Shown here: positions 1-64,000 of the stretch, piece by piece | Position numbering within the stretch: position 1 is the stretch's first letter | Layout of the letters: the number at the start of each line of letters is the position of its first letter | Origin: Microthyrium microscopicum | Taxonomy: Eukaryota | Assembly (NCBI GenBank): GCA_010405405.1 | Contig: MU004244.1 | Span: 933,895 to 997,894 of the forward strand | DNA: 64,000 bases | Direction: 5' to 3' | The notes under the pieces: generated by a model | What the model saw: the letters and a program-made list of their open reading frames with translations, nothing else | Told to the model about the DNA's origin: nothing | Database searches by the model: none | Made by a program: the position numbers and the translations under genes

Positions 1-2224
1 CAAATGAACTGGATCTACTTTGCCCTTGGATAATCTCGTTTCGCGATGGAGTTGGATTGCGTTTTTGTTATTGTTCTTTGGCCCTTATTCATCTTGCCGG
101 GTCGGATTGCGCTCCTTCACCTCGACTTTGGATTTCATCATCGGCGACAATACCTTTAGACGTAATATTTCCTCTTTTGCCGGACCAGATTCTGCTTTTG
201 TTGTTTCGGTTTTGGATTTTATCAACAGCACTTATACGTTTACCACCGATTATTCCTCTACGACGGCTTGACGTTTCCTGGACGAAAACTCCTGGAACAT
301 TGTCACTAGCGATTCCATCACGGCGCTGGAATGCCGTTCGTACGCTGGACGGTTTTTTGTCTTCCATGGCGAGTTTTATGCCTTTGGAAGTTTATACGAT
401 AGTCTTTTGCATTCACGGACGACAGTAATGAAAGTGCTTTTACACAGTTTTGACAATTTTTTGGTTTCTTGTTTCCACAGTTGCTTCCAGCCTGGACTTT
501 TGCAGCAACAACCAATTGGATGGTCCATACACTACGCGCAGCCTCATTTCAAAATATCCATTTGGTATTAATGTCTGATGACATACGTATTACCGGTCAA
601 GACAAGGCGAGGGGGATTGATAATATGCATATCTACGTGTACCGTCACTTGTCGTACGGCGTTAAATCCATAGACTTCATTTGAGCGGTACAGCTACCAC
701 GTTACTGATATTCGCCTTGTCGTTCTTGCTGGACCTGACAATGACTTCAGTAGCCAGAATTGGTCACTTACATAGTTTTCCCTCTGTCGGGCATCGAGTG
801 ACTATCACTGAACACGTCAAGCTGACTGTGCTCATCATCTGCTTGGCTGATATGCTGTTCATTGGTCCCACGACATGGCTTCCAGTTTTTATACTTCTAC
901 ATAGATCTGTATTCGAGCTATCCTGGCAAACCACTACCAGTAAGTTGTTGGGTAACGATTCAGTTAGGAACAACAGCCCGATGCCTACCTTTGAAACAGA
1001 AACGGGTTGGCCCATGGTTGGTCAAGAGAAATAGAAAATGATCCAATGACTTCAGATTCTCAACGAACTCGATCTTGTGCCTGAAATCAATAAAGGTTGA
1101 TTTTGATGGCTTGGTGGGGTTGGTTGAGGCAATCCATCCACGTTGTTGATGTTTCATGTCTCAACTTCAACTCTTCAATCCTCACTGTTGTGCCTACCAC
1201 CCGTGTGTCTGTTTTCGTGTATCACTGCCTTTTGCATCTTAAGCTGCCAAAGCTAATCAACTCCTTACCGGCCAACACGACCATGAACTATCCGGCAGAA
1301 GTATAGGCATGCTGTACCCATTGTGCGAACTACACGGACCAAAGCATGTTGTGCTCCACACAGATTGAACCGCAGAATTCAAAATGCCCAGGAAATTCGC
1401 CATTGGGCTCCTGATAGACAAAAATGGCGCAGGAACACAACAGACCCAATGAGCGGCATCGCTTGTGCATAATGTCCCCATCCGCCCTGGTGTTGAAATC
1501 CTGACGTGGCTCCAATGGCTCTCTGCAGGGCAAGTCGGCATTCGGCACCTGCGGCTCTCTCCCAATTATTGCTGCCACCCACTCAACTTTTGCCTCGTTT
1601 TGTGACTCTATCCCAGCTCAATTGTCCGGCAAATCTTGGGGAAACCCTGGAGTTGATGTGCCCGAATCCAACAAGGATCACAACCTCCTCGGACTTTTGC
1701 CAACGCTTCAAGGTTGACCTGTCGACGAAGTTTTTCTCTCTAAAGTTACGCCCAATCTAGGCAGTCGAGTCCTGCCATCTCTAGCCATCTAACTGACGAA
1801 AAGAGTCTCTCTACTTTGGGACAATCCTTGAGGTTTCTTGCTAGTTATCACCCGAAGCATGAGCTGTCTCTCTGCCACAAAGTGTGCCATGAAATGTGTT
1901 GAATCTGCACTGGTTGCTCCCCCATTGTCTGACGACTTGAACCCAACCCAATTCGCTGGTCCAAGTAGACAACTAGGTCTGTCTTTTCCTAATTGATAGG
2001 CGCCCGCATCACATCTGCCGCCATTGTACTTCTTCAAGTGATTGCAACATTCCAATCGAGATCAAGCAAAGAAGAAAATCCCTCTGCACCTCCACGGCCT
2101 TCGTTCCAGCCAACCCCTTCCACGGTCCGCAACACAACCTACCCCCCTGTCATGATCACGTTGCCTCCGAGTTTGCTTCGTCGCATAACCGGGCTCATAG
2201 AATAGATTATTCTTGAAAGGTTTA

Positions 2225-5200
2225 ATGGGCTTGTGGGACTTTATCCGTCAAGATCCCGCCACATACGCCAAAAAGGCTTCTATCAAACGCTGGGTCAACA
2301 ACATTGAATTTCCTGAACATCACGACCTCGAAGAACTACCATTTACTGATCCGGAGTTTGACTACGAATTACCACGCGATCGTGATTCTGGTGACGAAGA
2401 CGAATTATTTCAACAACCGGACGAGAGTCAAATTGAACACTATAAAGCCCCAGGACCGGACCTAGCGGGTCAATTTCTTGACCCGCCTGAACCCACTCAC
2501 ACTGCCGAACCTGTTGTGCGATATACGCCAATGTCACAGCAAGGCGGTTTTGACTACGGCCAATTTCAGGTTTCCTATACTCAATGGGCAGATCCATTCA
2601 GTAGTGGCGGAGTTCGAGAGTCTGCACCATTGCAGGTGAAAACCTCACCATATGCAGCACTAGGAGCGTCAGGCGATGGAGGCGGGTATAGCAGAGTACT
2701 TCCACAATATAAAATCTCTGTCCCAGGTGTGTCGGGATATGAAGATAGTTCTGAAGAAGACGAGGATGATGACGAAGATGACGATGATGGTACAATACCC
2801 AGCTTACCCGCAGAAACTCAGGATCTAACTGTGTCTATAGAAACCGGTACGGGCGATGCCACAGCAAGTGGATCGGGGGTAAGCAGTACATCACTGTCGC
2901 ATAACTCGTCGCTAACAGGCCTAGGGTGTCCCTCCATTCGCTCTACAACCTCCTCCGGGCATGCAGTCACAGTGGTTAAACGCAACGCCAGGCTCACCTT
3001 TGTACGGGATTCCCGAGGCACCAGACGCCCCGCCCCAGGACGGATCTGTGTCTTCTCCCTCTTTGTCAGCGCATACGAAAGGCTCAAAGGCAAAGAAGAA
3101 GACCAAGAAGCAAGAACGAGAGGAGAAAAAGGCAAGAGAGCGCGAGGAGAAGGAGGAAAAGGCAAAGGAAAAGAAACCAAAGGGGAAAAGTAAACCGGGT
3201 CCACTTTCGCTTTTGATGCATCCTCCGACTCCTAAGAAGGGCTCGAAAAAGTCGAAGAAGGATAAGGGTGAAGATACACCGGTTGCTGAGACGCCTGAGC
3301 CGAAAACTCCCAAGGCTGGAATACTTAAAAAGGGGAAGAAGAATAAGGCTGAGAAGAAGGATTCGGTGGATGACGATATACCCCCTCCGCCACCTCCACC
3401 ACCGGCTCCTCCAGCGCCTGAAGTTCCAGAGGCTCCTGAAGTTCCCGAAGTTTCTGAAGCTCCAGAGGCACCCGAAGCTCCAGAATCTGCTGAGGCAGAT
3501 GTACCACCACCACCTCCTCCGCCCCCAGCAGATGAGCCAGTGGCGAAGGAGGCCGAACAAGAGGACGCACCCCCTCCACCACCTCCTCCACCTCCTGCCC
3601 CAGAGGACGAAGGAAGCGAAGAAACTGCTGAATCCGAAGCACCGACTGACGCAACATCACCTCCACCACCTCCACCACCTCCACCACCGGCACCCGCAGA
3701 TGAAACGCTAGCATTGGCAGAGGAAGCGGAACAAGATAGCGAGCCTCCACCGCCTCCACCTCCACCAGCAGCAGAAGACGCACTTGCTGAAGCGGGTGCT
3801 GACGATGAGGCTAGTGAGACAGTAGCCGAGACTGAATCAGAAGCGGCAAGCGATGAATCACCACCACCTCCGCCCCCTGCCCCTCCTGCCCCTGTGGAAG
3901 ATGAGGCTGAGGCTGAAGATGAGGTTGCAGAGGCTGAAAGTGAGGTTGATAGCGAGTCTCCACCGCCTCCCCCACCAGCAGAAGACGAAAGTGCTGAAGC
4001 TGCTGTTGACGATGAGGCTAGTGAATCAGTAGTCCAGGCCGAGTCTGAAGCAGCCAGTGATGAACCACCACCACCACCACCACCACCTCCTCCTCCTCCT
4101 CCGCCTCCAGCAGAAGACGACGCCGAGGATGAAGCCGCGGATGTTGAAAGCGAGGCTGTTGGTGAAGCTGAACCTTCACCGCCACCACCGCCGCCTGCTC
4201 CCGTGGAAGATGAGGCTGCAGATGAGGCCCCAAAAGATGAAAGCGAGATAGCTACGGAGGCACCACCTCCACCACCACCTCCGCCTGTAGAAGAGGTAGT
4301 TGAGGACGACGATGATCCGATTGTCGAAATTGTGGAAATGCCCAAGAAATCCAAAAAAGGAAAGAAGGGTAAAAAAGGCAAGAAGAGCAAGGCTGTAGAG
4401 GGGGCTGAAACAGAAGTCATAGAGCCACCTGCAGAACCAGAACCTAGTGAGCCGATTGTTGAGAATGCAGTCGAGGAACTAGAACCATCTCTCGTGGATG
4501 AGTTTGTTGCAGAAGAAGAGAAAAGCGAGGAAGCACCTGCCGAACCAGAAGTGAATGCTGAGCAAGCAACAGAACCTGAGGAGGCAGAAGATGCACTACC
4601 GCCTCCTCCATCACCACCTGTTGAAGAAGAAGCTGCCCCAGAGCCTGCAGCAGAAGACACGGCGCCAGAAGAAGCTGCTCCAGAGCCTGCCCCAGAGCCT
4701 GCAGCAGAAGACACAGCGCCAGAAGAGGACGCTCCAGCAGATGTAGAACCACCACCACCACCACCACCACCACCACCACCCGAGCCTCCCGCCGCCGAGG
4801 AAGAACCCATTGACGAACCCGAGCGACCTTCGACACCCGTCCAAGATGATGGCAACGACATGAGCCCACCCGCCTCACCATCCGCCACCAAATCCGTCTC
4901 ATTTGATCCTGCCGTTCTAGACCCGAAGGGCGGCAAACTCGGCAAAAAGGATAAGCGTAGCTACAAAAAGAAAGCTGCCGAAGAGGCTGCCAAAAAAGCC
5001 AAAGAAGACGCTAAGAAAGCTGCCAAAAGCGAAAAGACTGCCGACAAACTTGGTACACCGCGAAAGAATAAAAAGGGCCAAATTGAATTGGTTACTAGAG
5101 CGGGTAAAAAGAGCTCGAAGAAGGGGAAGAAAGGCTCGAAAGCGGTGGGTGAGCCTGAAGATGACGGTTCTCCTGAACCAACTCCTGCTGAGGAGGCGAG

Positions 5201-8200
5201 TGATCCGATGGATCAGGCATCTGAAGAGCCTGATGATGCCGCGGCTGAAGCAGAGGCTCTAGATGATCCAGTAGAAGAACCGACAGTAGAGAAAGAGGCA
5301 GCCGTGGTTGCTCCAGAAGAGCCGGCAGCAGAAGAGCCGGCAGTAGAGGACCCAGTAGCTGATCAGCCAGATACTGGCCCTGCTGTGGAAGAATCTACTG
5401 TGGACGAATCTACTGTGGACGAATCTACTGTGGACGAATCTGCTGTGGAAGAATCTGCTGTGGAAGAATCTGCTGTGGACGAATCTGCTGTGGAAGAACC
5501 TGCTCCTGAAGACTCTGCCCCTGAAGAACCTGCCCCTAAAGAACCTGCCCCTGAAGAACCTGCCCCTGAAGAACCTGCCCCTGAAGAACCTGCCCCTGAA
5601 GAACCTGCCACAGAGAGACTCGTGGTAGAAGAACTCGCAGCAGAAAAACCCGCAGCAGAAGAACCCACAGCAGAAGAGCCCGCAGCAGAAGAACCCGCAG
5701 CAGAAGAACCCGCAGCAAAAGAACCTGCTGTTGAAGCATTTGCAGCACCAGAGTCGGGTGAGAGCGCCGAAGCCGAGGATTCTGGCCTAGAACTACCACC
5801 CCCAACGCCCACCGAGTCAGAGGCACCACATGACGATGCTCCTGAAGACGTTCAAGACGCAGGCTCACCTCAACTTCCTCCACCTACACCGCCATCGCCT
5901 ATTGAAAGTGAGGCCGTAGCTCTGGACGCAGATGCAGTCTCAGAGAAGCTTTCAGAAACCGCGGACGCCCCAGTTCTGGAAGAGCAAGAAACTGACGAGC
6001 CGGCTGTAGAGGCCGAGACCATCAAAGAAGAGTCTACAGATGACGATCCACCACCACTTCCGGCCTCAGCTCCTGAGGCAGATTCAAGCAGTGATCCACC
6101 AGCAGAGCCAGAAACCGAAAAGGCAGAAGTCCAAGAGGCTCAAGCAGCAGCACCAGCAGAGCCAGAAACCGAAAAGGCAGAAGTCCAAGAGGCTCAAGCA
6201 GCAGAAGACTCGCCACCCCCTGCTGACGCCACTCCTGAATTGCCGCCAAGCCCAGTGGCTGAAGAAGTAACCGTTGAAGAGCCAGCGGAGCCGGAACCGC
6301 CTGAGATTAATGAAGAGGCTGAAGATAACCCTGCCTCCGAGGGCCAGAGCGCGGAGCCGGAAGCCGAGGCTCAATCGCAAACAGAAGTGGAAGATGCCCC
6401 TGTTGAAGCCCTTGCTGAAGACGGATCGGAAAAAGACGCAACCGATCAGGATAGCAACGACATCCCTGCGGGCGATACCGTCGAGCAAGATGAAGAAAAT
6501 GAAGAAGATCCTTGCCCTGTCGACGACAACCCACCTGCGGACGACCTGAGTAGAGCAATGGAAGAAGATCACGGCGAGACTGAAGCCGATGATGCGAAGG
6601 AATCGGAAGAACAACATGCTGATGAACCAGCCGGAGAAGAATCTGCCGCTCCAGCTGTGGGAGCTCCAGCAGAAGAAACTACTGCCACACAAGCTCTTGA
6701 TGAGGAAGAAATTGTCGACGTTGATGATACACCCAGCGCTGAAGCCGAAGATCATGCTGAGCCTGCTGAGCCTGTTGAGCCTGCTGAGTCATCGGAAATC
6801 GCAGAATCTGCTGAAGAAATTGCAGAGACCGATAATGCTGCCAGTTCCTCAAAGGAGGCAGAGCTAGCCTCGGCTATCCCAGAAGCTGACACTGAAGATG
6901 CCCCCCCTGAAGCTGAGCCATCTGAAGATTCAGCTGTAGCGGAGAGCGCTGAGGCTTCCAAAGACTTCGGTAGTGAAGGCGACAACGAAACTGTCAACGA
7001 CAAGGCTGAAGCTGATCTTGGCGATACTTTGGAAGAGGTCGAAGAGACCGAAGTCTCAACAGAAGCGCGTGATGCGGTCGAAGAGCCAGAAGCTGCTGAA
7101 GAAGTGGACGAGATACCTCCACCTCCACCACCCCCTCCACTTGCTAATGAGGAGCCGGAGCCAGCCCAAGAACCTGAACCGACCAAGGAAATAGCAGAGC
7201 CAGAGTTAGCGGCCGCTTCTGCAATTGATGCCGGTGAAGAAGAGCCGGAAGAGCCCATTCCTGAGCCAGAGCCCTTAGAGGAAACGGAGCCCGAGGAGGC
7301 CGCACCCAGTGAACCCGTTGTGATGCCTGGTGATGAGCCCACAAGTGAACCTCCAGCCGATACAGAGGATCCAACAGAACCGCCAACAGAAGAATCAGTG
7401 GCCGAAGCACCCGCTGAGGATGACCCTGTTGAGCCAACTGAGGCACCCGCTGATACACAAGAGGCTAGTGATGCTCTTCCAGAGGCCCCTGAACCCCCTC
7501 CAGCGCCTTCAGCGGATGATGCCGAGGTGGCTTCGGAAGCTGGGGACAATGGCGAAACTTTGGAAGAAGAAGGAGAAGAAGAAGAAGAAGGAATACCGCC
7601 TCCACCACCACCACCCGTAGAAGATAATGTGCCTAAAGAGGATGAAGATATCCCAGAACCAGCCACTGTGGACGAAGAAGTGCCAGCTGCGGATGGGGGT
7701 GATGTTGCTGAGCCAGCAGAGGCAGTTGCTGGTGAAGAGTCACCCGCAGAAGGAGTAACTGCGGATGAACCTTCACCAGACGAACCTGCCGTACAAAAGG
7801 ATGCTGATGTTGAACCTGAACCTGAACCTGAACCTGAAATCCAACCTGCCCCTGAACCTGAACCAGCCATGGAAACATCCGAACCAGCCATAGAACCCGC
7901 TCCGACCCCGCCGTCGGCTGAGGACGCGCCGCCTTCAGAAGAGAGAGCTATCAGTCCTCTATCAGCCGAAGATTCCCCTGAAGCCGAAAACGAAGTGACT
8001 CCTGAAGTGGCCACAGATGCGACCCCTGAAGCGATCCCTGAAGCAACTCCAGAAGCGACTCCAGAAGAAGCTGAGAAGGAGATGGCAGATGATGGGAATG
8101 CTGAGGATTTGCCTCCTCTAGCTGCTGGTGTAACACCAACAGCTGAGAAACCAGCACATCGCCGGCGTAGACACTCTCACCGTTCCGATCCGTCTAGTCC

Positions 8201-9746
8201 ACGGGAGAACCGCGATCGTCCTCGGCGCCGTGATACTCTTGTTGAGGCCCCTGATAAACGTCAAAGCACTGGTCTATTCGGCCTAGGCATCTTCGGAAGC
8301 TCCAACAGTCGGCCCAAGGAGAAAGAGAAGGCCCGTGAATTAAAAGCTCGTGAGACTACCAAAAGAAAAGAACCTTCGGCGTTACCAAGCAAAATACTAA
8401 CACCAGCTGAAGAGGAAGAACAACGTAAGAGGCGTGAGGCACGCAGAAAGGAAGAGCGCCGAAAGCGTGAAGGGGATAAACCAAAGAGTGAGTCTAGCAC
8501 CACCAAGCCTATTGAGGAAACGCCAGAAGCTCGTCCTAGCACGAAAGATGAGGCGAAGGAAAAGAAAAAAGCTGACGCTGAACGAACAGCGTATGAACGT
8601 GGAGAGGCTCGTCGCCTTGAAGTTGAGAAGGATGCGGAGCAGATCAAGAAACGTAGCCAGCGGGACGACAACGACAAGCCGACCGAGTCCGATTCTAAGC
8701 CATCAGAGAAAGACCTGTTAAGGAAAAAGCGCGCCGAACGAGAATCTGCACGACGAGCGGCTGAAGAAGAGGACCAGGAAGGTGTTCGCACCAAGTCTGA
8801 CAAACCAAAAGATTCCTCTCCAGCTCCCAAGCCACTCAAAGAAACAGGACGGCGCCATACTACACGAGATCTCAAGAATGATGGTCTTCCTCCCAAGAAG
8901 CCTGGACTTAGTAGGTCTGCGACTCTTGCTACACCCACCAAGTCCACTAGTCTACTCGGCAAATTATTTGGTCGCAATGACACTCCGCCCATGCCGGTCC
9001 GATCTTCTAGCCGAAGAGAAGTCCCTCGTGCCACAGAGAAAGCTGCAGTCAGATCGCCAAGCCAGGAAGCAGCTCGGCGTGAAAGGAAACGCGAGCGCGC
9101 ACTCAAGGATCTGGAGGCAGGCGAAGGATCGTCAGCCGAAAAGAAGTCATCCAAAAGTGGTTCTGAGGGCGACAAAGAATCCAGGAAAGCAACGCCAATC
9201 CCAGAATCGACCCTAAAGGAAGTGCCTGAAAAGACTGCAAAGACTGCAAAGGAATCTCCGACCGTCAAACCGAAAGATCGACCAACATCCCGCCGAATCG
9301 AAAGTGAACGTACTCACAGACGTAGCCCTCGAGTTGAGACTGAGCTGCCACGATCCAGTAGACGAGACCCCGCCAAGACTGATTCGCGACGAGAGCGAGA
9401 ACCTCCGCGTGATGAGCTCGATGATCGTCCCCTTCGACATCACCAGCACCGACAACATCGAGACCGTGAGCCCACAAAGGAGAAAACTAGAGAGCGAGAA
9501 AACCGCCGAGAAGGTAGCGGTGCAGAGAAAGATAGCAAAGGAAAGGAGAGAGACACCCCTCCTTCCAGCAAGCCAGTGACACCCCGTGCCTCCGAAAAGG
9601 AGCGCGAACGACGTCGTCGGGATAGAGATGACCCCGAGCGCGAACGCAGACGGGAGAGAGATTCTCGAACACCACGGGTTCGAGACAAGTCCCCAAAGAA
9701 GAGCGGAGGACTGTTTTCCTCATTCAAACGAACGATGACGAGCTGA
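2225..9746 (+). CDS. Very large (~2,490 aa) Pro/Glu-rich low-complexity protein; exons 2225-2878 and 2925-9746
   Basis: ORF 2213-3193 and ORF 2961-9746 join in frame through a 46-nt phase-0 intron 2879-2924 (GTAAGC...GCTAAC...TAG). The product has poly-Pro runs, EEPA(P/A) repeats and a Lys/Arg-rich C-terminus; no recognisable folded domain. Confidence 0.8.
5380..5730 (+). repeat. Coding 15-bp tandem repeat array (VDEST/VEESA/PEEPA/AEEPA units)
   Basis: Repeated units such as ctgtggacgaatcta, cctgaagaacctgcc and gcagaagaacccgca are visible directly. Confidence 0.85.
6097..6204 (+). repeat. Exact 54-bp in-frame tandem duplication (PAEPETEKAEVQEAQAA)
   Basis: caccagcagagccagaaaccgaaaaggcagaagtccaagaggctcaagcagcag occurs at 6097 and again at 6151. 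Confidence 0.85.
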
Positions 9747-10020
9747 TGAACGAATGAGATATGATGAACGAGCTGCATTGCATCAAATACATCATGACAC
9801 GACCTATGCATTGCGATGGCGCGGGTTTTTGCTGTTTTTATTACTATGTATACCTTCCCCTTTTCAGCCCTTCGCTTGTATTGTTAAATTGATGTTCTAG
9901 AATCGGTTGTACTATACCTTCATGCTCAAGATATATTGCTCTTAGGTCTAAACGGCCATTAATAAGTGTACAAACTCGCGCCTACATGCTATAAAGCAAA
10001 TTCATTTTATGTATAAGGTA

Positions 10021-10420
10021 AAATTCCCCCGAGCAATACCACATTTCTTCACGACATTCAGACAAACCATAAACACCGCGTTTGCCCAACGCACTCGATG
10101 GCTACCAGAAGAGGCTTTTCTTATGAAGTGCTAAGGGTGCCATCGACTACGATGAGGAATAAGACATTTTGCGGTGTTAGAATGATCATTTCGTCTCAAG
10201 GAATCCTCCGCGCAAAACCACATTACTTGACGACATTCGCTAGAACCAAAACGATCATATTTCCCAGCACACTTGATGGCTACAATAGAATGTGAAAAGC
10301 GTTCTATGATTTCACCTAGAGAAGACCATTTGGTCATTTTCTGCCATGATTTTTGACGTTACCTGTTTGAATCAAAACGTCGTCTCTCCCATCACATTCG
10401 ATGGCTCTCATAGAAGGTGT
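10021..10420. repeat. Degenerate tandem/inverted copies of a dispersed repeat family (core CCCAnCrCACTyGATGGCTAC)
   Basis: Units begin near 10025, 10204 and 10385, with an inverted arm at ~10139-10204. 10204-10340 aligns without gaps to 22454-22590 (~104/137 identical by manual count). Confidence 0.7.
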
Positions 10421-10968
10421 TGACTATTCGAATGCTATGGATCATAACGAACACGATGGGTCTATGGGTAAGTGTTTACCGCTGAAATACCAAATGATGA
10501 ACAAACAACAAGATGGTAGTTAGATATTGAGGTCGCTATCAGTATGCCTGATACCGACACGACACCTGCAACATATCTCATATGAGAACAAGATATGCCG
10601 CGGTTTTTGATTGACTGAATCTGGAGTAATTCGGGTGTTGTAATAGGATCGGCACAACCTACAGAAACAAATGTGCTGGCAAGAGAGCATTTGCCCACCC
10701 AGATATCTAACTGATCCTGTAAGCATCAAGGTTAGCTGGCAGGCTGGTTGGCTGGTTAGCTTCGCAACGTGATGGCAAACCATGGTTGAGATCATGTCAC
10801 CGTACCATTACATGATGAAGCATGCCTGGCTTTTTCCTACTAAAACTCACTGGAGCATAATTTCTATCAGCTACATTGTACTCTTCTAGAATCACTCAGT
10901 TTCAACACCACCGCACGATTATCAGGCAGTCCACAAATACGTTCGTTCCCACTAACCTGTCCACTGAT

Positions 10969-11620
10969 ATGGAAACCCAAGGCTCCACTGCACCTCCTCC
11001 CTACGAAGATCCGCTGTGTTTTCACTGTGGCGAAATATGTCCGTGTTCTACACAACCGGTGCGACTGCAGATGTCAGGCGTCTCAAATGGCCGTGCAGTC
11101 TCGCCCAGGCCAGAGACTGCGACCTCGTCTGAGAAAGAAGCGAGTTTGACTGTACAAGATATTTTCCAACAAGCGGAAGAGAAATGCCGGCCAGAATTCC
11201 GCAAGTGGGAGCGTCAATGGCTTTATCAAGGAGCTAAATTTGATGAACAGTATAAAGACTGCAGTTTTTATAAAGAATTCAAATTGTGGCAGGCGCTTTG
11301 GCACAAGGTCGATATTGGCCAAAGAGTGGCCCAGGATCCGTTTAGACTGCACCAGGTATGTGTCTAGTTGAGGTTGTTAGTCACTGTGTCAAGGATCAAA
11401 TACTAATGTCTGGTAGTATATGTATATGGCCGGTTCCAATGACGGGAGAGGCACATGCTGGCACTGGAGAGCTAGCAAGAAACCAGAAAGTCCTTTCTTT
11501 CAAGAGTGGGAAGAATGGGTGGCTGTCTTACGACTGAAAGGATTCGAAGCAGTCCATGCCATAGAATATATGACGAAAACTCGCCCTGCCTTTTCACGAA
11601 CATGGGAGGCTTGTGTATAG
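10969..11620 (+). CDS. Hypothetical protein (~196 aa); exons 10969-11355 and 11417-11620
   Basis: Two ORFs join in frame via intron 11356-11416 (GTATGT...TACTAAT...TAG). N-terminal PPPY and a CxxC-x3-CxC cluster. Confidence 0.55.
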
Positions 11621-13749
11621 TAGGGAATAGGGAATATGGTGGGTGGCATCAAGATATAACAAACCAGGAACAATGAAGTGGAGACACGCTCTTGACAACT
11701 CTGGCTGTAGCTCCTGCCTTGAGAAGTACTGGGGACTAGTAACTACTACAGTCAGTACATACTACATGGGAAAGTACTACCCCCCTGAAGAGGCAGTGAC
11801 GATACAGAATGTTCCCGGATGTAGAAGGAGACAATTAAAGATGGGAAAGTGCCATATACGCAGCCCACATGTGTTACCTCTGTTTTATTAATTTATTTTC
11901 TCTTCTTCTTCTTCTTCTTTCTCTTTTTCTCCAAGTAACGTCAATTGTGAGTAATGCGCTTGATACTATCTTGAAGTTGTGTTAACTTATACAGTAAAGC
12001 TCTTAGACATGTTCACAGAATACGCCACCAACAACACCGCCCTCGCCGAACTCATCTCTCTCCATCGCAAGCTCCTCTCTTCCAATGAGGAATTGCTTGC
12101 TGCCATTAAAGGCATAAGTATGTACCGCCTTCTTTCTTTCTACCCTTCAAAGCAATGGGGCAACAACACTGTCCACGCTTACGGCAGTTGCTGTGTACTG
12201 TGCGTGCGTGCCTCATGGAAGACTGCTTCGTTTGCCAATGCATCTCTCGCATGAAGAATGAGGCAGCTTCGAATTCCTACGACGACTGCGATGGTAGCAT
12301 TATATGGTCAAGGAAATCCGTTGCTATTCCGATTCTTGGCCTCCAATTCGCTCTCCGATTCTCTCTTTCCCGATTAAGTACATACTAATTGCTATATAAG
12401 GTTCTATTCGACAAATCCTCGAACAAATCGGGGTCGGCCTTGCTATTTTGGCCATTCGTGGAGTCTGGAAAGGGCTCATCAAAGAGGGAGGATGGGGTGG
12501 GGGGGTGTGATTTTGGGAGCGATTTGGGTAGGGGTGAAGTGGTGTGGAAAAGGACTTTGTAAGTTTCTCCATCCTCCTTGCCCAATTCCAACTTCATGAT
12601 ACGTTCCCACGGCATTCGATAGCAGACATCGCCCTTGATTGATGGCTTGCATCACAGTTGAAGGCATCTGTTATGTTTGATGATTCATATTGCACCTCTC
12701 TGGCAACTATCACATAGGATGACCCAGACCCAAACTGGTGATTACCAACATATCTGATGCCTCACATCGCACTTGAAAGATCCCAAGAACTTGACGTCTC
12801 CCATCGGGCTTGATGGCGCCCATAGCATTCGATAAAAAGCTAATACTTCATAGGTAGTTGGATTGCGGGTGTCTTCCGAGATTTCGTGAAAGCGGTCGAC
12901 AACTGGATGGCCAACTCGTGGTACAAGAGAAGGGTGGATACCATACCGCTGACCTCGGTCACAATCCAACCTGAACGCGTGCCATACGAGTTGGCCATCC
13001 AGGCGCGCCCTCTACCACCACCAGGTAAGCTCTTCCCGAATGGCGTTTCATCAATTGCTGGGTCCCATATCCAATGCGATGGCTCCGGTCTGATGGAATC
13101 GACCCTCAAACGATATTGAAAATATTTTGACAAGTAATGCTATCGCATTCGAGATACTTGCTTGAGCTATCACATCGGATTTCATGGATCCCATCGCATT
13201 CAATAACTTTGAAACCAGTTTTGTGGAATCTTATACTGACATTTTTCAGCTCCTCAACGCCCAGCACCGGCTCCACCAGCACCACCACTACCACCACTAC
13301 CACTAGAGGAGGAGGAGGAGATGACGACGATGATAATAGAGAGCTTCGCTTGCGAACAGTTTATAGACACAGTCTTTAACTCGATATTGATAATACAATT
13401 GTATCATATACGTACAAACCTAATACCTACACCTCAACGCTAGTGCTAGGTTAGATCAATATAGTAACGGTAGATAATCCATTAGGTAACAGTAGCTAAG
13501 GCTACCTAAGATCTCGCTAAGGCCACTTCAGAATTAGCTAAGGCCAGTTAACAACAGCCATATAAAATCACTCCTAGTGAATGCTCTCTTAGCCAACACG
13601 AGGCAGGAGCAACTATTTAGTAAAGTTCACGTATTAGAAAACTCGATATTTGCCTTATCTCAAAATGATTATGGATACATGAAGAGTGTCCAAATTGAAT
13701 CACAACATTGCTTCCACAGTGATGCTGGAAACCAACTTTCTCTATACCC

Positions 13750-13956
13750 AGATTCAAAAAGTGGTTGCGCGACCCTCCCTCCCAGATCTCCGCCACCCAC
13801 ACGCAGAAAAGCCTATGAAATCCAGTATCTGGAACGCTAAATCGATGATACAATCATCAATGACCGAAATTGTAGGCTCTTCTGTCTATGATTGGTGGAA
13901 TACTGGTAAAACCAACATTTAGGGGAGAGAGGGTCGCGCAACCACTTTTTGAATCT
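13750..13956. mobile_element. MITE-like 207-bp element with 34-bp terminal inverted repeats
   Basis: agattcaaaaagtggttgcgcgaccctccctccc (13750-13783) is the reverse complement of 13923-13956 with one mismatch. No clear TSD. Confidence 0.6.
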
Positions 13957-16741
13957 ACCTAGGTGTAACATTTCAGGTGAAAACTTTTTGAAGTCCCAGA
14001 AACAGCCATGAGCTCCGCTGAAAGTGTGCTCACATCACCTGCGATATCTTTCAACGCACTCTATAAGTAAAGGATACTATGCTTTACATCGCATTCGATA
14101 TGTCATTGAGGAGTCTACGCTTGCAGTGAAGAATAGAGTACATGATAATATATCGTAGTAGATGGTAGACATCGCACTCGATGGGAGCGTGTTGACTTTT
14201 TGGTCGGTGGGATGGCAGGATTTATCATATAGGAATGATAGCATTGGACTCTGGTGGTCTGATATGCAATATGCTAGTCAGCATCTGACGAATCGTGAGC
14301 AGCACCACAAATATTTGGAATCCAAACTATACTTATATAGAAGTTCCAGCACTTATTTAATGCAGCGACTGATATAAAAGAAACATAAAGGGGTTGCGTG
14401 GTAGACAAAAGTTGCAGCGACGCATCTTAGTTCAGAGCCAGGTTCTGGTCTCCTTGGTATTTGAGCAAAGCTGGGACATGATTGTTAGCTAATTAATTTA
14501 ATAGCGAGTGCGATGGGAGACATCGCAGCAGATGGAATGATACCAGTGATTACGTTCACTGGCTAGGTTATGGCATACGGCTGTCGCCAGTGCAACCCAT
14601 AATTGCCAATAGGCTTGTTAGAAATCATAACATATGTCCTACCAGGCAAAACAATTGCCCGATATGTAGTTCACTACCCAAGAGCAAAGGAACTTGGGTT
14701 CAACAATCAATGAACTGTAGTTGGGCGCACGCCTACACACGCCATCGCTGCCCATGCGCGAGAGCCGGTCATCGAAATACACCACCAAACCAGGTACTCC
14801 GCATCTTTGAGGCTCGGCAAGACGCAAAACCAACAACCGCATCGTAACCCGATTCTGGATCGGGATGCTGTGTGAGCTGTCAACGCTGTCAAGGGATATC
14901 GTGCAGTTCCCAACCAGCAATATCCTGGGACCAAATGTCCGCATTTGCTCCACTGCGGATGAGATGGATGCGCCAACTTCCAATCTCAGCTGATAGCAAC
15001 TTAAAGGCCTTACAGTGGGATTTGAAATGTGCCGGTCTTTGATAAGAAGGAAATCAAAACAATCGAGCCCAACCATAGAAGGAGTGTCGTTGGGTTGAAC
15101 ACAGGGATGTTGATCAGTTCCAGACCCGGATTGGATATTAAGGGCTTGTTTGGGGAAGTACTGCCAGTTCCAGGTCCATTTAGGGATTAAAATTGCCATT
15201 ATTACTCAAGTCAGATGAACCAGAGATGAAAAACGCTCTGGTCGGATGTTGAGTAAGGGTCTTCCCCGGACATGGGGCATTTTGGGCATGGATGCCTTTT
15301 CAACCAATTTTTTGCCATGACGTAGACAGGTCAGAAGTCGAGTCTAAATCATGGAAGCCAACAAGTAGTGCCCGGTTACCGTCAAGTTTCTAAGATTTAG
15401 ATTAGCTTTGATTGTTCTAGTAGTAGCGGGCCGTCGCTTGGTGACAGGTGTTTTCGAGTTTCGAGGTCGGACTGTAGAAACTGCACGCGAACGGTAAGTC
15501 GAAGAAAAAGGGTCCAGCATTCAAGTTGTGCGTCTCGGGCTCCTGAGTCCTCAGCGGCGCTTGAGCCTGATATTGGGTAAAAACACGAGGCGTTTGACGA
15601 TTACCTTCAAATAAGGTAACAGATGGACAGTACGGAGTATTGCCATGGTGATTGACGAGTGAGGTGGTAGCAAATGTCAATCTTCAGAGAGTAAAAGGGA
15701 TATGATCACCGTGCTTCAGCTCTTGCACAGAGCAAGGGCTAAGTTGGGCAGCCTTGTCGGTGTGATAATTGACCCAATAATACCGAATATGGGAGTGAAC
15801 ATGACGACTTATGCAGGCCAGTAAGATGGAGTCGTTGGTCAAAGTGACTACCGGCTCGCGTGGTTGCTGCAGGCAGCTAACCGTGATGGGGGTTGAATAC
15901 GCAGCAGCCAAGCGGCAATTGATAATATGGAAGATAGTAGAGAGGTACATGATGGAATGCCCAAGAAGCATCCATCTCCTCGGGCTGCACTGAGTAGTAT
16001 ACATGTATGGCGATAATAGATTACGAGAGAATCTGGATATGGTAAGATGGGATGAATTTGTTAGGAAGGCACGATGACGAAGGCAGGTAAGAAGGATGGT
16101 CGTAACTTCCTCCAGATGATTGTGACTCCAACCACATCTCCAACAACATCTTCAACCTGATATTCCCATAATATATTACTTAGTACTTTACGCCCATAAA
16201 TCAATTTCTCCTTGTTACCTCACACTCCCACTCATCTGACCGTCGTAATAAAATAACGAGTCTCGGGCAATATTCTTGTGTTTAATTTCTTGCCTAGCGC
16301 AGGTGCGCAACCTCCAGGAATTTGCATCATCACTCTGAGCTTAACAGGCCAAACCTAGCCTCTTCCCGCCCGCTTCGTCACAACGCTCTCTGCGCTCTCT
16401 GCTCGTCCAAACATCTTTCTCACACCCTTGATAGCCCTGTGCGCTTTTGCTTTTGCTTCCAACTCCCAACAAGCCGTTCAACAGGGTCTTCCTTTCTTTG
16501 TTACTCTCCACTCTCTCCGCTATTCCTGGCCACACCACAGGTGGATCCCTTCCTGCTATTCCGCCGGCCATCATTACCAATTTTACATCCGCTCCCTCCT
16601 GAAACCTCCTCCTTCACCGGTAAGCAACAGTGCCTCATTCTCCCCAGTCTCTTCCCTCTCTTCTCTCGCCTGTTTTGCCCTGTTGTTGTGCCTCATTTGA
16701 GCCCTCAACTCCGCCTTCATGTAGCCCATAACCGGTCAAAC

Positions 16742-19700
16742 ATGTCAACCACAAGCTCTACAGCCGCCACAAGCGGCTCTGTTCCTACCCAAACATCCTC
16801 CATCGCTACTACTGCCACCGCTCTTACAAAGCCTACTGCTCTGTTGCCCTTGAACTCCACACTCCGTCGAGTTCAAACTCAACCAGCTTTTGGCTGTCTG
16901 GCCTGTGACACTGCAAGACGTGGCTCAGCTTCTATCAGCGCCAACATAAAGAACCTTCAAATTAACACAGACGATAAAATAGGTGCCATGGATCCGAGAT
17001 ATGGACGCCCGCTATCCCCAGGCGGACGACGTCTAGCAAATCCAGGCCGCCTATCCACGGGAATTCTCGAAGAATACAATGATGGCTACTACACTCGAAG
17101 TCCCCGAGAATATCTCCCTCCTCTCGATCCTCCTCGCCCCGCGTCTCGTCCTATCATCAAGTCTGAAGCATACTCAGGGCGTCCCCGTCGGTCCACACTA
17201 GATCGAGGCGCACCGATCGTTACTGCTGAGGTCAGCCCTACCAGATATGATCGAGACCGTGATGATCATAAACCCCGACGAGAACATCACAAAGTGTACA
17301 CCGTGAACGTTGACCAAGGAGGTGCGCAGCTGGTCGGTGAACGACAGATTGAACGAACCCGAGAAAGAAAATATCCTTCAAGCGGAACATACAATCGACC
17401 ACGAGAAATTGATGAAGATGGCTATTCATATACGGATGCCGCCGGAATGTTTCGTGAAACCGAACCACGTCATCGTCGACGGAGAGGAAGTGTGGATAGA
17501 GCAAGCGGAAACCGACGCTCTAGCACCTACGATAACTACGAAATGCCACCTCGCGCATCTACTCGAGATTTCAATGGCCCACCACCATCCCGGGCTCTGG
17601 ATAGACTAAACGAAAGTAAAATCAGCCGACATGGAAGTTTACAAGAGCGACCATCTCGGACTTCTTCAAGAGATAGAAACGGGACCTATGACAACTACCT
17701 AGCTGCTCCATTGGAGCTACCTTCTCACGATAAGCGTGGCCGCCCGCTTTCTATCGCCAATATACCCTATCATAATCAACATGGCTATGATGAATACGAA
17801 ACACGTCGAAGTGACGATGAGATTGAGCCACGGCGCAGCAGAGGACGATTCAAGGACAACGAAGTGGAGACTCGGGGCTTCGGCATCAGAAGTGCTAGCC
17901 TGGCTCCTCTTGAGCCAGAAGCAAAGCCACGTCTGGCCATTGAAGCAGCGCCACCACGCCGCCCAGTCTCTGCCATATACGCCAATGAGCCAGAGCTCAC
18001 GCTTCCTAATCATCGAGATTACATGCCACGGTCTTCTATTGAGGAGGAAGACCAAAGACGTGATCAAGAACGTCGGCAACAGATGGAGCTAGCCGAGCGT
18101 GACCGGGAAATAGCAAGGGCTCGTGAATTAGACCGGATGCGAGAGGCTGAACGGCTAAGAGAAACCGAACGGGTGCGAGAATCTGAGCGCATGCGAGAAG
18201 CTGAACGGATGCGGGAAGCTGATCGACTACGAGAGCATGAAAGAGCAAAGGAACGAGAACGCGAAACACGCCGAGAACGAGAACGTGAGCAAGAACGAGA
18301 TTACGGCAGACGCGAACACAAAGGACGAGACCATAATGACCGAGACGCTGATTACGACCGCAATTATGACCGCGAGACTTCACGACGAGACCAAGAATAT
18401 GAACATGATGATCACCATAGCCATCGACGACATGCTACTAATGCAGCTATTGCTACTGCCGGTGCCGGTGTAGCCGCTTACGCGGTTGCAAAGGGAGCCG
18501 AGAATCGAGAAAAGGACCGACGAGAAAGAGCGAACAGTGCTGCTTTGGAACCACCCCTTGCGCTTGAGCGTTCAAGAAGTGCACCTCTGGAACCACCATC
18601 TCAGCGCAGCCGAGAAGGAAGCAGAGTACAGGACGCAGCCATTCCTCGAGGCGGATCGCGAGATGTTTCAAGAAATCGTGATGCTCAACGAGAATTGCCA
18701 AGGGAACGAGAAGGCTCTTGGGAGGTTCCACGGGACCGAGATATTCCAAGGGAGCGAGAGCCAGCAAGACAGCAGGCTTTACCTGCTCCACCTAAAGAGC
18801 GAGATATGCCAGGTGCCTTCCCCAGAGACCCTGTTCCACCACGAGAGCTTGCACCATCGCGAGCGATGCCAAAGGAGATTGTGAAATCGAGAGAGCTGCC
18901 CAAGGAGCGCGAGTTCATCCGAGACGATCCCCGTGACATTCCCCGCGAGGCTCCTAGGGAGATGCGCCGAGATACTCAGGACGATTTTATGGCCCCAATA
19001 TCGCGCACTTCTACTCGCGATATGCCTCGGAACGCGGAGGTAGCCCCTAAAGACAGAGCTCCTCCTCGTGAGCGCGATTCACGCGATGCTCCCCGGGATT
19101 TGCCAAGAGATGCGCCTAGAGACATACCCAGAGACATGCCTAGAGACGTACCTAGAGACACACCCAGAGATGTTCCACGGGATGTTCGAGATGCCTCTAT
19201 TGCTACTGCCGGAGCCGGTATAGCCGCTTACGCAGCTGCAAAGGGCGACAAACCGCGGGAAACTCCACGAGAAATTACTCGGGAGACCCCAAGAGACATT
19301 CCACGAGACAATCAGAGAGACATCCAGAGAGATGCTCCACGAGATGTTCCCCGAGATATGGCTCGAGACAATAAGCGAGAAAGCCAACGGGAAGCTCCAC
19401 GAGACCGCGAAAGATCCATGACACGCGACACACCCCGAGAGCGAGAGCGATCTGTACCTCGAGATGCACCAAAAGATCGGGAGCGGGAAGCTGGCCGAGA
19501 CCGTGAACGTGAAGAGCGTGAACGGGAACGGGAGCGACCTCGACGCCGTGACTCATATGGTGCTGAAACAGACAACCGTCGCCCTCCTCGCCCAGAACCG
19601 AATGCACGGGAAGACGCTGCTGAGCGGGACTACGATGAACGAGACCGCGACCGTCGCCGGCGTGATACCGAGGAGTCTACCGGAGAGCGTCGCCGTGATC

Positions 19701-20478
19701 GACGAGACTCTTCTGGAGATAACGATGGTGCCGAAGAGGACTACCGTCGTCGTCTCCTACTTGCGCAGCAGGAACTCTCTCGTCCATCCCCTCCTGCAAC
19801 TCAACCAACCGCTGAAGAAAAATCACTTGGCGCTCCTCGCAATATGCTTGGCAGTACACTTGTCAACGAGCCTCAGACTGTTGAAGGTGCTGAATCTCGA
19901 CGAGACTCCCGAGTTCGCATCGTGGAGCCGCCTCGCAAGGAGCCATCACCGCCACTCGTCAAAGGAATTCTTCGGAAACCAACACAAAAGTTTCCCGAGC
20001 ATCCAAACTTTGTACGCGAAGGCGCCCTCCCACTCAAGGAAGACATCGAAAAGAAGGGCATTCCAGCCGGCGCCCGCTGGACAAAGATTGACCGCCGCCT
20101 CGTGAACCCCGAAGCACTCATTGCATCGAAAGAGCGGTTCGAAGAACGTCTCGACTGTGTGATTGTACTGCGCGTCCTTACGAAGGAGGAGATTCAGAAG
20201 CTAGCAGACAAGACTGCAGAAATCCGAGGTGAGTTACCATAACGCTGATTTTCTGATGGCGTCGCTAATGATGTGTGGCTGCAGCGGAACGGGACGATAG
20301 GCATGAGAAGCGCAAGAGTTCAAAGTATGACGATGATGACCGTAGACGACGCCATGATGATGATAAAGAAGAGACAGAAGATGAGCGCGAGAGTAGGCGA
20401 CGGAGAGATAAAGAGAAGGAGCGAGATGGAGGGCGCGACCGTGAGCGCGAGAGCCATCGTGAGAGGGGAGATCGGTGA
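16742..20478 (+). CDS. Arg/Asp/Glu-rich fungal protein with conserved C-terminal domain (GARWTKIDRRLVNPEAL...RFEERLDCVIVLRVL); start 16742 or 16988; intron 20229-20284
   Basis: Long ORF; the terminal intron GTGAGT...GCTAAT...CAG joins ORF 20275-20478 in frame; PRDxPRD repeats. Confidence 0.75.
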
Positions 20479-20707
20479 GCGACTTTTTTGACTGGCGATT
20501 AGCACTAGCGTTGGGGTGTAGGGATTAGGTTTGTATTCGTAGATGTTGTCAATGGGGATATATTTGGATATCATGCATTCCATTTCTAGGGTGCTTACCT
20601 CTCGCAGTCATTGTCTTATGAACTTGCCGGAACAAGACCACTTTCAAGATACTTACAATCGAGTCCACTGAAAACAAAAATACCTTGCCTACTTTACTCT
20701 GATCTGT

Positions 20708-20920
20708 CAACGGCATGGCAAAATAAATGGCGTACTCCCATCAACTCTGATGGCTACCACCAGCGCTGCTAACCAAAAGGCGCTTTAATTCCCATCGTAT
20801 CTGATAAATACTCCCAATCCGAACGCCCTTTATGGTAAATAAAGCACTCGATAACAGACCGTAGCCTCTGGGCGCCATCAGAGTTGATGGGAGTACGCCA
20901 TTTATTTTGCCATGCCGTTG
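20708..20920. mobile_element. MITE, 213 bp, perfect 47-bp TIRs, 5-bp TSD (TCTGT)
   Basis: 20708-20754 is the exact reverse complement of 20874-20920; TCTGT lies at both 20703-20707 and 20921-20925. Confidence 0.85.
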
Positions 20921-21383
20921 TCTGTTTGCCTAGGCGCCAACATCGATCATGCAACAGAGTGTGCTTTCCCTCCCATCGTACTCGATAATTGATAGCAGAC
21001 TCGATCACAGGGAACAGTGATATAGATCGAAATACTTCCGTCGTTTCGTCAATGTTCCAGGAGAAGGACGGCCAACAGCAATCTTTGAGTCCTATAACAT
21101 ATCTCAAGCAAAAAAAAGTGCTACCGATTCCTCAATAGTAATTTGGATGGAAATACGATAATAAAAGCAAAGGATCTAACTCCGAACAAAGACTTTTTAT
21201 GACAAGGAGGACTTTTTAAACACTTTACGACGAATGACTTGACGAAAATGGGCAAACTCAGTGTAAGCAACCTTCAATACGAACACTTCAGAACCTTTAA
21301 TGTCTACTAGAAATATCCGCAGACCCAAGCATTACTTGTTCAATCTCACTTATTCTGCCATCTTCACACCTTTAACGTTCAGG

Positions 21384-23862
21384 ATGTCACCAAATCATTG
21401 GGATACAGGCTACATACCAGATACTTTCGACCCTCGCGACCTGCCATACTACTTCAGAGGAACCGATTTAGACCTCCAAAACTTCAACGGCATCCACAAC
21501 CATGTGATTCTGTACGAAAAGTATCCATCGTTTTTCGAGCCAATTTACGACCAGGCCAATACGAAGTCTAGTGTTGCCAATGCTGTAGCTGCTGCGGTAC
21601 GCTTTTTGGCGTGGAAGACTGGTCAGACTGATGAAGCACTGCTTGATCCGTCGAGGCTGTTCATCTACTACAATGCTCGTGCGATTTTGGCGTTGAAAAA
21701 ACTCCATGCTCTGAAGGCGTTTGCGCCGACGTGGCCTTGCGAGGTGGAGGATACGGGTTGTTGTATCAGGGATGCGTTAAAATCATTGAAAATGTTCGGG
21801 AGTGCGAGTGAGGCTGCTTGGCCGTGGGTAGAAAATATGGGTAAGTCATATTTCTGGAGGGCCCTATAACGATGATTGAAAGACGCAGCATGCTCTTATC
21901 GAGTACGATGGTACACAGGGAGGACGGCATATACTTTCATCAGCGCCCGCATTTCCTTGCTAATAAGTTCAGGTCTCAAACCAGGCAGCCCCGTCGCTGG
22001 GAACAGCCTACAGAGCTTCACTGTTGGTTTGAATGATTGCCCATTAGACAGGGCGTATGCCGAGGGCGAAGCCATCACTCAGACTATCAAGTTTGAATAT
22101 TGCCGGCTGGATCCAGATCACCATCCCGCGATTAGCTCGGCTCTCAACGATACTGATAAATGGACTATTGGGTCGCTGACCCTCAACCGCTTGAAACAGT
22201 GTCTGGTGGAAGGATACCCAGTGATCTTTGCTTTATCAAACTACTTTGACCATCCCTGGGAATCAGACGACGTTAGTCGCTCCAGAGAATTGGAGGGCAA
22301 GCCGCCATGGCTAAAAAAGCTGCTGGGTGATGACCAAGGTCCTCCTGTAGATTCGAGTGGAAGGGCGATTGCATTGAGCTCCCATGCCGTCCTGGCTGTG
22401 GGCTTTAATGATGAGACGAAGGGCGTGCTCGTACAGAACTCTCGAGGTAACTTTCTCCCGTGCAAAATCACATTCCTTGACGAAATCGGATGGAACCATA
22501 ACAGCCATACCTTCCAGCGCACTTGATGGCTACAATAGAATGCGATGGGTGTTTCATGAATCCACCACGAAAAGATCATTTGGTCTTTTCAGGTAGCTCC
22601 GATCGTAATGTTAACTATACTGACGAATTCTAGGCAATCTGAACTGCTCTCATTTCTGGATACCGTACGACTACATCATTAGTTATTGGGCCAGCAGCGA
22701 TTTTTGGACCATTCGTCCTACTAACTCAATGCTTCAACGTGACCCTGCATGGGCTACTCTCAGAACGAAACACACAAGCTTCACGTCCCCTTCAGGTTGG
22801 ACTACACTTTTCAGGGATATCGATGGAAAAGTGGCTTCTGTGGCAACGAACACCACTTGTCCTGTTATCTGTCGTACGACGAACAGATCAGATATATTCT
22901 GGATAACATCAAATGGCTCAGTCGAAGGCGTCTACAACAATGGTGATATTTGGTGCAGATATCAGGGTGAAGGCCCTGGGAACGCGGCTGAAGGTGCCAT
23001 TGCTGCAATTTCAAGAACACCCACAAAGATGGAAGTTTTCTGGATTGGTCCAAGGGGATCGGTTGAGGGCATGTACCTCCAAGAGCAAGGCTGGAAGTGC
23101 TGCCGCTTCTCTGACGAAGGCACTGTCGAGAGAGGCAGTGGCATCACTGCGCTCAGCCGTGACAATGACCTCAGTGAGTTTTGGTATGTCAGAACAGATG
23201 GTGGCATCCAAGGCGTATTCTGGGATAAAAGCAGTGGAAAGGGAAAATGGGAAAACTACGAGTTGGCTGGCGGCCACAGCACCACTAAACAGTCTGCGCT
23301 TGCAGCTTGTAGCTGGGACGAAAACCACATGGCAGTGTTCTGGATCGCAATGGACGGAAGCATCATGTTTAGGGAATACAATTCCTTGAACCAAGGCTGG
23401 ATGGCATCTTCACCCACTCGAATTGGACAAGCCAGCTGCGCCGCTCTCCAAAGCCGTGTTACGGTGGTAACCCGATCTCCTGGGAATTATGAGCTCTTCT
23501 TCATTTCACCTGCGGGAGTGGTTCAGCACTGGTCAAAGAATAGCGACACTAAATGGGAAGGCCGCCAGCTAGACAAGGAGCGGCTTGCTCGAGTGGATAG
23601 TGATATCAAAGCGATATCTACTGCCAACGACCGTCTGCAGGTGCTTTGGGTTGGCAACAACAACTCTCTGGTTCTGTCAAATGTTCACGAATACCGGCCG
23701 CTGGAACCAAAACTGCATCCTCTGCTTGCCCAACCAGGACAAGTGAAGCCTGGGAGCCCATTAGCCTTGTTCTGCCGAAAGACTGATGCTGATGACGACT
23801 TGCACGTCAGTTTTACGACGCATGAAGGAATCATGGTTATCATGAAGAAGTCAAATGAGTAG
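21384..23862 (+). CDS. Papain-like (C1A, xylellain-type) domain fused to a fungal fucose-specific-lectin-like beta-propeller, ~719 aa; exons 21384-21840, 21973-22446, 22634-23862
   Basis: Both phase-1 introns splice in frame. C1A motifs: GYIPDxxDPRD, YDQ..SSVANA, SRLFIYYNAR, HAVLAVG, QNSRG, FWIPYDY, DFWTI. The C-terminus has repeats of type xAxSRxxxxxEVFWIGxDGSV. Confidence 0.8.
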
Positions 23863-24296
23863 CAGCTTACAGATGCCGTGGTACGAAAGCGCATCATCTG
23901 CAGGGCGACTTAAACGACCATGCTCTCAACGATGATGTCTTTCATTATCCTTGCAAGATAGAAGCTGCTATATGTCCCGCTGGGCTCCATTAATTAAACC
24001 AGTTTGAACGCATTAATTGGGCAACAACACACTTGATGGTAGAACATGCGAAAAGAACATCGTGATTAGTCGAAGCACGCTAGCTGTATACTATTGAATT
24101 CATACTTGTCAAGGCTAAGTTGACTGTTGAGTTGGTTCGTGTTGTATTCGCTGTTATATGAGATGACACCTTATCACGCTAACTTTATGAGAAAAAATCA
24201 CCGGCAGACAGAATTTGTGAATGAGGGTTAAGAATGCTTTTATTTATTGAATTATCTTAATGATAACTTCGCGATCTAACCACCTTGTAGTGAGAA

Positions 24297-24695
24297 TTAG
24301 TCGCTTGGTTCCTCGAAGTTGGACCAAGGGGAGTACTTGGGGTTGTAAGCGCGCGCAACACCAACACGACTAGGACCAGCAACCACTGGTGAGACTGGCC
24401 GACGGACTGGAGCATACTGGCGACTGGGACCAGCCAGGACTGGTGTGACTGGGCGTACTGGACGGGCTGGAGCAGGCTTTGCCTGGACAACAGGCAAGAC
24501 AGCGAGCTCTATGCCAGTGGTAGCTTCCTCGTCACGGACAGCTTGCTTGCCTTTGGCCGCGGCACGGTCGCGACGATAGGCCTGGACGTACAACTTGGCT
24601 AAGATAGCTAGGCCGACGCAGACACCAAGAACAAGAAGTACAACGAGGATGTAAGCGGAGACTACGCTCTTATCAACTGGCTCGCTGGCAGACAT
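24297..24695 (-). CDS. Small single-pass membrane protein (~132 aa)
   Basis: MSASEPVDKS..., hydrophobic stretch YILVVLLVLGVCVGLAILA followed by a basic YRRDR stop-transfer and a Pro/Arg-rich tail. Confidence 0.55.
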   Translation of the reverse strand: MSASEPVDKSVVSAYILVVLLVLGVCVGLAILAKLYVQAYRRDRAAAKGKQAVRDEEATTGIELAVLPVVQAKPAPARPVRPVTPVLAGPSRQYAPVRRPVSPVVAGPSRVGVARAYNPKYSPWSNFEEPSD

Positions 24696-25497
24696 GTATG
24701 CGGAGTCGATAGTTGCTGGAATCGTTGGAAAGGGATGTACTCTTTGTGATCGAGGGCAGAAGAAAGTTGTTTGGGATCTTCCTCGATTTTGTGAGGGTGA
24801 TGTACTTCCTTCTAGAGCATGCTTTCGTGTTCTATAAATGTGTAAAATGGATGTCTCTGTGAAAGATCTAGTAAACAAACTAAGAGAGCCATACAATAGC
24901 ATTGTAGAGAAATATTCCCCAATTGAAAGAGAAATTAATAAACAAAGGCCATCAACGTCGATGGCATTGTTCCTAAACAAAGAGCGAATTAAATTAGTAC
25001 CGACTCCTACCAGGAGGAGAAAACAAACGGCCCGCTCCTATGAGACTCATCAAAGGCCATGTTTGTAAGTTAATCGTCAAATTTGCTAAACTCACTTCTC
25101 TCACAAGATCATTTTAGCTTGGAGTTGGAACAAAAGCACATTCTGGTCATTGACCGGCATGCCGATCCTATATTGAGAAAATGGGCAGAATCTAAATGTT
25201 CGCCTATAGTTGGCGGTTGATGACAAGACGAGGAACTTGACGCCTGTATGAGAGTCTAAAGATGGTATAGCATTCTTTCTGGAGCGTCTTCGAACCAAGG
25301 TTAGTCCTGTCACGATTATGGTACCGCTGTACCATATAATAATTAGTTCCTAAGGATCTGCAATATCTTCTACTGGAATCTACTACACCTGTGCACCTGC
25401 ACCTTGTTATGAACCTTGATCCCTTGCCAAAACCCCTTCCAAAACTTTGACTTCTACAACTCATCTCTTTTCCTATTTCCGAACACAGCAGGCCAAA

Positions 25498-26274
25498 ATG
25501 AGTCACAGCACATACACGGTGCACCCGTCGATTCCTCACACACATACAGTCATCTTTCTTCATGGCCGAGACAGTACAGCTGAAGAGTTTGCGACGGAGA
25601 TATTCGAAAGTCAAGGCTCCGACGAGAAAACTCTCCCCGAAGCATTGCCATCCTATAAATGGGTCTTTCCAACTTCTCGAATAAGGCAGTCATCCCGATT
25701 TCAAACAGAAATGTCGCAGTGGTTCGACATATGGACGGTGGAAAATCCCCAAGAAAAACTCAATATCCAACAAACAGGTTTGCAAGAAAGCATTATGGAG
25801 GTTCTGGACTTGATTTCTGAAGAAGGCAAATTGGTTCGCTCAGATCATATCATTTTGGCCGGCATAAGTCAAGGTTGTGCCACCGCGATACACGCTTTGT
25901 TCAACTTGGACTATAAACTGGGAGCTTTTGTGGGACTGAGCAGTTGGTTGCCATACAGCAAGCAAATCCAGACGATCATTCAATCGGGAAACGAGTCTTC
26001 CCAGCACATGCGACACATACGGTCGTTAATTACATCAGAAGGAATCAATCTCATCCAGGCTCCAAACTATTCATCTTTGGAGACCCCAGTGTTTCTGAGG
26101 CATTGCAAAGATGATGACGTGGTTCCTTCTGAAAATGGAGAGAACCTATTCGATACACTCAAATTGATGGGAATGTCAGTTGACAGCCATGTGTATGAAG
26201 AAGGAGGTCATTGGTTAAATGAGCCAAAAGGAGTCGATGATCTTGTTCGCTTTCTGAAGCAGAATCAAGAATAG
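25498..26274 (+). CDS. Phospholipase/carboxylesterase (acyl-protein thioesterase-like alpha/beta hydrolase)
   Basis: IFLHGR, QWFDIW, GISQG nucleophile elbow, DDVV Asp and GGHW His. Confidence 0.85.
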   Translation: MSHSTYTVHPSIPHTHTVIFLHGRDSTAEEFATEIFESQGSDEKTLPEALPSYKWVFPTSRIRQSSRFQTEMSQWFDIWTVENPQEKLNIQQTGLQESIMEVLDLISEEGKLVRSDHIILAGISQGCATAIHALFNLDYKLGAFVGLSSWLPYSKQIQTIIQSGNESSQHMRHIRSLITSEGINLIQAPNYSSLETPVFLRHCKDDDVVPSENGENLFDTLKLMGMSVDSHVYEEGGHWLNEPKGVDDLVRFLKQNQE

Positions 26275-26928
26275 ACCAGCACAGAATCACAAGACTTGCT
26301 TTCCCCAAACTTGATGTTGTTTGGGGCGGAATGTCGTTGATTAGAAGCACGAAAGCAAAGTGAAGGATGGCCGCTGTTAAACAATGTATTCTTCATCAAA
26401 AGGTAAAAATAAATGGAACCTTATGTATAACCTTTGTTCTGATAAAGAGCCGGAAAAAACAAAGACACCCAGTCAACCAGTACAATGACCTGAGCTTCGT
26501 AGCCAGCCAACCGCATGGCAAAATAACTGGCGTTCTCCCATCACCTTCGCTGGCTCCCACAAACGCTTTTCTTGGGAACAATGTGGAGTAAGTCGAGCGG
26601 ACAAAGAGTGTTCCGGTAGAAAAGCGGCGTGATAGAACAATGACCTTGTCAACACCAGGTCAAGTAGCGGCACAATGGCTTTGATTCTATCATTTAGATG
26701 TCCTTGACCAAGGGTTGAAAGTCTTTCAAGAGCTCGTCAGGAAAGTATATATAGCCTTCAAGTGCCAGTGATAGAAGAGGCATCAAATCACCCGGTTCCA
26801 GCGGCGATTACTACATAAACCGTATTTGCAGCTTGCGCGGACTTCCCACTTCAAGAACCAGCTCATCGGTAGTAACAAATCGTATGCTAACTTCCGGACT
26901 GCACGTCCGCACCGCCAAAAACACCTCG

Positions 26929-27333
26929 ATGGCTACCAACACCACCGCAAACGACAGATATGGTGACCCGGTCACAGATGATCCCGGCTACCGCGCTAAA
27001 AACATAGGTTTGAGCGTTGGACTGTCAGTTCTCATCCTTGGTTGCTTGATTGTCATCTTCCTGGCTTTATGGATTCCTCATTATCGCCAGCGCCGGGCTC
27101 AACAGCTGCGAGATCTCTCAGATTCAACTCATCAAGGCACCATCGCACCTTCTGGCATCATGATGCGAGATCTTGAAGCACAGCCTGAGCCAGCTCAGCC
27201 TGAGCTTCTCGCAGTTCCCTATCAACCTCGTGTGCGTACACCTCCCCCAGCCTATACTAGCCGGGCCAATTCAGTTACTAGCCGCAAAGCACCATCATAT
27301 CACAGTGACAGTGCCTCCGAATGGAGCGGTTAG
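26929..27333 (+). CDS. Small single-pass membrane protein with cytosolic PPxY motif (~134 aa)
   Basis: TM IGLSVGLSVLILGCLIVIFLALWI, then RQRR, DLEAQ and TPPPAY. Confidence 0.6.
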   Translation: MATNTTANDRYGDPVTDDPGYRAKNIGLSVGLSVLILGCLIVIFLALWIPHYRQRRAQQLRDLSDSTHQGTIAPSGIMMRDLEAQPEPAQPELLAVPYQPRVRTPPPAYTSRANSVTSRKAPSYHSDSASEWSG

Positions 27334-28078
27334 AGGCTATACAGATAATCGATGACTGGCAGTAGTTGCCCTTGTAGAGGGAGCTTCGGTTGCATCGTGA
27401 ATCATGGTGTGCGAGCGCCAGTATCCATATTGTAAGTATTCTTATGCAAAACATAAGTAGAAAAAATGAAACCCTTTGATCAAATATCAATATTTCTTCT
27501 GTGAAATGCCAGTGTCAAAACATGCTACGTCTGATATAGAAGTGAATGGCTCCCATCATCATCGGTATCTAGGAACGGGGCTAAACGGTAGACGTTGACG
27601 GCTAACATCTTTTAATTGCCTTCCTCTAACCAGTCCTAACCTATTTGACAGCCCAAGACATATTCCATTTTTGCGGACGCGTTACGATACATACTCTTTG
27701 AACGTTGTTCACAACTGCGTTGGGAGCCAGCGACATTACACCTACTGAGCTGCCGATTAGTTTTCATTGTATGCTGCATAGTTCAGATACAAGTCCTTTC
27801 ATTGCCATATCAAAACAGGATGCTTTTCAGCCCACAGGATGCTTTTCAGCCCATAAGGGTATGATACCAGAACGAAGCCTTTCTGGGCACCTCAACTTAT
27901 GTATTCTTCACGTATAATGAACTTTCTGATACCAACATATACCCCTAAACTTCATCTCTTTTCTTAACTCATCAGAGTTCTCCAAACACACCCTCACACA
28001 CAAAAGTTCTAAGCAACCGGCCCAACAACTTCTGTGTGAGTCGACCAGGTTTACAGTAACCCCGAAAGTAACCTACCA

Positions 28079-28618
28079 ATGCTTCCACCAAACAAGAACA
28101 CTTATCCCCTTCGTCAATACAACCCACGCTCCCACTCGCCTGAGCTTCCAAACGAGCTCACCCCAGACGATGTCAGCGCCACCCTGCGCGCCGCTCGTCT
28201 CGCTCGTCTCACTCGTCTCACACGCGAAGCAGAAGAGCGTATCGACAAACTGGCCGACAACCTCAAAGAAAAACATACCACCACCTCCTCATCTTCCTCA
28301 TCCTCTGGAAACCCAGACGATGACGATGAGTGGGAAGACATCCCCTCCCCTCCCCTCCCAACATACACTTACATCTTCGGCCCATCAACCGGCGAAACCG
28401 ACCGCGATCTAGCCCGTCTAAGCACCTCCGAGCGCCAGCGCACCTTATTGGAAGCGGAAGTAGCTGATCTCAACTACATCCACGGCATCCCGTGCCTGGA
28501 TCCACCACGCTACAGCAGTGTGTATGGAGTGCGGGCGCGGCTGCGGCTGTTGCGGACTCCGAGGCTGATGTTAGCGCGGATGCGTGTTCGGGCACGGGAG
28601 GCTAGGGGAGCGCCGTGA
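28079..28618 (+). CDS. Hypothetical protein (179 aa)
   Basis: ATG-initiated ORF with coding-like composition (acidic DDDDEWED, LPTY, PPRY motifs); family not recognised. Confidence 0.5.
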   Translation: MLPPNKNTYPLRQYNPRSHSPELPNELTPDDVSATLRAARLARLTRLTREAEERIDKLADNLKEKHTTTSSSSSSSGNPDDDDEWEDIPSPPLPTYTYIFGPSTGETDRDLARLSTSERQRTLLEAEVADLNYIHGIPCLDPPRYSSVYGVRARLRLLRTPRLMLARMRVRAREARGAP

Positions 28619-29403
28619 GGTGGTGAAATGGTAGTGGGTAGTATTTGGGGCCTGGGAGGCATGGTGGGAGGGAATATTGTAGTGTTGCGCATATAAATAG
28701 ATCTGCATTTTCAAAATGACGTGTCTTTGTGAATCTTACCTGTGAGCCATCGAAAAATGAGATCCGCTTATTGGTGGTGGAGTGCCATCTTGCTTGACGG
28801 TTAGTCAAAGGGTACCTCGACTGATGGGGGCCATGAGGTGTTTCCGTATGATCGAAACGTGATCCAGTCCTACAAATAAGCGTCCTAGGCGTGAGCATTC
28901 ACAATTTGGTGGTCTAGATCGAGAGCCGAAAGAATTGAGCTGATGGTGTTCATTTTGGTCTTCATACATGAGGTGCCTGATACATAACTGACAAGTCGCC
29001 GAATCCATAGAAAAAGTGTCCTCCTTCAACACCGCGAGATGCATCCTTGAGCCGCAAACAGTGCAACAATCGCTGGGGTATTCGACACATCCTTCTTTTA
29101 CCAACCATAACTGAATAATGGAACAAAGCACATTATTCCGCGAGAAAGTCTTGCACGCCTTCCAATCTCCAAACAAGCAGCTGAGCCAATATACAGCCAC
29201 AGCGACAGACATAGAATCGACTATCGCCGCGACCATGTAGATGGACGAGAGCCTCCAACATTCATATTGATCTTCTTTGGAATGTCACCAATAGGTGTAG
29301 GGTTGCTATAGTTCCAGAATAATTAGTAATCAATTCAAAATGTTTCTCGCTCTCCGGATCATGGATGGTATAATAATAATTTTGGGTTAACTCCATATAT
29401 ATT

Positions 29404-30530
29404 TTACCTCTTTTTCGTGCCTGGTCGTGGCTTGCACTCGTCTCCAGTAACCGGATGGAGCATGATCTTGTTAGGTGATGTCGTCGAATGTCCGTTGAAT
29501 CCTTTGCTCCAGTCGTAGCTGACAGCATAAGCAAAGATTTCTCCGGTATGGTTGAAGGATGTGGAGACAATGGGGCCGCCGACTTCAGGATAACCCTTCA
29601 GTCTATGCTTAGCGTCCTTGTCCCAGAAGTGATATGTTCCGTCGCTGCCGGCTGTGCTGAATGTTCCGTGTTTGGGATGCCATGAGATGGCATTGACACT
29701 GTAGACCTTGGATAGATTGCGGTCGTTGGGGTCGGTGACACGGTGGCATTTGAATGAGAAGTTGAGGCTTTGATCTTTCTCGTCCACATATTGCATGGCA
29801 CAACGTCCTTCTATGCTGCCTACAGCATAGCCAGTCTGGTCATTGTAGCAGCTTACTACGCGGGTCTGCCATTTGAGTGGGCTGGTGATGGTTTTGTAGA
29901 GTTCGGTGGGTTTGTCGAGGTTGAAGATGTCAATGAATCGCTCTGCGAGGCCGAGAACTAGCAGCTTGCCTCGTACATCCATGGAATATACGCGCTCTTT
30001 CAGATCTACAGAGGCAGCTGGAGTTTGCTGCCGTAAATCCCAGTAGCGAATTTTCTTGTCCCATGATCCGGTTACGAGCATTTGATTGCCGCCAGTCTCG
30101 AAGAACTTGACGCACTTGATGGGCTCGTCGTGTGCAGCAACTTGCTGTGCGGTAGTAGCACCAGAGCCAACATCCAGTATCCGAGCGGTTTTATCTGCAC
30201 CGCCAGCAACACATTTGTTGCCATCCTAGGTCGTGTTAAGAAGAAGAGTCTAAGTTCCTACACGGGTGAACTTACCAACGACCATGCGACAGACAGGGCG
30301 GGTGCTTCAAGCTCGAAAATGGCCTTTCCTTGGCTGTTTCCCGACTGATCAATTTCGTAGATACGAACTTTGTTATCCCATGATGATGCGGCCAAGAAGT
30401 TGGCACTCGGGTGAAAAGCAATCTCGCTGACGCTGTCGGATGGAGGATCGCGAACTGCAATGTCTGACTTTAGATCTCCTTGACTATTCGAAGCTGACGT
30501 AGCCGCCGCAGAGCCGAAAAGTCCAGACAT
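29404..30530 (-). CDS. GLE2: WD40 mRNA export factor Gle2/Rae1; exons 30530-30276 and 30225-29404
   Basis: SWDNKVRIYEI, TGSWDK, SPLKWQTR, GSIEGR, FSFKCHR, TAGSDG, YAVSYDWSKG; in-frame GTAAGT...TAG intron. Confidence 0.93.
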
Positions 30531-31869
30531 TTTGAAGAAGTTGGAGTCGAACGCGGAGGGTTGTGGAGAGCGCTGGGCGATTTATGGAGGAAGGTTGGGG
30601 TGTTGATGTCTTGTAGAGGCGCAAGAGCTGCGGTTGGTAGAAGTAGTGTTGGTCAGGCCAAGGCTATCACCTTAGCAGTAGGCAGCGTTCGGAATCGCGT
30701 ATCGCTGCAATAGTGAGTCAACTGGTCGAGGTACAAGGCAGTGGAAATAATTTGTTGGACATGGATGAATTCAATCGATTGAGATGGAGTTGAAGCCTGG
30801 TCGCGCTTGGACTGAGCTCAAGCTCTGACAGGGAAGGCGCGCTAAAACAACGCGCCTGCCGAACCAAACTCGAACGGCCCGATGTTTCCCCGCCAAAAAA
30901 AAGTTTCTACAAACCCAACCTCCAACTTCCCATTCTCTCTTCCTTCCTTGTACTCTTGTTCCAAAAATCGTCATCAAAGCTTACACACAGAAAACATCCA
31001 TCTGGATATTTTCATTCACATACTGCTTTGGGAGAAAGTCCCCGGACACCTTAGACTCTCCAGTCTGAGCATGCGGAAACGCGCCGCCACAGAAGCACTG
31101 CGGCTCATCCTCGCCAGCACAGGATTGCCTCTGCTTTCCACCTACCTACCGTCTGCACTCTTTTGCAACGTACCATGCCTGAGCTACTTGGACGCTAATC
31201 GAGAGGCCACATGGATGATGATATGAGTCCGAACTCTTGAGATGCCCCAGGCAGCAGAAGGCCGTGCTTGCAATTGAGGAGGTGAGTATCTGGGGAGTAG
31301 TTGAACCTAACATGGCCGAGGGCAATTTCGTCGTAGCGGATAGTTATACGATTGCCCAGGATAGCTGCTGGCAACAGCAGGGACTCTTGAGTAACTCAAT
31401 GGGGCTTATTTTGGATTCGAGGGTACCACCAAACCGTCTACTTTTTTTTCGGGTCTGTACAGATGTCAACCTACACTCTATCCTTTATGACATGCTGTTT
31501 TAGTTCTGTCAAAGGAACAAGACTCTTGCAGTTCGATTTAATTGTTCAAATGATGAGGAAAACTGAAATAGAGTCAAGCACTGAAATCTTTGCCTTCATT
31601 GGCATTTCTTGATGAGACTTTCTACGACGGTATCTGATGAACACTTTAGAACATTCAATTGTTTCACTCCTTCCCATGCGTCATTCTACCTAGCGTTGCT
31701 TCTATCCCCTTCCCATCCTATATCGCTCATCCCATTCCATAGTTTAGAAATATTCTACGCATCATGACGCTATGCAACTTGCCGACTTTCCTTGGCTCGT
31801 CCTTCTTGTAATCAAGGCAATATATTGGCCTTTCTGAGACCCTTTAATTGATCAAATCATTTCCTGTCT

Positions 31870-33955
31870 TCATGTTCCTGTCAACGCGCTCTCACGACCG
31901 TCATTCTGTAACCCTGCTCCGGTGACTTCCCCTGTCTTTGCTTTCTTTTCTGGTGGATTGGTATGGACGCCTCCTCGAGTATTGCTCACGTCACCCATCA
32001 CCTGTCTGGGAACTGTTTCAGGTCCACGTTTTCCCAGTGCTGGACCTGGAAGCTTGTATGACGTTCGATTAGCCAAAGGACTTCCCGCTCCGCCTGGCAC
32101 ACCTATTCTTCGAGCCGTATCTGCGAGTGGATTAACCACATTAGGTCGGGCCTGAGCCTGATTGTTTGGTCCTGCATTAGCAGGGTTGGTAGTGGTCGCG
32201 GTAGTAGTCCCGGCGGCTACCGCCGAACGGTGGATGGGTCCTGATTTTCCGTGATTCACTCCAGTAGTTCGTCTCATTACTCCAGGAGTATGTGGGTCGA
32301 ATGGCTTTATTTGCGCAGAAAGTGGTGACTTTTCGTCGTTTAGCACATCAGCTACCCGAGCACTGTAGAAACCGACCGGGACTGGAGGGGCATTGAACTG
32401 CGCTGTGCCATTGGCCTGTTGTAGAGCAGGATTTTGCGCTGCATTGTTCTGTGCCTGCGCAGGCTGTCCGCGAGCTGGCGGAGTTCCGCTCAGCCGATTC
32501 TGTCCATTCATCTGAGCAGGGCCTGCCGCACCATTGTTGTTGGCATTGGCAGGCCGATGCGAGGAACCATTGCCATTGTGCTGTTGTACGTTTTGTTGAT
32601 TAGAGCCAAGTGCTCGTTGTGCCGTGTTGTTGGACTGTCCCTGTTGTGGAGCCTGGTGACGTTGAATTTGAGCTGCTTGTGCCTGTGCTTGTGGTTGCCG
32701 GTTTTGCATAGACTGCCTTGCTTGTTGATTTTGTCCAGCTTGCTGCGCTCTAGATTGCTGGTTCTGCGCAGCTTGATTCGGGTGATTCTCCGTTCTCGCC
32801 CCGTTCGAGTTCATCACCTGTTGCTGTCCTCGATTTGCGGATTGCTGAGGCAAGGGATGTTGGTTTTCAGCAGGCGGTCCAGGACCCTGATTGCCATTAG
32901 TCGTACGACCAGCTGGTATTGGCTCTATCGGTGGCCTTGGATCTGACTGAATTGTCTCTACACTCTCTTCCATGTCAATATCGTCCGAATGGACGAATTC
33001 CAAGTGCTCAAAGTCGTCCGCTCCGTACTCGTCATCATATTGATCCATTGAATTGGCCGACTCTGCGCTGATATGTCTTGCTAGTGCGCCGTTGTTAGAC
33101 GTTGCGTTTTGTGCTGGTATTGGAGCCGAGACTTTCGCTGGTATACGGGTCGGTGTTTGTACTGCCACTGGAGCTGGAGGTTGCTGAACTGGAGGGTCCG
33201 GTTTGTGCGCAGGGTGGCTATGATGCCGATGGAGATCGTCCGCATTCCATTGTATGGGATCAGTTTTGACTTTGGAGATTTTGTCGGTATAGGTTTTGTC
33301 GTAAAGACAGTTTCCTAGCAAGTTGCCGAAGTTTCTCAGAGTTCTTTTAAGTGCGTCGGTGGATGCCTCCTTCTTTGTCTTTTCAAAAGCTGCAGCCTTA
33401 CTCGGAGAGTTCTTGATTTCTCCATATCCAATGTCCTATATGGCAGTGTCAGTTTTAGTTCAGGTGTTTTGACAACCCATCTCTGATACAACGCACCTCG
33501 TGGAATGTGCCATCTTTCAGAGTTATGCGAACGATTATTGAACAGCCCATAGTCACTCTGCCGTTGCCATCCAAGTCGACCTGATCATACAATGTTAGAA
33601 ACCTATTCGAATATTCACTATTTTGACTCACAAAATCAATGTGGACATTCCGTATCTCGGATGACCAACCATTGAAGCCAAACACTTCGTTTGTCAGATT
33701 GATGAGCTTTTCAGCAGTTATGTAGGAGAGTTTTGTGCCGCCTGGGCCAGGTCTAGTGGAAATGTATTCGGGTCCAAGTTGACGATCTAGTCTACTTTGT
33801 AGAGTTGCGATTTCCTGGGCGGTATATTTGTTGATATTCTGTTCGTTTGGACGAAAAGGGTTGGGTATCGACGCGTACTGATCACCTGGGCTAGACCATA
33901 AATTAAGTAACGTTGTCAATTTTGAAGAAGGACACAAGAAAACTTACTTGGGCAT
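31870..33955 (-). CDS. RAD52: DNA repair/recombination protein Rad52 (multi-exon)
   Basis: [51 protein letters not shown]; micro first exon ATGCCCAA followed by GTAAGT at 33947. Confidence 0.92.
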
Positions 33956-34038
33956 GATCGCTTCACATTCGAGCCAACAGACGAAGATCGGGAGTGCAGA
34001 TATTGGGGAGTTGATCGATGATGGATGGAGGTTGAGGC

Positions 34039-34111
34039 ACGCGTCGCCTTCGGGAGCTTTGGCGACTGGGGAGACGTTGTGGAAGCCTAGCGCGTCGCCT
34101 CAAAGGCGCGT
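34039..34111. promoter_or_regulatory. MCB-like (ACGCGT/CGCG) cluster in the RAD52/ELP1 divergent promoter
   Basis: ACGCGT at 34039-34044 plus GCGCGT at ~34090 and ~34106; MBF-type sites are typical upstream of fungal DNA repair genes. Confidence 0.5.
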
Positions 34112-34440
34112 AATCACGTGGAGAAATGGTGACGTTAAATACGCCCCCAATGTTATAAACAGTACAAATAAGTAAATGAAATGAGCCAGGTATTTGAACA
34201 AGAAGGACAACTATTTCGCAAGTAAAGGTTTAAAGGTATCAAACGTGAGCTGTTGCGGTGAAGAACGTTGACAAGATACTAGAAAGCGCGCGCCAAGGCC
34301 GCATTCTAGATCTTGATCAGATTAGATCTTTGCATCGTTCAGTCTAAAAAATTATGACTTGGACCTTGAATATCATAGACAAGGACATCCGTCCGCTACG
34401 ACCTATTTTGCGCTCAAAAAATTGAACTGACTCGTAGAAA

Positions 34441-37400
34441 ATGCGCAACCTTCGAAGCATTCGACGTAAGGTGTTGAACTTTTCGGATACCACAGATCAG
34501 CCACTTGCAGCCACAGCCTGGGAGACAAATGGAAAGAGCATAATATGTGTATTCGGGCCTTCCGAGGAGAGTGCTTCTATTGAGCTAGCCAGAGTTCACC
34601 TTGGAGGAGATGAAGGTGAAAAACAGGGTGAAAAACAGCAGACTATCGCAGCATGGGATGCGCCATGCCCAAATCCCGATCTACTCCACGACGAAGTGTT
34701 GAGTCTTCAAATATTTCCGGGTTCAGACAGCTTCTGTTTAATCTTGCGAGGAGGGGATATTGTTCTGATCCGAGAACGACCTTCATCTGGTGAAGAGCAG
34801 ATTGAAATTGTTGGATCTGTAGATGATGGCATCTCTGCTGCTCGCTGGTCTCCAGACGAAGAACTGCTTGCATTGCACACGAACGGACCATCACTCGTTC
34901 TTATGTCGAGGGATTTTGAGCCACTTGCAGACGTCAAACTAACATCGGAGGATGTGAAAGCTTCAAACCATGTCTCTGTTGGCTGGGGCAAAGTAGAGAC
35001 GCAGTTCAAAGGCAAGCGAGCCAAAGCACTCAAAGATCCAACGATGCCAGAGAAGACCGATGAGGGAATCTTGAGTCTTCTAGACGATAAGAAGGTGACC
35101 ATCAGCTGGCGAGGAGATGGTGAATTCCTTGCCATCAACTCAATCTTGAACGACCAGCGGCGCATGATTCGAGTATACTCTCGAGATGGCGCTCTGGATA
35201 GTGTGAGCGAGCCTGTGGATTCTTTGGAAGGAGCTTTGAGCTGGCGACCGTCTGGTAATCTTCTTGCTGGACTCAAACGTAACTCTGACAGTGCTGAAGT
35301 GGTATTCTTTGAGCGTAATGGGCTTCGGCACGGCCAGTTCAAGTTGAGGGTCACAGAAGAGGAACTGAAGACATGGGCATCTTCTATAAAGCTGGAATGG
35401 AATTATGATTCCACTGTACTTGCTGTTCTTCTTAAGGATCGAGTGCAGCTGTGGACAATGGGCAATTATCACTACTACCTCAAGCAAACAGTATGGTTAG
35501 CTTCGGACGAAACTGGAGTCTCTCGACTCTGTTGGAACGCAGAGAAGCCTCTTTTGCTAGCAGTCAATCGAGATGGTCAGTTGTACCAGCAAGTCGTTCT
35601 ATTAAACGCTAACAGACACAGCTCAACTACACATTCATCACTACGCATTCTCCATAGCACAGGGAACAACAGCCCCGCCTGATGATGCAGGTTCAGTGGC
35701 TGTAGTAGATGGAAGTAAGGACATCAACTCCAGAATAACCTGATCGCTTCTAACATCTGCAGATATCTTGAAACTGACCCCGTTCCGTTATGCCAATGTT
35801 CCACCTCCAATGAGCAATCACGACCTACTTGAGAAAGACGAAGTCATTGATGTGTCTTTAAACTCGACAGCAGGAATTCTTGCAACTCTGCACCGACGCT
35901 ATATCAACGTCTATACTTACTTCACCAAAAACCGAAAATCAGCACAGCCAAAATCAGTGATTGAAATCCCCATACCATCACATTCCGGAACCCCCTATCA
36001 AATCGCAGTCAACAAAAAGGGTGTAGTGGTTGTATTGACGTACGAACCGAATGATGGCGAACAGCTCTTCTTGTGTAACCTTGAAGTAGATCATTCATTT
36101 GAACCAGTAATACCTCACGACTCCTTCATGGCTGGAGCTACCAACCTTTACCTTAGTGTCGACCAGAAAGATGTTCATGTACAAGATGGCTTGGGAGGGA
36201 TCTTTACAGTTGTTGAAGATGTCATTCAGCCTTCGAACAACCTATTATACCTTCCGGAGGCATGCCCGTGGCTTGAGGCCATAACTTATGCTGAAGTGGT
36301 ATGTTGACATCGAATCGCAGTCGCTTATGCTAACGTCTTGAAAGACCACCCCTTTCGGACTCTCCGAGTCTGGAGTTCTGTACGCAGGCAATAAAGTTCT
36401 AACGCAGAACTGCACTTCATTTCTCGTTACTCCATTGCATCTGGTTTTTACAACTTCCAATCACCTGTTGAAGGTCATCCATCTTGCAGCGGATGATGGT
36501 AAGCTAACATGAACAAGTACAATGACTTGATACTAAAATCTCTACAGAGCTACAAGTACCAGCAGATCAGCCTGAGCTTGATGAAAGATGTCGAAGTATA
36601 GAAAGAGGCGCCAAACTTGTCACCGCAATTCCGTCGACTTACTCCTTAGTTCTTCAGATGCCAAGAGGTAATCTGGAAACTATATATCCCCGAGCAATGG
36701 TCCTAGCAGCGATTCGAAAGAACATTGACGCACTGGACTACAAAACTTCTTTCATGACGTGTCGAAATCAGCGTGTAGACATGAACATCATCCATGATCA
36801 CAATCCCGAGCAATTCATGGAAAATGTAGCAAAATTCATACAGCAGATTCAAAAAGTCGAGCACATCGATCTGTTTCTCTCACAGCTGAGGTATGTTTAC
36901 AAACGCCACTTTATCCAGCGAGCGGCTAAGCTAACTAATTTTCAGAGACGAAGACGTCAGCCAAACTATGTATCGTGATACTATCAAGTCTTCTGGCTCA
37001 AATCTTACTGCCAATGGAGTAGTGAGCCAGGAATTGGGCTCCAAGATCAACCGTGTATGCGACGCATTTCTTCAATTGTTCCAAAACGATCAGGATGCGT
37101 ACCTACAGAACATGATCACAGCTCATGTATGCAAATCTCCTCCGGACCTTGAAGGTGGACTTCAAATTATATCCAAGCTTAAAGGTAAAATCCGTGGAGT
37201 ATGCCTGTACTTCGACTAATATATGACAGGACAAGGAGAAGAAGTTGCTGAAAGGGCTTCCGAGCATATATGCTTCCTAGCAGATGTGAATCAGCTGTAT
37301 GAACATGCATTAGGCATCTACGATCTAGATGTTGCGATTCTTATTGCACAGCAGTCGCAAAAAGTATGCTGTGTGTATCTACAACTAGCGTCAATAGCTA

Positions 37401-38760
37401 AATTATCACAGGATCCTCGTGAATATCTACCATACATTCAAAAGCTGCAGGAAATGTCAGCCGTCCGAAGGCAGTTTGCAATCGACAACGACCTTAAGCG
37501 ACACAACAAAGCTATAGGCCATCTTCATTCTTTGAGTGCTTTCGAGGAAGTAAAGCAATACGCCGAGAAGCATGAATTGTATAATGCAGCAATAGAGCTG
37601 TACAAATACCAGGACGATCAGCTTCGTCAGCTTATGAGACTATATGCAGATTTCCTCAATAGTCGTAACAGATATAAGGAAGCAGGAATTGGTAAGCACA
37701 ATATCGTCATGGCCAATGTGCATTGCTAACAAGTATAAAGCATATGAATTCTTAGGTGACTATGAAGCGGCCATATCCGCCTATCGCCCAGCTGTAATGT
37801 GGCAGGAAGCACTATCATGCGCAGCCTCCCTTCCTTCTAGTAAAGAGGATATTGAGAGTCTGGCTCAGGAACTCGCCGAAGCTTTAGAAGAGTCGAAAGA
37901 TCTACAAGCTGCCGCTACCATTTATCTGGACTACTTGTCCGACGTAGAATCGGCGGCGCGCCTCTTATGTAAAGCCTATCAATTTTCTGAAGCTCTGAGA
38001 ATAATAGGCTTTCGGCAGCAACCAGAACTGGTTGGCAAAGTGGTTGAACCCGGCCTAATGGAGTGCTTTACGTCCACGACCGAGCTGCTAGCAGATTGCA
38101 AAGGACAAATCGGTGCTCAGACTACCCGACTTCGAGAACTCAGGTTGAAGAAGGAGCAAGAACCTCGTAAGTCTTTCAAACATCCTTTCTAGCTAATCTA
38201 ATACTCTCTCTGTGGCTTTCTATGCTGGTGACGCCGTAGCAGGCGCGGATGGTGACTTCCGTGACGACATCTCGCTAGCTCCAACAGATGCCACCACATC
38301 TGGCGGAACCTTTATGACTCGATACACAAGTCATACTGATGGTACTCTCAATACCCAAACTACTCGTAAAACAAGCAAGAACCGCAAACGCGAAGAACGT
38401 AAGCGAGCTCGAGGCAAGAAAGGCAGCGTGTACGAGGAAGAGTACATCGTCAACTCATTGACACGACTCATCGAGAGAGTCAACACGGTCAACGATGATG
38501 TCGCGAGATTGGTGGAGGGTCTCATGCGCCGAGGTAAACGTGAACAGGCTCGAGTGGTTGAGTCAGCCATGTTAGAAGTTGCTGGTCTCTGTAAAGCCAT
38601 GATGGACGAGGTATATGAGATCAAGCGAAATGATCCCCTGCCCAAGGATGAACGGCCAACTGGTGGAGACTCTGTCCTCATAAATGCACTAGAGACTGCT
38701 CAGCAGCCAAAGGTTGCTCCTGTGATAAAAGCATTCGAACGGCTGTCCTTGTTGAAGTAG
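34441..38760 (+). CDS. ELP1: Elongator complex protein 1 (multi-exon)
   Basis: MRNL start, VSVGWGKVETQFKGKRAK, SWRGDG, FFERNGLRHG, QLWTMGNYHYYLKQ, MPRGNLETIYPRAMVL, KNRKREERKRARGKKGSVYEEEY. Confidence 0.95.
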
Positions 38761-38776
38761 CGGTCCAGTATCAATC

Positions 38777-39536
38777 TCACAGTCCAAGAATTTCTTCTAT
38801 CCTGGTGACGATATCGTTCCAATCTTTCATCGCTCCACTGCCCGTATCACCACAAGCAAGAGTCTTCTCAATGGGTCTCATGACCTCCACCCAGCCTCCA
38901 TTCTTAACATTCCACTCTCCCTCCAACAGCTCCAGATGCTTTGCTGTCAATGGATGAAACCACATTGCCGTATTCATAGCCTGGTAACAATTAGCAGCTT
39001 GAACACCGTACCAAGACAACAAATCAACTGACCGGCGCAACAACAATTCTCTTCTTCTCCAAACTCCTTCCGCCCACCACATGCGCCTCATCCAACATCC
39101 CACTAACATCCCACGCCCTCACTGTCGACAGTAGCAGGTTGTCGCACAGTCCCCCCGCCATCTTACCCAGACTGTTTGCACTCAGCGGTGCAATTACCAG
39201 TAGATCTGCCCAGCGCCTCAATTCAATATGCAGGATCTTAGCGCCTCTTGTCCAAGGGATAGCATATTCGTCTGCGTCAAAGTAGATGCCGTCTACATTG
39301 GGCATCTTTGCTATGGACTCCAGACTGGGCTGCTCCGCAGATTGACCGCCGAGAAAGTGCGCTGCGGAACTGGTCATGATGAGCCGGATGGAGAGGTTTG
39401 TATGAGCAGAGAGGGCGGTGATGATGTTGGGGATTTTGATGGTAGCAACACTACCCGTTGCGGCGAGGAGCAGATGGTGTTTGTTGTCGCTGGTGTAGAG
39501 AGACGAGTCGAAAGGCGTTGGTGTTGATGTTGACAT
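38777..39536 (-). CDS. Phosphopantothenoylcysteine decarboxylase (Hal3/Cab3-family flavoprotein); one intron near 38980-39030
   Basis: ATGSVA, HIELRRWAD, APLSANSLGK, GLCDNLL, PAMNTAMW, LACGDTGSGAM; catalytic His, Asn and Cys all present. Confidence 0.9.
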
Positions 39537-39802
39537 TTTTGTGGCGGCGACACGACGCGGTTTTAGGATAAAGAAGATACTACTTATGATTTCTGAGTAT
39601 CGATCGTTATGTCTTCCAAGCTCTTTCAATATTTATATCTCTCCCGATTATTGGGTCACTGCCGTGGCGAGTGATGATGAGAAATCAACATCAAATGCTT
39701 GGCAAGAATCTGATCTGATGCCATCAAAGCTCAGAGCTTCTCTTAACTTTTTACGGCGTGCATCAACTTCCGAATACTTACTGTACCACAAGATATACCA
39801 CA

Positions 39803-40380
39803 ATGATTCTCAGAACTCTTCGATCACCGGTACTTTACCCATAAACACAATACGCATCTCAATGCATGGCTAACTTACCATCCAGGCTCTCCGGCAAGCA
39901 CTCCTCCGTCCCAGTACACTCCCTCGCCACACCATCTCGCCCTCACAACTCCGCTTTCTCACAGCTGAATCTCGCAAAGCAATTGACCAAGCAGTTGGCT
40001 CCGCGCCCGTCGTACTTTTCATGAAAGGCACGCCCGAGACACCACAATGTGGGTTTAGTCGTGCTACCATCGAGATACTCGGCATGCAAGGCGTTGATCC
40101 GAGCAAGTTTGCCGCATTCAATGTGCTAGAGGATGCAACACTTCGCAATGGTATGTGGATGATATACACACCTAGTCATGTACCATCACTAACCGAGGCG
40201 GTTCTAGATATCAAGGAGTACTCCGAGTGGCCTACGATCCCCCAATTATACGTCAACGGCGAATTTGTAGGCGGCTGTGACATCATGGTTAGTATGCACG
40301 GCGACGGCAGTTTAGCAAAGATGTTGGAGGACAAGGGCGTCTTGGCTGAGGAAGAGAAGGGCGATGCGCCGACATCTTAG
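39803..40380 (+). CDS. GRX5: Mitochondrial monothiol glutaredoxin; introns 39830-39885 and ~40151-40208
   Basis: Presequence-like N-terminus, FMKGTPETPQCGFS, IKEYSEWPTIPQLYVNGEFVGGCD. Confidence 0.92.
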
Positions 40381-40676
40381 AAATATTGCAATACTTTAAG
40401 TTGGAGATATTGGGAGAATTCAATGGCGCTGTCCCATGAGCTACGATATCCACCATCGTACCTTATAAAGACTCAAAGAGCTTGCGCTCTACTTGCCGTC
40501 CTATTCGATAACTCACAACGTCTGCTATGCACTGGATTGAAGGAAATGAGCAGAATTTGGCTGATGGACATACGCCATTTATTCTGTCAGTCTTTTGCTA
40601 TGTATACTATCCATAGATAACAACATCATGAATGTACAAATCGATATTCGAGATCTCCTCTACCTCTGGCGTACTC

Positions 40677-41258
40677 TCATTTCCTCGTGCCTCGTCCAAG
40701 TCCAAAGTCTTCGATACTCTTCTCCCCAACTGGCTCATTCACTATCCTCACGCCAGCATGTCCACTCCCCGCCGCACTCTCAGTACCTCCACCAGTCTCA
40801 CCCACAATCTTCTCGACAACTTTGACTTTACTCGCTGCCCGCCTTAGCACCTCGTCCATCTCCGCAACTTCTTCCTCCGTGTTTTGGGTCGTCACCCGGC
40901 CTGGCTCTGTCAGACCCACGAGAGTGGCGACATGTTTTCTCAGACGTGGATTGTTGGGTAGCGCAGGTATTACGCTCTGCTCTTCGGACTCTGGCTTTTC
41001 TGTTGCATCCAGTACATCTGATTTGTTTTGTGACGTTGGAATGCTGGATGGAGGAAGGCGTGCAGCCCAGACAGAAGCGCGTCCATGAAGACGGCCGAGC
41101 TGTAGAAATTTCTCAAAGCCTTTCTCGAGCCCGAATGCGCGGCCTTCTATCCGGCCGGCGCGTGAGCCATCGGCGACGCCTAATTCGTAGCCTTCTGTGT
41201 ATGATGTGTCTTCGAGGTTGAGAGCGGCGTCAAATATATCATCGTTTGTGTTGGACAT
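40677..41258 (-). CDS. Lto1/Yae1-family (deca-GX3) protein, most like Lto1
   Basis: EGYELGVADGSRAGRIEGRAFGLEKGFEKF GX3 repeat. Confidence 0.75.
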   Translation of the reverse strand: MSNTNDDIFDAALNLEDTSYTEGYELGVADGSRAGRIEGRAFGLEKGFEKFLQLGRLHGRASVWAARLPPSSIPTSQNKSDVLDATEKPESEEQSVIPALPNNPRLRKHVATLVGLTEPGRVTTQNTEEEVAEMDEVLRRAASKVKVVEKIVGETGGGTESAAGSGHAGVRIVNEPVGEKSIEDFGLGRGTRK

Positions 41259-41561
41259 TGCTAAGCTGTGGGTGGAGGTGGAGGGAGTGGGGGTGAAATA
41301 TTTGGTAGGCTCATATTGAGTTCGTGGACGACGAAGCCGAAGGTCGATGTCAAATGGACGACATTTCTCACTACGATTTTTCTATTAACGGTTTCATGGT
41401 TTCATCTACACTGTATAGTCACGATGGAGAGGTTCAATGTTGGAGTATCATGGAGGAATGAATTTCGTTTTATTCCTTTTCGCCCGGCCTAATCAATGAC
41501 AGGCATGCATAATCGCAAGAACCCCAGCAAAGCACTAACACCAGACCCAGAAATAAATCGT

Positions 41562-42069
41562 CTATGATCTTGGCTTTTCCTTCTTCTCCTTCCACAGAGC
41601 CATGAGACCGACACCAGAGACCTTGACGACCTTGAAACGGACACCTGGAATATCACCCTTGGCCTTGCCTTTACGACCAAAACCAGCCAAAAGAACCTCG
41701 TCGTTCTCATCCACAAAGTTCAAGCAACCGTCATTGGGGACTGTGTAGTGTCTGTTAGCCTGATTGTTCTGTTGTATCTTTCCTCCATCGATTGTGAGAT
41801 TCCAACATACCGAAAGCAGTGACCTTCTTTCCGTTCTTGATCAACTGAACTCTCACACATTTGCGAATAGCCGAGTTTGGTTGTTTGGCCTCGACACCGA
41901 CCTTTTCGAGCACGATGCCCTTGGCGTGTGAGGATCCACCGAATGGAGAGGATTTGTAGGCAGTTCCTAGGAGTCGCTTCTTGTAGTGTAGATCGGCCCA
42001 TCGGCCTTCTCGTCGATGGTTGCGCAATTTGCGCGCGGCATTGAGACCAGACGGCTTGCCTTTACCCAT
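41562..42069 (-). CDS. RPS23: 40S ribosomal protein S23 (uS12); intron ~41745-41808
   Basis: [68 protein letters not shown]. Confidence 0.97.
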
Positions 42070-42513
42070 GATTGCTGGTTGTATAGTTAGCCCATTAATT
42101 CCGTCAACAGTGGACGTCTGCTTGTGGATGATGAGGGGTAGTGCGATTGACTGCTAAAAGCAGAACTGGTGCATAATTCGCGGAGAGATGGAAATAGGGA
42201 GCACACATACCGGTTTATGGAGCAATCGAAAGGTGTTCTGGTTGATGATTGTAGAGGCGTTGGTTGATAGGCAAAAAGTGAGAAGGCGGTTGGAGTGTGG
42301 CCCTCAGAATGCGTTGTGGGTAGGTCTGACTAATCAGACAGAACCAAATCTTAGCGCGACTTTCATTATCTAATCTGCATCTTCTCTTATCTAATCTGCA
42401 TCTCTGATCTGTTTACAAATCGAGAGTCAAGACATTGAAATCCTCGAGTCCATTTCATACTACATACAACACCCAAAATCTTCCATAACACCAAAGCCAC
42501 ACTCTAGTCCATC

Positions 42514-43389
42514 ATGTCGACTCTCAAACCCCAACCAACCGATCAAGTAAAAACTCGGCCTCCCAAGCCCGCCCTATTCGTCGGTCCACCCTCCCGCAAC
42601 GCATCCTCTCAATCACTCCTCCCCAACCGGCCACCATCATCATCACGCACTCCTCTCACCCGCCAAAAGTCCCTTCTTGGCACAGACCGTCCACGCATAG
42701 ACACCCGTCTTGACAACTTCCTCTCTTCGCCGTCTGGCAACTACAGTCCCAACCCAAACAATACGCTCTCGCCATATCCAAGCAACACGCTCTCTCCATA
42801 CCCCGTACCTTCACAAGCCGATGGCATTGCCAGCCCGCTCAGCTCTACGCGCCGCAATGCTGCAGACTCCACTAGCTTTGCGCGTACAGAGGCCAAGTGG
42901 GCGGAGATGCAGAGTACGCTCGAGGAGGTCGAATTGAGCGCTACGAATGGTGCCCATGTTTTTGGACCGGGACACGTGCGTGCGCTCGATGACTTACGGA
43001 CGGCGCAAATTGCGTTGGCGCAAGCATGGGCGCGAAGTGAGGCAGAGGAGGCGAGCGCGTCGGGGCTTGGAAGTCCAGGCCCAGTGATGGAGGTTGATGT
43101 ACTTTCTGGCGAGCGGAAGAGTGAAAGAAAGGCCGAGGGAGAGGGACGAGAGCGAGCGGGGACAGGGTCAAGTGGGAAGAGTGTGTTGGCAGAAGAAACA
43201 GAGAATGACATTGCAATGGCGAGGCGGCGGCGAGAGGCGAATGATGGGTACTTTCGCAAAGTTAACGCTGGCGTCAAAGATGTCGTGGCTAAACTTGAAG
43301 AGGTGGCTAAAGCTATGAAAGGCGTGGAGATGGAAAGTCGAGAAATATGGGGAGATCGCGATAGTGTGGAAGATGGAAGTGTGTCTTGA
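42514..43389 (+). CDS. Hypothetical fungal protein (291 aa) with predicted C-terminal coiled coil
   Basis: Intact ORF; WAEMQSTLEEVELSA...HVFGPGH...LRTAQIALAQAWARSE reads like a conserved block. Confidence 0.7.
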   Translation: MSTLKPQPTDQVKTRPPKPALFVGPPSRNASSQSLLPNRPPSSSRTPLTRQKSLLGTDRPRIDTRLDNFLSSPSGNYSPNPNNTLSPYPSNTLSPYPVPSQADGIASPLSSTRRNAADSTSFARTEAKWAEMQSTLEEVELSATNGAHVFGPGHVRALDDLRTAQIALAQAWARSEAEEASASGLGSPGPVMEVDVLSGERKSERKAEGEGRERAGTGSSGKSVLAEETENDIAMARRRREANDGYFRKVNAGVKDVVAKLEEVAKAMKGVEMESREIWGDRDSVEDGSVS

Positions 43390-43513
43390 GCAAGCATTGA
43401 TTATTTTTGATGTTTCATTACGCACATTGAACATTAGACACTACATGGTTCCCGGCGCAGCTTGCAAGTCATTTGGCCCAATCTTTGAAGCTTTTAGTCG
43501 CAACTGCTCCACA

Positions 43514-45100
43514 TCAGAGCAGATACCTATAATCAGGCGACATATCGCCCAGCTCTGTCTTCTCGTAGGTCGTCAAGCTTCGATCATGCACCGCACGATC
43601 TCTCTTGCGGTTCTGGCTGTAACAAAGGACTCCATACGCTGTACAACTCAGGATACTCAAGCACGCAAATGCGACACAGATCGAATAGCCAGTGGTATAC
43701 CGAGGCGCATCCTTCGCCAAGAACGCGAACACTGCAATAATACCGCCAGCATTGCCGAATCCGACTTGCCAGGCACTTCCAACCGCACGACGATGATGGC
43801 CCCCGAGATTCATATTGAACCAGCACACGATGATCGGCATGGCAGTGTATGCGCCCATCGCCACAAGGAAGAGCGCCGCATACATAGGATTTCGGTGTGC
43901 CTTGACATCGTGCAGAGTGAGTAGAATAGCGAAACCGGCAATGGTGATGAAAATCGAGAAGACCGCGAACAGGTAGCGATGTTTGGCCTTGTCTGAGAAA
44001 TATGCCACGATCATTCCAAAAACGAAAGCAGCGGCCCAAGGAGGCACACTGTGTAGTTGAGTCTGGATAGGGCTGTAGCCGTAGCTTTGGATGATAGCGG
44101 GTGAGAAATACGCATATCCATACGCTGTCACGATCAGTCCGAAATACATGAACCCGCCCAGCACGATTTTTATGTCTTTGAAGACATTTATCACGTCTTT
44201 GAAGGCAATCTGACGTTCTGCGGCCGATTTTCCCTGATCTTGCTCTAGTCTGGCTTTGACGTAGGCTCTCTCGTCTTCGGTTAGCCATTTGGATTCTTCC
44301 GGGAAATTTGGCAGCCAGAAGAAGAAGAATAGGCTGACTACGCATGTCAAGACACCCTCGAGGATGAAGATCCAGCGCCAACCTCGATATCCACGCATGC
44401 CGTCCATCTTTCCAATAGCACTTGCTAGCAGCCCACCAAAGGCACCTGCGAGACTGGTGCTGGAGAAGAACATGGTGTATCGTCGTTGCGCTTCATGGCG
44501 TCTGTACCACATGCCGATCAGGTAAAAGCAGCCAGGAAACATGCCCGTCTCGAAAAGCCCAAGGAAAAAGCGACTTGCAAGCAGTCCGCCGTAACTCTTG
44601 ACCAGTCCTTGGCAGATAGACGTCAAGCCGAATAGAAACATGCATGTTGCGAGCCAAACTCTGGGCTTGAACCGCTTTAGGAACATATTTGACGGGATTT
44701 CAAATATAATGTAAGGAACGAAGAAGATTACCAATGCAATGTTGTAGCGGTTGTCGGTTTTCAGATGGAGTTCGTCAGAAAGGCCAAAGAGGTTCGCGTT
44801 GGCGATATTGACTCTATGGATCTGTTAGATCTGTGTCTTTTCGTAGACAACGTATTTTTTTACCTGTCGAGAAAGGCCAGCAGATACATGATACAGAGGA
44901 ATGGAAGTACGTGAAGATCGATCTTCGTCACCAATTTCCGTTCTGTGGTATGAGAAGGACATTGGACTTGTAGGTCATCATCGACCTCTCCATCGCCCTT
45001 TGGCAAATCCACCCAGTCATTTCTTTCTTCTGCAATCTGTCAGAAAATAGTGAAAACATTACGAGTGTCGAGTCTCGAGTCTCTTACTTGAGTTTTCCAT
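43514..45100 (-). CDS. MFS anion:cation symporter (Dal5/Tna1-like permease); 5' introns
   Basis: KIDLHVLP, FLDRVNIANA, FEIPSN, RFFLGLFETGMFPG, WYRRHEAQRR, GWRWIFILEG. Confidence 0.9.
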
Positions 45101-46266
45101 GGCCGCGAGTGGTGATGGAGAATGATGGTGCTGGGAGACAAGAATGTTTTTACTACACTCAGGTCGCGATTATTGGTACTCTGATCTACGTTTCCTCCGT
45201 TCCACCGATACCACAGAAGATAATTTATCTCGTGATGCACACAGTTCGGCGCTGCAGCTTCGAAAAGCTAGAGGAGTGGGTCCCAAGTGGTCGAAATAGT
45301 GTCGATCACTTGTGCAAGCTGCCGTTTCTCCGCCACTTTTATGTCGCATCAAATCGGTTATGTCGGTTGTAATTCCCATTTATTGGTAGACTTTCCTACG
45401 AATCATAACAAGAGGGGCAGGAACCGAAAATCCTTGACCTGGCGAGTCGAGAGCTTGCTGCCAATGCTGACGGTCAGAAGTTTAGAATCAGCACTTGGTG
45501 AGTGATGGGCACTAGGATGCTCGTTATTGTAGAGTAGTAAGCATGTTGTACAACCGCAAAGTTGGGCGCGCTACTACTAAAGCTGAGGTCGTAACAAATG
45601 CTCACTTTCCAGCTGATTACTCAAGCTTTCCAAGACAATTGGCGTGCTTCATAAACCGATCATGAGCACTCTCCTCTGCCTTCTATCAGGCTTAGCGGAG
45701 AGGCAAAATAGATACCGCGCTTTCCTCAGCGATGGTTGCTAACCATCAACATCTTCGATAGACGATACTTCCCACTGAAGTCAATGGACTGTCTCGAATC
45801 TGAAGGTGATTCATGGCAAAAAGAGCTTGAAGTCTATAATGGAGCGTGGTCAGGCACACAAGTGCAGGTGATCCTGCCCATCCGCCCAACGCCCCAGTAT
45901 CCTGTGCTTCATTTCCCACGAGCTGCGATAAAATTACTACCGTACTTTCTTCGTTCCAAACTTCAACAATGGCCATGGTCTGGCTGGGAGAATGTGTACA
46001 CGCCAGGTTACAATGGGCATTTCAGTTCGTATCATCTTTGATATTGTACGAAGGTTTTGTAACTTATATTATTCGTGATGGGAACTGTGAACATTCCATT
46101 ATTTCCATTATTATTGAATTCTAGAATTCAATTAAGGCAGGGACTTCCATCTTATCTTAGACACCTTGATCAACATACGAGGCTAACCAGACTCAGTGTT
46201 GCATAGGAGTTAAAGACTGAGGATGTACATCCTTTTCGAATGGGCAGACTACAAGCAAGTTGGTGT

Positions 46267-48030
46267 TCAAACGACATATCCCTTCGTTTGTTTGATGCCG
46301 GCGACATTAATATCTCGCCATATTATGACCGACGCAAACCCAACAACCCAGACCGCAGTAGCAGTGATCATCATGTTCTTCTGCGCGTCTCCATAGGCAT
46401 GCTGAATCGCGAGACGGGTGGGTGAGCCCACTGGAAACGACAGCTGCGTCACAATATCCTCGTATATCATAGCCAAGTTGGGAAGATCATCAGGAGGAAG
46501 GTATAAAGCCAACTTCGTGGGCAGTGTCGCCTGCCAGATTGCCGCGGATATGGTCAGGCCAACGGCAGAGCCAATGCTGCCAGACATTCCCAGGACGGCT
46601 ATGCTGACAGCAAAGTATTGGTGGTCTGCGGCGGCAGCCATGATAGCGATTTCTGGACCGACCATTATAACGCCGCCTGACACAGCGAGGAAGATTTGGC
46701 ACATGACGATATAGCCAATTGCTTGGTCTGGGTCGTGGTATTTGATCATAATGCCGAGGCCAAGTACCGCCATAGGAAGTCCAAGATAGAGGGTGACGGC
46801 CTTGTAGCGGCTGGTATAGGAGATTATGGCACCGGTCATAATGGCGAAGAATATGCTGGCGACAGGGTAGATTTGACTGACATACGTGGCATGTGCAACG
46901 TCCAAGTCGTTGACCACTTGAAGGACGGAAGTGAAATACAGACCCCAGCACGAATAGCTGAGGAAGAGTGTGAAGGATACGATACAGGAGCCGAAAGCTG
47001 TACGATCTTTGAGAATGCGCCATGGTAGGAAGGAAACTTTGGCGAAAAATCGCTCCCAGATTCCAAAACCGAGTAGAAGTATGACGCCCACGACCAAAAA
47101 TCCGATAATTAGGGGTGAGCCAAATCCCTTGGCTTGGAAAGTATAGAGATTAAACGGTAGGGTGGTGAAAGCAACACCAGCTGATAACAAGAAGAGGCCA
47201 ACTACATCGAATTCATGGATGTAGTAAAGCAAAGACTCAGAAGGTGTGCGTCCGCTCTCGCGCTTCGGGATGATCCCCTGTCTTTTGGCCGCGTTAAATT
47301 GATACATAAACAGGCCGAAAAGAGGAAGAGTGACGACTGGAATGAGGATGCTCTCCATCCCAAAAGCCCAACGCCAGCCAGCTCCGGTGAGGAATTTAGC
47401 AGCAATTGGACCTGCTGCCCAAGGTATGACAACCCACGGTATGTTGACCAGACCTTGCATCAGTGCTCGATGGCGCAATGAAGTGGTATCTGCGACAAAG
47501 ACACTAAGGCTGTATCCTATACCATTGATGCCAACAGTATAGAAAATCTGCGATGCAGCATAGGCCTTGACATTGTTGCACGCGGCTGACATGATCAACC
47601 CAATTGTTGCAGATACAACACAAACTAGGAATCCATGTGGCCGTCCAAAGATGTCCAGCACTTTGGCGATGCTGAGATTGGTAACGCCGCCGATGACTGC
47701 GCTCAAGATACCAGTGGTGGGTGTGAGGGAGTGCTCGGCGAAGGCGGAGGTGACATATGGAATGAGAGCTCCACTGACGCCGCTAACCAGAGCTTGAACA
47801 AGATAGATAAGAGTGATTAGAACATAGGCACACACCAGCGAAGTCTTTGACCAGGAGATGGTGATGGCTTCGATGTCCTGGACACCGGACTGGTATGTGG
47901 TGTTGATAACATCGTCCTTGGACACGATGTTGACTAATGAGACCGTGGCTGATTCTGCTTGAACCTTTTCTATGTCAACATTGTCGATGCGGGATTCGGC
48001 TACCACAACCTGGTGCTTGTTGTCGTCCAT
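46267..48030 (-). CDS. Siderophore-iron transporter (SIT/ARN/MirB-like MFS); start 48030 or 48042
   Basis: GVQDIEAITISWSK, PYVTSAFAEHSL, AKVLDIFGRPHG, VFVADTTSLRHR, WRWAFG, GSPTRLAIQHAY. Confidence 0.88.
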   Translation of the reverse strand: MDDNKHQVVVAESRIDNVDIEKVQAESATVSLVNIVSKDDVINTTYQSGVQDIEAITISWSKTSLVCAYVLITLIYLVQALVSGVSGALIPYVTSAFAEHSLTPTTGILSAVIGGVTNLSIAKVLDIFGRPHGFLVCVVSATIGLIMSAACNNVKAYAASQIFYTVGINGIGYSLSVFVADTTSLRHRALMQGLVNIPWVVIPWAAGPIAAKFLTGAGWRWAFGMESILIPVVTLPLFGLFMYQFNAAKRQGIIPKRESGRTPSESLLYYIHEFDVVGLFLLSAGVAFTTLPFNLYTFQAKGFGSPLIIGFLVVGVILLLGFGIWERFFAKVSFLPWRILKDRTAFGSCIVSFTLFLSYSCWGLYFTSVLQVVNDLDVAHATYVSQIYPVASIFFAIMTGAIISYTSRYKAVTLYLGLPMAVLGLGIMIKYHDPDQAIGYIVMCQIFLAVSGGVIMVGPEIAIMAAAADHQYFAVSIAVLGMSGSIGSAVGLTISAAIWQATLPTKLALYLPPDDLPNLAMIYEDIVTQLSFPVGSPTRLAIQHAYGDAQKNMMITATAVWVVGFASVIIWRDINVAGIKQTKGYVV

Positions 48031-49551
48031 GGCTGTTAGCATTTTCTTGTGGAGTTGTATGTTGTCAAAACTCTGAAAAACTTCGCCAGTAGAAGCCAAC
48101 GAAAAGCAAAATGATCAGTATGCGAAAAGTCCCAGGATCGGCGAACTATTAATACATGGTTTGAACTTGAGCAAGACCAGATTGAAGGGTCAACAATCCT
48201 TTAAGCCCATGGTCCTCACGAATGAGCAAAAGATGCTCAGTGACTAACTGTGGTTTGCATTAGGCTGAGTTGATAACAGGCTAAGACGCGCGAAGGATTT
48301 AATTGCCTCTCGCTTTTACAATTACACGAAGTTTACTCGTCAGGATAGAACTTCAGCCAGATACGGCAGTATTCTCTTCATTCATAAGATACCATTTAAG
48401 ATTTGAAGTAGAGCAAGACTAATCAAGCGGTTGACAGAATAAATGTTGCGTTCCCGTCAAGTATGTTGTCGAATCCATGCTATGCTTTAGGACTGCGTGT
48501 TTTATTGCCCCTTGAGTTCGTACAAAAGTTAGTTGTCTCTCAAATGCGTTCGAAATGAAAACTTCTACTGGCTATAAAGTCTGATGGGAGACACCATCGT
48601 TGATGGGAGCGCACCATTTGATTTGTCAACCGTGGACTGATGAGCTCAAATGCGCTGGTTTTCAACTTGGCTTGCACTGTGCAGGGCATTTGCTGTGTAA
48701 TTAACCCCTATGCAGAATTTGTTGGGTATAGAATTATTTTCATCTTATATATGGGCCTTTTTAAAGGACTATCCCTAACTACCTATATCGTAATTTAAGA
48801 TTAAGATAGTAAATTTAAGATTACTTACTATTTATTATAAAGTTTGTATATAAACCTACCTTATTATAATCTACTTATAAATCTATATCTTTTTATTTAG
48901 GAAATATACTATCTAAGCTTGTTACTACTATAAAGTGTACCTAGTCTTTTATCTTTTAATAAATATAATAAGAACCTACTAAAAATCCTTAAAGCCTAAA
49001 TAATAAAGCTAAAAAAAAGTATAATATTTATATAGACTAGGGTAATAATACCTTAGTACCTAATACTAACTAACTAAAACGTAGAGCTAAGCTTAATTAA
49101 TATATATTCCCTACTCTTCTTATCTATTTCTATTTAAGTTTAATAGGGGTCCTTTATTTATTTTTATAGTATTATAGCTAACGGTTAACTATATAAGTAT
49201 AAGTAAGATTAATAAAAGGAAGTTAAGCGTAAAGAATATAAGGCCTAGTTTAAATTAGCTCTAAAAGCTAAAAAAATAGTACTACTTAAGTTAAAAGCTA
49301 AATCTACGCTAAAGGCTTTACTAATAAAGAATAAGGTAAAATTTTTAGTAAAGTCTATTATATAGGAAGATTCTAAAGATAAGAAAAAGATTATTTAGTA
49401 GTAGAAATATAGCTACTTAATAATAATAATAATAAATAAATAGAATATAGTAAAATTAGCTTATATTAAAACTAAATGTATAGTATTTAATACTAGCTAT
49501 ATAAATAGTTAGTAAGAGTTTAATAAAAATACTAAAAAAGAGCTTAGGAAT

Positions 49552-50880
49552 AAAGAGGGTAAAGAGAATAAAGAGAATAGTAAAGATAAATTAGGTAGTA
49601 GAGTTAAAAGTTTAATAGATAAAGAACCTATAGATTTTAATAACTTGCTAAAATTTATAGAGAAAGAGCTAGATAATTTAGTAAAGTTCTTTAAAGAGAA
49701 GAAGAAAGCTAATCTTAAAGAGCTATAGAAGACGTTTATTAAGGGCTAGAAGAAGTATAATAAGACTAATAGATCTATATTAGACTTAGACCCTATTAAT
49801 CTTAATACTAGTGACGTACTCTTAGCTCTAGTTAATTATATTATTAACTTTTATATAAAGTTCTATAAGATTAAGCCTAGTTCTAATATAGGAGGTTTAT
49901 TAATATATAAGAATACTATTAATAGTATTATATAGTAAAATTTTAGTATTATAGTAATTAAGAAGTAGTATATCTTTATAAAAAAGTATACTATAGAGTA
50001 AAAATATAATACTAAGACTATAACTATTTATTAAAGATCTAACTATCCTAAAGTTACTAGTATAATAAAAGACTCTATAATACTTAGCTTTAATGCTAAT
50101 ATCTTTAAGCTATAAATCTAAGTATTAGATTAATATTATTATATAAATTAGTTAAAAAAAAGTATATATTCTATTATTATTAAGCTATAGCTAGTAATTT
50201 AACTAAAGTTACTTACTAAAGTAGTTTCTACTATAAATATTAGAAGTAATACTTACTTCTTATTATAATAATAGAATAGGCTTACTAATAAATATCTACT
50301 AAATAGTAAAAATAACGCTAAGAAGAAAGATAATCTTATTACTATCTTAATATATAACGCTTATACTTAAGAACGTTATCCTAACTTTTGCTACTACTAC
50401 TTTAAGAATTCTAATAAGTAGTATTTTATTATAAATAGTCCTTAGCTTTAAATATAGAGAAATAATATTAATAGTAGTAATGCCTCTACTAAGAATCTAC
50501 CTATAAAGGTTCTTAAGTATTTTTAGAATATTTAGCTTATAATTAGTAGTCCTTTTATAATTATAAATACTTATAGTACTAGAAAGCTATAAAGCAAAAT
50601 ATCTATATTAAGTACTTACTAGTAAGAACTAGAGAATATTATAGAGTAAATAAGACTAAAGACTATTAAATATAAGAGAAAAGCTACGCGTAAGAAAACT
50701 AAGGCTAATAAGAAGCGTTATAATTATTAGTAAAAGATTAATTATTTAGAGCTAGACGTAAAGAAGAAGTAAATTAAACGTAAAAATAAAAAAGCTAATA
50801 GGTAGGCTATATAAGATAAACGTAAGTCTAATAAATATAAGGCATAAAAGAGATATTATAATAGGCGTTATAATTAAGAA
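49552..50880 (+). pseudogene. RIP-destroyed reading-frame relic(s) inside the TIR element
   Basis: Codon-periodic stretches (KEPIDFNNLLKFIEKELDNLVKFFKEKKKANLKEL*...; KRKATRKKTKANKKRY...) broken by TAG/TAA stops of the kind RIP makes from CAG/CAA/TGG; family not identifiable. Confidence 0.45.
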
Positions 50881-53800
50881 TAAGATAATAGAGAAGTAGC
50901 TTTAGCTCTTTAGTAACTACCTATTTAATTATTATTAGTAAGCTACTTTTAGTTTATATATCCTCTTAATATTCTTTATTATAAATCTTTATAAATATAT
51001 ACTCCTTTATAGTAGGCTTATTAATAATTTATATATCTTTAAGCTTCTTCTCTTTTATTAAATTATCCTTAGTTTTAACTTCCTTAGGATTATTATAATT
51101 ACTTATTATTAATAGTTCTATAAGTCTTACTATAGGCTTTATTTTTATTTGTTTAAAATAACTTAGAAATATATATTAACGTAGTATCTTATACTATAAT
51201 ATTAAATTCTTCTTCTGTCTTAGTTTCTAAACCTTATTAAAAATGTCTACTATAGCTATAAATTTAAACTACTTTATTAGAATATAGTTTTAAAAATACT
51301 ATAAAAAGGTAACGTAAGGCTTTAGTAGTTACTCTAATAAAAGCTATTACTTTAAAATGCTAAACTGCTTCTCTATAAAAATAACTACCTATTACTAATA
51401 AGGGCCTAATTATTAAAATTAAATTAAGTCTTATTATAATATCTTTTATATCTCTATATACTAAACTATACGCATTATCTTTAGTACTAAAAATAATTAA
51501 TACTATATAATTATTCTTTTTCTATATTACTTAGTTTAAGCCTATTAGTAATAATAAAGATTAAGAGGTGATTTAAGGAGTAGTAGACTAGTATAATATA
51601 GATATCCTTACTCTAGAGGTAAAAAGTACTTAAAATAGCAATCTTGTTTACTATATATTAGTAAAGGTAAAAGTTTAGAAATTAATAATAGTATAGATCC
51701 TTAGCGTTATTAAGCGTTTTAAGGACTAGGTTATTAAGAAATAGCTTACTAATTAGGAAGTTAGCGTACCTAATAATAAAGAAGATAATCTTATTTTTAG
51801 GAAGTATTACTTAGTAGGTTAATAAGTTCTAGGTAAGTAGTAGGCGTAGTGGTTAATAATAGAGTTAGGGGGTATCTTTTTACTAACTTAAGCTTGTTCT
51901 TATTAATTTATAAGCGGTTAATTTACTAAAATCCTACTAAAGTTATGTCTATTATTATATATTTTTCTATCTTTTACTTTGCTTCTACTATTTTATATTT
52001 ATAATATATCTTATAATTATTTCTTTTATTACTTATTAAAAATAATACTTTTAACTAACGTAGAAAAGATTTAGAAAATTAAATTATTTATTATAGTGTT
52101 AGTAGTTTAGTATTAGTTATAATTAAAAACTACTCCTAAATATCTTATTTATAACTATAAATTTAAGTAAATAATAATTTTAGAAATAATTAACTACTAA
52201 TATCTAGTCTGTTTCTATTACTACTGTTCTCTATTCTAAAACTATCTATAAAAAACTATTTTTATAAAGTAGAAATATTAAATAATACTATAATTTTATT
52301 ACTATCTTTTAATAATTAAAACTACTAGTAAGAAGTTATTTATATAAAGTAAGAAGGTTAAATAATATTAGATTCCTATATCTAAGCCTCTAAAACGCTT
52401 AGTTATATTATAAAAGTTAATAAAGGTTATAAAGAGTTATAAAAAAAAAAAGTAAAGCGTAGATGTTATACTAAAGTAAGAGGTAGAAGGACTTAAGGAT
52501 TAGTATTAGTATTATAGAGAAAGTAGGTTATAAGTTAACTATAAAGAATATAATTAGAGTATAATTCTCTTTAATAGTTAGGATAGCTTATATATTTATA
52601 TAAATCTAGCTAGTTATAATTATAAGTATAAGTTATTAAATAAAGTTAAGTATTACTTATAGGAAGATAATCTAAGTACTAAGTACTATAATAATATAGT
52701 TAAGTAATATAATAAAGAAAAAGTACTATAGTAAAGAATTCTTATATATTTAAAGAAGTAAAGGAGTTTTAGTTAAGTAATATCTCTTTAGAAAATTAGG
52801 CGCTATAGGTAATTACTATCTTATATATAGCGTATCTAGTATTAATTAGTAGTAAGTCTTAAACCTATATATTAATTAGAAAGTAGTCTATACTAGTAAT
52901 AATTTATAAATTCTATCTATAACTTAGTAATATATAAAGATAATAAAAATATTAACTTATATTAGAATTTATTACGATTTAATAAAGTAAGTAATAAATA
53001 ATAGGATTAGAAGGGTTAATTATTATAATATATAAGCTATTAGGCTTATAGTAATAAAATCCTATAGTATTACTAATAACGTTACTAAGATATAAAATAA
53101 AAGGGCGAATATTAGTTAAGCTATTATTAGTATTAGGGATATTACTATAGCTTTTAAAGCTAAAGATTATATTAAGAACTAACTAGTAGTATTAAGCTTA
53201 GAAACTTAAAAAACTATACTAAGGGTTAAGAACTTGTAGATTAACTATAATAAGATAATTTAAGATTATAAAGAGTAAATAGAGTAAATAAAGTAAGTAT
53301 TAAAATAGTTAATAATATAGAAGGGTATAGAAGTAAAATATAAAGTATTATAGAAAAGTTCTTAATAAATATTATATATAAAGTAGTTTATAAAAGTAAT
53401 AGAGAAAACTAAGAATAAATAAGACTTTATAGGCGTTAGAATATATAAATACTATTACCTATTACATTTTAAAAAGTTATAATAAGAATATAATAAAAAG
53501 AACTTACTAATAAAGAGTTACTATTACTTATAATTAGACGTAGGCTAAAATATTAAACTCTCTATACTAGTACCTTTAGTATAACCTAATGCCTAATTAT
53601 AATAATAAGGCCTATAAGATTAAGATAACTATAATAGTTAGAATAGTAATAAGGAAGATATTATAGATTATAATAAATAGATAAAATAGAGCTACTATTA
53701 TAGCTAATAATATAAAGATCTAAAGATATAATCTTATACTATATTATAACTATAATAGAAAAGAATTAATATTATATTTAGATACGCTAATAAGAGTAAT

Positions 53801-55049
53801 TAGTAAGTAATAGTAACTATCTATAGTAATAGACTAGTAGAGATTAACCTATTAGGTTAATTATAATAGGTAGGTAGTAATATACTTAAGATTTATATAC
53901 TAGTATGTATAATATTAGCTAGAAGGTAGTATTTAGTATAGTCTCTTAGATTTTATAGTTTTATAGTAAAATTACGAAGTCTTATAATATTAAGGGAGTA
54001 AATAGTAAAATAATATAGCCTAATTTTTTAGTAGGTTTAATACTAAGCTACTATTTATCTAATATTTTATATTATTTAATAAAATAAAGATAGGGTTGTT
54101 TAGAATATTTATATAAACTATAGATAGTAAATATAAATAAAATATATATTATAGTTAATATATAGTAAAGCTAAATAGAAATATATAAAAAACTAATATA
54201 TTAATTATAACTAAAGAGTAATATACTACTTCTAGATTTTAGTAAGGGCTAAATATCTTCTTTAAAAATACTTATAATATATATTATTTAGATTAATATA
54301 GCATATTAATATCTTTAACTACTAAGGCTATAACTTTATAAAGATATATTTATAAATAGCTAATAATTATCTCTTATTATCTATACTATAATTATCTATA
54401 TATCTTATTATTACCTAAAGCTTTATAACTATTAAACTTTATCTCTAAATATAATCTTATTACTAGCTATTCTTAATATACTATACTTACCTTATACTTA
54501 TAATTATATAGTAACTTTATCTCTTAGTATAGTATATCCTATTAATTTAATATATATAATAATATTATACGCTATAAGTAGCTAGTAGTTCTCTCCTTAG
54601 TATTTATATTCTTAGTAATATTATCTTATATTACTAATAAATTATATTATTAATATTAAGGCTAGTATAGATAATAGCTTTATATAATACTATTAGTAAT
54701 TCTTAACTTCTCTTCCTTAATACCTAAATACTATATAACTTTAGCTATAGTAAATTAGGTATTTACTATTCTCTTCTTTAATACTAAGTAGTATACTCTT
54801 ACTATTTATCTTCCTATTAGTAAGTTCTTTACTCTAGTCTTAATATTAAGATTATATAAATCTATTCTTAGATATTAGTACTTTATTACTACTAATAAAT
54901 TACTTATTAGTATATAGTATAGATATAGAGGCTAGTTATAATAAATATATCCTAATCTAGTATTACTTAGTATAAAAGGAATATAAAATCTATTCTTTAC
55001 TTACTATTCTTTAGTACTTCTCTATCTTCCTTATTTAATACTTATCTTT

Positions 55050-55622
55050 TGTGACGCCGCAGGGCGATCCCTACCTAAACGGCTCAACTAATGCAAAAAG
55101 TACCGTAGTGTCCAAGCTCGGACACTCCGTGGGATCGCACGTACATATTCTGCACGTCTTGGGAGCCGTTACGGGCTCCCACGGCCAGCATCTCGCTGCC
55201 GTACGGAACGCTCCCGTGACATACGCTCCTCTCTTCAACAAGCCTGTCCTCAGGCGATTATATGTACGCAACTTCCAGCAACGGGCTCTCTGTCCTTTGA
55301 CGACGTCATCGTGTTCGTCACGTGACGCGAGCACTAAGCAAATCGTTATGCTTTGTAGGCTGTCCAGTTCTGTTGCCTCTGCACGAATCGAACCCGCGAC
55401 CTGCGGGATTCACAGACGACAGGGGTAGTACTGGTTGAGCTTGGACACTTTGTGACGCCGCAGGGCGATCCCTACCTAAACGGCTCAACTAATGCAAAAA
55501 GTACCGTAGTGTCCAAGCTCGGACACTCCGTGGGATCGCACGTACATATTCTGCACGTCTTGGGAGCCGTTACGGGCTCCCACGGCCAGCATCTCGCTGC
55601 CGTACGGAACGCTCCCGTGACA
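55050..55622 (-). mobile_element. Non-autonomous mini LTR retroelement (TRIM-like), 573 bp: LTRs 55050-55221 and 55451-55622, 229-bp internal region, TSD TCTTT
   Basis: Two identical 172-bp TGT...ACA direct repeats; TCTTT at 55045-55049 and 55623-55627; minus-strand PPT GAAGAGAGGAG abuts the 3' LTR. Confidence 0.92.
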
Positions 55623-55860
55623 TCTTTACTAATATATTACTTTATTACTTAAGTTAACGCTAGTTTACTATTCCTATTCTATTATTTTTTTATTTAGAAT
55701 AACTTATTCTTTAGTATCTATACTATTAATAAGTCTCTTCTTATAATATTATATTACTAGCTTTAGTAATCTACTATAATTTAATAATAACTAGGATCTA
55801 AATAGGATTTTAACTCTCTTAGTAGTCTACCTCTATATTATATCTATAAACTATAAGTTA

Positions 55861-56220
55861 AGCTACTCTCTAGTATATATTCTCTTAATCTCTCTAGTTT
55901 ATTTAGGTTAAGTTACCTTTTAGTATATATTTTCTTAATTTCTCTAGTTTATTTAGGTTAAGCTGCCCTCTAGTATATATTCTCTTAATAATATTATTAA
56001 GAGAGTTAGGACTCTATACTTTATAGCTTATTAGATTAACTCTAATTTAGTTTTAAGACTTAGAGCTATAGGACTTTATTCCTTATAAGGTGCTATCTTT
56101 ATATTATTTTTATAAATTATAGGTTAAGTTGCTATTTAGTGTATATTCTCTTAATTTCTTTAGTTTATTTAGGTTAAGTCATTATCTAATATATATTTCC
56201 TTTATCTCTTTAGTTTATTT
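55861..56220. repeat. 50-bp minisatellite (two blocks, ~4.6 units) inside the RIP'd element
   Basis: Unit ~agctactctctagtatatattctcttaatctctctagtttatttaggtta at 55861, 55911, 55961 (partial), with two further units spanning 56121-56220. Confidence 0.75.
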
Positions 56221-59109
56221 ATTAGAACTTTACTAATTCGCTTTTCTAAAAGAATATTATAAGAGGTTAGGCTCTGCTAGCTCGCTATTCTAAAAAGAAT
56301 ATTAAAAGAGCTAGGACTTTACTACTACTAGATTACTACTATTTAAAAGTAGTAATAAGATTTTTAAAACTCTTTCCTTACTAGTACGCGCCTTTACTAT
56401 ATTAAAAAATACTATCTTCTATATAAGACTCTAACTTCTATACCTTTGCTTTTATATCTCCTATATATTACTAAAGTATATAAGAGTAAAGGCTTTAGCT
56501 TATTAGCCTTATATTTAAGATGATAAGGAGTTCTATTAAGACTCTAGTATAGTAGTTAACTTCTTTTATCTAAATAGACTAAGAAACTATATAAGAAATA
56601 CTAGTTAGTAGTCCTTATTTATACTTACTATATATAGAAGTAGATAAAGACTACTTATTAGCGTAGAATAGCTAATAAGAATAAGGATAGAGAGATAAAG
56701 AATAGTAAAATATTATTTAATAGTTAGTTTATAAGATATAAAATAAACTAAACTACTATATAATATTAATATCTTATAATTATAATATATAAATTACTTA
56801 GTAGTATCTATATTACTCTAAATATTCTCTTTATAACGTAATAACTAATTATTTTATTAATAAAGCTTTACTATACTTTATATCTTATATTTCTAAAGAA
56901 ACTTATAATATATATATATATCTATTCCTTTATAATATAAACTCTTAGTAATATACCTAAACTATCTAACTATAAAGTAATTATAGCTACTAACTATAAC
57001 TATATACTCTAAAAAAGATATAAAGTTCTTAAAATTTTATTATTTATATACCTAATTCCTTTTTATCTAGGCTTTAAGAATATTAAACGTTAACTCTATT
57101 AAATTAAAATTAGAAGAGTAGGATAATAAATAGTGAATAATAAAGCCTATACCCTTTAATAGCTATTCTATACCTAAATTAGTATAAACTAAGATATTAT
57201 TAAGTACTATAATAGGTATATAATCTCTAAACTAATATTATAATATTAGTATTAGTTATATTGTAATTTAATAATAGAAATCTTTTATATTATAGTACTC
57301 TTCTTAAAATCTAGTATAAGGAAGATATCTATTAAGTATTATAATAGCTAGAATTATATATATCTTTCTATAGTTTATATTTTATATTTATTATAAGAGT
57401 TAACCTATAGGCGTATATATATGTAATCTTTAGCTATTTTACTCTTTAAAGATAAACTTATTTAGAAAGACTAAATCTTAAGCTTTAAACTATAATAAAT
57501 CCTAGTAGTATATAATATAAAGCTCTTTACTCCTATTTAGTAATAATTATATAATAGCTTTTATATTCTACTCTCTTTTCTTAAGTATTCTAAATATTAT
57601 AGACTTATTTACTAATATACTACGCTCTTATTCTAGCTAGTGAACTATTTTAGCCTATAATTACTAGCTATATAATAAAAGATATTATAATAAGGTATCC
57701 TTATTTACTAGTTTAAGTTATAAAAGCGTTTTATATAGTAGTATCTATAGTTTTTATATAGACTTATATTTTCTTATATTATATTTTTAGTACCTAATTA
57801 TTTATATTAAATAGTATATCTTCTTAATAATTCTTACTTTAGTCTAGTTATATTTAAGATATATAATAGCATAGATATAATAAGTTATATTAATATATAT
57901 TCTGCTTAGTTAATATGCCTAAGTTTATATCTAGCGCGTAGCTATAATATAAGGATCTATAATAGTATTAGTTTTAATAGTTAAAATTAGGATAGAAGGA
58001 GTAGTTATTATAATAAGCACTATATATAGAGGTAAATTAGGCTAAGAATCTAAGGCAATAAAATAATAGTTTAGTATATTTGCTTAGTAACTAGTAAGGA
58101 AAGCTATAGTTTTTAAGCTCTTAATAATATAATATACTATAAGGAATATAGCGCTTATACTTTTAATATATATAATATAGTAGATAGCAAGTAGTAGTTA
58201 ATTTACTATCTTAATCTTATTATAGTATAGATGGTTAGGGATAGTCCTTTAAAAAGGCCCGTGCATGAGATAAAAATAATTCTATACCCAACAAATCATG
58301 TAAAACCAATACCTAGATACCTTAAGAGAAATCCTCACCGTAATTTTCACGCATAATCCATCACATCTGAACACGGTTCGCTGCTAGATACGCGGCATAT
58401 TGCCAGGACTTGCAACGGACCGACAAAGTAAATGGTACCCTTCCACCTGCTACTCTTTGGAACCAGATGCTTTATTTTTCATCGAAAGTATCAAATCGTT
58501 GAAGGTGTAGACTCTTCGACTGTTAAAGCATCGGTTTCCCATCAATCACACTGGATTTCAAGGCTATCTCTCGACGTGAAGTGCGACGGGAGAAATTATG
58601 CCTGTTGGGAGCACCATATTCATCGTGCCAAGTTATCAACCAGTTGAGTGCTTGAAGAAGTCAGTGGATGGGACGCTGCAGACATATATGCAAGGTATTA
58701 GACGCAAAAGGAGCAAACTTGCGCAGCTGCAGCCTGCAGGTCAGTGGTCAAAATCGTGATTAGCATGTTTCTAAATCCTCAACAATATGGACATACAGCT
58801 GAGAAACAATTATCCATACCAGCATATGAGAGCCATCGCCATTGGGATGTGGAAGCTTGCCACCATAAGCCAAGTCAAACTGAGCAAACCAAATCGCGAC
58901 CTAATCACACATCTACAACATCTTGAAAGCTCATGCCATCGCTACATTGGATCTGCTTGTTTGCCTGTCCCATCAAACCTCCAGTGTAATGCCCAGCGAA
59001 ACCTACGAAGAAGTGTTAGCAGCAGCCTTCTATCCCTCTCCTTCTCTTCTCTATTTCTCTTCACTACAAGTGTCACCTACCACCCTTAGATCACTAACAA
59101 GCGGGCAAA

Positions 59110-59562
59110 TCAAATACCGGTTCCAGCTGTAAGCTGCGTGTTAACAAGACTTACAATTCTATCCAAAAGCTCCGTTTCCTCTCGCCGGGCCTCAACTAGC
59201 CTCTGCAAGTTCGTATCATTCCAAGCCGTCTCCTGCTCCCTCGCAGCAAACAGATCCCCTAGTGTCTGAACCTGTTCCTTCCTCAAAAGATCTCGATTCT
59301 TATACTGCGAAGGGAGCCCCTGCATTGTAATAAAGCAGGTATTCAAGTGAACAGCGAGGCGCCGACAATTGCCTTCAAGAGAATATTTCTGGGCTTCCAA
59401 GTTGCTAATTTCTCTTGCAAGCTTGAAGATTTTCGTGGCGATTCCGCCTATTAGGTCAATGTATTCAGGAGATGGTTTAGTCTTGTTGGTGTCTTGTTGA
59501 ACAAGGTTTTTCCAGCCTTGAGAGTCTGGGTCTGACTCGATCTTGATGTCCGGAGATGCCAT
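59110..59562 (-). CDS. Hypothetical helical protein (~150 aa; 3' end uncertain)
   Basis: ORF from MASPDIKIESD with heptad-like pattern; family not recognised. Confidence 0.45.
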   Translation of the reverse strand: MASPDIKIESDPDSQGWKNLVQQDTNKTKPSPEYIDLIGGIATKIFKLAREISNLEAQKYSLEGNCRRLAVHLNTCFITMQGLPSQYKNRDLLRKEQVQTLGDLFAAREQETAWNDTNLQRLVEARREETELLDRIVSLVNTQLTAGTGI

Positions 59563-60259
59563 CTTGGAACTTGGTATCTGAGCTTGGTGAATGTGATGCA
59601 AATCAAAAGAACGCGAGCGATGTCCAAGACGTGGTACCCAAAGTACCATCAGACCAAAGCCTTGCTCTTATATACCAAACATACCACACGATTCACCACA
59701 AGCACAAACAAACAGATCATCCAGACTTTGCACAAACACACAATATCAATTCCTACAATGGTCACAATGTACCTAGAGCCCACGATGCCACATAAAACCT
59801 ATTCACCAGGCCCACAAAAAACCCGCCTCCCATGCCTACGCATCAGCCAATAAAGGATATCTTCGTTGTCCACAAATCATGTAGCCGGTTTTTGTAATCT
59901 GGACACAAATTACCGCCCAGTTTGACAATATCATGTGCCATAATAATCTACAAAAGAGATAATAAAAACAAGAGCAAAGCATCAAGACAAAAATCGCCAG
60001 AACAGCCGGAAATGACAGATGCTTATGGTAACAAGTATGCGAGATTTTTGTTCCCGTGGTGAGTTGACGGGCTAAATCTTACAAGAGTAGCAATGATTTG
60101 CATGGTAAAAACTATGAGTTGTAAACGCCCATACGCGGAAGGGGAATCATGAGGTCAAATAGACCGGGAGTGAGCAAAATAACAGAGTGCGCATAAACTG
60201 TGGTCGAGGAAAGTCAAATAATGACATGTCCATTACTGGCAGTTTGAGGGAGGTGGTGA

Positions 60260-63200
60260 TCATGGAAGCGGGTCGGGTAGTTGAATGACTTGTCCACCAG
60301 CCAGCATTTCGATGCATTTCGTCAGTAGGCGACTAGCCTCGTGCAGCAGTTCCCATCTGGTCTTAGCAAATGTGTCGCGCATGAGGACTAGAAGACCTAA
60401 GCAAGCATTGCGGTTTGTGACATGTTGAAGATCATCTGGCGTGGCGACTTTGCCGACTCTGTTCAGAAAGCCTTGCATATCCTTAACAACATGGCCATAC
60501 TCGGTCAGTCCATACATTGGGGTAATTGGGCCATCTAGAGCAAATCCATAGGACCAGACAATTAACGTTGCAAAGTAGAGAACCCAGGGTCGGTTCAATA
60601 GGAAGTCGTCGCGAGCAGAATACCAGCCGGCAGAATCGCGGCCAACTTGCTGCGATGCTGGACGCTGGTGTGGCGAGCCGTGTTCGTCAGGCATCATCAC
60701 CTGGCTTAGGAAACGAAGGGCGTAGAAAGTGGCATCACGGGCTCTAGCCGTGGGTGCCCATCCTTCTTTCATCCTCCGTTGAGCTCCATTGAAGTCTTGC
60801 GGAGTTATCGATCGGCCAAGTAATCGTGTAGCGCCAGCGAATATTTGGCAATCGACGATATCGACATGCATAGCCTGTACGCTGTTAGTTGTACGATAAC
60901 ACTGTATTTATGGAAGCTGCTTACCATATGAGCCAAATGATGAAGAACAGTTCGACTTTCGAATATGTTTTCATCGTCTGGTCGTGACGTGATAGAGTAA
61001 GGAGTATGAGCCCCATCGCCAGATTTACCAATTGATTCATCCAAATCCGCTTTCCAGAAATCAAAAGCACGAGTAAGTGCTCCTCGCCACTTATCACGTC
61101 CACCAAGCGCTTGTGTTACTCCTAGCGAGGATACCTGAAGGTCTCGTTGATTCATGTGCCACGAAACGCTAAGCAGTCCGGCCATGAGAATTGTTCGTCC
61201 AAAAGAGTTTGTGCGAACCGGCTGATTATTCAAAGTTTTCTTCAATCCGTCCAGGAAAACTGTCGGCTTGATGCCATGTTGTGCCAGACTCGTTTCTACT
61301 CGACCAATCTCCGCACTGCTTGTGGCTGACCAGAGCGCCTCGTCGCATGGCAAAGGCAAGCGCATTTCATGGGCTACCATCACTGCTGAATGTCCAAACA
61401 TGGTAGCATGAATACTATCCATTACAAACGCTGCAAACGCTGCACGTCGAGTCGCCTCATTGATGATCCATTGGTTCCACCATTCATCCGAGGTATACGT
61501 ATACGCTGAAGACGACCCATTTAGAGAACCATGGCGGCTTTGGGCATTTGACCCTGGAGGTGGTGAATCTACAGGCGATCTTCCTATTAGTGAGCTTCCA
61601 CGCCTCATGAGCGTTAGTGTAGTTGCATGGTGAATGTGTGCTCTTTCGTGTAGTGGGCGTGTCGAATACATCTTTTCGAATATTTCCAAAAGAAGAAGAG
61701 CTTGGAATACCCATAATTTCGCGGGAGGTCGACTATCCTTGGCCATGAAAATCTCCCATCTCAAATGCCACGCCAAAAAGTTTGAAAGTTCAGAGCAATT
61801 TTGCGTGACTTCGTAACCATGGCGCTTTTCTAGACACGAGGCTCCAAGAGCAATGATTGCAAGCAGAAGTAATTCCGGACATTTGTTCGCCTCAAATGTA
61901 GGCTTGTGCAATATTGGCATCTGAGGATGGAAGTGTAGCCAATAAGACCCAATATAAGTCTGCATCATATTCAGACTTAAGATGTGTCTTTCGTCCTCCC
62001 GATCCCGACCTTCAAGCATATCCTCTTTTCTCTTCGTCGGCGCATGATCGTCATTGAAGCGTAGCTGAATCAAATCAAGCAATTGTTGTCGTCGTTCCTC
62101 TGACAAGGCCATCTGATGCATATTGGTGTCTATTAGATTATTGACAGCCATTGGATGCTGTGGGGGGAGTGGCTGTGTGAAATAGCCACTGACCATGGGG
62201 TCGTGAGAGAAATAAGGAGCTTGACCAAAACTGAATTGACCACCACCACTTGCTCCTGGAGGAATTGCGCTGGGTCCCCCAGGATATGCCATAGGAGAAG
62301 CATTGGGACCAAATGCTGCGTCATTAAATAGCCAAGCCGCGAAATCATCTGCCATGGCAAATGGAGAACGCTCGATGCCTTGACCACCAAATATTGGCAT
62401 TGCATACGTTGGTGTCATGCCCTCGAGCATTGGGGTATCAGATGATGAACTCATGTGTACATCTGTAGAGCCTTGCGTTTTTTCCGAGTTGGAATTGTAG
62501 TTGTGATTTTCATTCGTAGGAGCTTGGCTGATGGTGTTATAGCCTGGAGGTGGTAGAGTGGTAAGAGTCTGGAATGATTGCTGTGACTGGTAACCGGATG
62601 GGGACGGAGGGGGGTGGTTACCGCCAGCTTGTTGTGGTAGGGGTCGTGAATAGTTTTGAGCTGATTGATACGCAGAGTTAGAAGAATAATTCTGCGGATT
62701 TGAGGTCACTGAAGACGTTGGTCTTCCATAACCATCAACACCAGGTCTGCCCGGAAAACCAGGAGTATTAGGGGCATTAGGGAAGGTTGATGATCGAGAA
62801 AACTCTGTCTTTGCTGAATCTGGCGTCCGATAGCTATCGTCGCTACGAGTACGACTTAACGATACGTCCATTGAGCCAGATCGCATATTGGGGTCGATCG
62901 GAGGCACGCTTTCTGATTTTACAGTACTACTATTTGCAGCGGGAGACATTGACGAGGAAAGTGGCCTAGCTCCATTATAAGGTCCGTTTTGATATCCAGT
63001 TGGGCCCTGGGCAGCTGCAATCTTAGCCTTTTGCGCTTGAAGAACAATAGGATTAGGATGGTGCATAAAATTATCTCGTCGCAATAACTGGGATCCTCGC
63101 GCGGTGTGTCGCTCCTTGTGGCGTGCACATAGATCTTGACGCACGAATGATCGGTGGCAGTCTGGAAAATCGCAGTGATATATCTGTTTTGGATTGTCTA

Positions 63201-63967
63201 ATACAGTCAGTATGCCGACCATGATGAGCTAGAGAAATATGATTGGAGTTTTGCAATCAACTTGAACGAATCCATAGCTATTGACAAAATAGTAAATCAA
63301 TTCATCCGAGTTGCGGATTAGAAGGTGATAAGCCAAGAGACAGGATTTTTGTATGTACTATAGCATCGGTGCCGCAAAGCTTGTTACAACAATTTATATC
63401 ATGATGTATGATAGTTGAGTGAACTGGTGGTCCAAGCTGAAGTGACACCGAGGCTGGGTAAGAGATGTATTCGAAACATAGCGTGGGAAGTGTCCCACAA
63501 AGCTAGCTCTCTGACCAAGTGTCTGGGCTTCAAAGGTATGCTGAAATGTCTCAGGGAACTCGACAATGCAAGCATAAATGCAGACATGGCCAAAATCGCG
63601 CATAACCATGATCGCGAAAGAAGGGGGACTCACGATTCAACTGATGTCGATAAAGATGCTCAGCTCTTGAGTAACTTTTACCGCATCCTTCATGAGGACA
63701 TGGAAATTTCTTGTCCATCCCTTTTCTACTTCTTCGCCGCTTCTTTGAAGATCCAGGAGCTGTATTGCTATCGCCGCCTTCGCCTTGATCATCCGGGTCA
63801 TCGGTCTCGTCTTCGCGTGTTCTTCGTCGACCGCGATACGCGTCTTCTGAGCCGCCGGTAGGTGAGGCTAAAGGTTTTTCCATTTCTTCTCGCGTGGAAG
63901 CGTATGTATCGTGCGGTTGCCCAAGGTTCGAAATCACCGCCGGGCGCGTAAGAACTTGTGCCGACAT
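60260..63967 (-). CDS. C2H2 zinc-finger + fungal-specific TF domain transcription factor (yeast YPR022C/Sdd4-like); introns 63198-63633 and 60875-60924
   Basis: CPHEGCGKSYSRAEHLYRHQLNH and CDFPDCHRSFVRQDLCARHKERH fingers; YWLHFHPQMPILHKPTF, WVFQALLLLE, EATRRAAF, LPCDEALW. Confidence 0.88.
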
Positions 63968-64000
63968 GTCATGCCCCCTGTAGGGTCGCGATTGAGGTGG

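Follow-up and report, generated by a model that had tools for sequence, protein, structure and literature searches.

A non-coding miniature LTR element with a putative self-priming site in RIP-saturated DNA of Microthyrium microscopicum

Introduction

How could an LTR element that encodes nothing be copied, and why does it stand unmutated inside DNA that RIP has saturated? The question is raised by a 573-bp element of Microthyrium microscopicum (55050-55622), which we analyzed within a window of 64 kb, the whole stretch of contig MU004244.1 (assembly GCA_010405405.1) to which all coordinates refer. A first-pass annotation of this DNA had described a TRIM-like LTR element of this length with identical LTRs and a TCTTT TSD. 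Our analysis suggests that the element is a self-priming variant of TRIMs, themselves a known kind, most other miniature LTR elements being ones that borrow a tRNA.

Anatomy of the element

The element is a real, structurally complete, non-coding miniature LTR element (Table 1). Its two LTRs are 100% identical, end in TGT...ACA and are separated by an internal part of 229 bp. The flanking TCTTT has a chance of about 0.5% for a given 5-mer at a fixed flank site, given the flank composition. The boundaries, the LTR identity and the TSD agree with the earlier description, and the insertion of a non-coding LTR element by an integrase is supported. While collapsed repeats can yield identical LTRs, it is hardly credible that the element is an artefact of assembly or an island that is GC-rich by chance, in view of the perfect TSD, the TG...CA ends, and a PBS and PPT in consistent orientation.

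Composition sets the element apart from its surroundings. Its GC content of 0.56 contrasts with 0.20-0.21 on either side, and its density of CpA plus TpG is 129 per kb, compared with 5.9 in the RIP flanks and 142.5 in gene-bearing DNA. This density switches sharply at both element borders. The locus is indeed a GC-balanced, CpA-containing island in RIP-saturated DNA, as first reported.

The lack of gag/pol capacity that had been claimed was also borne out. A Pfam search returned no family in any of the six frames at E<=10, and protein searches with the two longest ORFs brought up no relatives: the 112-aa minus-strand ORF had no match among 1.84 billion representative proteins and the 125-aa plus-strand ORF none among 12 candidates. 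Rfam assigned no family to the element, its sole row (RMST_3, E 0.74, 18.6 bits versus a gathering score of 55) being taken as chance. No further copies or solo LTRs occur within the 64-kb window, and spurious ORF annotations, used as a route to other copies of the element, yielded nothing.

Table 1. Features of the element and of its host block, with the evidence for each
Feature	Position	Strand	Evidence or remark
TSD, left copy, TCTTT	55045-55049	+	Sequence read
3' LTR, 172 bp	55050-55221	-	Identity to 5' LTR
U3/R near-palindrome in 3' LTR, predicted hairpin hiding the 3' primer copy	55107-55126	-	Pairing probability 0.98-0.99 for start 55520, not 55516
Internal region, 229 bp, non-coding	55222-55450	-	ORF, Pfam and protein searches
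Polypurine tract (PPT), run of 11 purines stopping 4 nt short of the 3' LTR	55226-55236	-	Sequence scan and shuffles
tRNA variable-loop/T-arm-like stretch, 26 nt, with B-box-like GGTTCGATTC (55385-55394)	55381-55406	-	Matrix, covariance model, BLAST; not a tRNA gene
Leader segment, putative U5-leader duplex with 55505-55500 and 55489-55483	55427-55440	-	13 bp; 50/2000 shuffles, primer length chosen afterwards
PBS, starts 1 nt past 5' LTR	55437-55449	-	Perfect complement of LTR segment 55508-55520; no TGG tRNA-type start
5' LTR, 172 bp	55451-55622	-	LTR comparison
Predicted U5 stem-loop close to LTR end	55456-55482	-	RNA folding
Putative self-primer, RNA 5' end, 9-13 nt	55508-55520	-	Start inferred between 55520 and 55516
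TATA-like TATGTA, weak	55543-55548	-	28-32 nt upstream of inferred start
TSD, right copy, TCTTT	55623-55627	+	Sequence read
Host: RIP-saturated block, ~9.6 kb, bounded by ~123-bp inverted repeats	48717-58296		Repeat and composition analysis
RIP-broken DDE_3 (Tc1/IS630-type) transposase remnant	57049-57474	-	E 7.8e-6; E 2.1e-6, 28.1 bits vs 28.6 cutoff

Orientation and primer site

The sense strand of the element is the minus strand, an orientation that was absent from the first-pass annotation. In this orientation the PBS complements the LTR over 13 of 13 nt, a length reached by none of 20,000 dinucleotide shuffles of the LTR (best 12 nt, once). Primer sites for tRNA 3' ends begin with TGG, and this start is absent at both ends of the internal region. 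Since the PBS pairs with a segment of the LTR itself, a tRNA primer is not needed to explain the site. The purine run at the opposite end has a chance of 0.6% (100,000 shuffles), and the side on which it lies matches the minus-strand orientation. The plus-strand orientation was rejected, its best PBS-LTR complement being 5 nt and a purine tract being absent. Upstream of the putative primer segment, TATGTA is a weak TATA-like motif. Overall, a PBS after the 5' LTR together with a complementary LTR segment is the signature layout of Tf1/sushi-type self-primed reverse transcription.

Predicted folding of the transcript

Folding predictions strongly support the core primer:PBS duplex and moderately support the accessory helices, namely the U5 stem and the U5-leader duplex. 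An RNA beginning at 55520 is predicted to form both the primer:PBS duplex and the U5 stem-loop (z -2.8, 1 of 200 shuffles), the predicted stem stopping 6 nt before the PBS. When the PBS is blocked by a primer of 8-10 nt, a U5-leader duplex of 12-13 bp is predicted right behind the PBS, in addition to the U5 stem. This duplex was equalled in 92, 50 and 51 of 2000 U5 shuffles for primers of 8, 9 and 10 nt, respectively, the 9-nt length having been picked post hoc from six primer lengths tried. With primers of 11-13 nt it is shorter and not significant (405-964 of 2000 shuffles), and the total fold energy is unexceptional, at best 201 of 2000 shuffles being as good. The 9-nt primer-blocked fold may correspond to the three-duplex 'pretzel' of the Tf1/sushi group, as judged from the description in words (10.1101/2022.12.06.519325).

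Full-length folds, computed without pseudoknots, depend on the start site. From 55520 (13-nt primer) the predicted partner of the PBS is the 5' primer (P 0.99). The other primer copy, in the 3' LTR, then lies in a hairpin (0.98-0.99) at the U3/R junction, which is a near-perfect 20-nt palindrome. From 55516 (9-nt primer) the PBS is captured by the 3' copy (P 0.95-0.99). Consequently, the two folds favour different start sites, the U5-leader test doing best with 8-10-nt primers and the full-length fold with 13 nt.

A proposed replication cycle

We consider it likely that the element is a miniature LTR retrotransposon, non-autonomous and self-priming in the manner of the Tf1/sushi type. From the established anatomy, the complementarity, and the absence of coding capacity and of a RIP signature, we infer a cycle in which minus-strand transcription by Pol II would begin near 55520-55516 of the 5' LTR and give an RNA of about 430-470 nt. 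The first 9-13 nt of this RNA would fold back on the PBS, between the U5 stem and U5-leader helices. An autonomous Ty3 chromovirus would package the RNA in trans, and the RT/RNase H of this helper would cleave off the 5' piece, which would become the minus-strand primer. The plus strand would be primed from the purine tract, and the helper integrase would insert the cDNA, making the 5-bp duplication. Through a chromodomain recognizing H3K9 methylation, the helper would direct insertion to RIP-derived heterochromatin. In Neurospora, RIP-mutated DNA bears H3K9 methylation. The nesting of the element in RIP DNA would then be expected rather than odd, because a chromodomain would target heterochromatin so methylated.

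Individual steps of this cycle have published counterparts. In Tf1, RNase H removes the 11 nt at the 5' end of the RNA, which pair with the PBS (PMC7175516), and Tj1, a self-primed relative, makes a 5-bp TSD (PMC4600332). The chromodomain of MAGGY binds H3K9me2/3 (PMC3350952) and has been proposed to target heterochromatin (PMC3350952, PMC2864245). The first-pass annotation had guessed at an autonomous helper of Ty3/Gypsy type. This remains the best guess and is now argued from the primer site: because the PBS is of the Tf1/sushi self-priming type, the helper class is likely, but not proven, to be a Ty3 chromovirus. Self-priming falls short of proof because plant Copia TAR elements are also predicted to self-prime (PMC6317226).

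The same signals would persist in a relic. A full-length self-priming chromovirus may have lost its gag-pol at this very place, leaving a 573-bp unit that never moved and belongs to no TRIM family. The single copy within the window fits such a one-off event, and internal deletion is, according to Kojima, the origin of some TRIMs (PMC10886601). However, no gag/pol remnant is present in any frame, the LTRs are identical, and only the two cis-acting ends are retained. Furthermore, the RIP signature is absent, although a multi-kb repeated element would presumably be a good target for RIP. We therefore find a deletion derivative unlikely.

tRNA-like stretch in the leader

Part of the leader resembles the T arm and B box of a tRNA, a resemblance with modest support that we treat as a lead and not as a finding. 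The B-box-like 19-mer, whose motif was chosen by eye ahead of testing, scores 18.9 bits on a matrix of 17 independent phage tRNAs, which 0 of 1500 shuffles reach. The combined score of 21.6 is reached by none of 134 gene-region windows, and every one of the 17 real tRNAs scores higher on the matrix that was built from them (23.5-41.2). The A box does not reach significance (927 of 5000 shuffles). Weak phage BLAST matches to the stretch (E 0.08-3) fall on annotated tRNA genes in 27 of 29 cases, representing about 4-5 independent sequences. Control BLASTs with two other segments of the element gave no match for one and 0 of 15 on annotated tRNAs for the other. A covariance model was built from 17 phage tRNAs, with 4 tRNAs that had matched the element excluded against circularity. 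Its RNAalifold structure is without an anticodon stem, and tRNAs of bacterial type represent fungal ones only imperfectly. This model recovers the 26-nt T-arm piece only (10.6 bits, E 0.034 in 901 nt), and window-wide the hit ranks third with E 2.4. The bases of the stretch can also form an alternative hairpin. A complete tRNA gene in the element was rejected, ARAGORN and Rfam both being negative.

A run of T terminates Pol III transcription. The only minus-strand T-runs of 4 or more in the element are one T5 per LTR (55095-55099 and 55496-55500), in each case 7 nt past the primer segment. If Pol III started close to the PBS, it could transcribe about 350 nt before reaching the T5 of the 3' LTR.

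These observations bear on whether the element could be a TRIMp3 of the Helenus/Cassandra kind, with Pol III transcription from the tRNA-like stretch, a tRNA fragment for a primer and mobility through a Copia helper. The score of the 19-mer and the concentration of phage matches on tRNA genes speak for such an origin, and fungal Helenus elements also make 5-bp TSDs (PMC10886601). However, the Helenus definition places the boxes in the LTRs (PMC10886601), and the stretch is internal. No tRNA-derived boxes were found inside the LTRs, where the best matches to the tRNA model have E of at least 0.65, and the only B-box match is the internal one. Other features are equally adverse: the A box fails its test, the T5 in the LTR would terminate Pol III, Pol III initiation close to the PBS would leave out R-U5, the PBS is accounted for by the LTR itself, and ARAGORN and Rfam were negative. 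Taken together, we regard a TRIMp3 origin as very improbable and retain self-priming as the likely mode of replication.

Host block and RIP

The inverted repeats that bound the host block (48717-48839 and 58176-58296) are 84.6% alike, and over their first 74 bp they differ by transitions alone (10 of 10 mismatches). In 12 whole frames and 39 frame pieces of the block, nothing was recognized apart from DDE_3 and DUF6591, the latter weakly (E 0.011) and below cutoff. The other ~6 kb of the block, with several kb of former coding-like sequence, gave no identifying match in the frame searches; comparing 49330-50700 with longer proteins for homology likewise brought up nothing, which is weak evidence. 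Given the terminal inverted repeats and the broken DDE_3, the block most probably represents one large TIR DNA transposon, now dead, or several of them nested in one another; possibly it is a large cargo-carrying or nested TIR transposon. To the right of the insertion, degenerate tandem repeats of about 50 bp and a duplication of about 130 bp occupy 55802-56221 of the RIP block.

The simplest reading of the intact element is that it is unmutated mainly because it was inserted after RIP had saturated the host transposon; since then, its short LTRs have probably made it a weak RIP trigger. Its RIP indices are intermediate (TpA/ApT 1.29, substrate 0.87, CRI +0.42), with a composite index as high as that of the element in only 1 of 134 gene-region windows. 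They are no different, however, from the values that the element gives when its bases are shuffled (P 0.15 and 0.17), CpA having an O/E of 1.06, and RIP in the element is therefore undetectable. A few ancestral RIP hits could nevertheless be present in the single copy examined. No RIP leakage from the host block into the element is visible in the CpA profile. Each LTR has 21 CpA/TpG targets, none of which differs between the LTRs, and 0 differences in 172 positions permits a divergence of up to 1.7%. The first-pass annotation had called the element unmutated and very recent, later than RIP. The first term holds in the sense that RIP is undetectable against own-base shuffles and is softened by the intermediate indices. 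Insertion after saturation of the host also stands, but the age is only loosely bounded.

It had further been proposed that the element evades RIP by being miniature. An old element could have survived RIP-active sexual cycles through its small size, an explanation compatible with self-priming and one that we hold possible, though doubtful. In Neurospora, close repeats of 155 bp can trigger RIP and repeats of 220 bp lead to substantial RIP (PMC4858203), and the LTRs, at 172 bp, fall between the two. Escape by compactness has been proposed for the short TRIMs of P. nodorum, which are high in GC (PMC8549362), two more small TIR elements in the window retain CpA/TpG, and the divergence permitted by the LTRs leaves room for age. 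On the other hand, the unit of 573 bp is above the quoted size limits for reduced RIP of about 400-500 bp (PMC8549362, PMC9970103), so that dispersed copies would exceed them, and its LTRs exceed the repeat length that can trigger RIP. Single-copy DNA between close repeats can also be mutated in Neurospora (PMC4858203), and no leak from the host is visible. Furthermore, some TRIMs of V. inaequalis, two of them near ALVi genes, are RIP-affected (PMC4646964). Size-based escape thus stays a possible but unproven contribution, and late arrival in an already saturated block the simplest explanation.

Other features of the window

The gene-bearing DNA of the window includes a Gle2/Rae1-like exon (29404-30222) that is 100% identical to a Microthyrium microscopicum protein, the next best among the 120 matches listed being at most 78% identical. 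The species belongs to the Dothideomycetes. A 2273-aa open frame (2925-9746, plus strand) is rich in Pro/Glu/Ala repeats and has a basic C-terminal part. Plus-strand frames at 21267-23862 resemble, by eye, a cysteine protease of the papain type with a lectin-like region, rich in repeats, behind it. A 213-bp MITE (20708-20920) has perfect TIRs of 47 bp and a 5-bp TSD (TCTGT) and is not RIP-depleted; a 60-bp end fragment of it, 83% identical, lies at 26508-26567. Another element of 207 bp (13750-13956) has 34-bp inverted ends (97%), keeps its CpA/TpG and shows no obvious TSD. Two dispersed repeats are found in gene-bearing DNA, one direct (132 bp, 77%, 10208-10339 and 22458-22589) and one inverted (36 bp, 94%, 13413-13448 and 20500-20535).

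Novelty and significance

TRIMs had been noted at first pass as best known from plants and some animals. This surprise is reduced, since Dothideomycete TRIMs have been published (PMC8549362, PMC4646964) and these, with the RIP escape proposed for them, largely anticipate it; a further TRIM from a Dothideomycete with active RIP is by itself ordinary. Self-priming has likewise been described for autonomous Tf1/sushi elements (PMC7175516, 10.1101/2022.12.06.519325). Our searches of an open-access library turned up no TRIM described as self-priming. For the TRIMp3 elements, self-priming was sought and not found, and the strings 'ascomyc' and 'self-prim' are absent from its main text (PMC10886601). 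A paper on bivalve TRIMs mentions self-priming as a comparison only and proposes no mechanism. A self-priming variant of TRIMs may already exist, unremarked.

An element that keeps only cis signals defines the minimal sequence on which a helper would act in trans, and it indicates which kind of helper to seek. TRIM searches that require a tRNA PBS would miss such fungal elements or leave them unclassified. With copy data, a family would provide a direct test of small size against late arrival as protection from RIP, because the LTRs just exceed the smallest repeat known to trigger it. A long shot would be an entire lineage of self-priming fungal TRIMs, in which the RNA of about 430-470 nt would be the minimal natural substrate of Tf1-type priming, the U3/R hairpin would hide the 3' primer copy, and a tRNA-derived T-arm/B-box would bind TFIIIC and keep the element transcribable in RIP heterochromatin. 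Its members would be chromovirus parasites below the RIP threshold, adapted to silenced DNA.

Comparison with known systems

By the TRIM definition of Witte et al. (2001, cited in PMC6934838), the element has the expected length (<1 kb), terminal direct repeats within 100-250 bp, no coding capacity, a PPT ahead of the 3' repeat and a TSD. It departs from that definition in its PBS, which is self-complementary and, judged by the missing TGG start, not complementary to a tRNA 3' end. The fungal TRIMs of V. inaequalis and P. nodorum (RLX_TRIM_Sinope) likewise have Dothideomycete hosts and a high GC content in a RIP-active genome, and RLX_TRIM_Sinope numbers 793 copies across isolates (PMC8549362).

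Helenus, Cassandra and Ajax (TRIMp3, PMC10886601) are miniature LTR elements with a tRNA-like B box. They carry small-RNA sequence with A and B boxes in their LTRs, whereas our element has only a T-arm-like piece in its leader; they are also tRNA-primed, and their fungal members are reported from basidiomycetes (PMC10886601). The fungal GalEa Copia elements, from ascomycetes, are likewise without a tRNA PBS (PMC5445492). However, their Conserved Hairpin Site is a palindromic 9-mer that pairs within the leader and has no LTR complement (PMC5445492), while the site described here pairs with the LTR. Membership in GalEa was rejected because the sequence after the LTR differs, as compared by eye, from the CHSeq1 forms (PMC5445492). 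Cassandra and Ajax were set aside in the absence of a 5S rRNA match in the element (Rfam, E<=10). A retrozyme was also rejected: Rfam gave no hammerhead match, and none of the 8 matches in the window to the hammerhead core motif falls in the element.

In its mode of action the element would be like the Tf1/sushi group of Ty3 chromoviruses. These encode Gag-Pol, whereas our element has no coding trace and so is not to be filed as an autonomous member. In Tf1, Tf2, Tj1, Maggy, Skippy, Cft-1, Boty, Grasshopper and Afut1, as here, the PBS by the 5' LTR complements a segment of the LTR, and TG...CA ends, PPT and 5-bp TSD are also shared, as the predicted flanking U5 helices may be. The complement is 11 nt in Tf1 and up to 13 nt in the element of M. 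microscopicum.

Follow-up and report, generated by a model that had tools for sequence, protein, structure and literature searches.

TRIMs are said to go back to Witte et al. 2001, and among those of plants the Cassandra elements carry Pol III boxes derived from 5S rRNA in the LTR. By definition a TRIM is shorter than 1 kb, has terminal direct repeats of 100-250 bp and possesses a primer site complementary to a tRNA (PMC6934838). As far as the accessible parts of the reports go, fungal TRIMs make up 1229 of the 3248 non-autonomous insertions in Parastagonospora nodorum, where RLX_TRIM_Sinope, a family of high GC content, reaches 793 copies among isolates, and the authors propose that TRIMs escape from RIP by virtue of their compactness (PMC8549362). 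TRIMs are likewise on record in Venturia, some of them affected by RIP (PMC4646964); the accessible text of PMC12543289 holds nothing on TRIMs. The first-pass annotation of the DNA studied here, which regarded TRIMs as mainly a matter of plants and animals, thus understates the fungal record.

The self-priming layout of Tf1/sushi elements, the other system relevant here, has been described repeatedly (PMC4600332, PMC6317226, PMC6934838, 10.1101/2022.12.06.519325), and in the accessible part of the last of these sources the "pretzel" of Tf1/sushi elements is composed of three duplexes, two of which stand beside the primer site. A study of bivalves names self-priming for autonomous elements only. 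In the literature searched, which consisted of main texts and included few subscription papers, we found no description of a self-priming TRIM, nor one of a fungal TRIM with Pol III boxes.

The miniature LTR element considered here is 573 bp long (55050-55622) and lies within the window, by which we mean the whole 64-kb stretch of DNA that was analysed; the features are collected in Table 1. Its two LTRs agree at 172 of 172 sites, begin with TG and finish with CA, and the LTR ends form an inverted repeat in which 6 of 7 positions match. Translated in six frames, the element offers no space for gag or pol. A 573-bp LTR element with identical LTRs, a perfect TCTTT target-site duplication (TSD) and no gag/pol, as first annotated, is therefore what the sequence contains. 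With a length below 1000 bp and terminal direct repeats in the range of 100-250 bp it has the size of a TRIM, and it shares with TRIMs a non-coding character, the TSD and a polypurine tract before the 3′ repeat; the dispersed, multi-copy occurrence of TRIMs, in contrast, was not seen in the sample behind sequencing runs X1 and X3, which represents one strain. The element is TRIM-like by structure, but a TRIM family is not demonstrated. No further copy was found within the 64-kb window, and Rfam returned 0 matches, whether over 48000-60000 at E 1 or over 55200-55630 at E 10. The internal region also contains a perfect palindrome of 12 nt (55316-55327).

Table 1. Features of the 573-bp element and of the repeat that harbours it (positions within the window)
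Feature	Coordinates	Strand	Remarks
Host element	48717..58296	.	RIP-saturated, multi-copy, about 9.0 kb without the insert, terminal inverted repeats of ~100 bp
TSD, left copy (TCTTT)	55045..55049	+	seen in the sequence; one TCTTT between the flanks in a contig of X1
3′ LTR	55050..55221	-	172 bp, identical to 5′ LTR
Candidate polypurine tract	55226..55236	-	11 purines, ends 4 nt ahead of the 3′ LTR
Internal region	55222..55450	-	229 bp, non-coding; one contig with 0 differences in X1 and X3
59-nt piece common to the element and a diverged relative	55330..55388	-	the relative also has related LTR sequence
B-box-like motif	55384..55394	-	1 mismatch to consensus
A-box-like motif	55431..55442	-	1 mismatch to consensus; overlaps the primer site
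Leader arm	55434..55440	-	7 bp possible with U5 55483-55489, -9.0 kcal/mol; covers the last 4 nt of the primer site
Predicted primer-binding site	55437..55449	-	1 nt past the 5′ LTR; 13-nt perfect complement of 55508-55520
5′ LTR	55451..55622	-	172 bp
U5 hairpin, candidate second flanking duplex of the "pretzel"	55456..55482	-	6 bp + 4 bp, 3-nt bulge; drawn by hand, energy evaluated
Predicted self-primer = predicted RNA 5′ end	55508..55520	-	9-13 nt; LTR stretch complementary to the primer site
Hairpin over the predicted U3/R border	55508..55527, also 55107-55126	-	8 bp; putative role
TSD, right copy (TCTTT)	55623..55627	+	seen in the sequence
DDE_3 transposase remnant in the host	57049..57474	-	E 7.8e-6, 26.2 bits, under the curated cut-off of 28.6

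The window is fungal DNA and includes a Fungal_trans domain (Pfam E 3.5e-72), with Pfam matches in 6 of the 9 ORFs scanned. Several of its other features deserve mention. A stop-free frame of 2273 codons (2925-9746) abounds in repeats of Pro, Glu and Ala and has a basic C-terminal part. The RIP index is raised (0.73-1.08) at 13300-13600, where three degenerate 21-nt repeats (13493-13546) possibly mark a small repeat relic. Adjoining frames at 21267-23862 resemble, by eye, a papain-type cysteine protease and, after it, a beta-propeller of lectin-like type; no Pfam match at E 0.001 was obtained with the two pieces of this stretch that were scanned.

The sense strand of the element is the minus strand. 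A plus-strand reading was considered and rejected, because the polypurine tract and the primer site are compatible with the minus strand only. On the sense strand the internal region has a single run of at least 8 purines, the one just ahead of the 3′ LTR. The trait that characterizes Tf1/sushi elements, a primer site complementary to the element's own LTR, is present over 13 of 13 nt, and none of 20,000 dinucleotide shuffles of the LTR matched this self-complement (the best reached 12, with both internal ends tested). Judged by their sequence, the 13-nt primer site and the purine tract probably serve self-priming of the Tf1/sushi type.

Folding of the RNA bears on the same signals. The minus strand of 55400-55525 folds with a z of -2.63, 2 of 200 shuffles being equally good, and the predicted whole RNA with a z of -3.68, a value that 0 of 100 shuffles equalled. 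The two flanking duplexes of a "pretzel" can be drawn with a primer of 9 nt and amount to -18.3 kcal/mol together, though they are placed by hand and differ from the minimum-energy fold, which favours a different local stem in U5. The drawn structure requires the 9-nt primer, since the leader arm overlaps the final 4 nt of the primer site. The 8-bp hairpin at the U3/R border would be confined to the 3′ LTR of the RNA, where it could mask the copy of the primer sequence.

The leader moreover holds an A-box-like motif 36 nt before a B-box-like one, a pair that was noticed post hoc and equalled in 12 of 3000 shuffles and in 1 of 132 background windows. The B-box-like motif alone was equalled in 80 of 3000 shuffles, and B-box matches with at most 1 mismatch occur four times in the 64-kb window. 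ARAGORN reports 0 tRNA genes in the window and Rfam no tRNA in the element, such that neither the tRNA fold nor the family match of a tRNA-derived Pol III element is present. One could imagine a self-priming TRIM that has captured a tRNA-type A/B-box pair in its leader, as a fungal counterpart of the 5S boxes of Cassandra, with the boxes binding TFIIIC and acting as a barrier or booster that keeps transcription going in RIP-silenced heterochromatin. We consider this quite improbable: a Pol III transcript would start near the LTR end and come without the self-primer, U5 contains a run of five Ts, no tRNA fold was found, and a diverged relative of the element (see below) does not align over most of the box stretch.

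The element resides in a much larger repeat, whose inverted repeats match at 55 of their 60 terminal nt, all five mismatches being transitions. No TA duplication was found at its ends. Among 12 frames scanned with Pfam, with stops read as X, 11 were without a match and the DDE_3 remnant was the single one obtained, leaving about 6 kb of the host without any Pfam match. In X1 and X3 the host is represented by many contigs at 80-99% identity, of which up to 9 carry another letter at one place; contigs with different flanks exit it at 58296-58297; and the differences among its paralogues are transitions in 449 of 481 cases (X1) and 412 of 442 (X3). Many diverged contigs, alternative flanks and an excess of transitions identify the host as a multi-copy repeat killed by RIP. 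Just to the right of the insertion (55802-56221) it contains degenerate tandem units of 50 bp.

A contig of X1 meets the right flank at 55622, and its 8 loose letters together with the next base correspond to 55036-55044. It thus consists of the left flank, a single TCTTT and the right flank, i.e., of an uninterrupted target. This contig is probably a paralogous host copy: a contig of depth 334.5 has another letter at 55652, 31 letters from the end of the uninterrupted-target contig, and we infer that the two belong together. Whichever copy of the host it represents, the 573-bp element is a true insertion into a pre-existing repeat.

In the host, the observed/expected ratio of CpA is at most 0.20 in 21 of 21 windows of 401 nt (median 0.06) and the composite RIP index is at least 1.28 in all 21, compared to a CpA ratio of 1.05-1.07 in the element. 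The latter has a GC content of 0.56 and 74 CA+TG dinucleotides, as against 0 and 5 in the adjoining 573 bp on its left and right, respectively; its CpG observed/expected ratio is 1.17-1.19 against a background median of 0.83, and CpG and short inverted repeats are plentiful in it. The GC-balanced, CpA-containing island in RIP-saturated DNA that the first-pass annotation had pointed out is thus evident from these figures. That it also called the island unmutated is right for LTR identity and CpA content and less so for the composite RIP index, which at +0.42 exceeds that of 131 of the 132 non-RIP background windows. CpA is not depleted in the element (36 of 132 background windows are at or below its value) and TpA is mildly high (12 of 132 at or above), and a faint ancestral imprint of RIP is neither shown nor excluded.

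According to the accessible parts of the reports, RIP in N. crassa acts weakly on lengths under about 400-500 bp and hardly at all under about 200 bp (PMC9970103, PMC8549362), the former source giving almost no effect below about 200 bp, and it can extend into the linkers and flanks of paired repeats (10.1101/2021.04.05.438447). A threshold of 155 bp was set aside, as it was not found in the accessible part of 10.1101/2021.04.05.438447. The 172-bp LTRs are below the published lengths, and a pair of them with a unique 229-bp core makes the element a poor target for RIP; since it has short LTRs and no near-identical second copy, its unmutated state needs no special evasion. Evasion by miniaturisation and protection by being single-copy are indistinguishable here. 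A clean element in a multi-copy host suggests that it was inserted after the bulk of host RIP, because RIP can spread to flanks and yet the element is clean, and the identical LTRs, the TSD and the uninterrupted target support the original proposal of a TRIM-like, non-autonomous element that inserted after RIP of its host. However, the clean state does not show that insertion took place after the last round of RIP in the genome.

The insertion had furthermore been called very recent, which is not shown: 0 differences at 172 LTR sites bound the divergence at 1.7% (95%), and at substitution rates of 1e-8 to 1e-9 per site per year this bound corresponds to up to about 0.9-9 million years, such that a very recent event is compatible with the bound, which does not prove it.

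The element is contained in six runs from three studies, and four of them were compared at 80% likeness over 55222-59700, a span that takes in one LTR and the right flank, with the left junction outside it; from this comparison, 16 of 69 loose ends, 25 of 367 pieces and 40 of 489 variants were listed. X1 and X3 derive from one sample, which is probably the source of the window. By contig depth, a rough gauge because contigs drop rare variants, the contig of the internal region stands at 56.5 against 102.4 for the adjoining unique contig in X1 and at 514.1 against 917 in X3. This value of 0.55-0.56x for the contig 55222-55478 may reflect library bias or mosaicism. In the bin 55222-55371, the summed depth (97.0 in X1, 706.1 in X3) equals exactly that of the element's own contig plus one relative (55330-55388), and there is hence no other internal copy at 80% identity or more in this bin. 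A multi-copy family would have been visible, given that the host repeat beside the element reaches depth sums of 607-1323 in X1. Apart from the 59-nt piece, no near-identical second copy of the internal region was found in X1 and X3 at 80% identity or more, and the element appears to be single-copy in this strain.

The relative is joined from 55388 to 55464 in X1 and X3 and from 55609 to 55330 in X3 (at the same depth, 685.6), two joints which place LTR sequence on both sides of the 59-nt piece. It carries a 2-nt indel near 55559 and has no alignment over 55389-55463, and could itself be miniature or full-length. Aligning with 55330-55388 and 55464-55609 in X1/X3, it offers the most promising lead towards a parent or helper. 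LTR-related sequence exists beyond it: the LTR-like depth at 55559 is about 4.2x (X1) and 2.0x (X3) the unique depth, and a contig of X1 joins the LTR at 55455 with loose letters that, among the ends listed, end in TATA where the LTR of the element has TGTG. These are two RIP-type changes at a different site, and this LTR end has apparently been hit by RIP.

The other two runs compared, X5 and X6, show 0 differences from the window, both within the element and in unique DNA. None of the runs with the element is recorded as RNA; X5, which may be one, spans 55276-55619 with 0 differences and leaves 55672-58221 uncovered, while X6 contains the LTR-to-internal junction and two short neighbouring unique stretches at a depth of 2.5-3.8, too thin for any inference on the insertion site. 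Given the 0 differences, X5 and X6 may come from the same strain and then carry no population information. When JGI metagenomes were scanned with the 19-nt junction of LTR and primer site, 2 matches came up, neither with likeness beyond the pattern, and we attribute them to chance; of two scans of viral contigs, one gave 0 matches and the other 1, likewise judged to be chance.

These data bear on whether the 573-bp form ever moved as such. A longer or full-length element might have inserted, made the TSD and later lost gag-pol in place. The single-copy internal region would fit this scenario, as would the relative, which with its LTR sequence and 59-nt piece of 5′ leader could be full-length. 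We nevertheless regard such an in-place deletion as unlikely, since there is no coding remnant in the 229 bp, and since the cis signals are all intact and the LTRs identical, which would force the deletion to predate any RIP of the long element; the relative, for its part, is diverged (by the indel at 55559 and the unaligned 55389-55463) and therefore is not the direct parent. Somewhat harder still to uphold is a currently active, multi-copy TRIM family that outruns RIP by its small size. It is true that the clean copy lies amid RIP-saturated DNA, that related LTRs exist according to the depth at 55559, that the accessible part of the P. nodorum report documents this very pattern, and that the pieces from all three studies are identical to the window, so that other strains are unsampled. 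But no second internal copy of at least 80% identity emerged apart from the 59-nt piece, the LTR end that reads TATA among those listed carries RIP-type changes, and the 64-kb window has no other copy. For this strain, the active multi-copy family first proposed is not supported, the internal region being one contig at 0.55-0.56x unique depth. The first-pass annotation had itself held two outcomes to be adverse to its idea, a unique deletion derivative with no other 573-bp copies and a predominance of RIP-mutated copies; of these, the lack of other 573-bp copies was observed for this strain. One LTR end elsewhere bears RIP-type changes.

The internal depth of 0.55x and 0.56x in two runs of one sample, together with a depth of 1.67x for the element's own type of LTR in X1, might also be taken to mean that the insertion was caught in the act, with only about half of the nuclei in the culture carrying the element, or half of them having it collapsed to a solo LTR. 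This is very improbable, as contig depth cannot be read as a proportion of cells, AT-rich DNA is strongly disfavoured in X3, whose ratio of LTR to internal depth (1111/514) agrees with one ordinary copy, the element has much structure, which can lower coverage, and the uninterrupted target in X1, linked as inferred above to the 55652 variant, probably stems from a paralogue and not from this locus. That the assembly is in error, or that foreign DNA was joined into the repeat, might be suspected because none of the pieces listed (25 of 367) bridges the LTR and the right flank. However, the perfect TSD agrees with the uninterrupted target in the contig, and the identical sequence occurs in runs of three studies that also hold neighbouring unique DNA, which renders an artefact exceedingly improbable.

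With a probability of about 0.68, we therefore read the observed anatomy, insertion, complementarity and low copy number in the probable source sample as those of a miniature LTR retrotransposon that is non-autonomous, primes itself in the manner of Tf1/sushi elements (fungal chromoviruses) and occurs in one copy in this strain. The RNA of such an element would have its start within the 5′ LTR, near 55520-55516 of the minus strand, and would pair through its first 9-13 nt with the site that closely follows this LTR. The primer would be cut off by the RNase H of a helper, presumably a fungal Ty3/gypsy chromovirus that supplies Gag-Pol in trans, and the second strand would be primed by the purine tract. 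The integrase of the helper would then insert the cDNA and create the 5-bp duplication, the target having been one copy of an inverted-repeat element already dead from RIP. The element may have stayed clean because its unique 229-bp core, its pair of 172-bp LTRs and its diverged relatives make no good target for RIP, because few sexual cycles have passed, or for both reasons.

Should this reading be correct, a non-coding element of 573 bp can retain the self-priming signal of fungal Ty3/gypsy chromoviruses, which would delimit a minimal set of cis signals, namely LTR, self-primer, primer site and purine tract, that could be put to the test in a laboratory yeast or fungus supplied with a helper. 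It would also tell which class of helper to seek, i.e., a fungal Ty3/gypsy chromovirus. As a case of RIP evasion the element adds little, for the idea has been published and a lone copy is not a target of RIP anyway.

With Cassandra, the element shares the format of a miniature LTR element and a possible internal signal of Pol III type, whereas the motifs here are of tRNA type, are placed in the internal leader, have modest statistics and are candidates only. It resembles the fungal TRIMs, in so far as their accessible descriptions go, in its length below 1 kb, its repeats of 100-250 bp, its non-coding core that ends in a purine tract and its high GC content in a RIP-active genome. It differs from the TRIM definition, in which the primer site is complementary to a tRNA, in that its predicted primer site is complementary to its own LTR, and it is seen here as a single copy and not as an expanded family. 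From Tf1/sushi elements it is set apart by the lack of gag, pol and chromodomain, and its self-priming is a prediction from sequence alone; yet on the accessible accounts it has in common with them a primer site behind the 5′ LTR that is complementary to the LTR, the TG...CA ends and the 5-bp TSD, and potential flanking duplexes like theirs can be drawn in it as well. Fungal TRIMs that escape from RIP have already been published, and in this light the 573-bp element is a small variant of known biology.

Follow-up and report, generated by a model that had tools for sequence, protein, structure and literature searches.

A candidate self-priming site in a 573-bp non-coding LTR retroelement of Microthyrium microscopicum

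The window, a 64,000-nucleotide stretch of Microthyrium microscopicum contig MU004244.1 analysed as a whole, carries at positions 55627-55045 a complete small LTR retroelement of the TRIM type, 573 bp long excluding its target duplications and oriented, like all of its features described here, on the minus strand. The element is enclosed by two copies of the target-site duplication AAAGA (upstream copy 55623..55627, downstream copy 55045..55049), both read from the letters, and its borders fit a contig that joins the flanks directly (55043 to 55622, with 578 bases skipped). The 5' LTR (55451..55622) is 172 nt long with TG..CA termini, beginning TGTCAC and ending GTCACA, and is identical at 172/172 bases to the 3' LTR (55050..55221). 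Between the two lies an internal domain of 229 nt (55222..55450), in which, 4 nt ahead of the 3' LTR, the polypurine tract GAAGAGAGGAG (55226..55236) can be read from the letters, preceded by the four bases TGTT. The position of this tract on the minus strand fixes the orientation of the element; the plus-strand orientation was considered and rejected because no purine tract precedes the LTR there. The first-pass annotation had described the element as lacking coding capacity, and this is borne out: the interior contains no ATG-initiated open reading frame of at least 30 amino acids, and the only two such frames in the element are an identical 35-aa frame in each LTR. Since the interior has no frame and the LTRs have only these, the element is non-coding. 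No second copy was found by blastn within the 64-kb window.

Three further features were noted in the interior. The segment 55381-55397, GCGGGTTCGATTCGTGC, resembles a degenerate T arm or B box of a tRNA and is preceded by a loop-like CTGTGAA motif; neither ARAGORN nor Rfam calls a tRNA at this position, and the segment may be what is left of a captured piece of tRNA or SINE. A perfect 12-nt palindrome with a CACGTG core, CGTCACGTGACG, is located at 55316-55327, and the motif TGACGTCG at 55301-55308. Either of the latter could be an RNA dimerisation or packaging signal, or a transcription-factor site.

The element (GC 56%, (CpA+TpG)/(ApC+GpT) index 0.85) lies within an AT-rich block of about 10 kb (48001-58502), and its flanks (GC 19-21%, index 0.04-0.08) have the signature of repeat-induced point mutation (RIP), so that an un-RIPped element is set within heavily RIPped DNA. 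The RIP-mutated flank just upstream of the element (55802-56221) contains repeats of about 50 nt, in a 154-nt unit present in three copies that lie 50 and 216 nt apart. Elsewhere in the window are a Fungal_trans domain, an exon of ELP1 with 99% identity to a protein assigned to M. microscopicum, a Dothideomycete, and two very long open frames on the plus strand that have no Pfam match: one of 2273 aa (2925-9746), rich in E, P and A and including long runs of proline, and one of 1314 aa (16298-20242), rich in R, E and D. Both long frames coincide with a strong A-over-T skew (0.29-0.37).

Contigs from four sequencing runs cover parts of the element. In each of two runs of one sample, a 286-nt contig spans 55193-55478 with 0 differences, and a 344-nt contig of another study spans 55276-55619, including both of the 13-mers discussed below, likewise with 0 differences; contigs of two studies match without difference, so the stretch is real and not an artefact of assembly. 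A contig of the same sample as the former joins 55043 to 55622, skipping 578 bases (573 + 5), and is taken to be a paralogue of the flanking repeat that lacks the insertion. Other LTR copies in the same sample are heavily altered by C>T and G>A changes (one example has 22 within 154 bases), and are therefore dead relics; being RIP-mutated, they are uninformative as to whether the complementarity between LTR and primer site persists in the family. One RIP-mutated relative, seen in two of the runs over 55330-55609, has LTR position 159 joined to interior position 63, so that 75 bases, among them the LTR end and the primer site, are skipped, either by deletion or because that stretch is divergent. 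The copy described here is the only intact one seen in the surveyed runs. The element family has been active over time, and the present copy is young and recently inserted, as seen from its identical LTRs, its intact target duplication, its escape from RIP and the element-free flank contig. An element that moved recently requires a working primer site, and no candidate other than the one described below is visible. Two further studies, whose labels name two other organisms, have contigs in which 344 nt and 189 nt of the element occur with 0 differences; the 344-nt contig includes the presumed U3, and an assembler could have produced it from either DNA or RNA.

The feature of greatest interest lies where the 5' LTR meets the interior. 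The sequence from the LTR end onward is AAGTGTCCAAGCTC, and after a single spacer base (A, 55450) comes the 13-mer AGTGTCCAAGCTC (55449-55437), the putative primer-binding site, which is the perfect reverse complement (13/13) of GAGCTTGGACACT (55520-55508; LTR positions 103-115), the putative self-primer. The first-pass annotation had reported precisely such a 13-nt complement, 1 nt past the 5' LTR, and both its coordinates and its letters proved exact. The bases immediately beyond the duplex are mismatched at both ends, and such sharp ends are to be expected if one end is the 5' end of the RNA and the other is a cleavage site. This 13-mer is by far the longest complement between LTR and interior, the runner-up being a 9-mer. 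This 9-nt complement, between interior positions 183-191 and LTR positions 75-83, was set aside as unremarkable, about 0.14 such matches being expected by chance according to an estimate. Within the LTR, the 13-mer forms the 3' part of the 20-nt palindrome AGTGTCCGAGCTTGGACACT (55508..55527), which has one G.T mismatch, straddles the presumed border of U3 and R, and may have a function of its own. The primer-binding site is identical to the 5' arm of this palindrome at 11 of 13 positions, and the two differences fall at the positions of the single G.T mismatch; because both differences perfect the pairing with the 3' part of the palindrome, the site truly complements that part rather than copying the 5' arm.

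The geometry of the LTR suggests a place for the start of transcription. Upstream of the 13-mer, the only 8-mer with at least seven A/T bases is the TATA-like AATATGTA (55543..55550; LTR positions 73-80), of which the first base lies 30 nt and the last base 23 nt upstream of the start of the 13-mer (LTR position 103), in agreement with the earlier description of an AT-rich motif about 25 nt upstream of it. The LTR contains just one other 8-mer with at least seven A/T bases, TACTTTTT, which lies downstream at LTR position 120, and the rest of the LTR is GC-rich. AATATGTA is a poor TATA box. A start at 55520 would have C at -1 and G at +1, and would divide the LTR into a U3 of 102 nt (55521..55622; LTR positions 1-102), comprising all that is upstream of the first base of the complementarity, and an R-U5 of 70 nt (55451..55520). 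This putative R-U5 would contain a T5 run (55494-55502) and, in the predicted fold, a hairpin right after the primer and a second hairpin (GUAGGG/CCCUGC).

The 101-nt RNA corresponding to 55520-55420 is predicted to fold into two hairpins closed by the 13-bp duplex (-37.4 kcal/mol, z = -3.51), and none of 200 shuffled sequences folds as well. The duplex appears in the best predicted fold for all four of the 5' ends tried, from 55545 to 55520, and the predicted stability of the LTR/site duplex alone is -22.7 kcal/mol versus -13.1 kcal/mol for the palindrome hairpin alone. The whole RNA of 299 nt is not unusually stable (z = -1.30; 21/200 shuffles fold as well). Candidate side helices are short: the GUAGGG/CCCUGC hairpin, which precedes the site by 10 nt, and a 6-bp candidate for a crossing helix (GGUACU/AGUACU). 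The three-duplex 'pretzel' described for the RNA of the Tf1 group would be partly recognisable in the models, the central duplex being clear and the candidate 6-bp side duplexes weak.

Such a fold might also be purely structural: the duplex may be a U5-leader stem that serves packaging, dimerisation or template presentation, with something else acting as the primer. U5-leader stems beside the primer site are common in retroviruses and needed for initiation, according to the account given in PMC5445492. The formation of the duplex under every assumed 5' end and the weakness of the other two 'pretzel' duplexes are what this explanation would lead one to expect, but the duplex sits on the primer site itself, and there is no other sequence near the LTR that resembles a primer site. 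Furthermore, a stem with a structural role seldom requires a run of 13 perfect Watson-Crick pairs that ends sharply, and the spacing of -30 from the TATA-like motif would have to be a coincidence. A purely structural role is therefore considered unlikely.

It is slightly less probable again that priming falls to a host RNA, whether a fragment from inside a tRNA, as for copia, Ty5 and the fungal Helenus TRIMs, or another small RNA, with the LTR 13-mer having been captured or having arisen by chance. In most of the fungal Helenus TRIMs, as presented in PMC10886601, the primer site is complementary to a tRNA anticodon loop and the target duplication measures 5 bp, and the interior of the present element does include the degenerate tRNA-like T arm (55397-55381). 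On the other hand, the LTR contains nothing tRNA-like by ARAGORN or Rfam, and membership in Helenus or another group of Pol III TRIMs was rejected for this reason. No conventional site is in evidence either: the absence of a TGG-type tRNA primer-binding site noted in the first pass holds, as the 84 nt past the LTR are free of TGG and the first one is found at 55366-55364, 85 nt into the interior. ARAGORN finds no tRNA gene in the 64-kb window, and Rfam gives no tRNA match between 54900 and 55800 at E values up to 10. In a search of metagenomes with the 17-mer made up of the site and the next four bases, which detects matches of at least 17 nt only, 40 loci were found, all in unrelated contexts, and 0/40 were within 150 nt of a tRNA (ARAGORN); at 0/40 of these loci was the LTR 13-mer present within 200 nt upstream of the 17-mer. 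A host-RNA primer would also need a second coincidence, namely that the same 13-mer lies at -30 from the TATA-like motif.

In the chance test, the start of the complement could be any one of the six bases right after the LTR, and the LTR was shuffled with its dinucleotide composition preserved; a 13-base complement was found in 0 of 20,000 shuffles, the maximum being 12 bases, seen once. It is very improbable that the match is a functionless product of chance or by-product of the LTR palindrome, even though the site is 11/13 identical to the 5' arm and a partial duplication of the LTR could have placed it there, in view of this shuffle test, of the two differences from the 5' arm that exactly perfect pairing with the 3' part, and of the need of a recently mobile element for a primer site that works.

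Self-priming of the type known from Tf1, in a non-autonomous miniature LTR element, is the best reading of these data, with a probability of roughly 0.6. According to this model, RNA polymerase II would start at about 55520, 30 nt after the start of AATATGTA, and nucleotides 1-13 of the transcript are predicted to fold back over the 57 nt of R-U5 that follow them and the one spacer base, and to pair with the site. Judging from Tf1, a helper reverse transcriptase would then cut with its RNase H after nucleotide 13, between 55508 and 55507, and the freed 3' end would prime a minus-strand DNA of about 70 nt, primer included; strand transfer, polypurine-tract priming and integration would follow as in any LTR element. 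Gag, protease, reverse transcriptase/RNase H and integrase would all have to be supplied in trans, presumably by a self-priming Ty3/gypsy element that is autonomous, belongs to the Tf1/sushi kind and lies elsewhere in the genome. According to the standard model of how retroviruses make their plus-strand DNA, the primer sequence is written back into the site to which the primer annealed. In an element that primes itself, a perfect and sharply bounded complement of the primer would thus be restored again and again, and this matches what is observed. If the model of self-priming is correct, the transcript start (55520) and the RNase H cut (55508/55507) would be recorded in DNA as the two sharp ends of the site, and the palindrome at the U3/R border could form a hairpin that competes or offer the primer a second place to land in the 3' LTR.

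The first-pass proposal of a self-priming non-coding element finds partial support: the position of the site, the absence of a tRNA-type site, the TATA-like sequence at about -30, the sharply bounded duplex, the lack of coding sequence and the recent mobility all fit it; the accompanying suggestion that the element parasitises a chromovirus is pure inference. In a search for relics of a helper, all six frames of the AT-rich block 48001-58502 were translated with X in place of stop codons and compared with Pfam, and no relic of a reverse transcriptase or an integrase was found. The same block contains, at about 57049-57474 on the minus strand, a transposase relic of the DDE_3 (Tc1/mariner) type that matches only weakly (E = 4.5e-05; 23.8 bits against a Pfam cut-off of 28.6). 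Relatives were sought by pattern, with 0 matches to the 22-nt LTR palindrome pattern in metagenome contigs, and 0 matches in viral contigs to either the 18-nt core of the palindrome or the pattern of primer, gap and site.

The odds are about even that this 573-bp unit is the first example found of a non-coding LTR element with a primer of its own and a complete minimal cis set for self-priming of the Tf1 type. That set, if the model is correct, comprises a promoter, a 13-nt primer, a 57-nt R-U5, a primer site, packaging signals and a polypurine tract. The novelty that was tentatively claimed in the first pass has to be narrowed, because self-priming had already been proposed (in fungal Ty3/gypsy elements) and fungal TRIMs described, but the combination was not found in print. 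No self-priming non-coding TRIM was found in the open-access literature, although the supplementary tables of PMC6317226 and PMC10886601, which lie outside that search, might list some. Among the papers matched by that search, terms for self-priming and TRIM occur together only in one on bivalve TRIMs, without a proposed mechanism, and neither 13-mer occurs in the open-access literature searched. The element does not represent a new principle, as one would expect self-priming to survive in any deletion derivative of an element that has it. If correctly interpreted, it would show which RNA signals are sufficient for a helper reverse transcriptase to find, cut and extend a self-primer, and it would be a convenient marked substrate for tests of self-priming. 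Annotation tools that demand a tRNA-type primer site will miss or misorient fungal elements of this kind, and for this reason non-autonomous LTR families of fungi may be under-counted.

To our knowledge, Tf1, a coding element of 5 kb, is the only one in which experiments have established how self-priming works. Cft-1, for which self-priming has been proposed, comes from a Dothideomycete, the class to which M. microscopicum also belongs. The present element resembles the self-primers of filamentous ascomycetes, such as Cft-1, in its host group and in its predicted tRNA-independent priming, but those are full-length or degenerate coding elements, here compared by description only. Self-priming has already been proposed for many fungal Ty3/gypsy elements, or chromoviruses.

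The GalEa Copia elements of Pezizomycotina, as characterised in PMC5445492, are similar to the present element in having no tRNA site, LTRs of the form TGT..CA, a 5-bp target duplication and a palindromic motif at the position of the primer site. Their Conserved Hairpin Site (CTGATCAGT or CTAATTAGT), however, pairs 12-41 nt downstream in the interior and not with the LTR (PMC5445492). A GalEa hairpin site was considered for the M. microscopicum element and rejected, as neither CTGATCAGT nor CTAATTAGT is present and the LTR is followed by AAGTGTCCAAGCTC instead.

TRIMs, in the definition quoted in PMC6934838, are elements of less than 1000 bp with terminal direct repeats of 100-250 bp. The M. 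microscopicum element, with its 573 bp, 172-bp LTRs, polypurine tract, target duplication and lack of coding sequence, fits the TRIM definition except for its apparent lack of a tRNA-type site. Like fungal Helenus and plant Cassandra, it is shorter than 1 kb, has a 5-bp duplication and a polypurine tract, is non-coding and would depend on a helper. The primer sites of described TRIMs are complementary to the 3' end or the anticodon loop of a tRNA, whereas the site of the present element pairs with its own LTR. Helenus elements have tRNA-like LTRs with A and B boxes and anticodon-loop primer sites, unlike the LTR described here, and complementarity between the tRNA-like part of the Helenus LTR and the primer site was sought by Kojima (2024) without success (PMC10886601).

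The closest likeness is to the Tf1/sushi elements. In Tf1, it has been demonstrated that nucleotides 1-11 of the RNA pair with the primer-binding site and that RNase H cuts between nucleotides 11 and 12 (PMC7175516), so the primer proposed here, at 13 nt, is longer than that of Tf1. The same priming has been proposed for Tj1 (PMC4600332) and for Tosmo1-3 and Tcry1 (bioRxiv 10.1101/2022.12.06.519325). The latter source describes the RNA 'pretzel' of the Tf1 group as a central duplex of primer and primer-binding site plus two duplexes formed between sequences adjacent to the site and the LTR; these flanking duplexes are weak in the present element. It also gives TCTT as typical of the bases before the polypurine tract in fission-yeast elements, where the M. 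microscopicum element has TGTT. Tf1/sushi elements are autonomous, about 5 kb long, and encode gag-pol with a chromodomain integrase, whereas the present element has no coding frame; with nothing encoded, it falls outside the Tf1/sushi clade and is at most a dependant of it. In the predicted arrangement of its priming signals, nevertheless, it is like Tf1 and Tf2 of Schizosaccharomyces pombe and like Tj1, Tosmo1-3 and Tcry1 of other fission yeasts, in all of which the primer-binding site past the 5' LTR is complementary to LTR sequence downstream of the TATA box, and it shares with Tf1/sushi elements an apparent lack of a tRNA site, LTRs that end in CA and, in its predicted fold, a duplex that closes R-U5.
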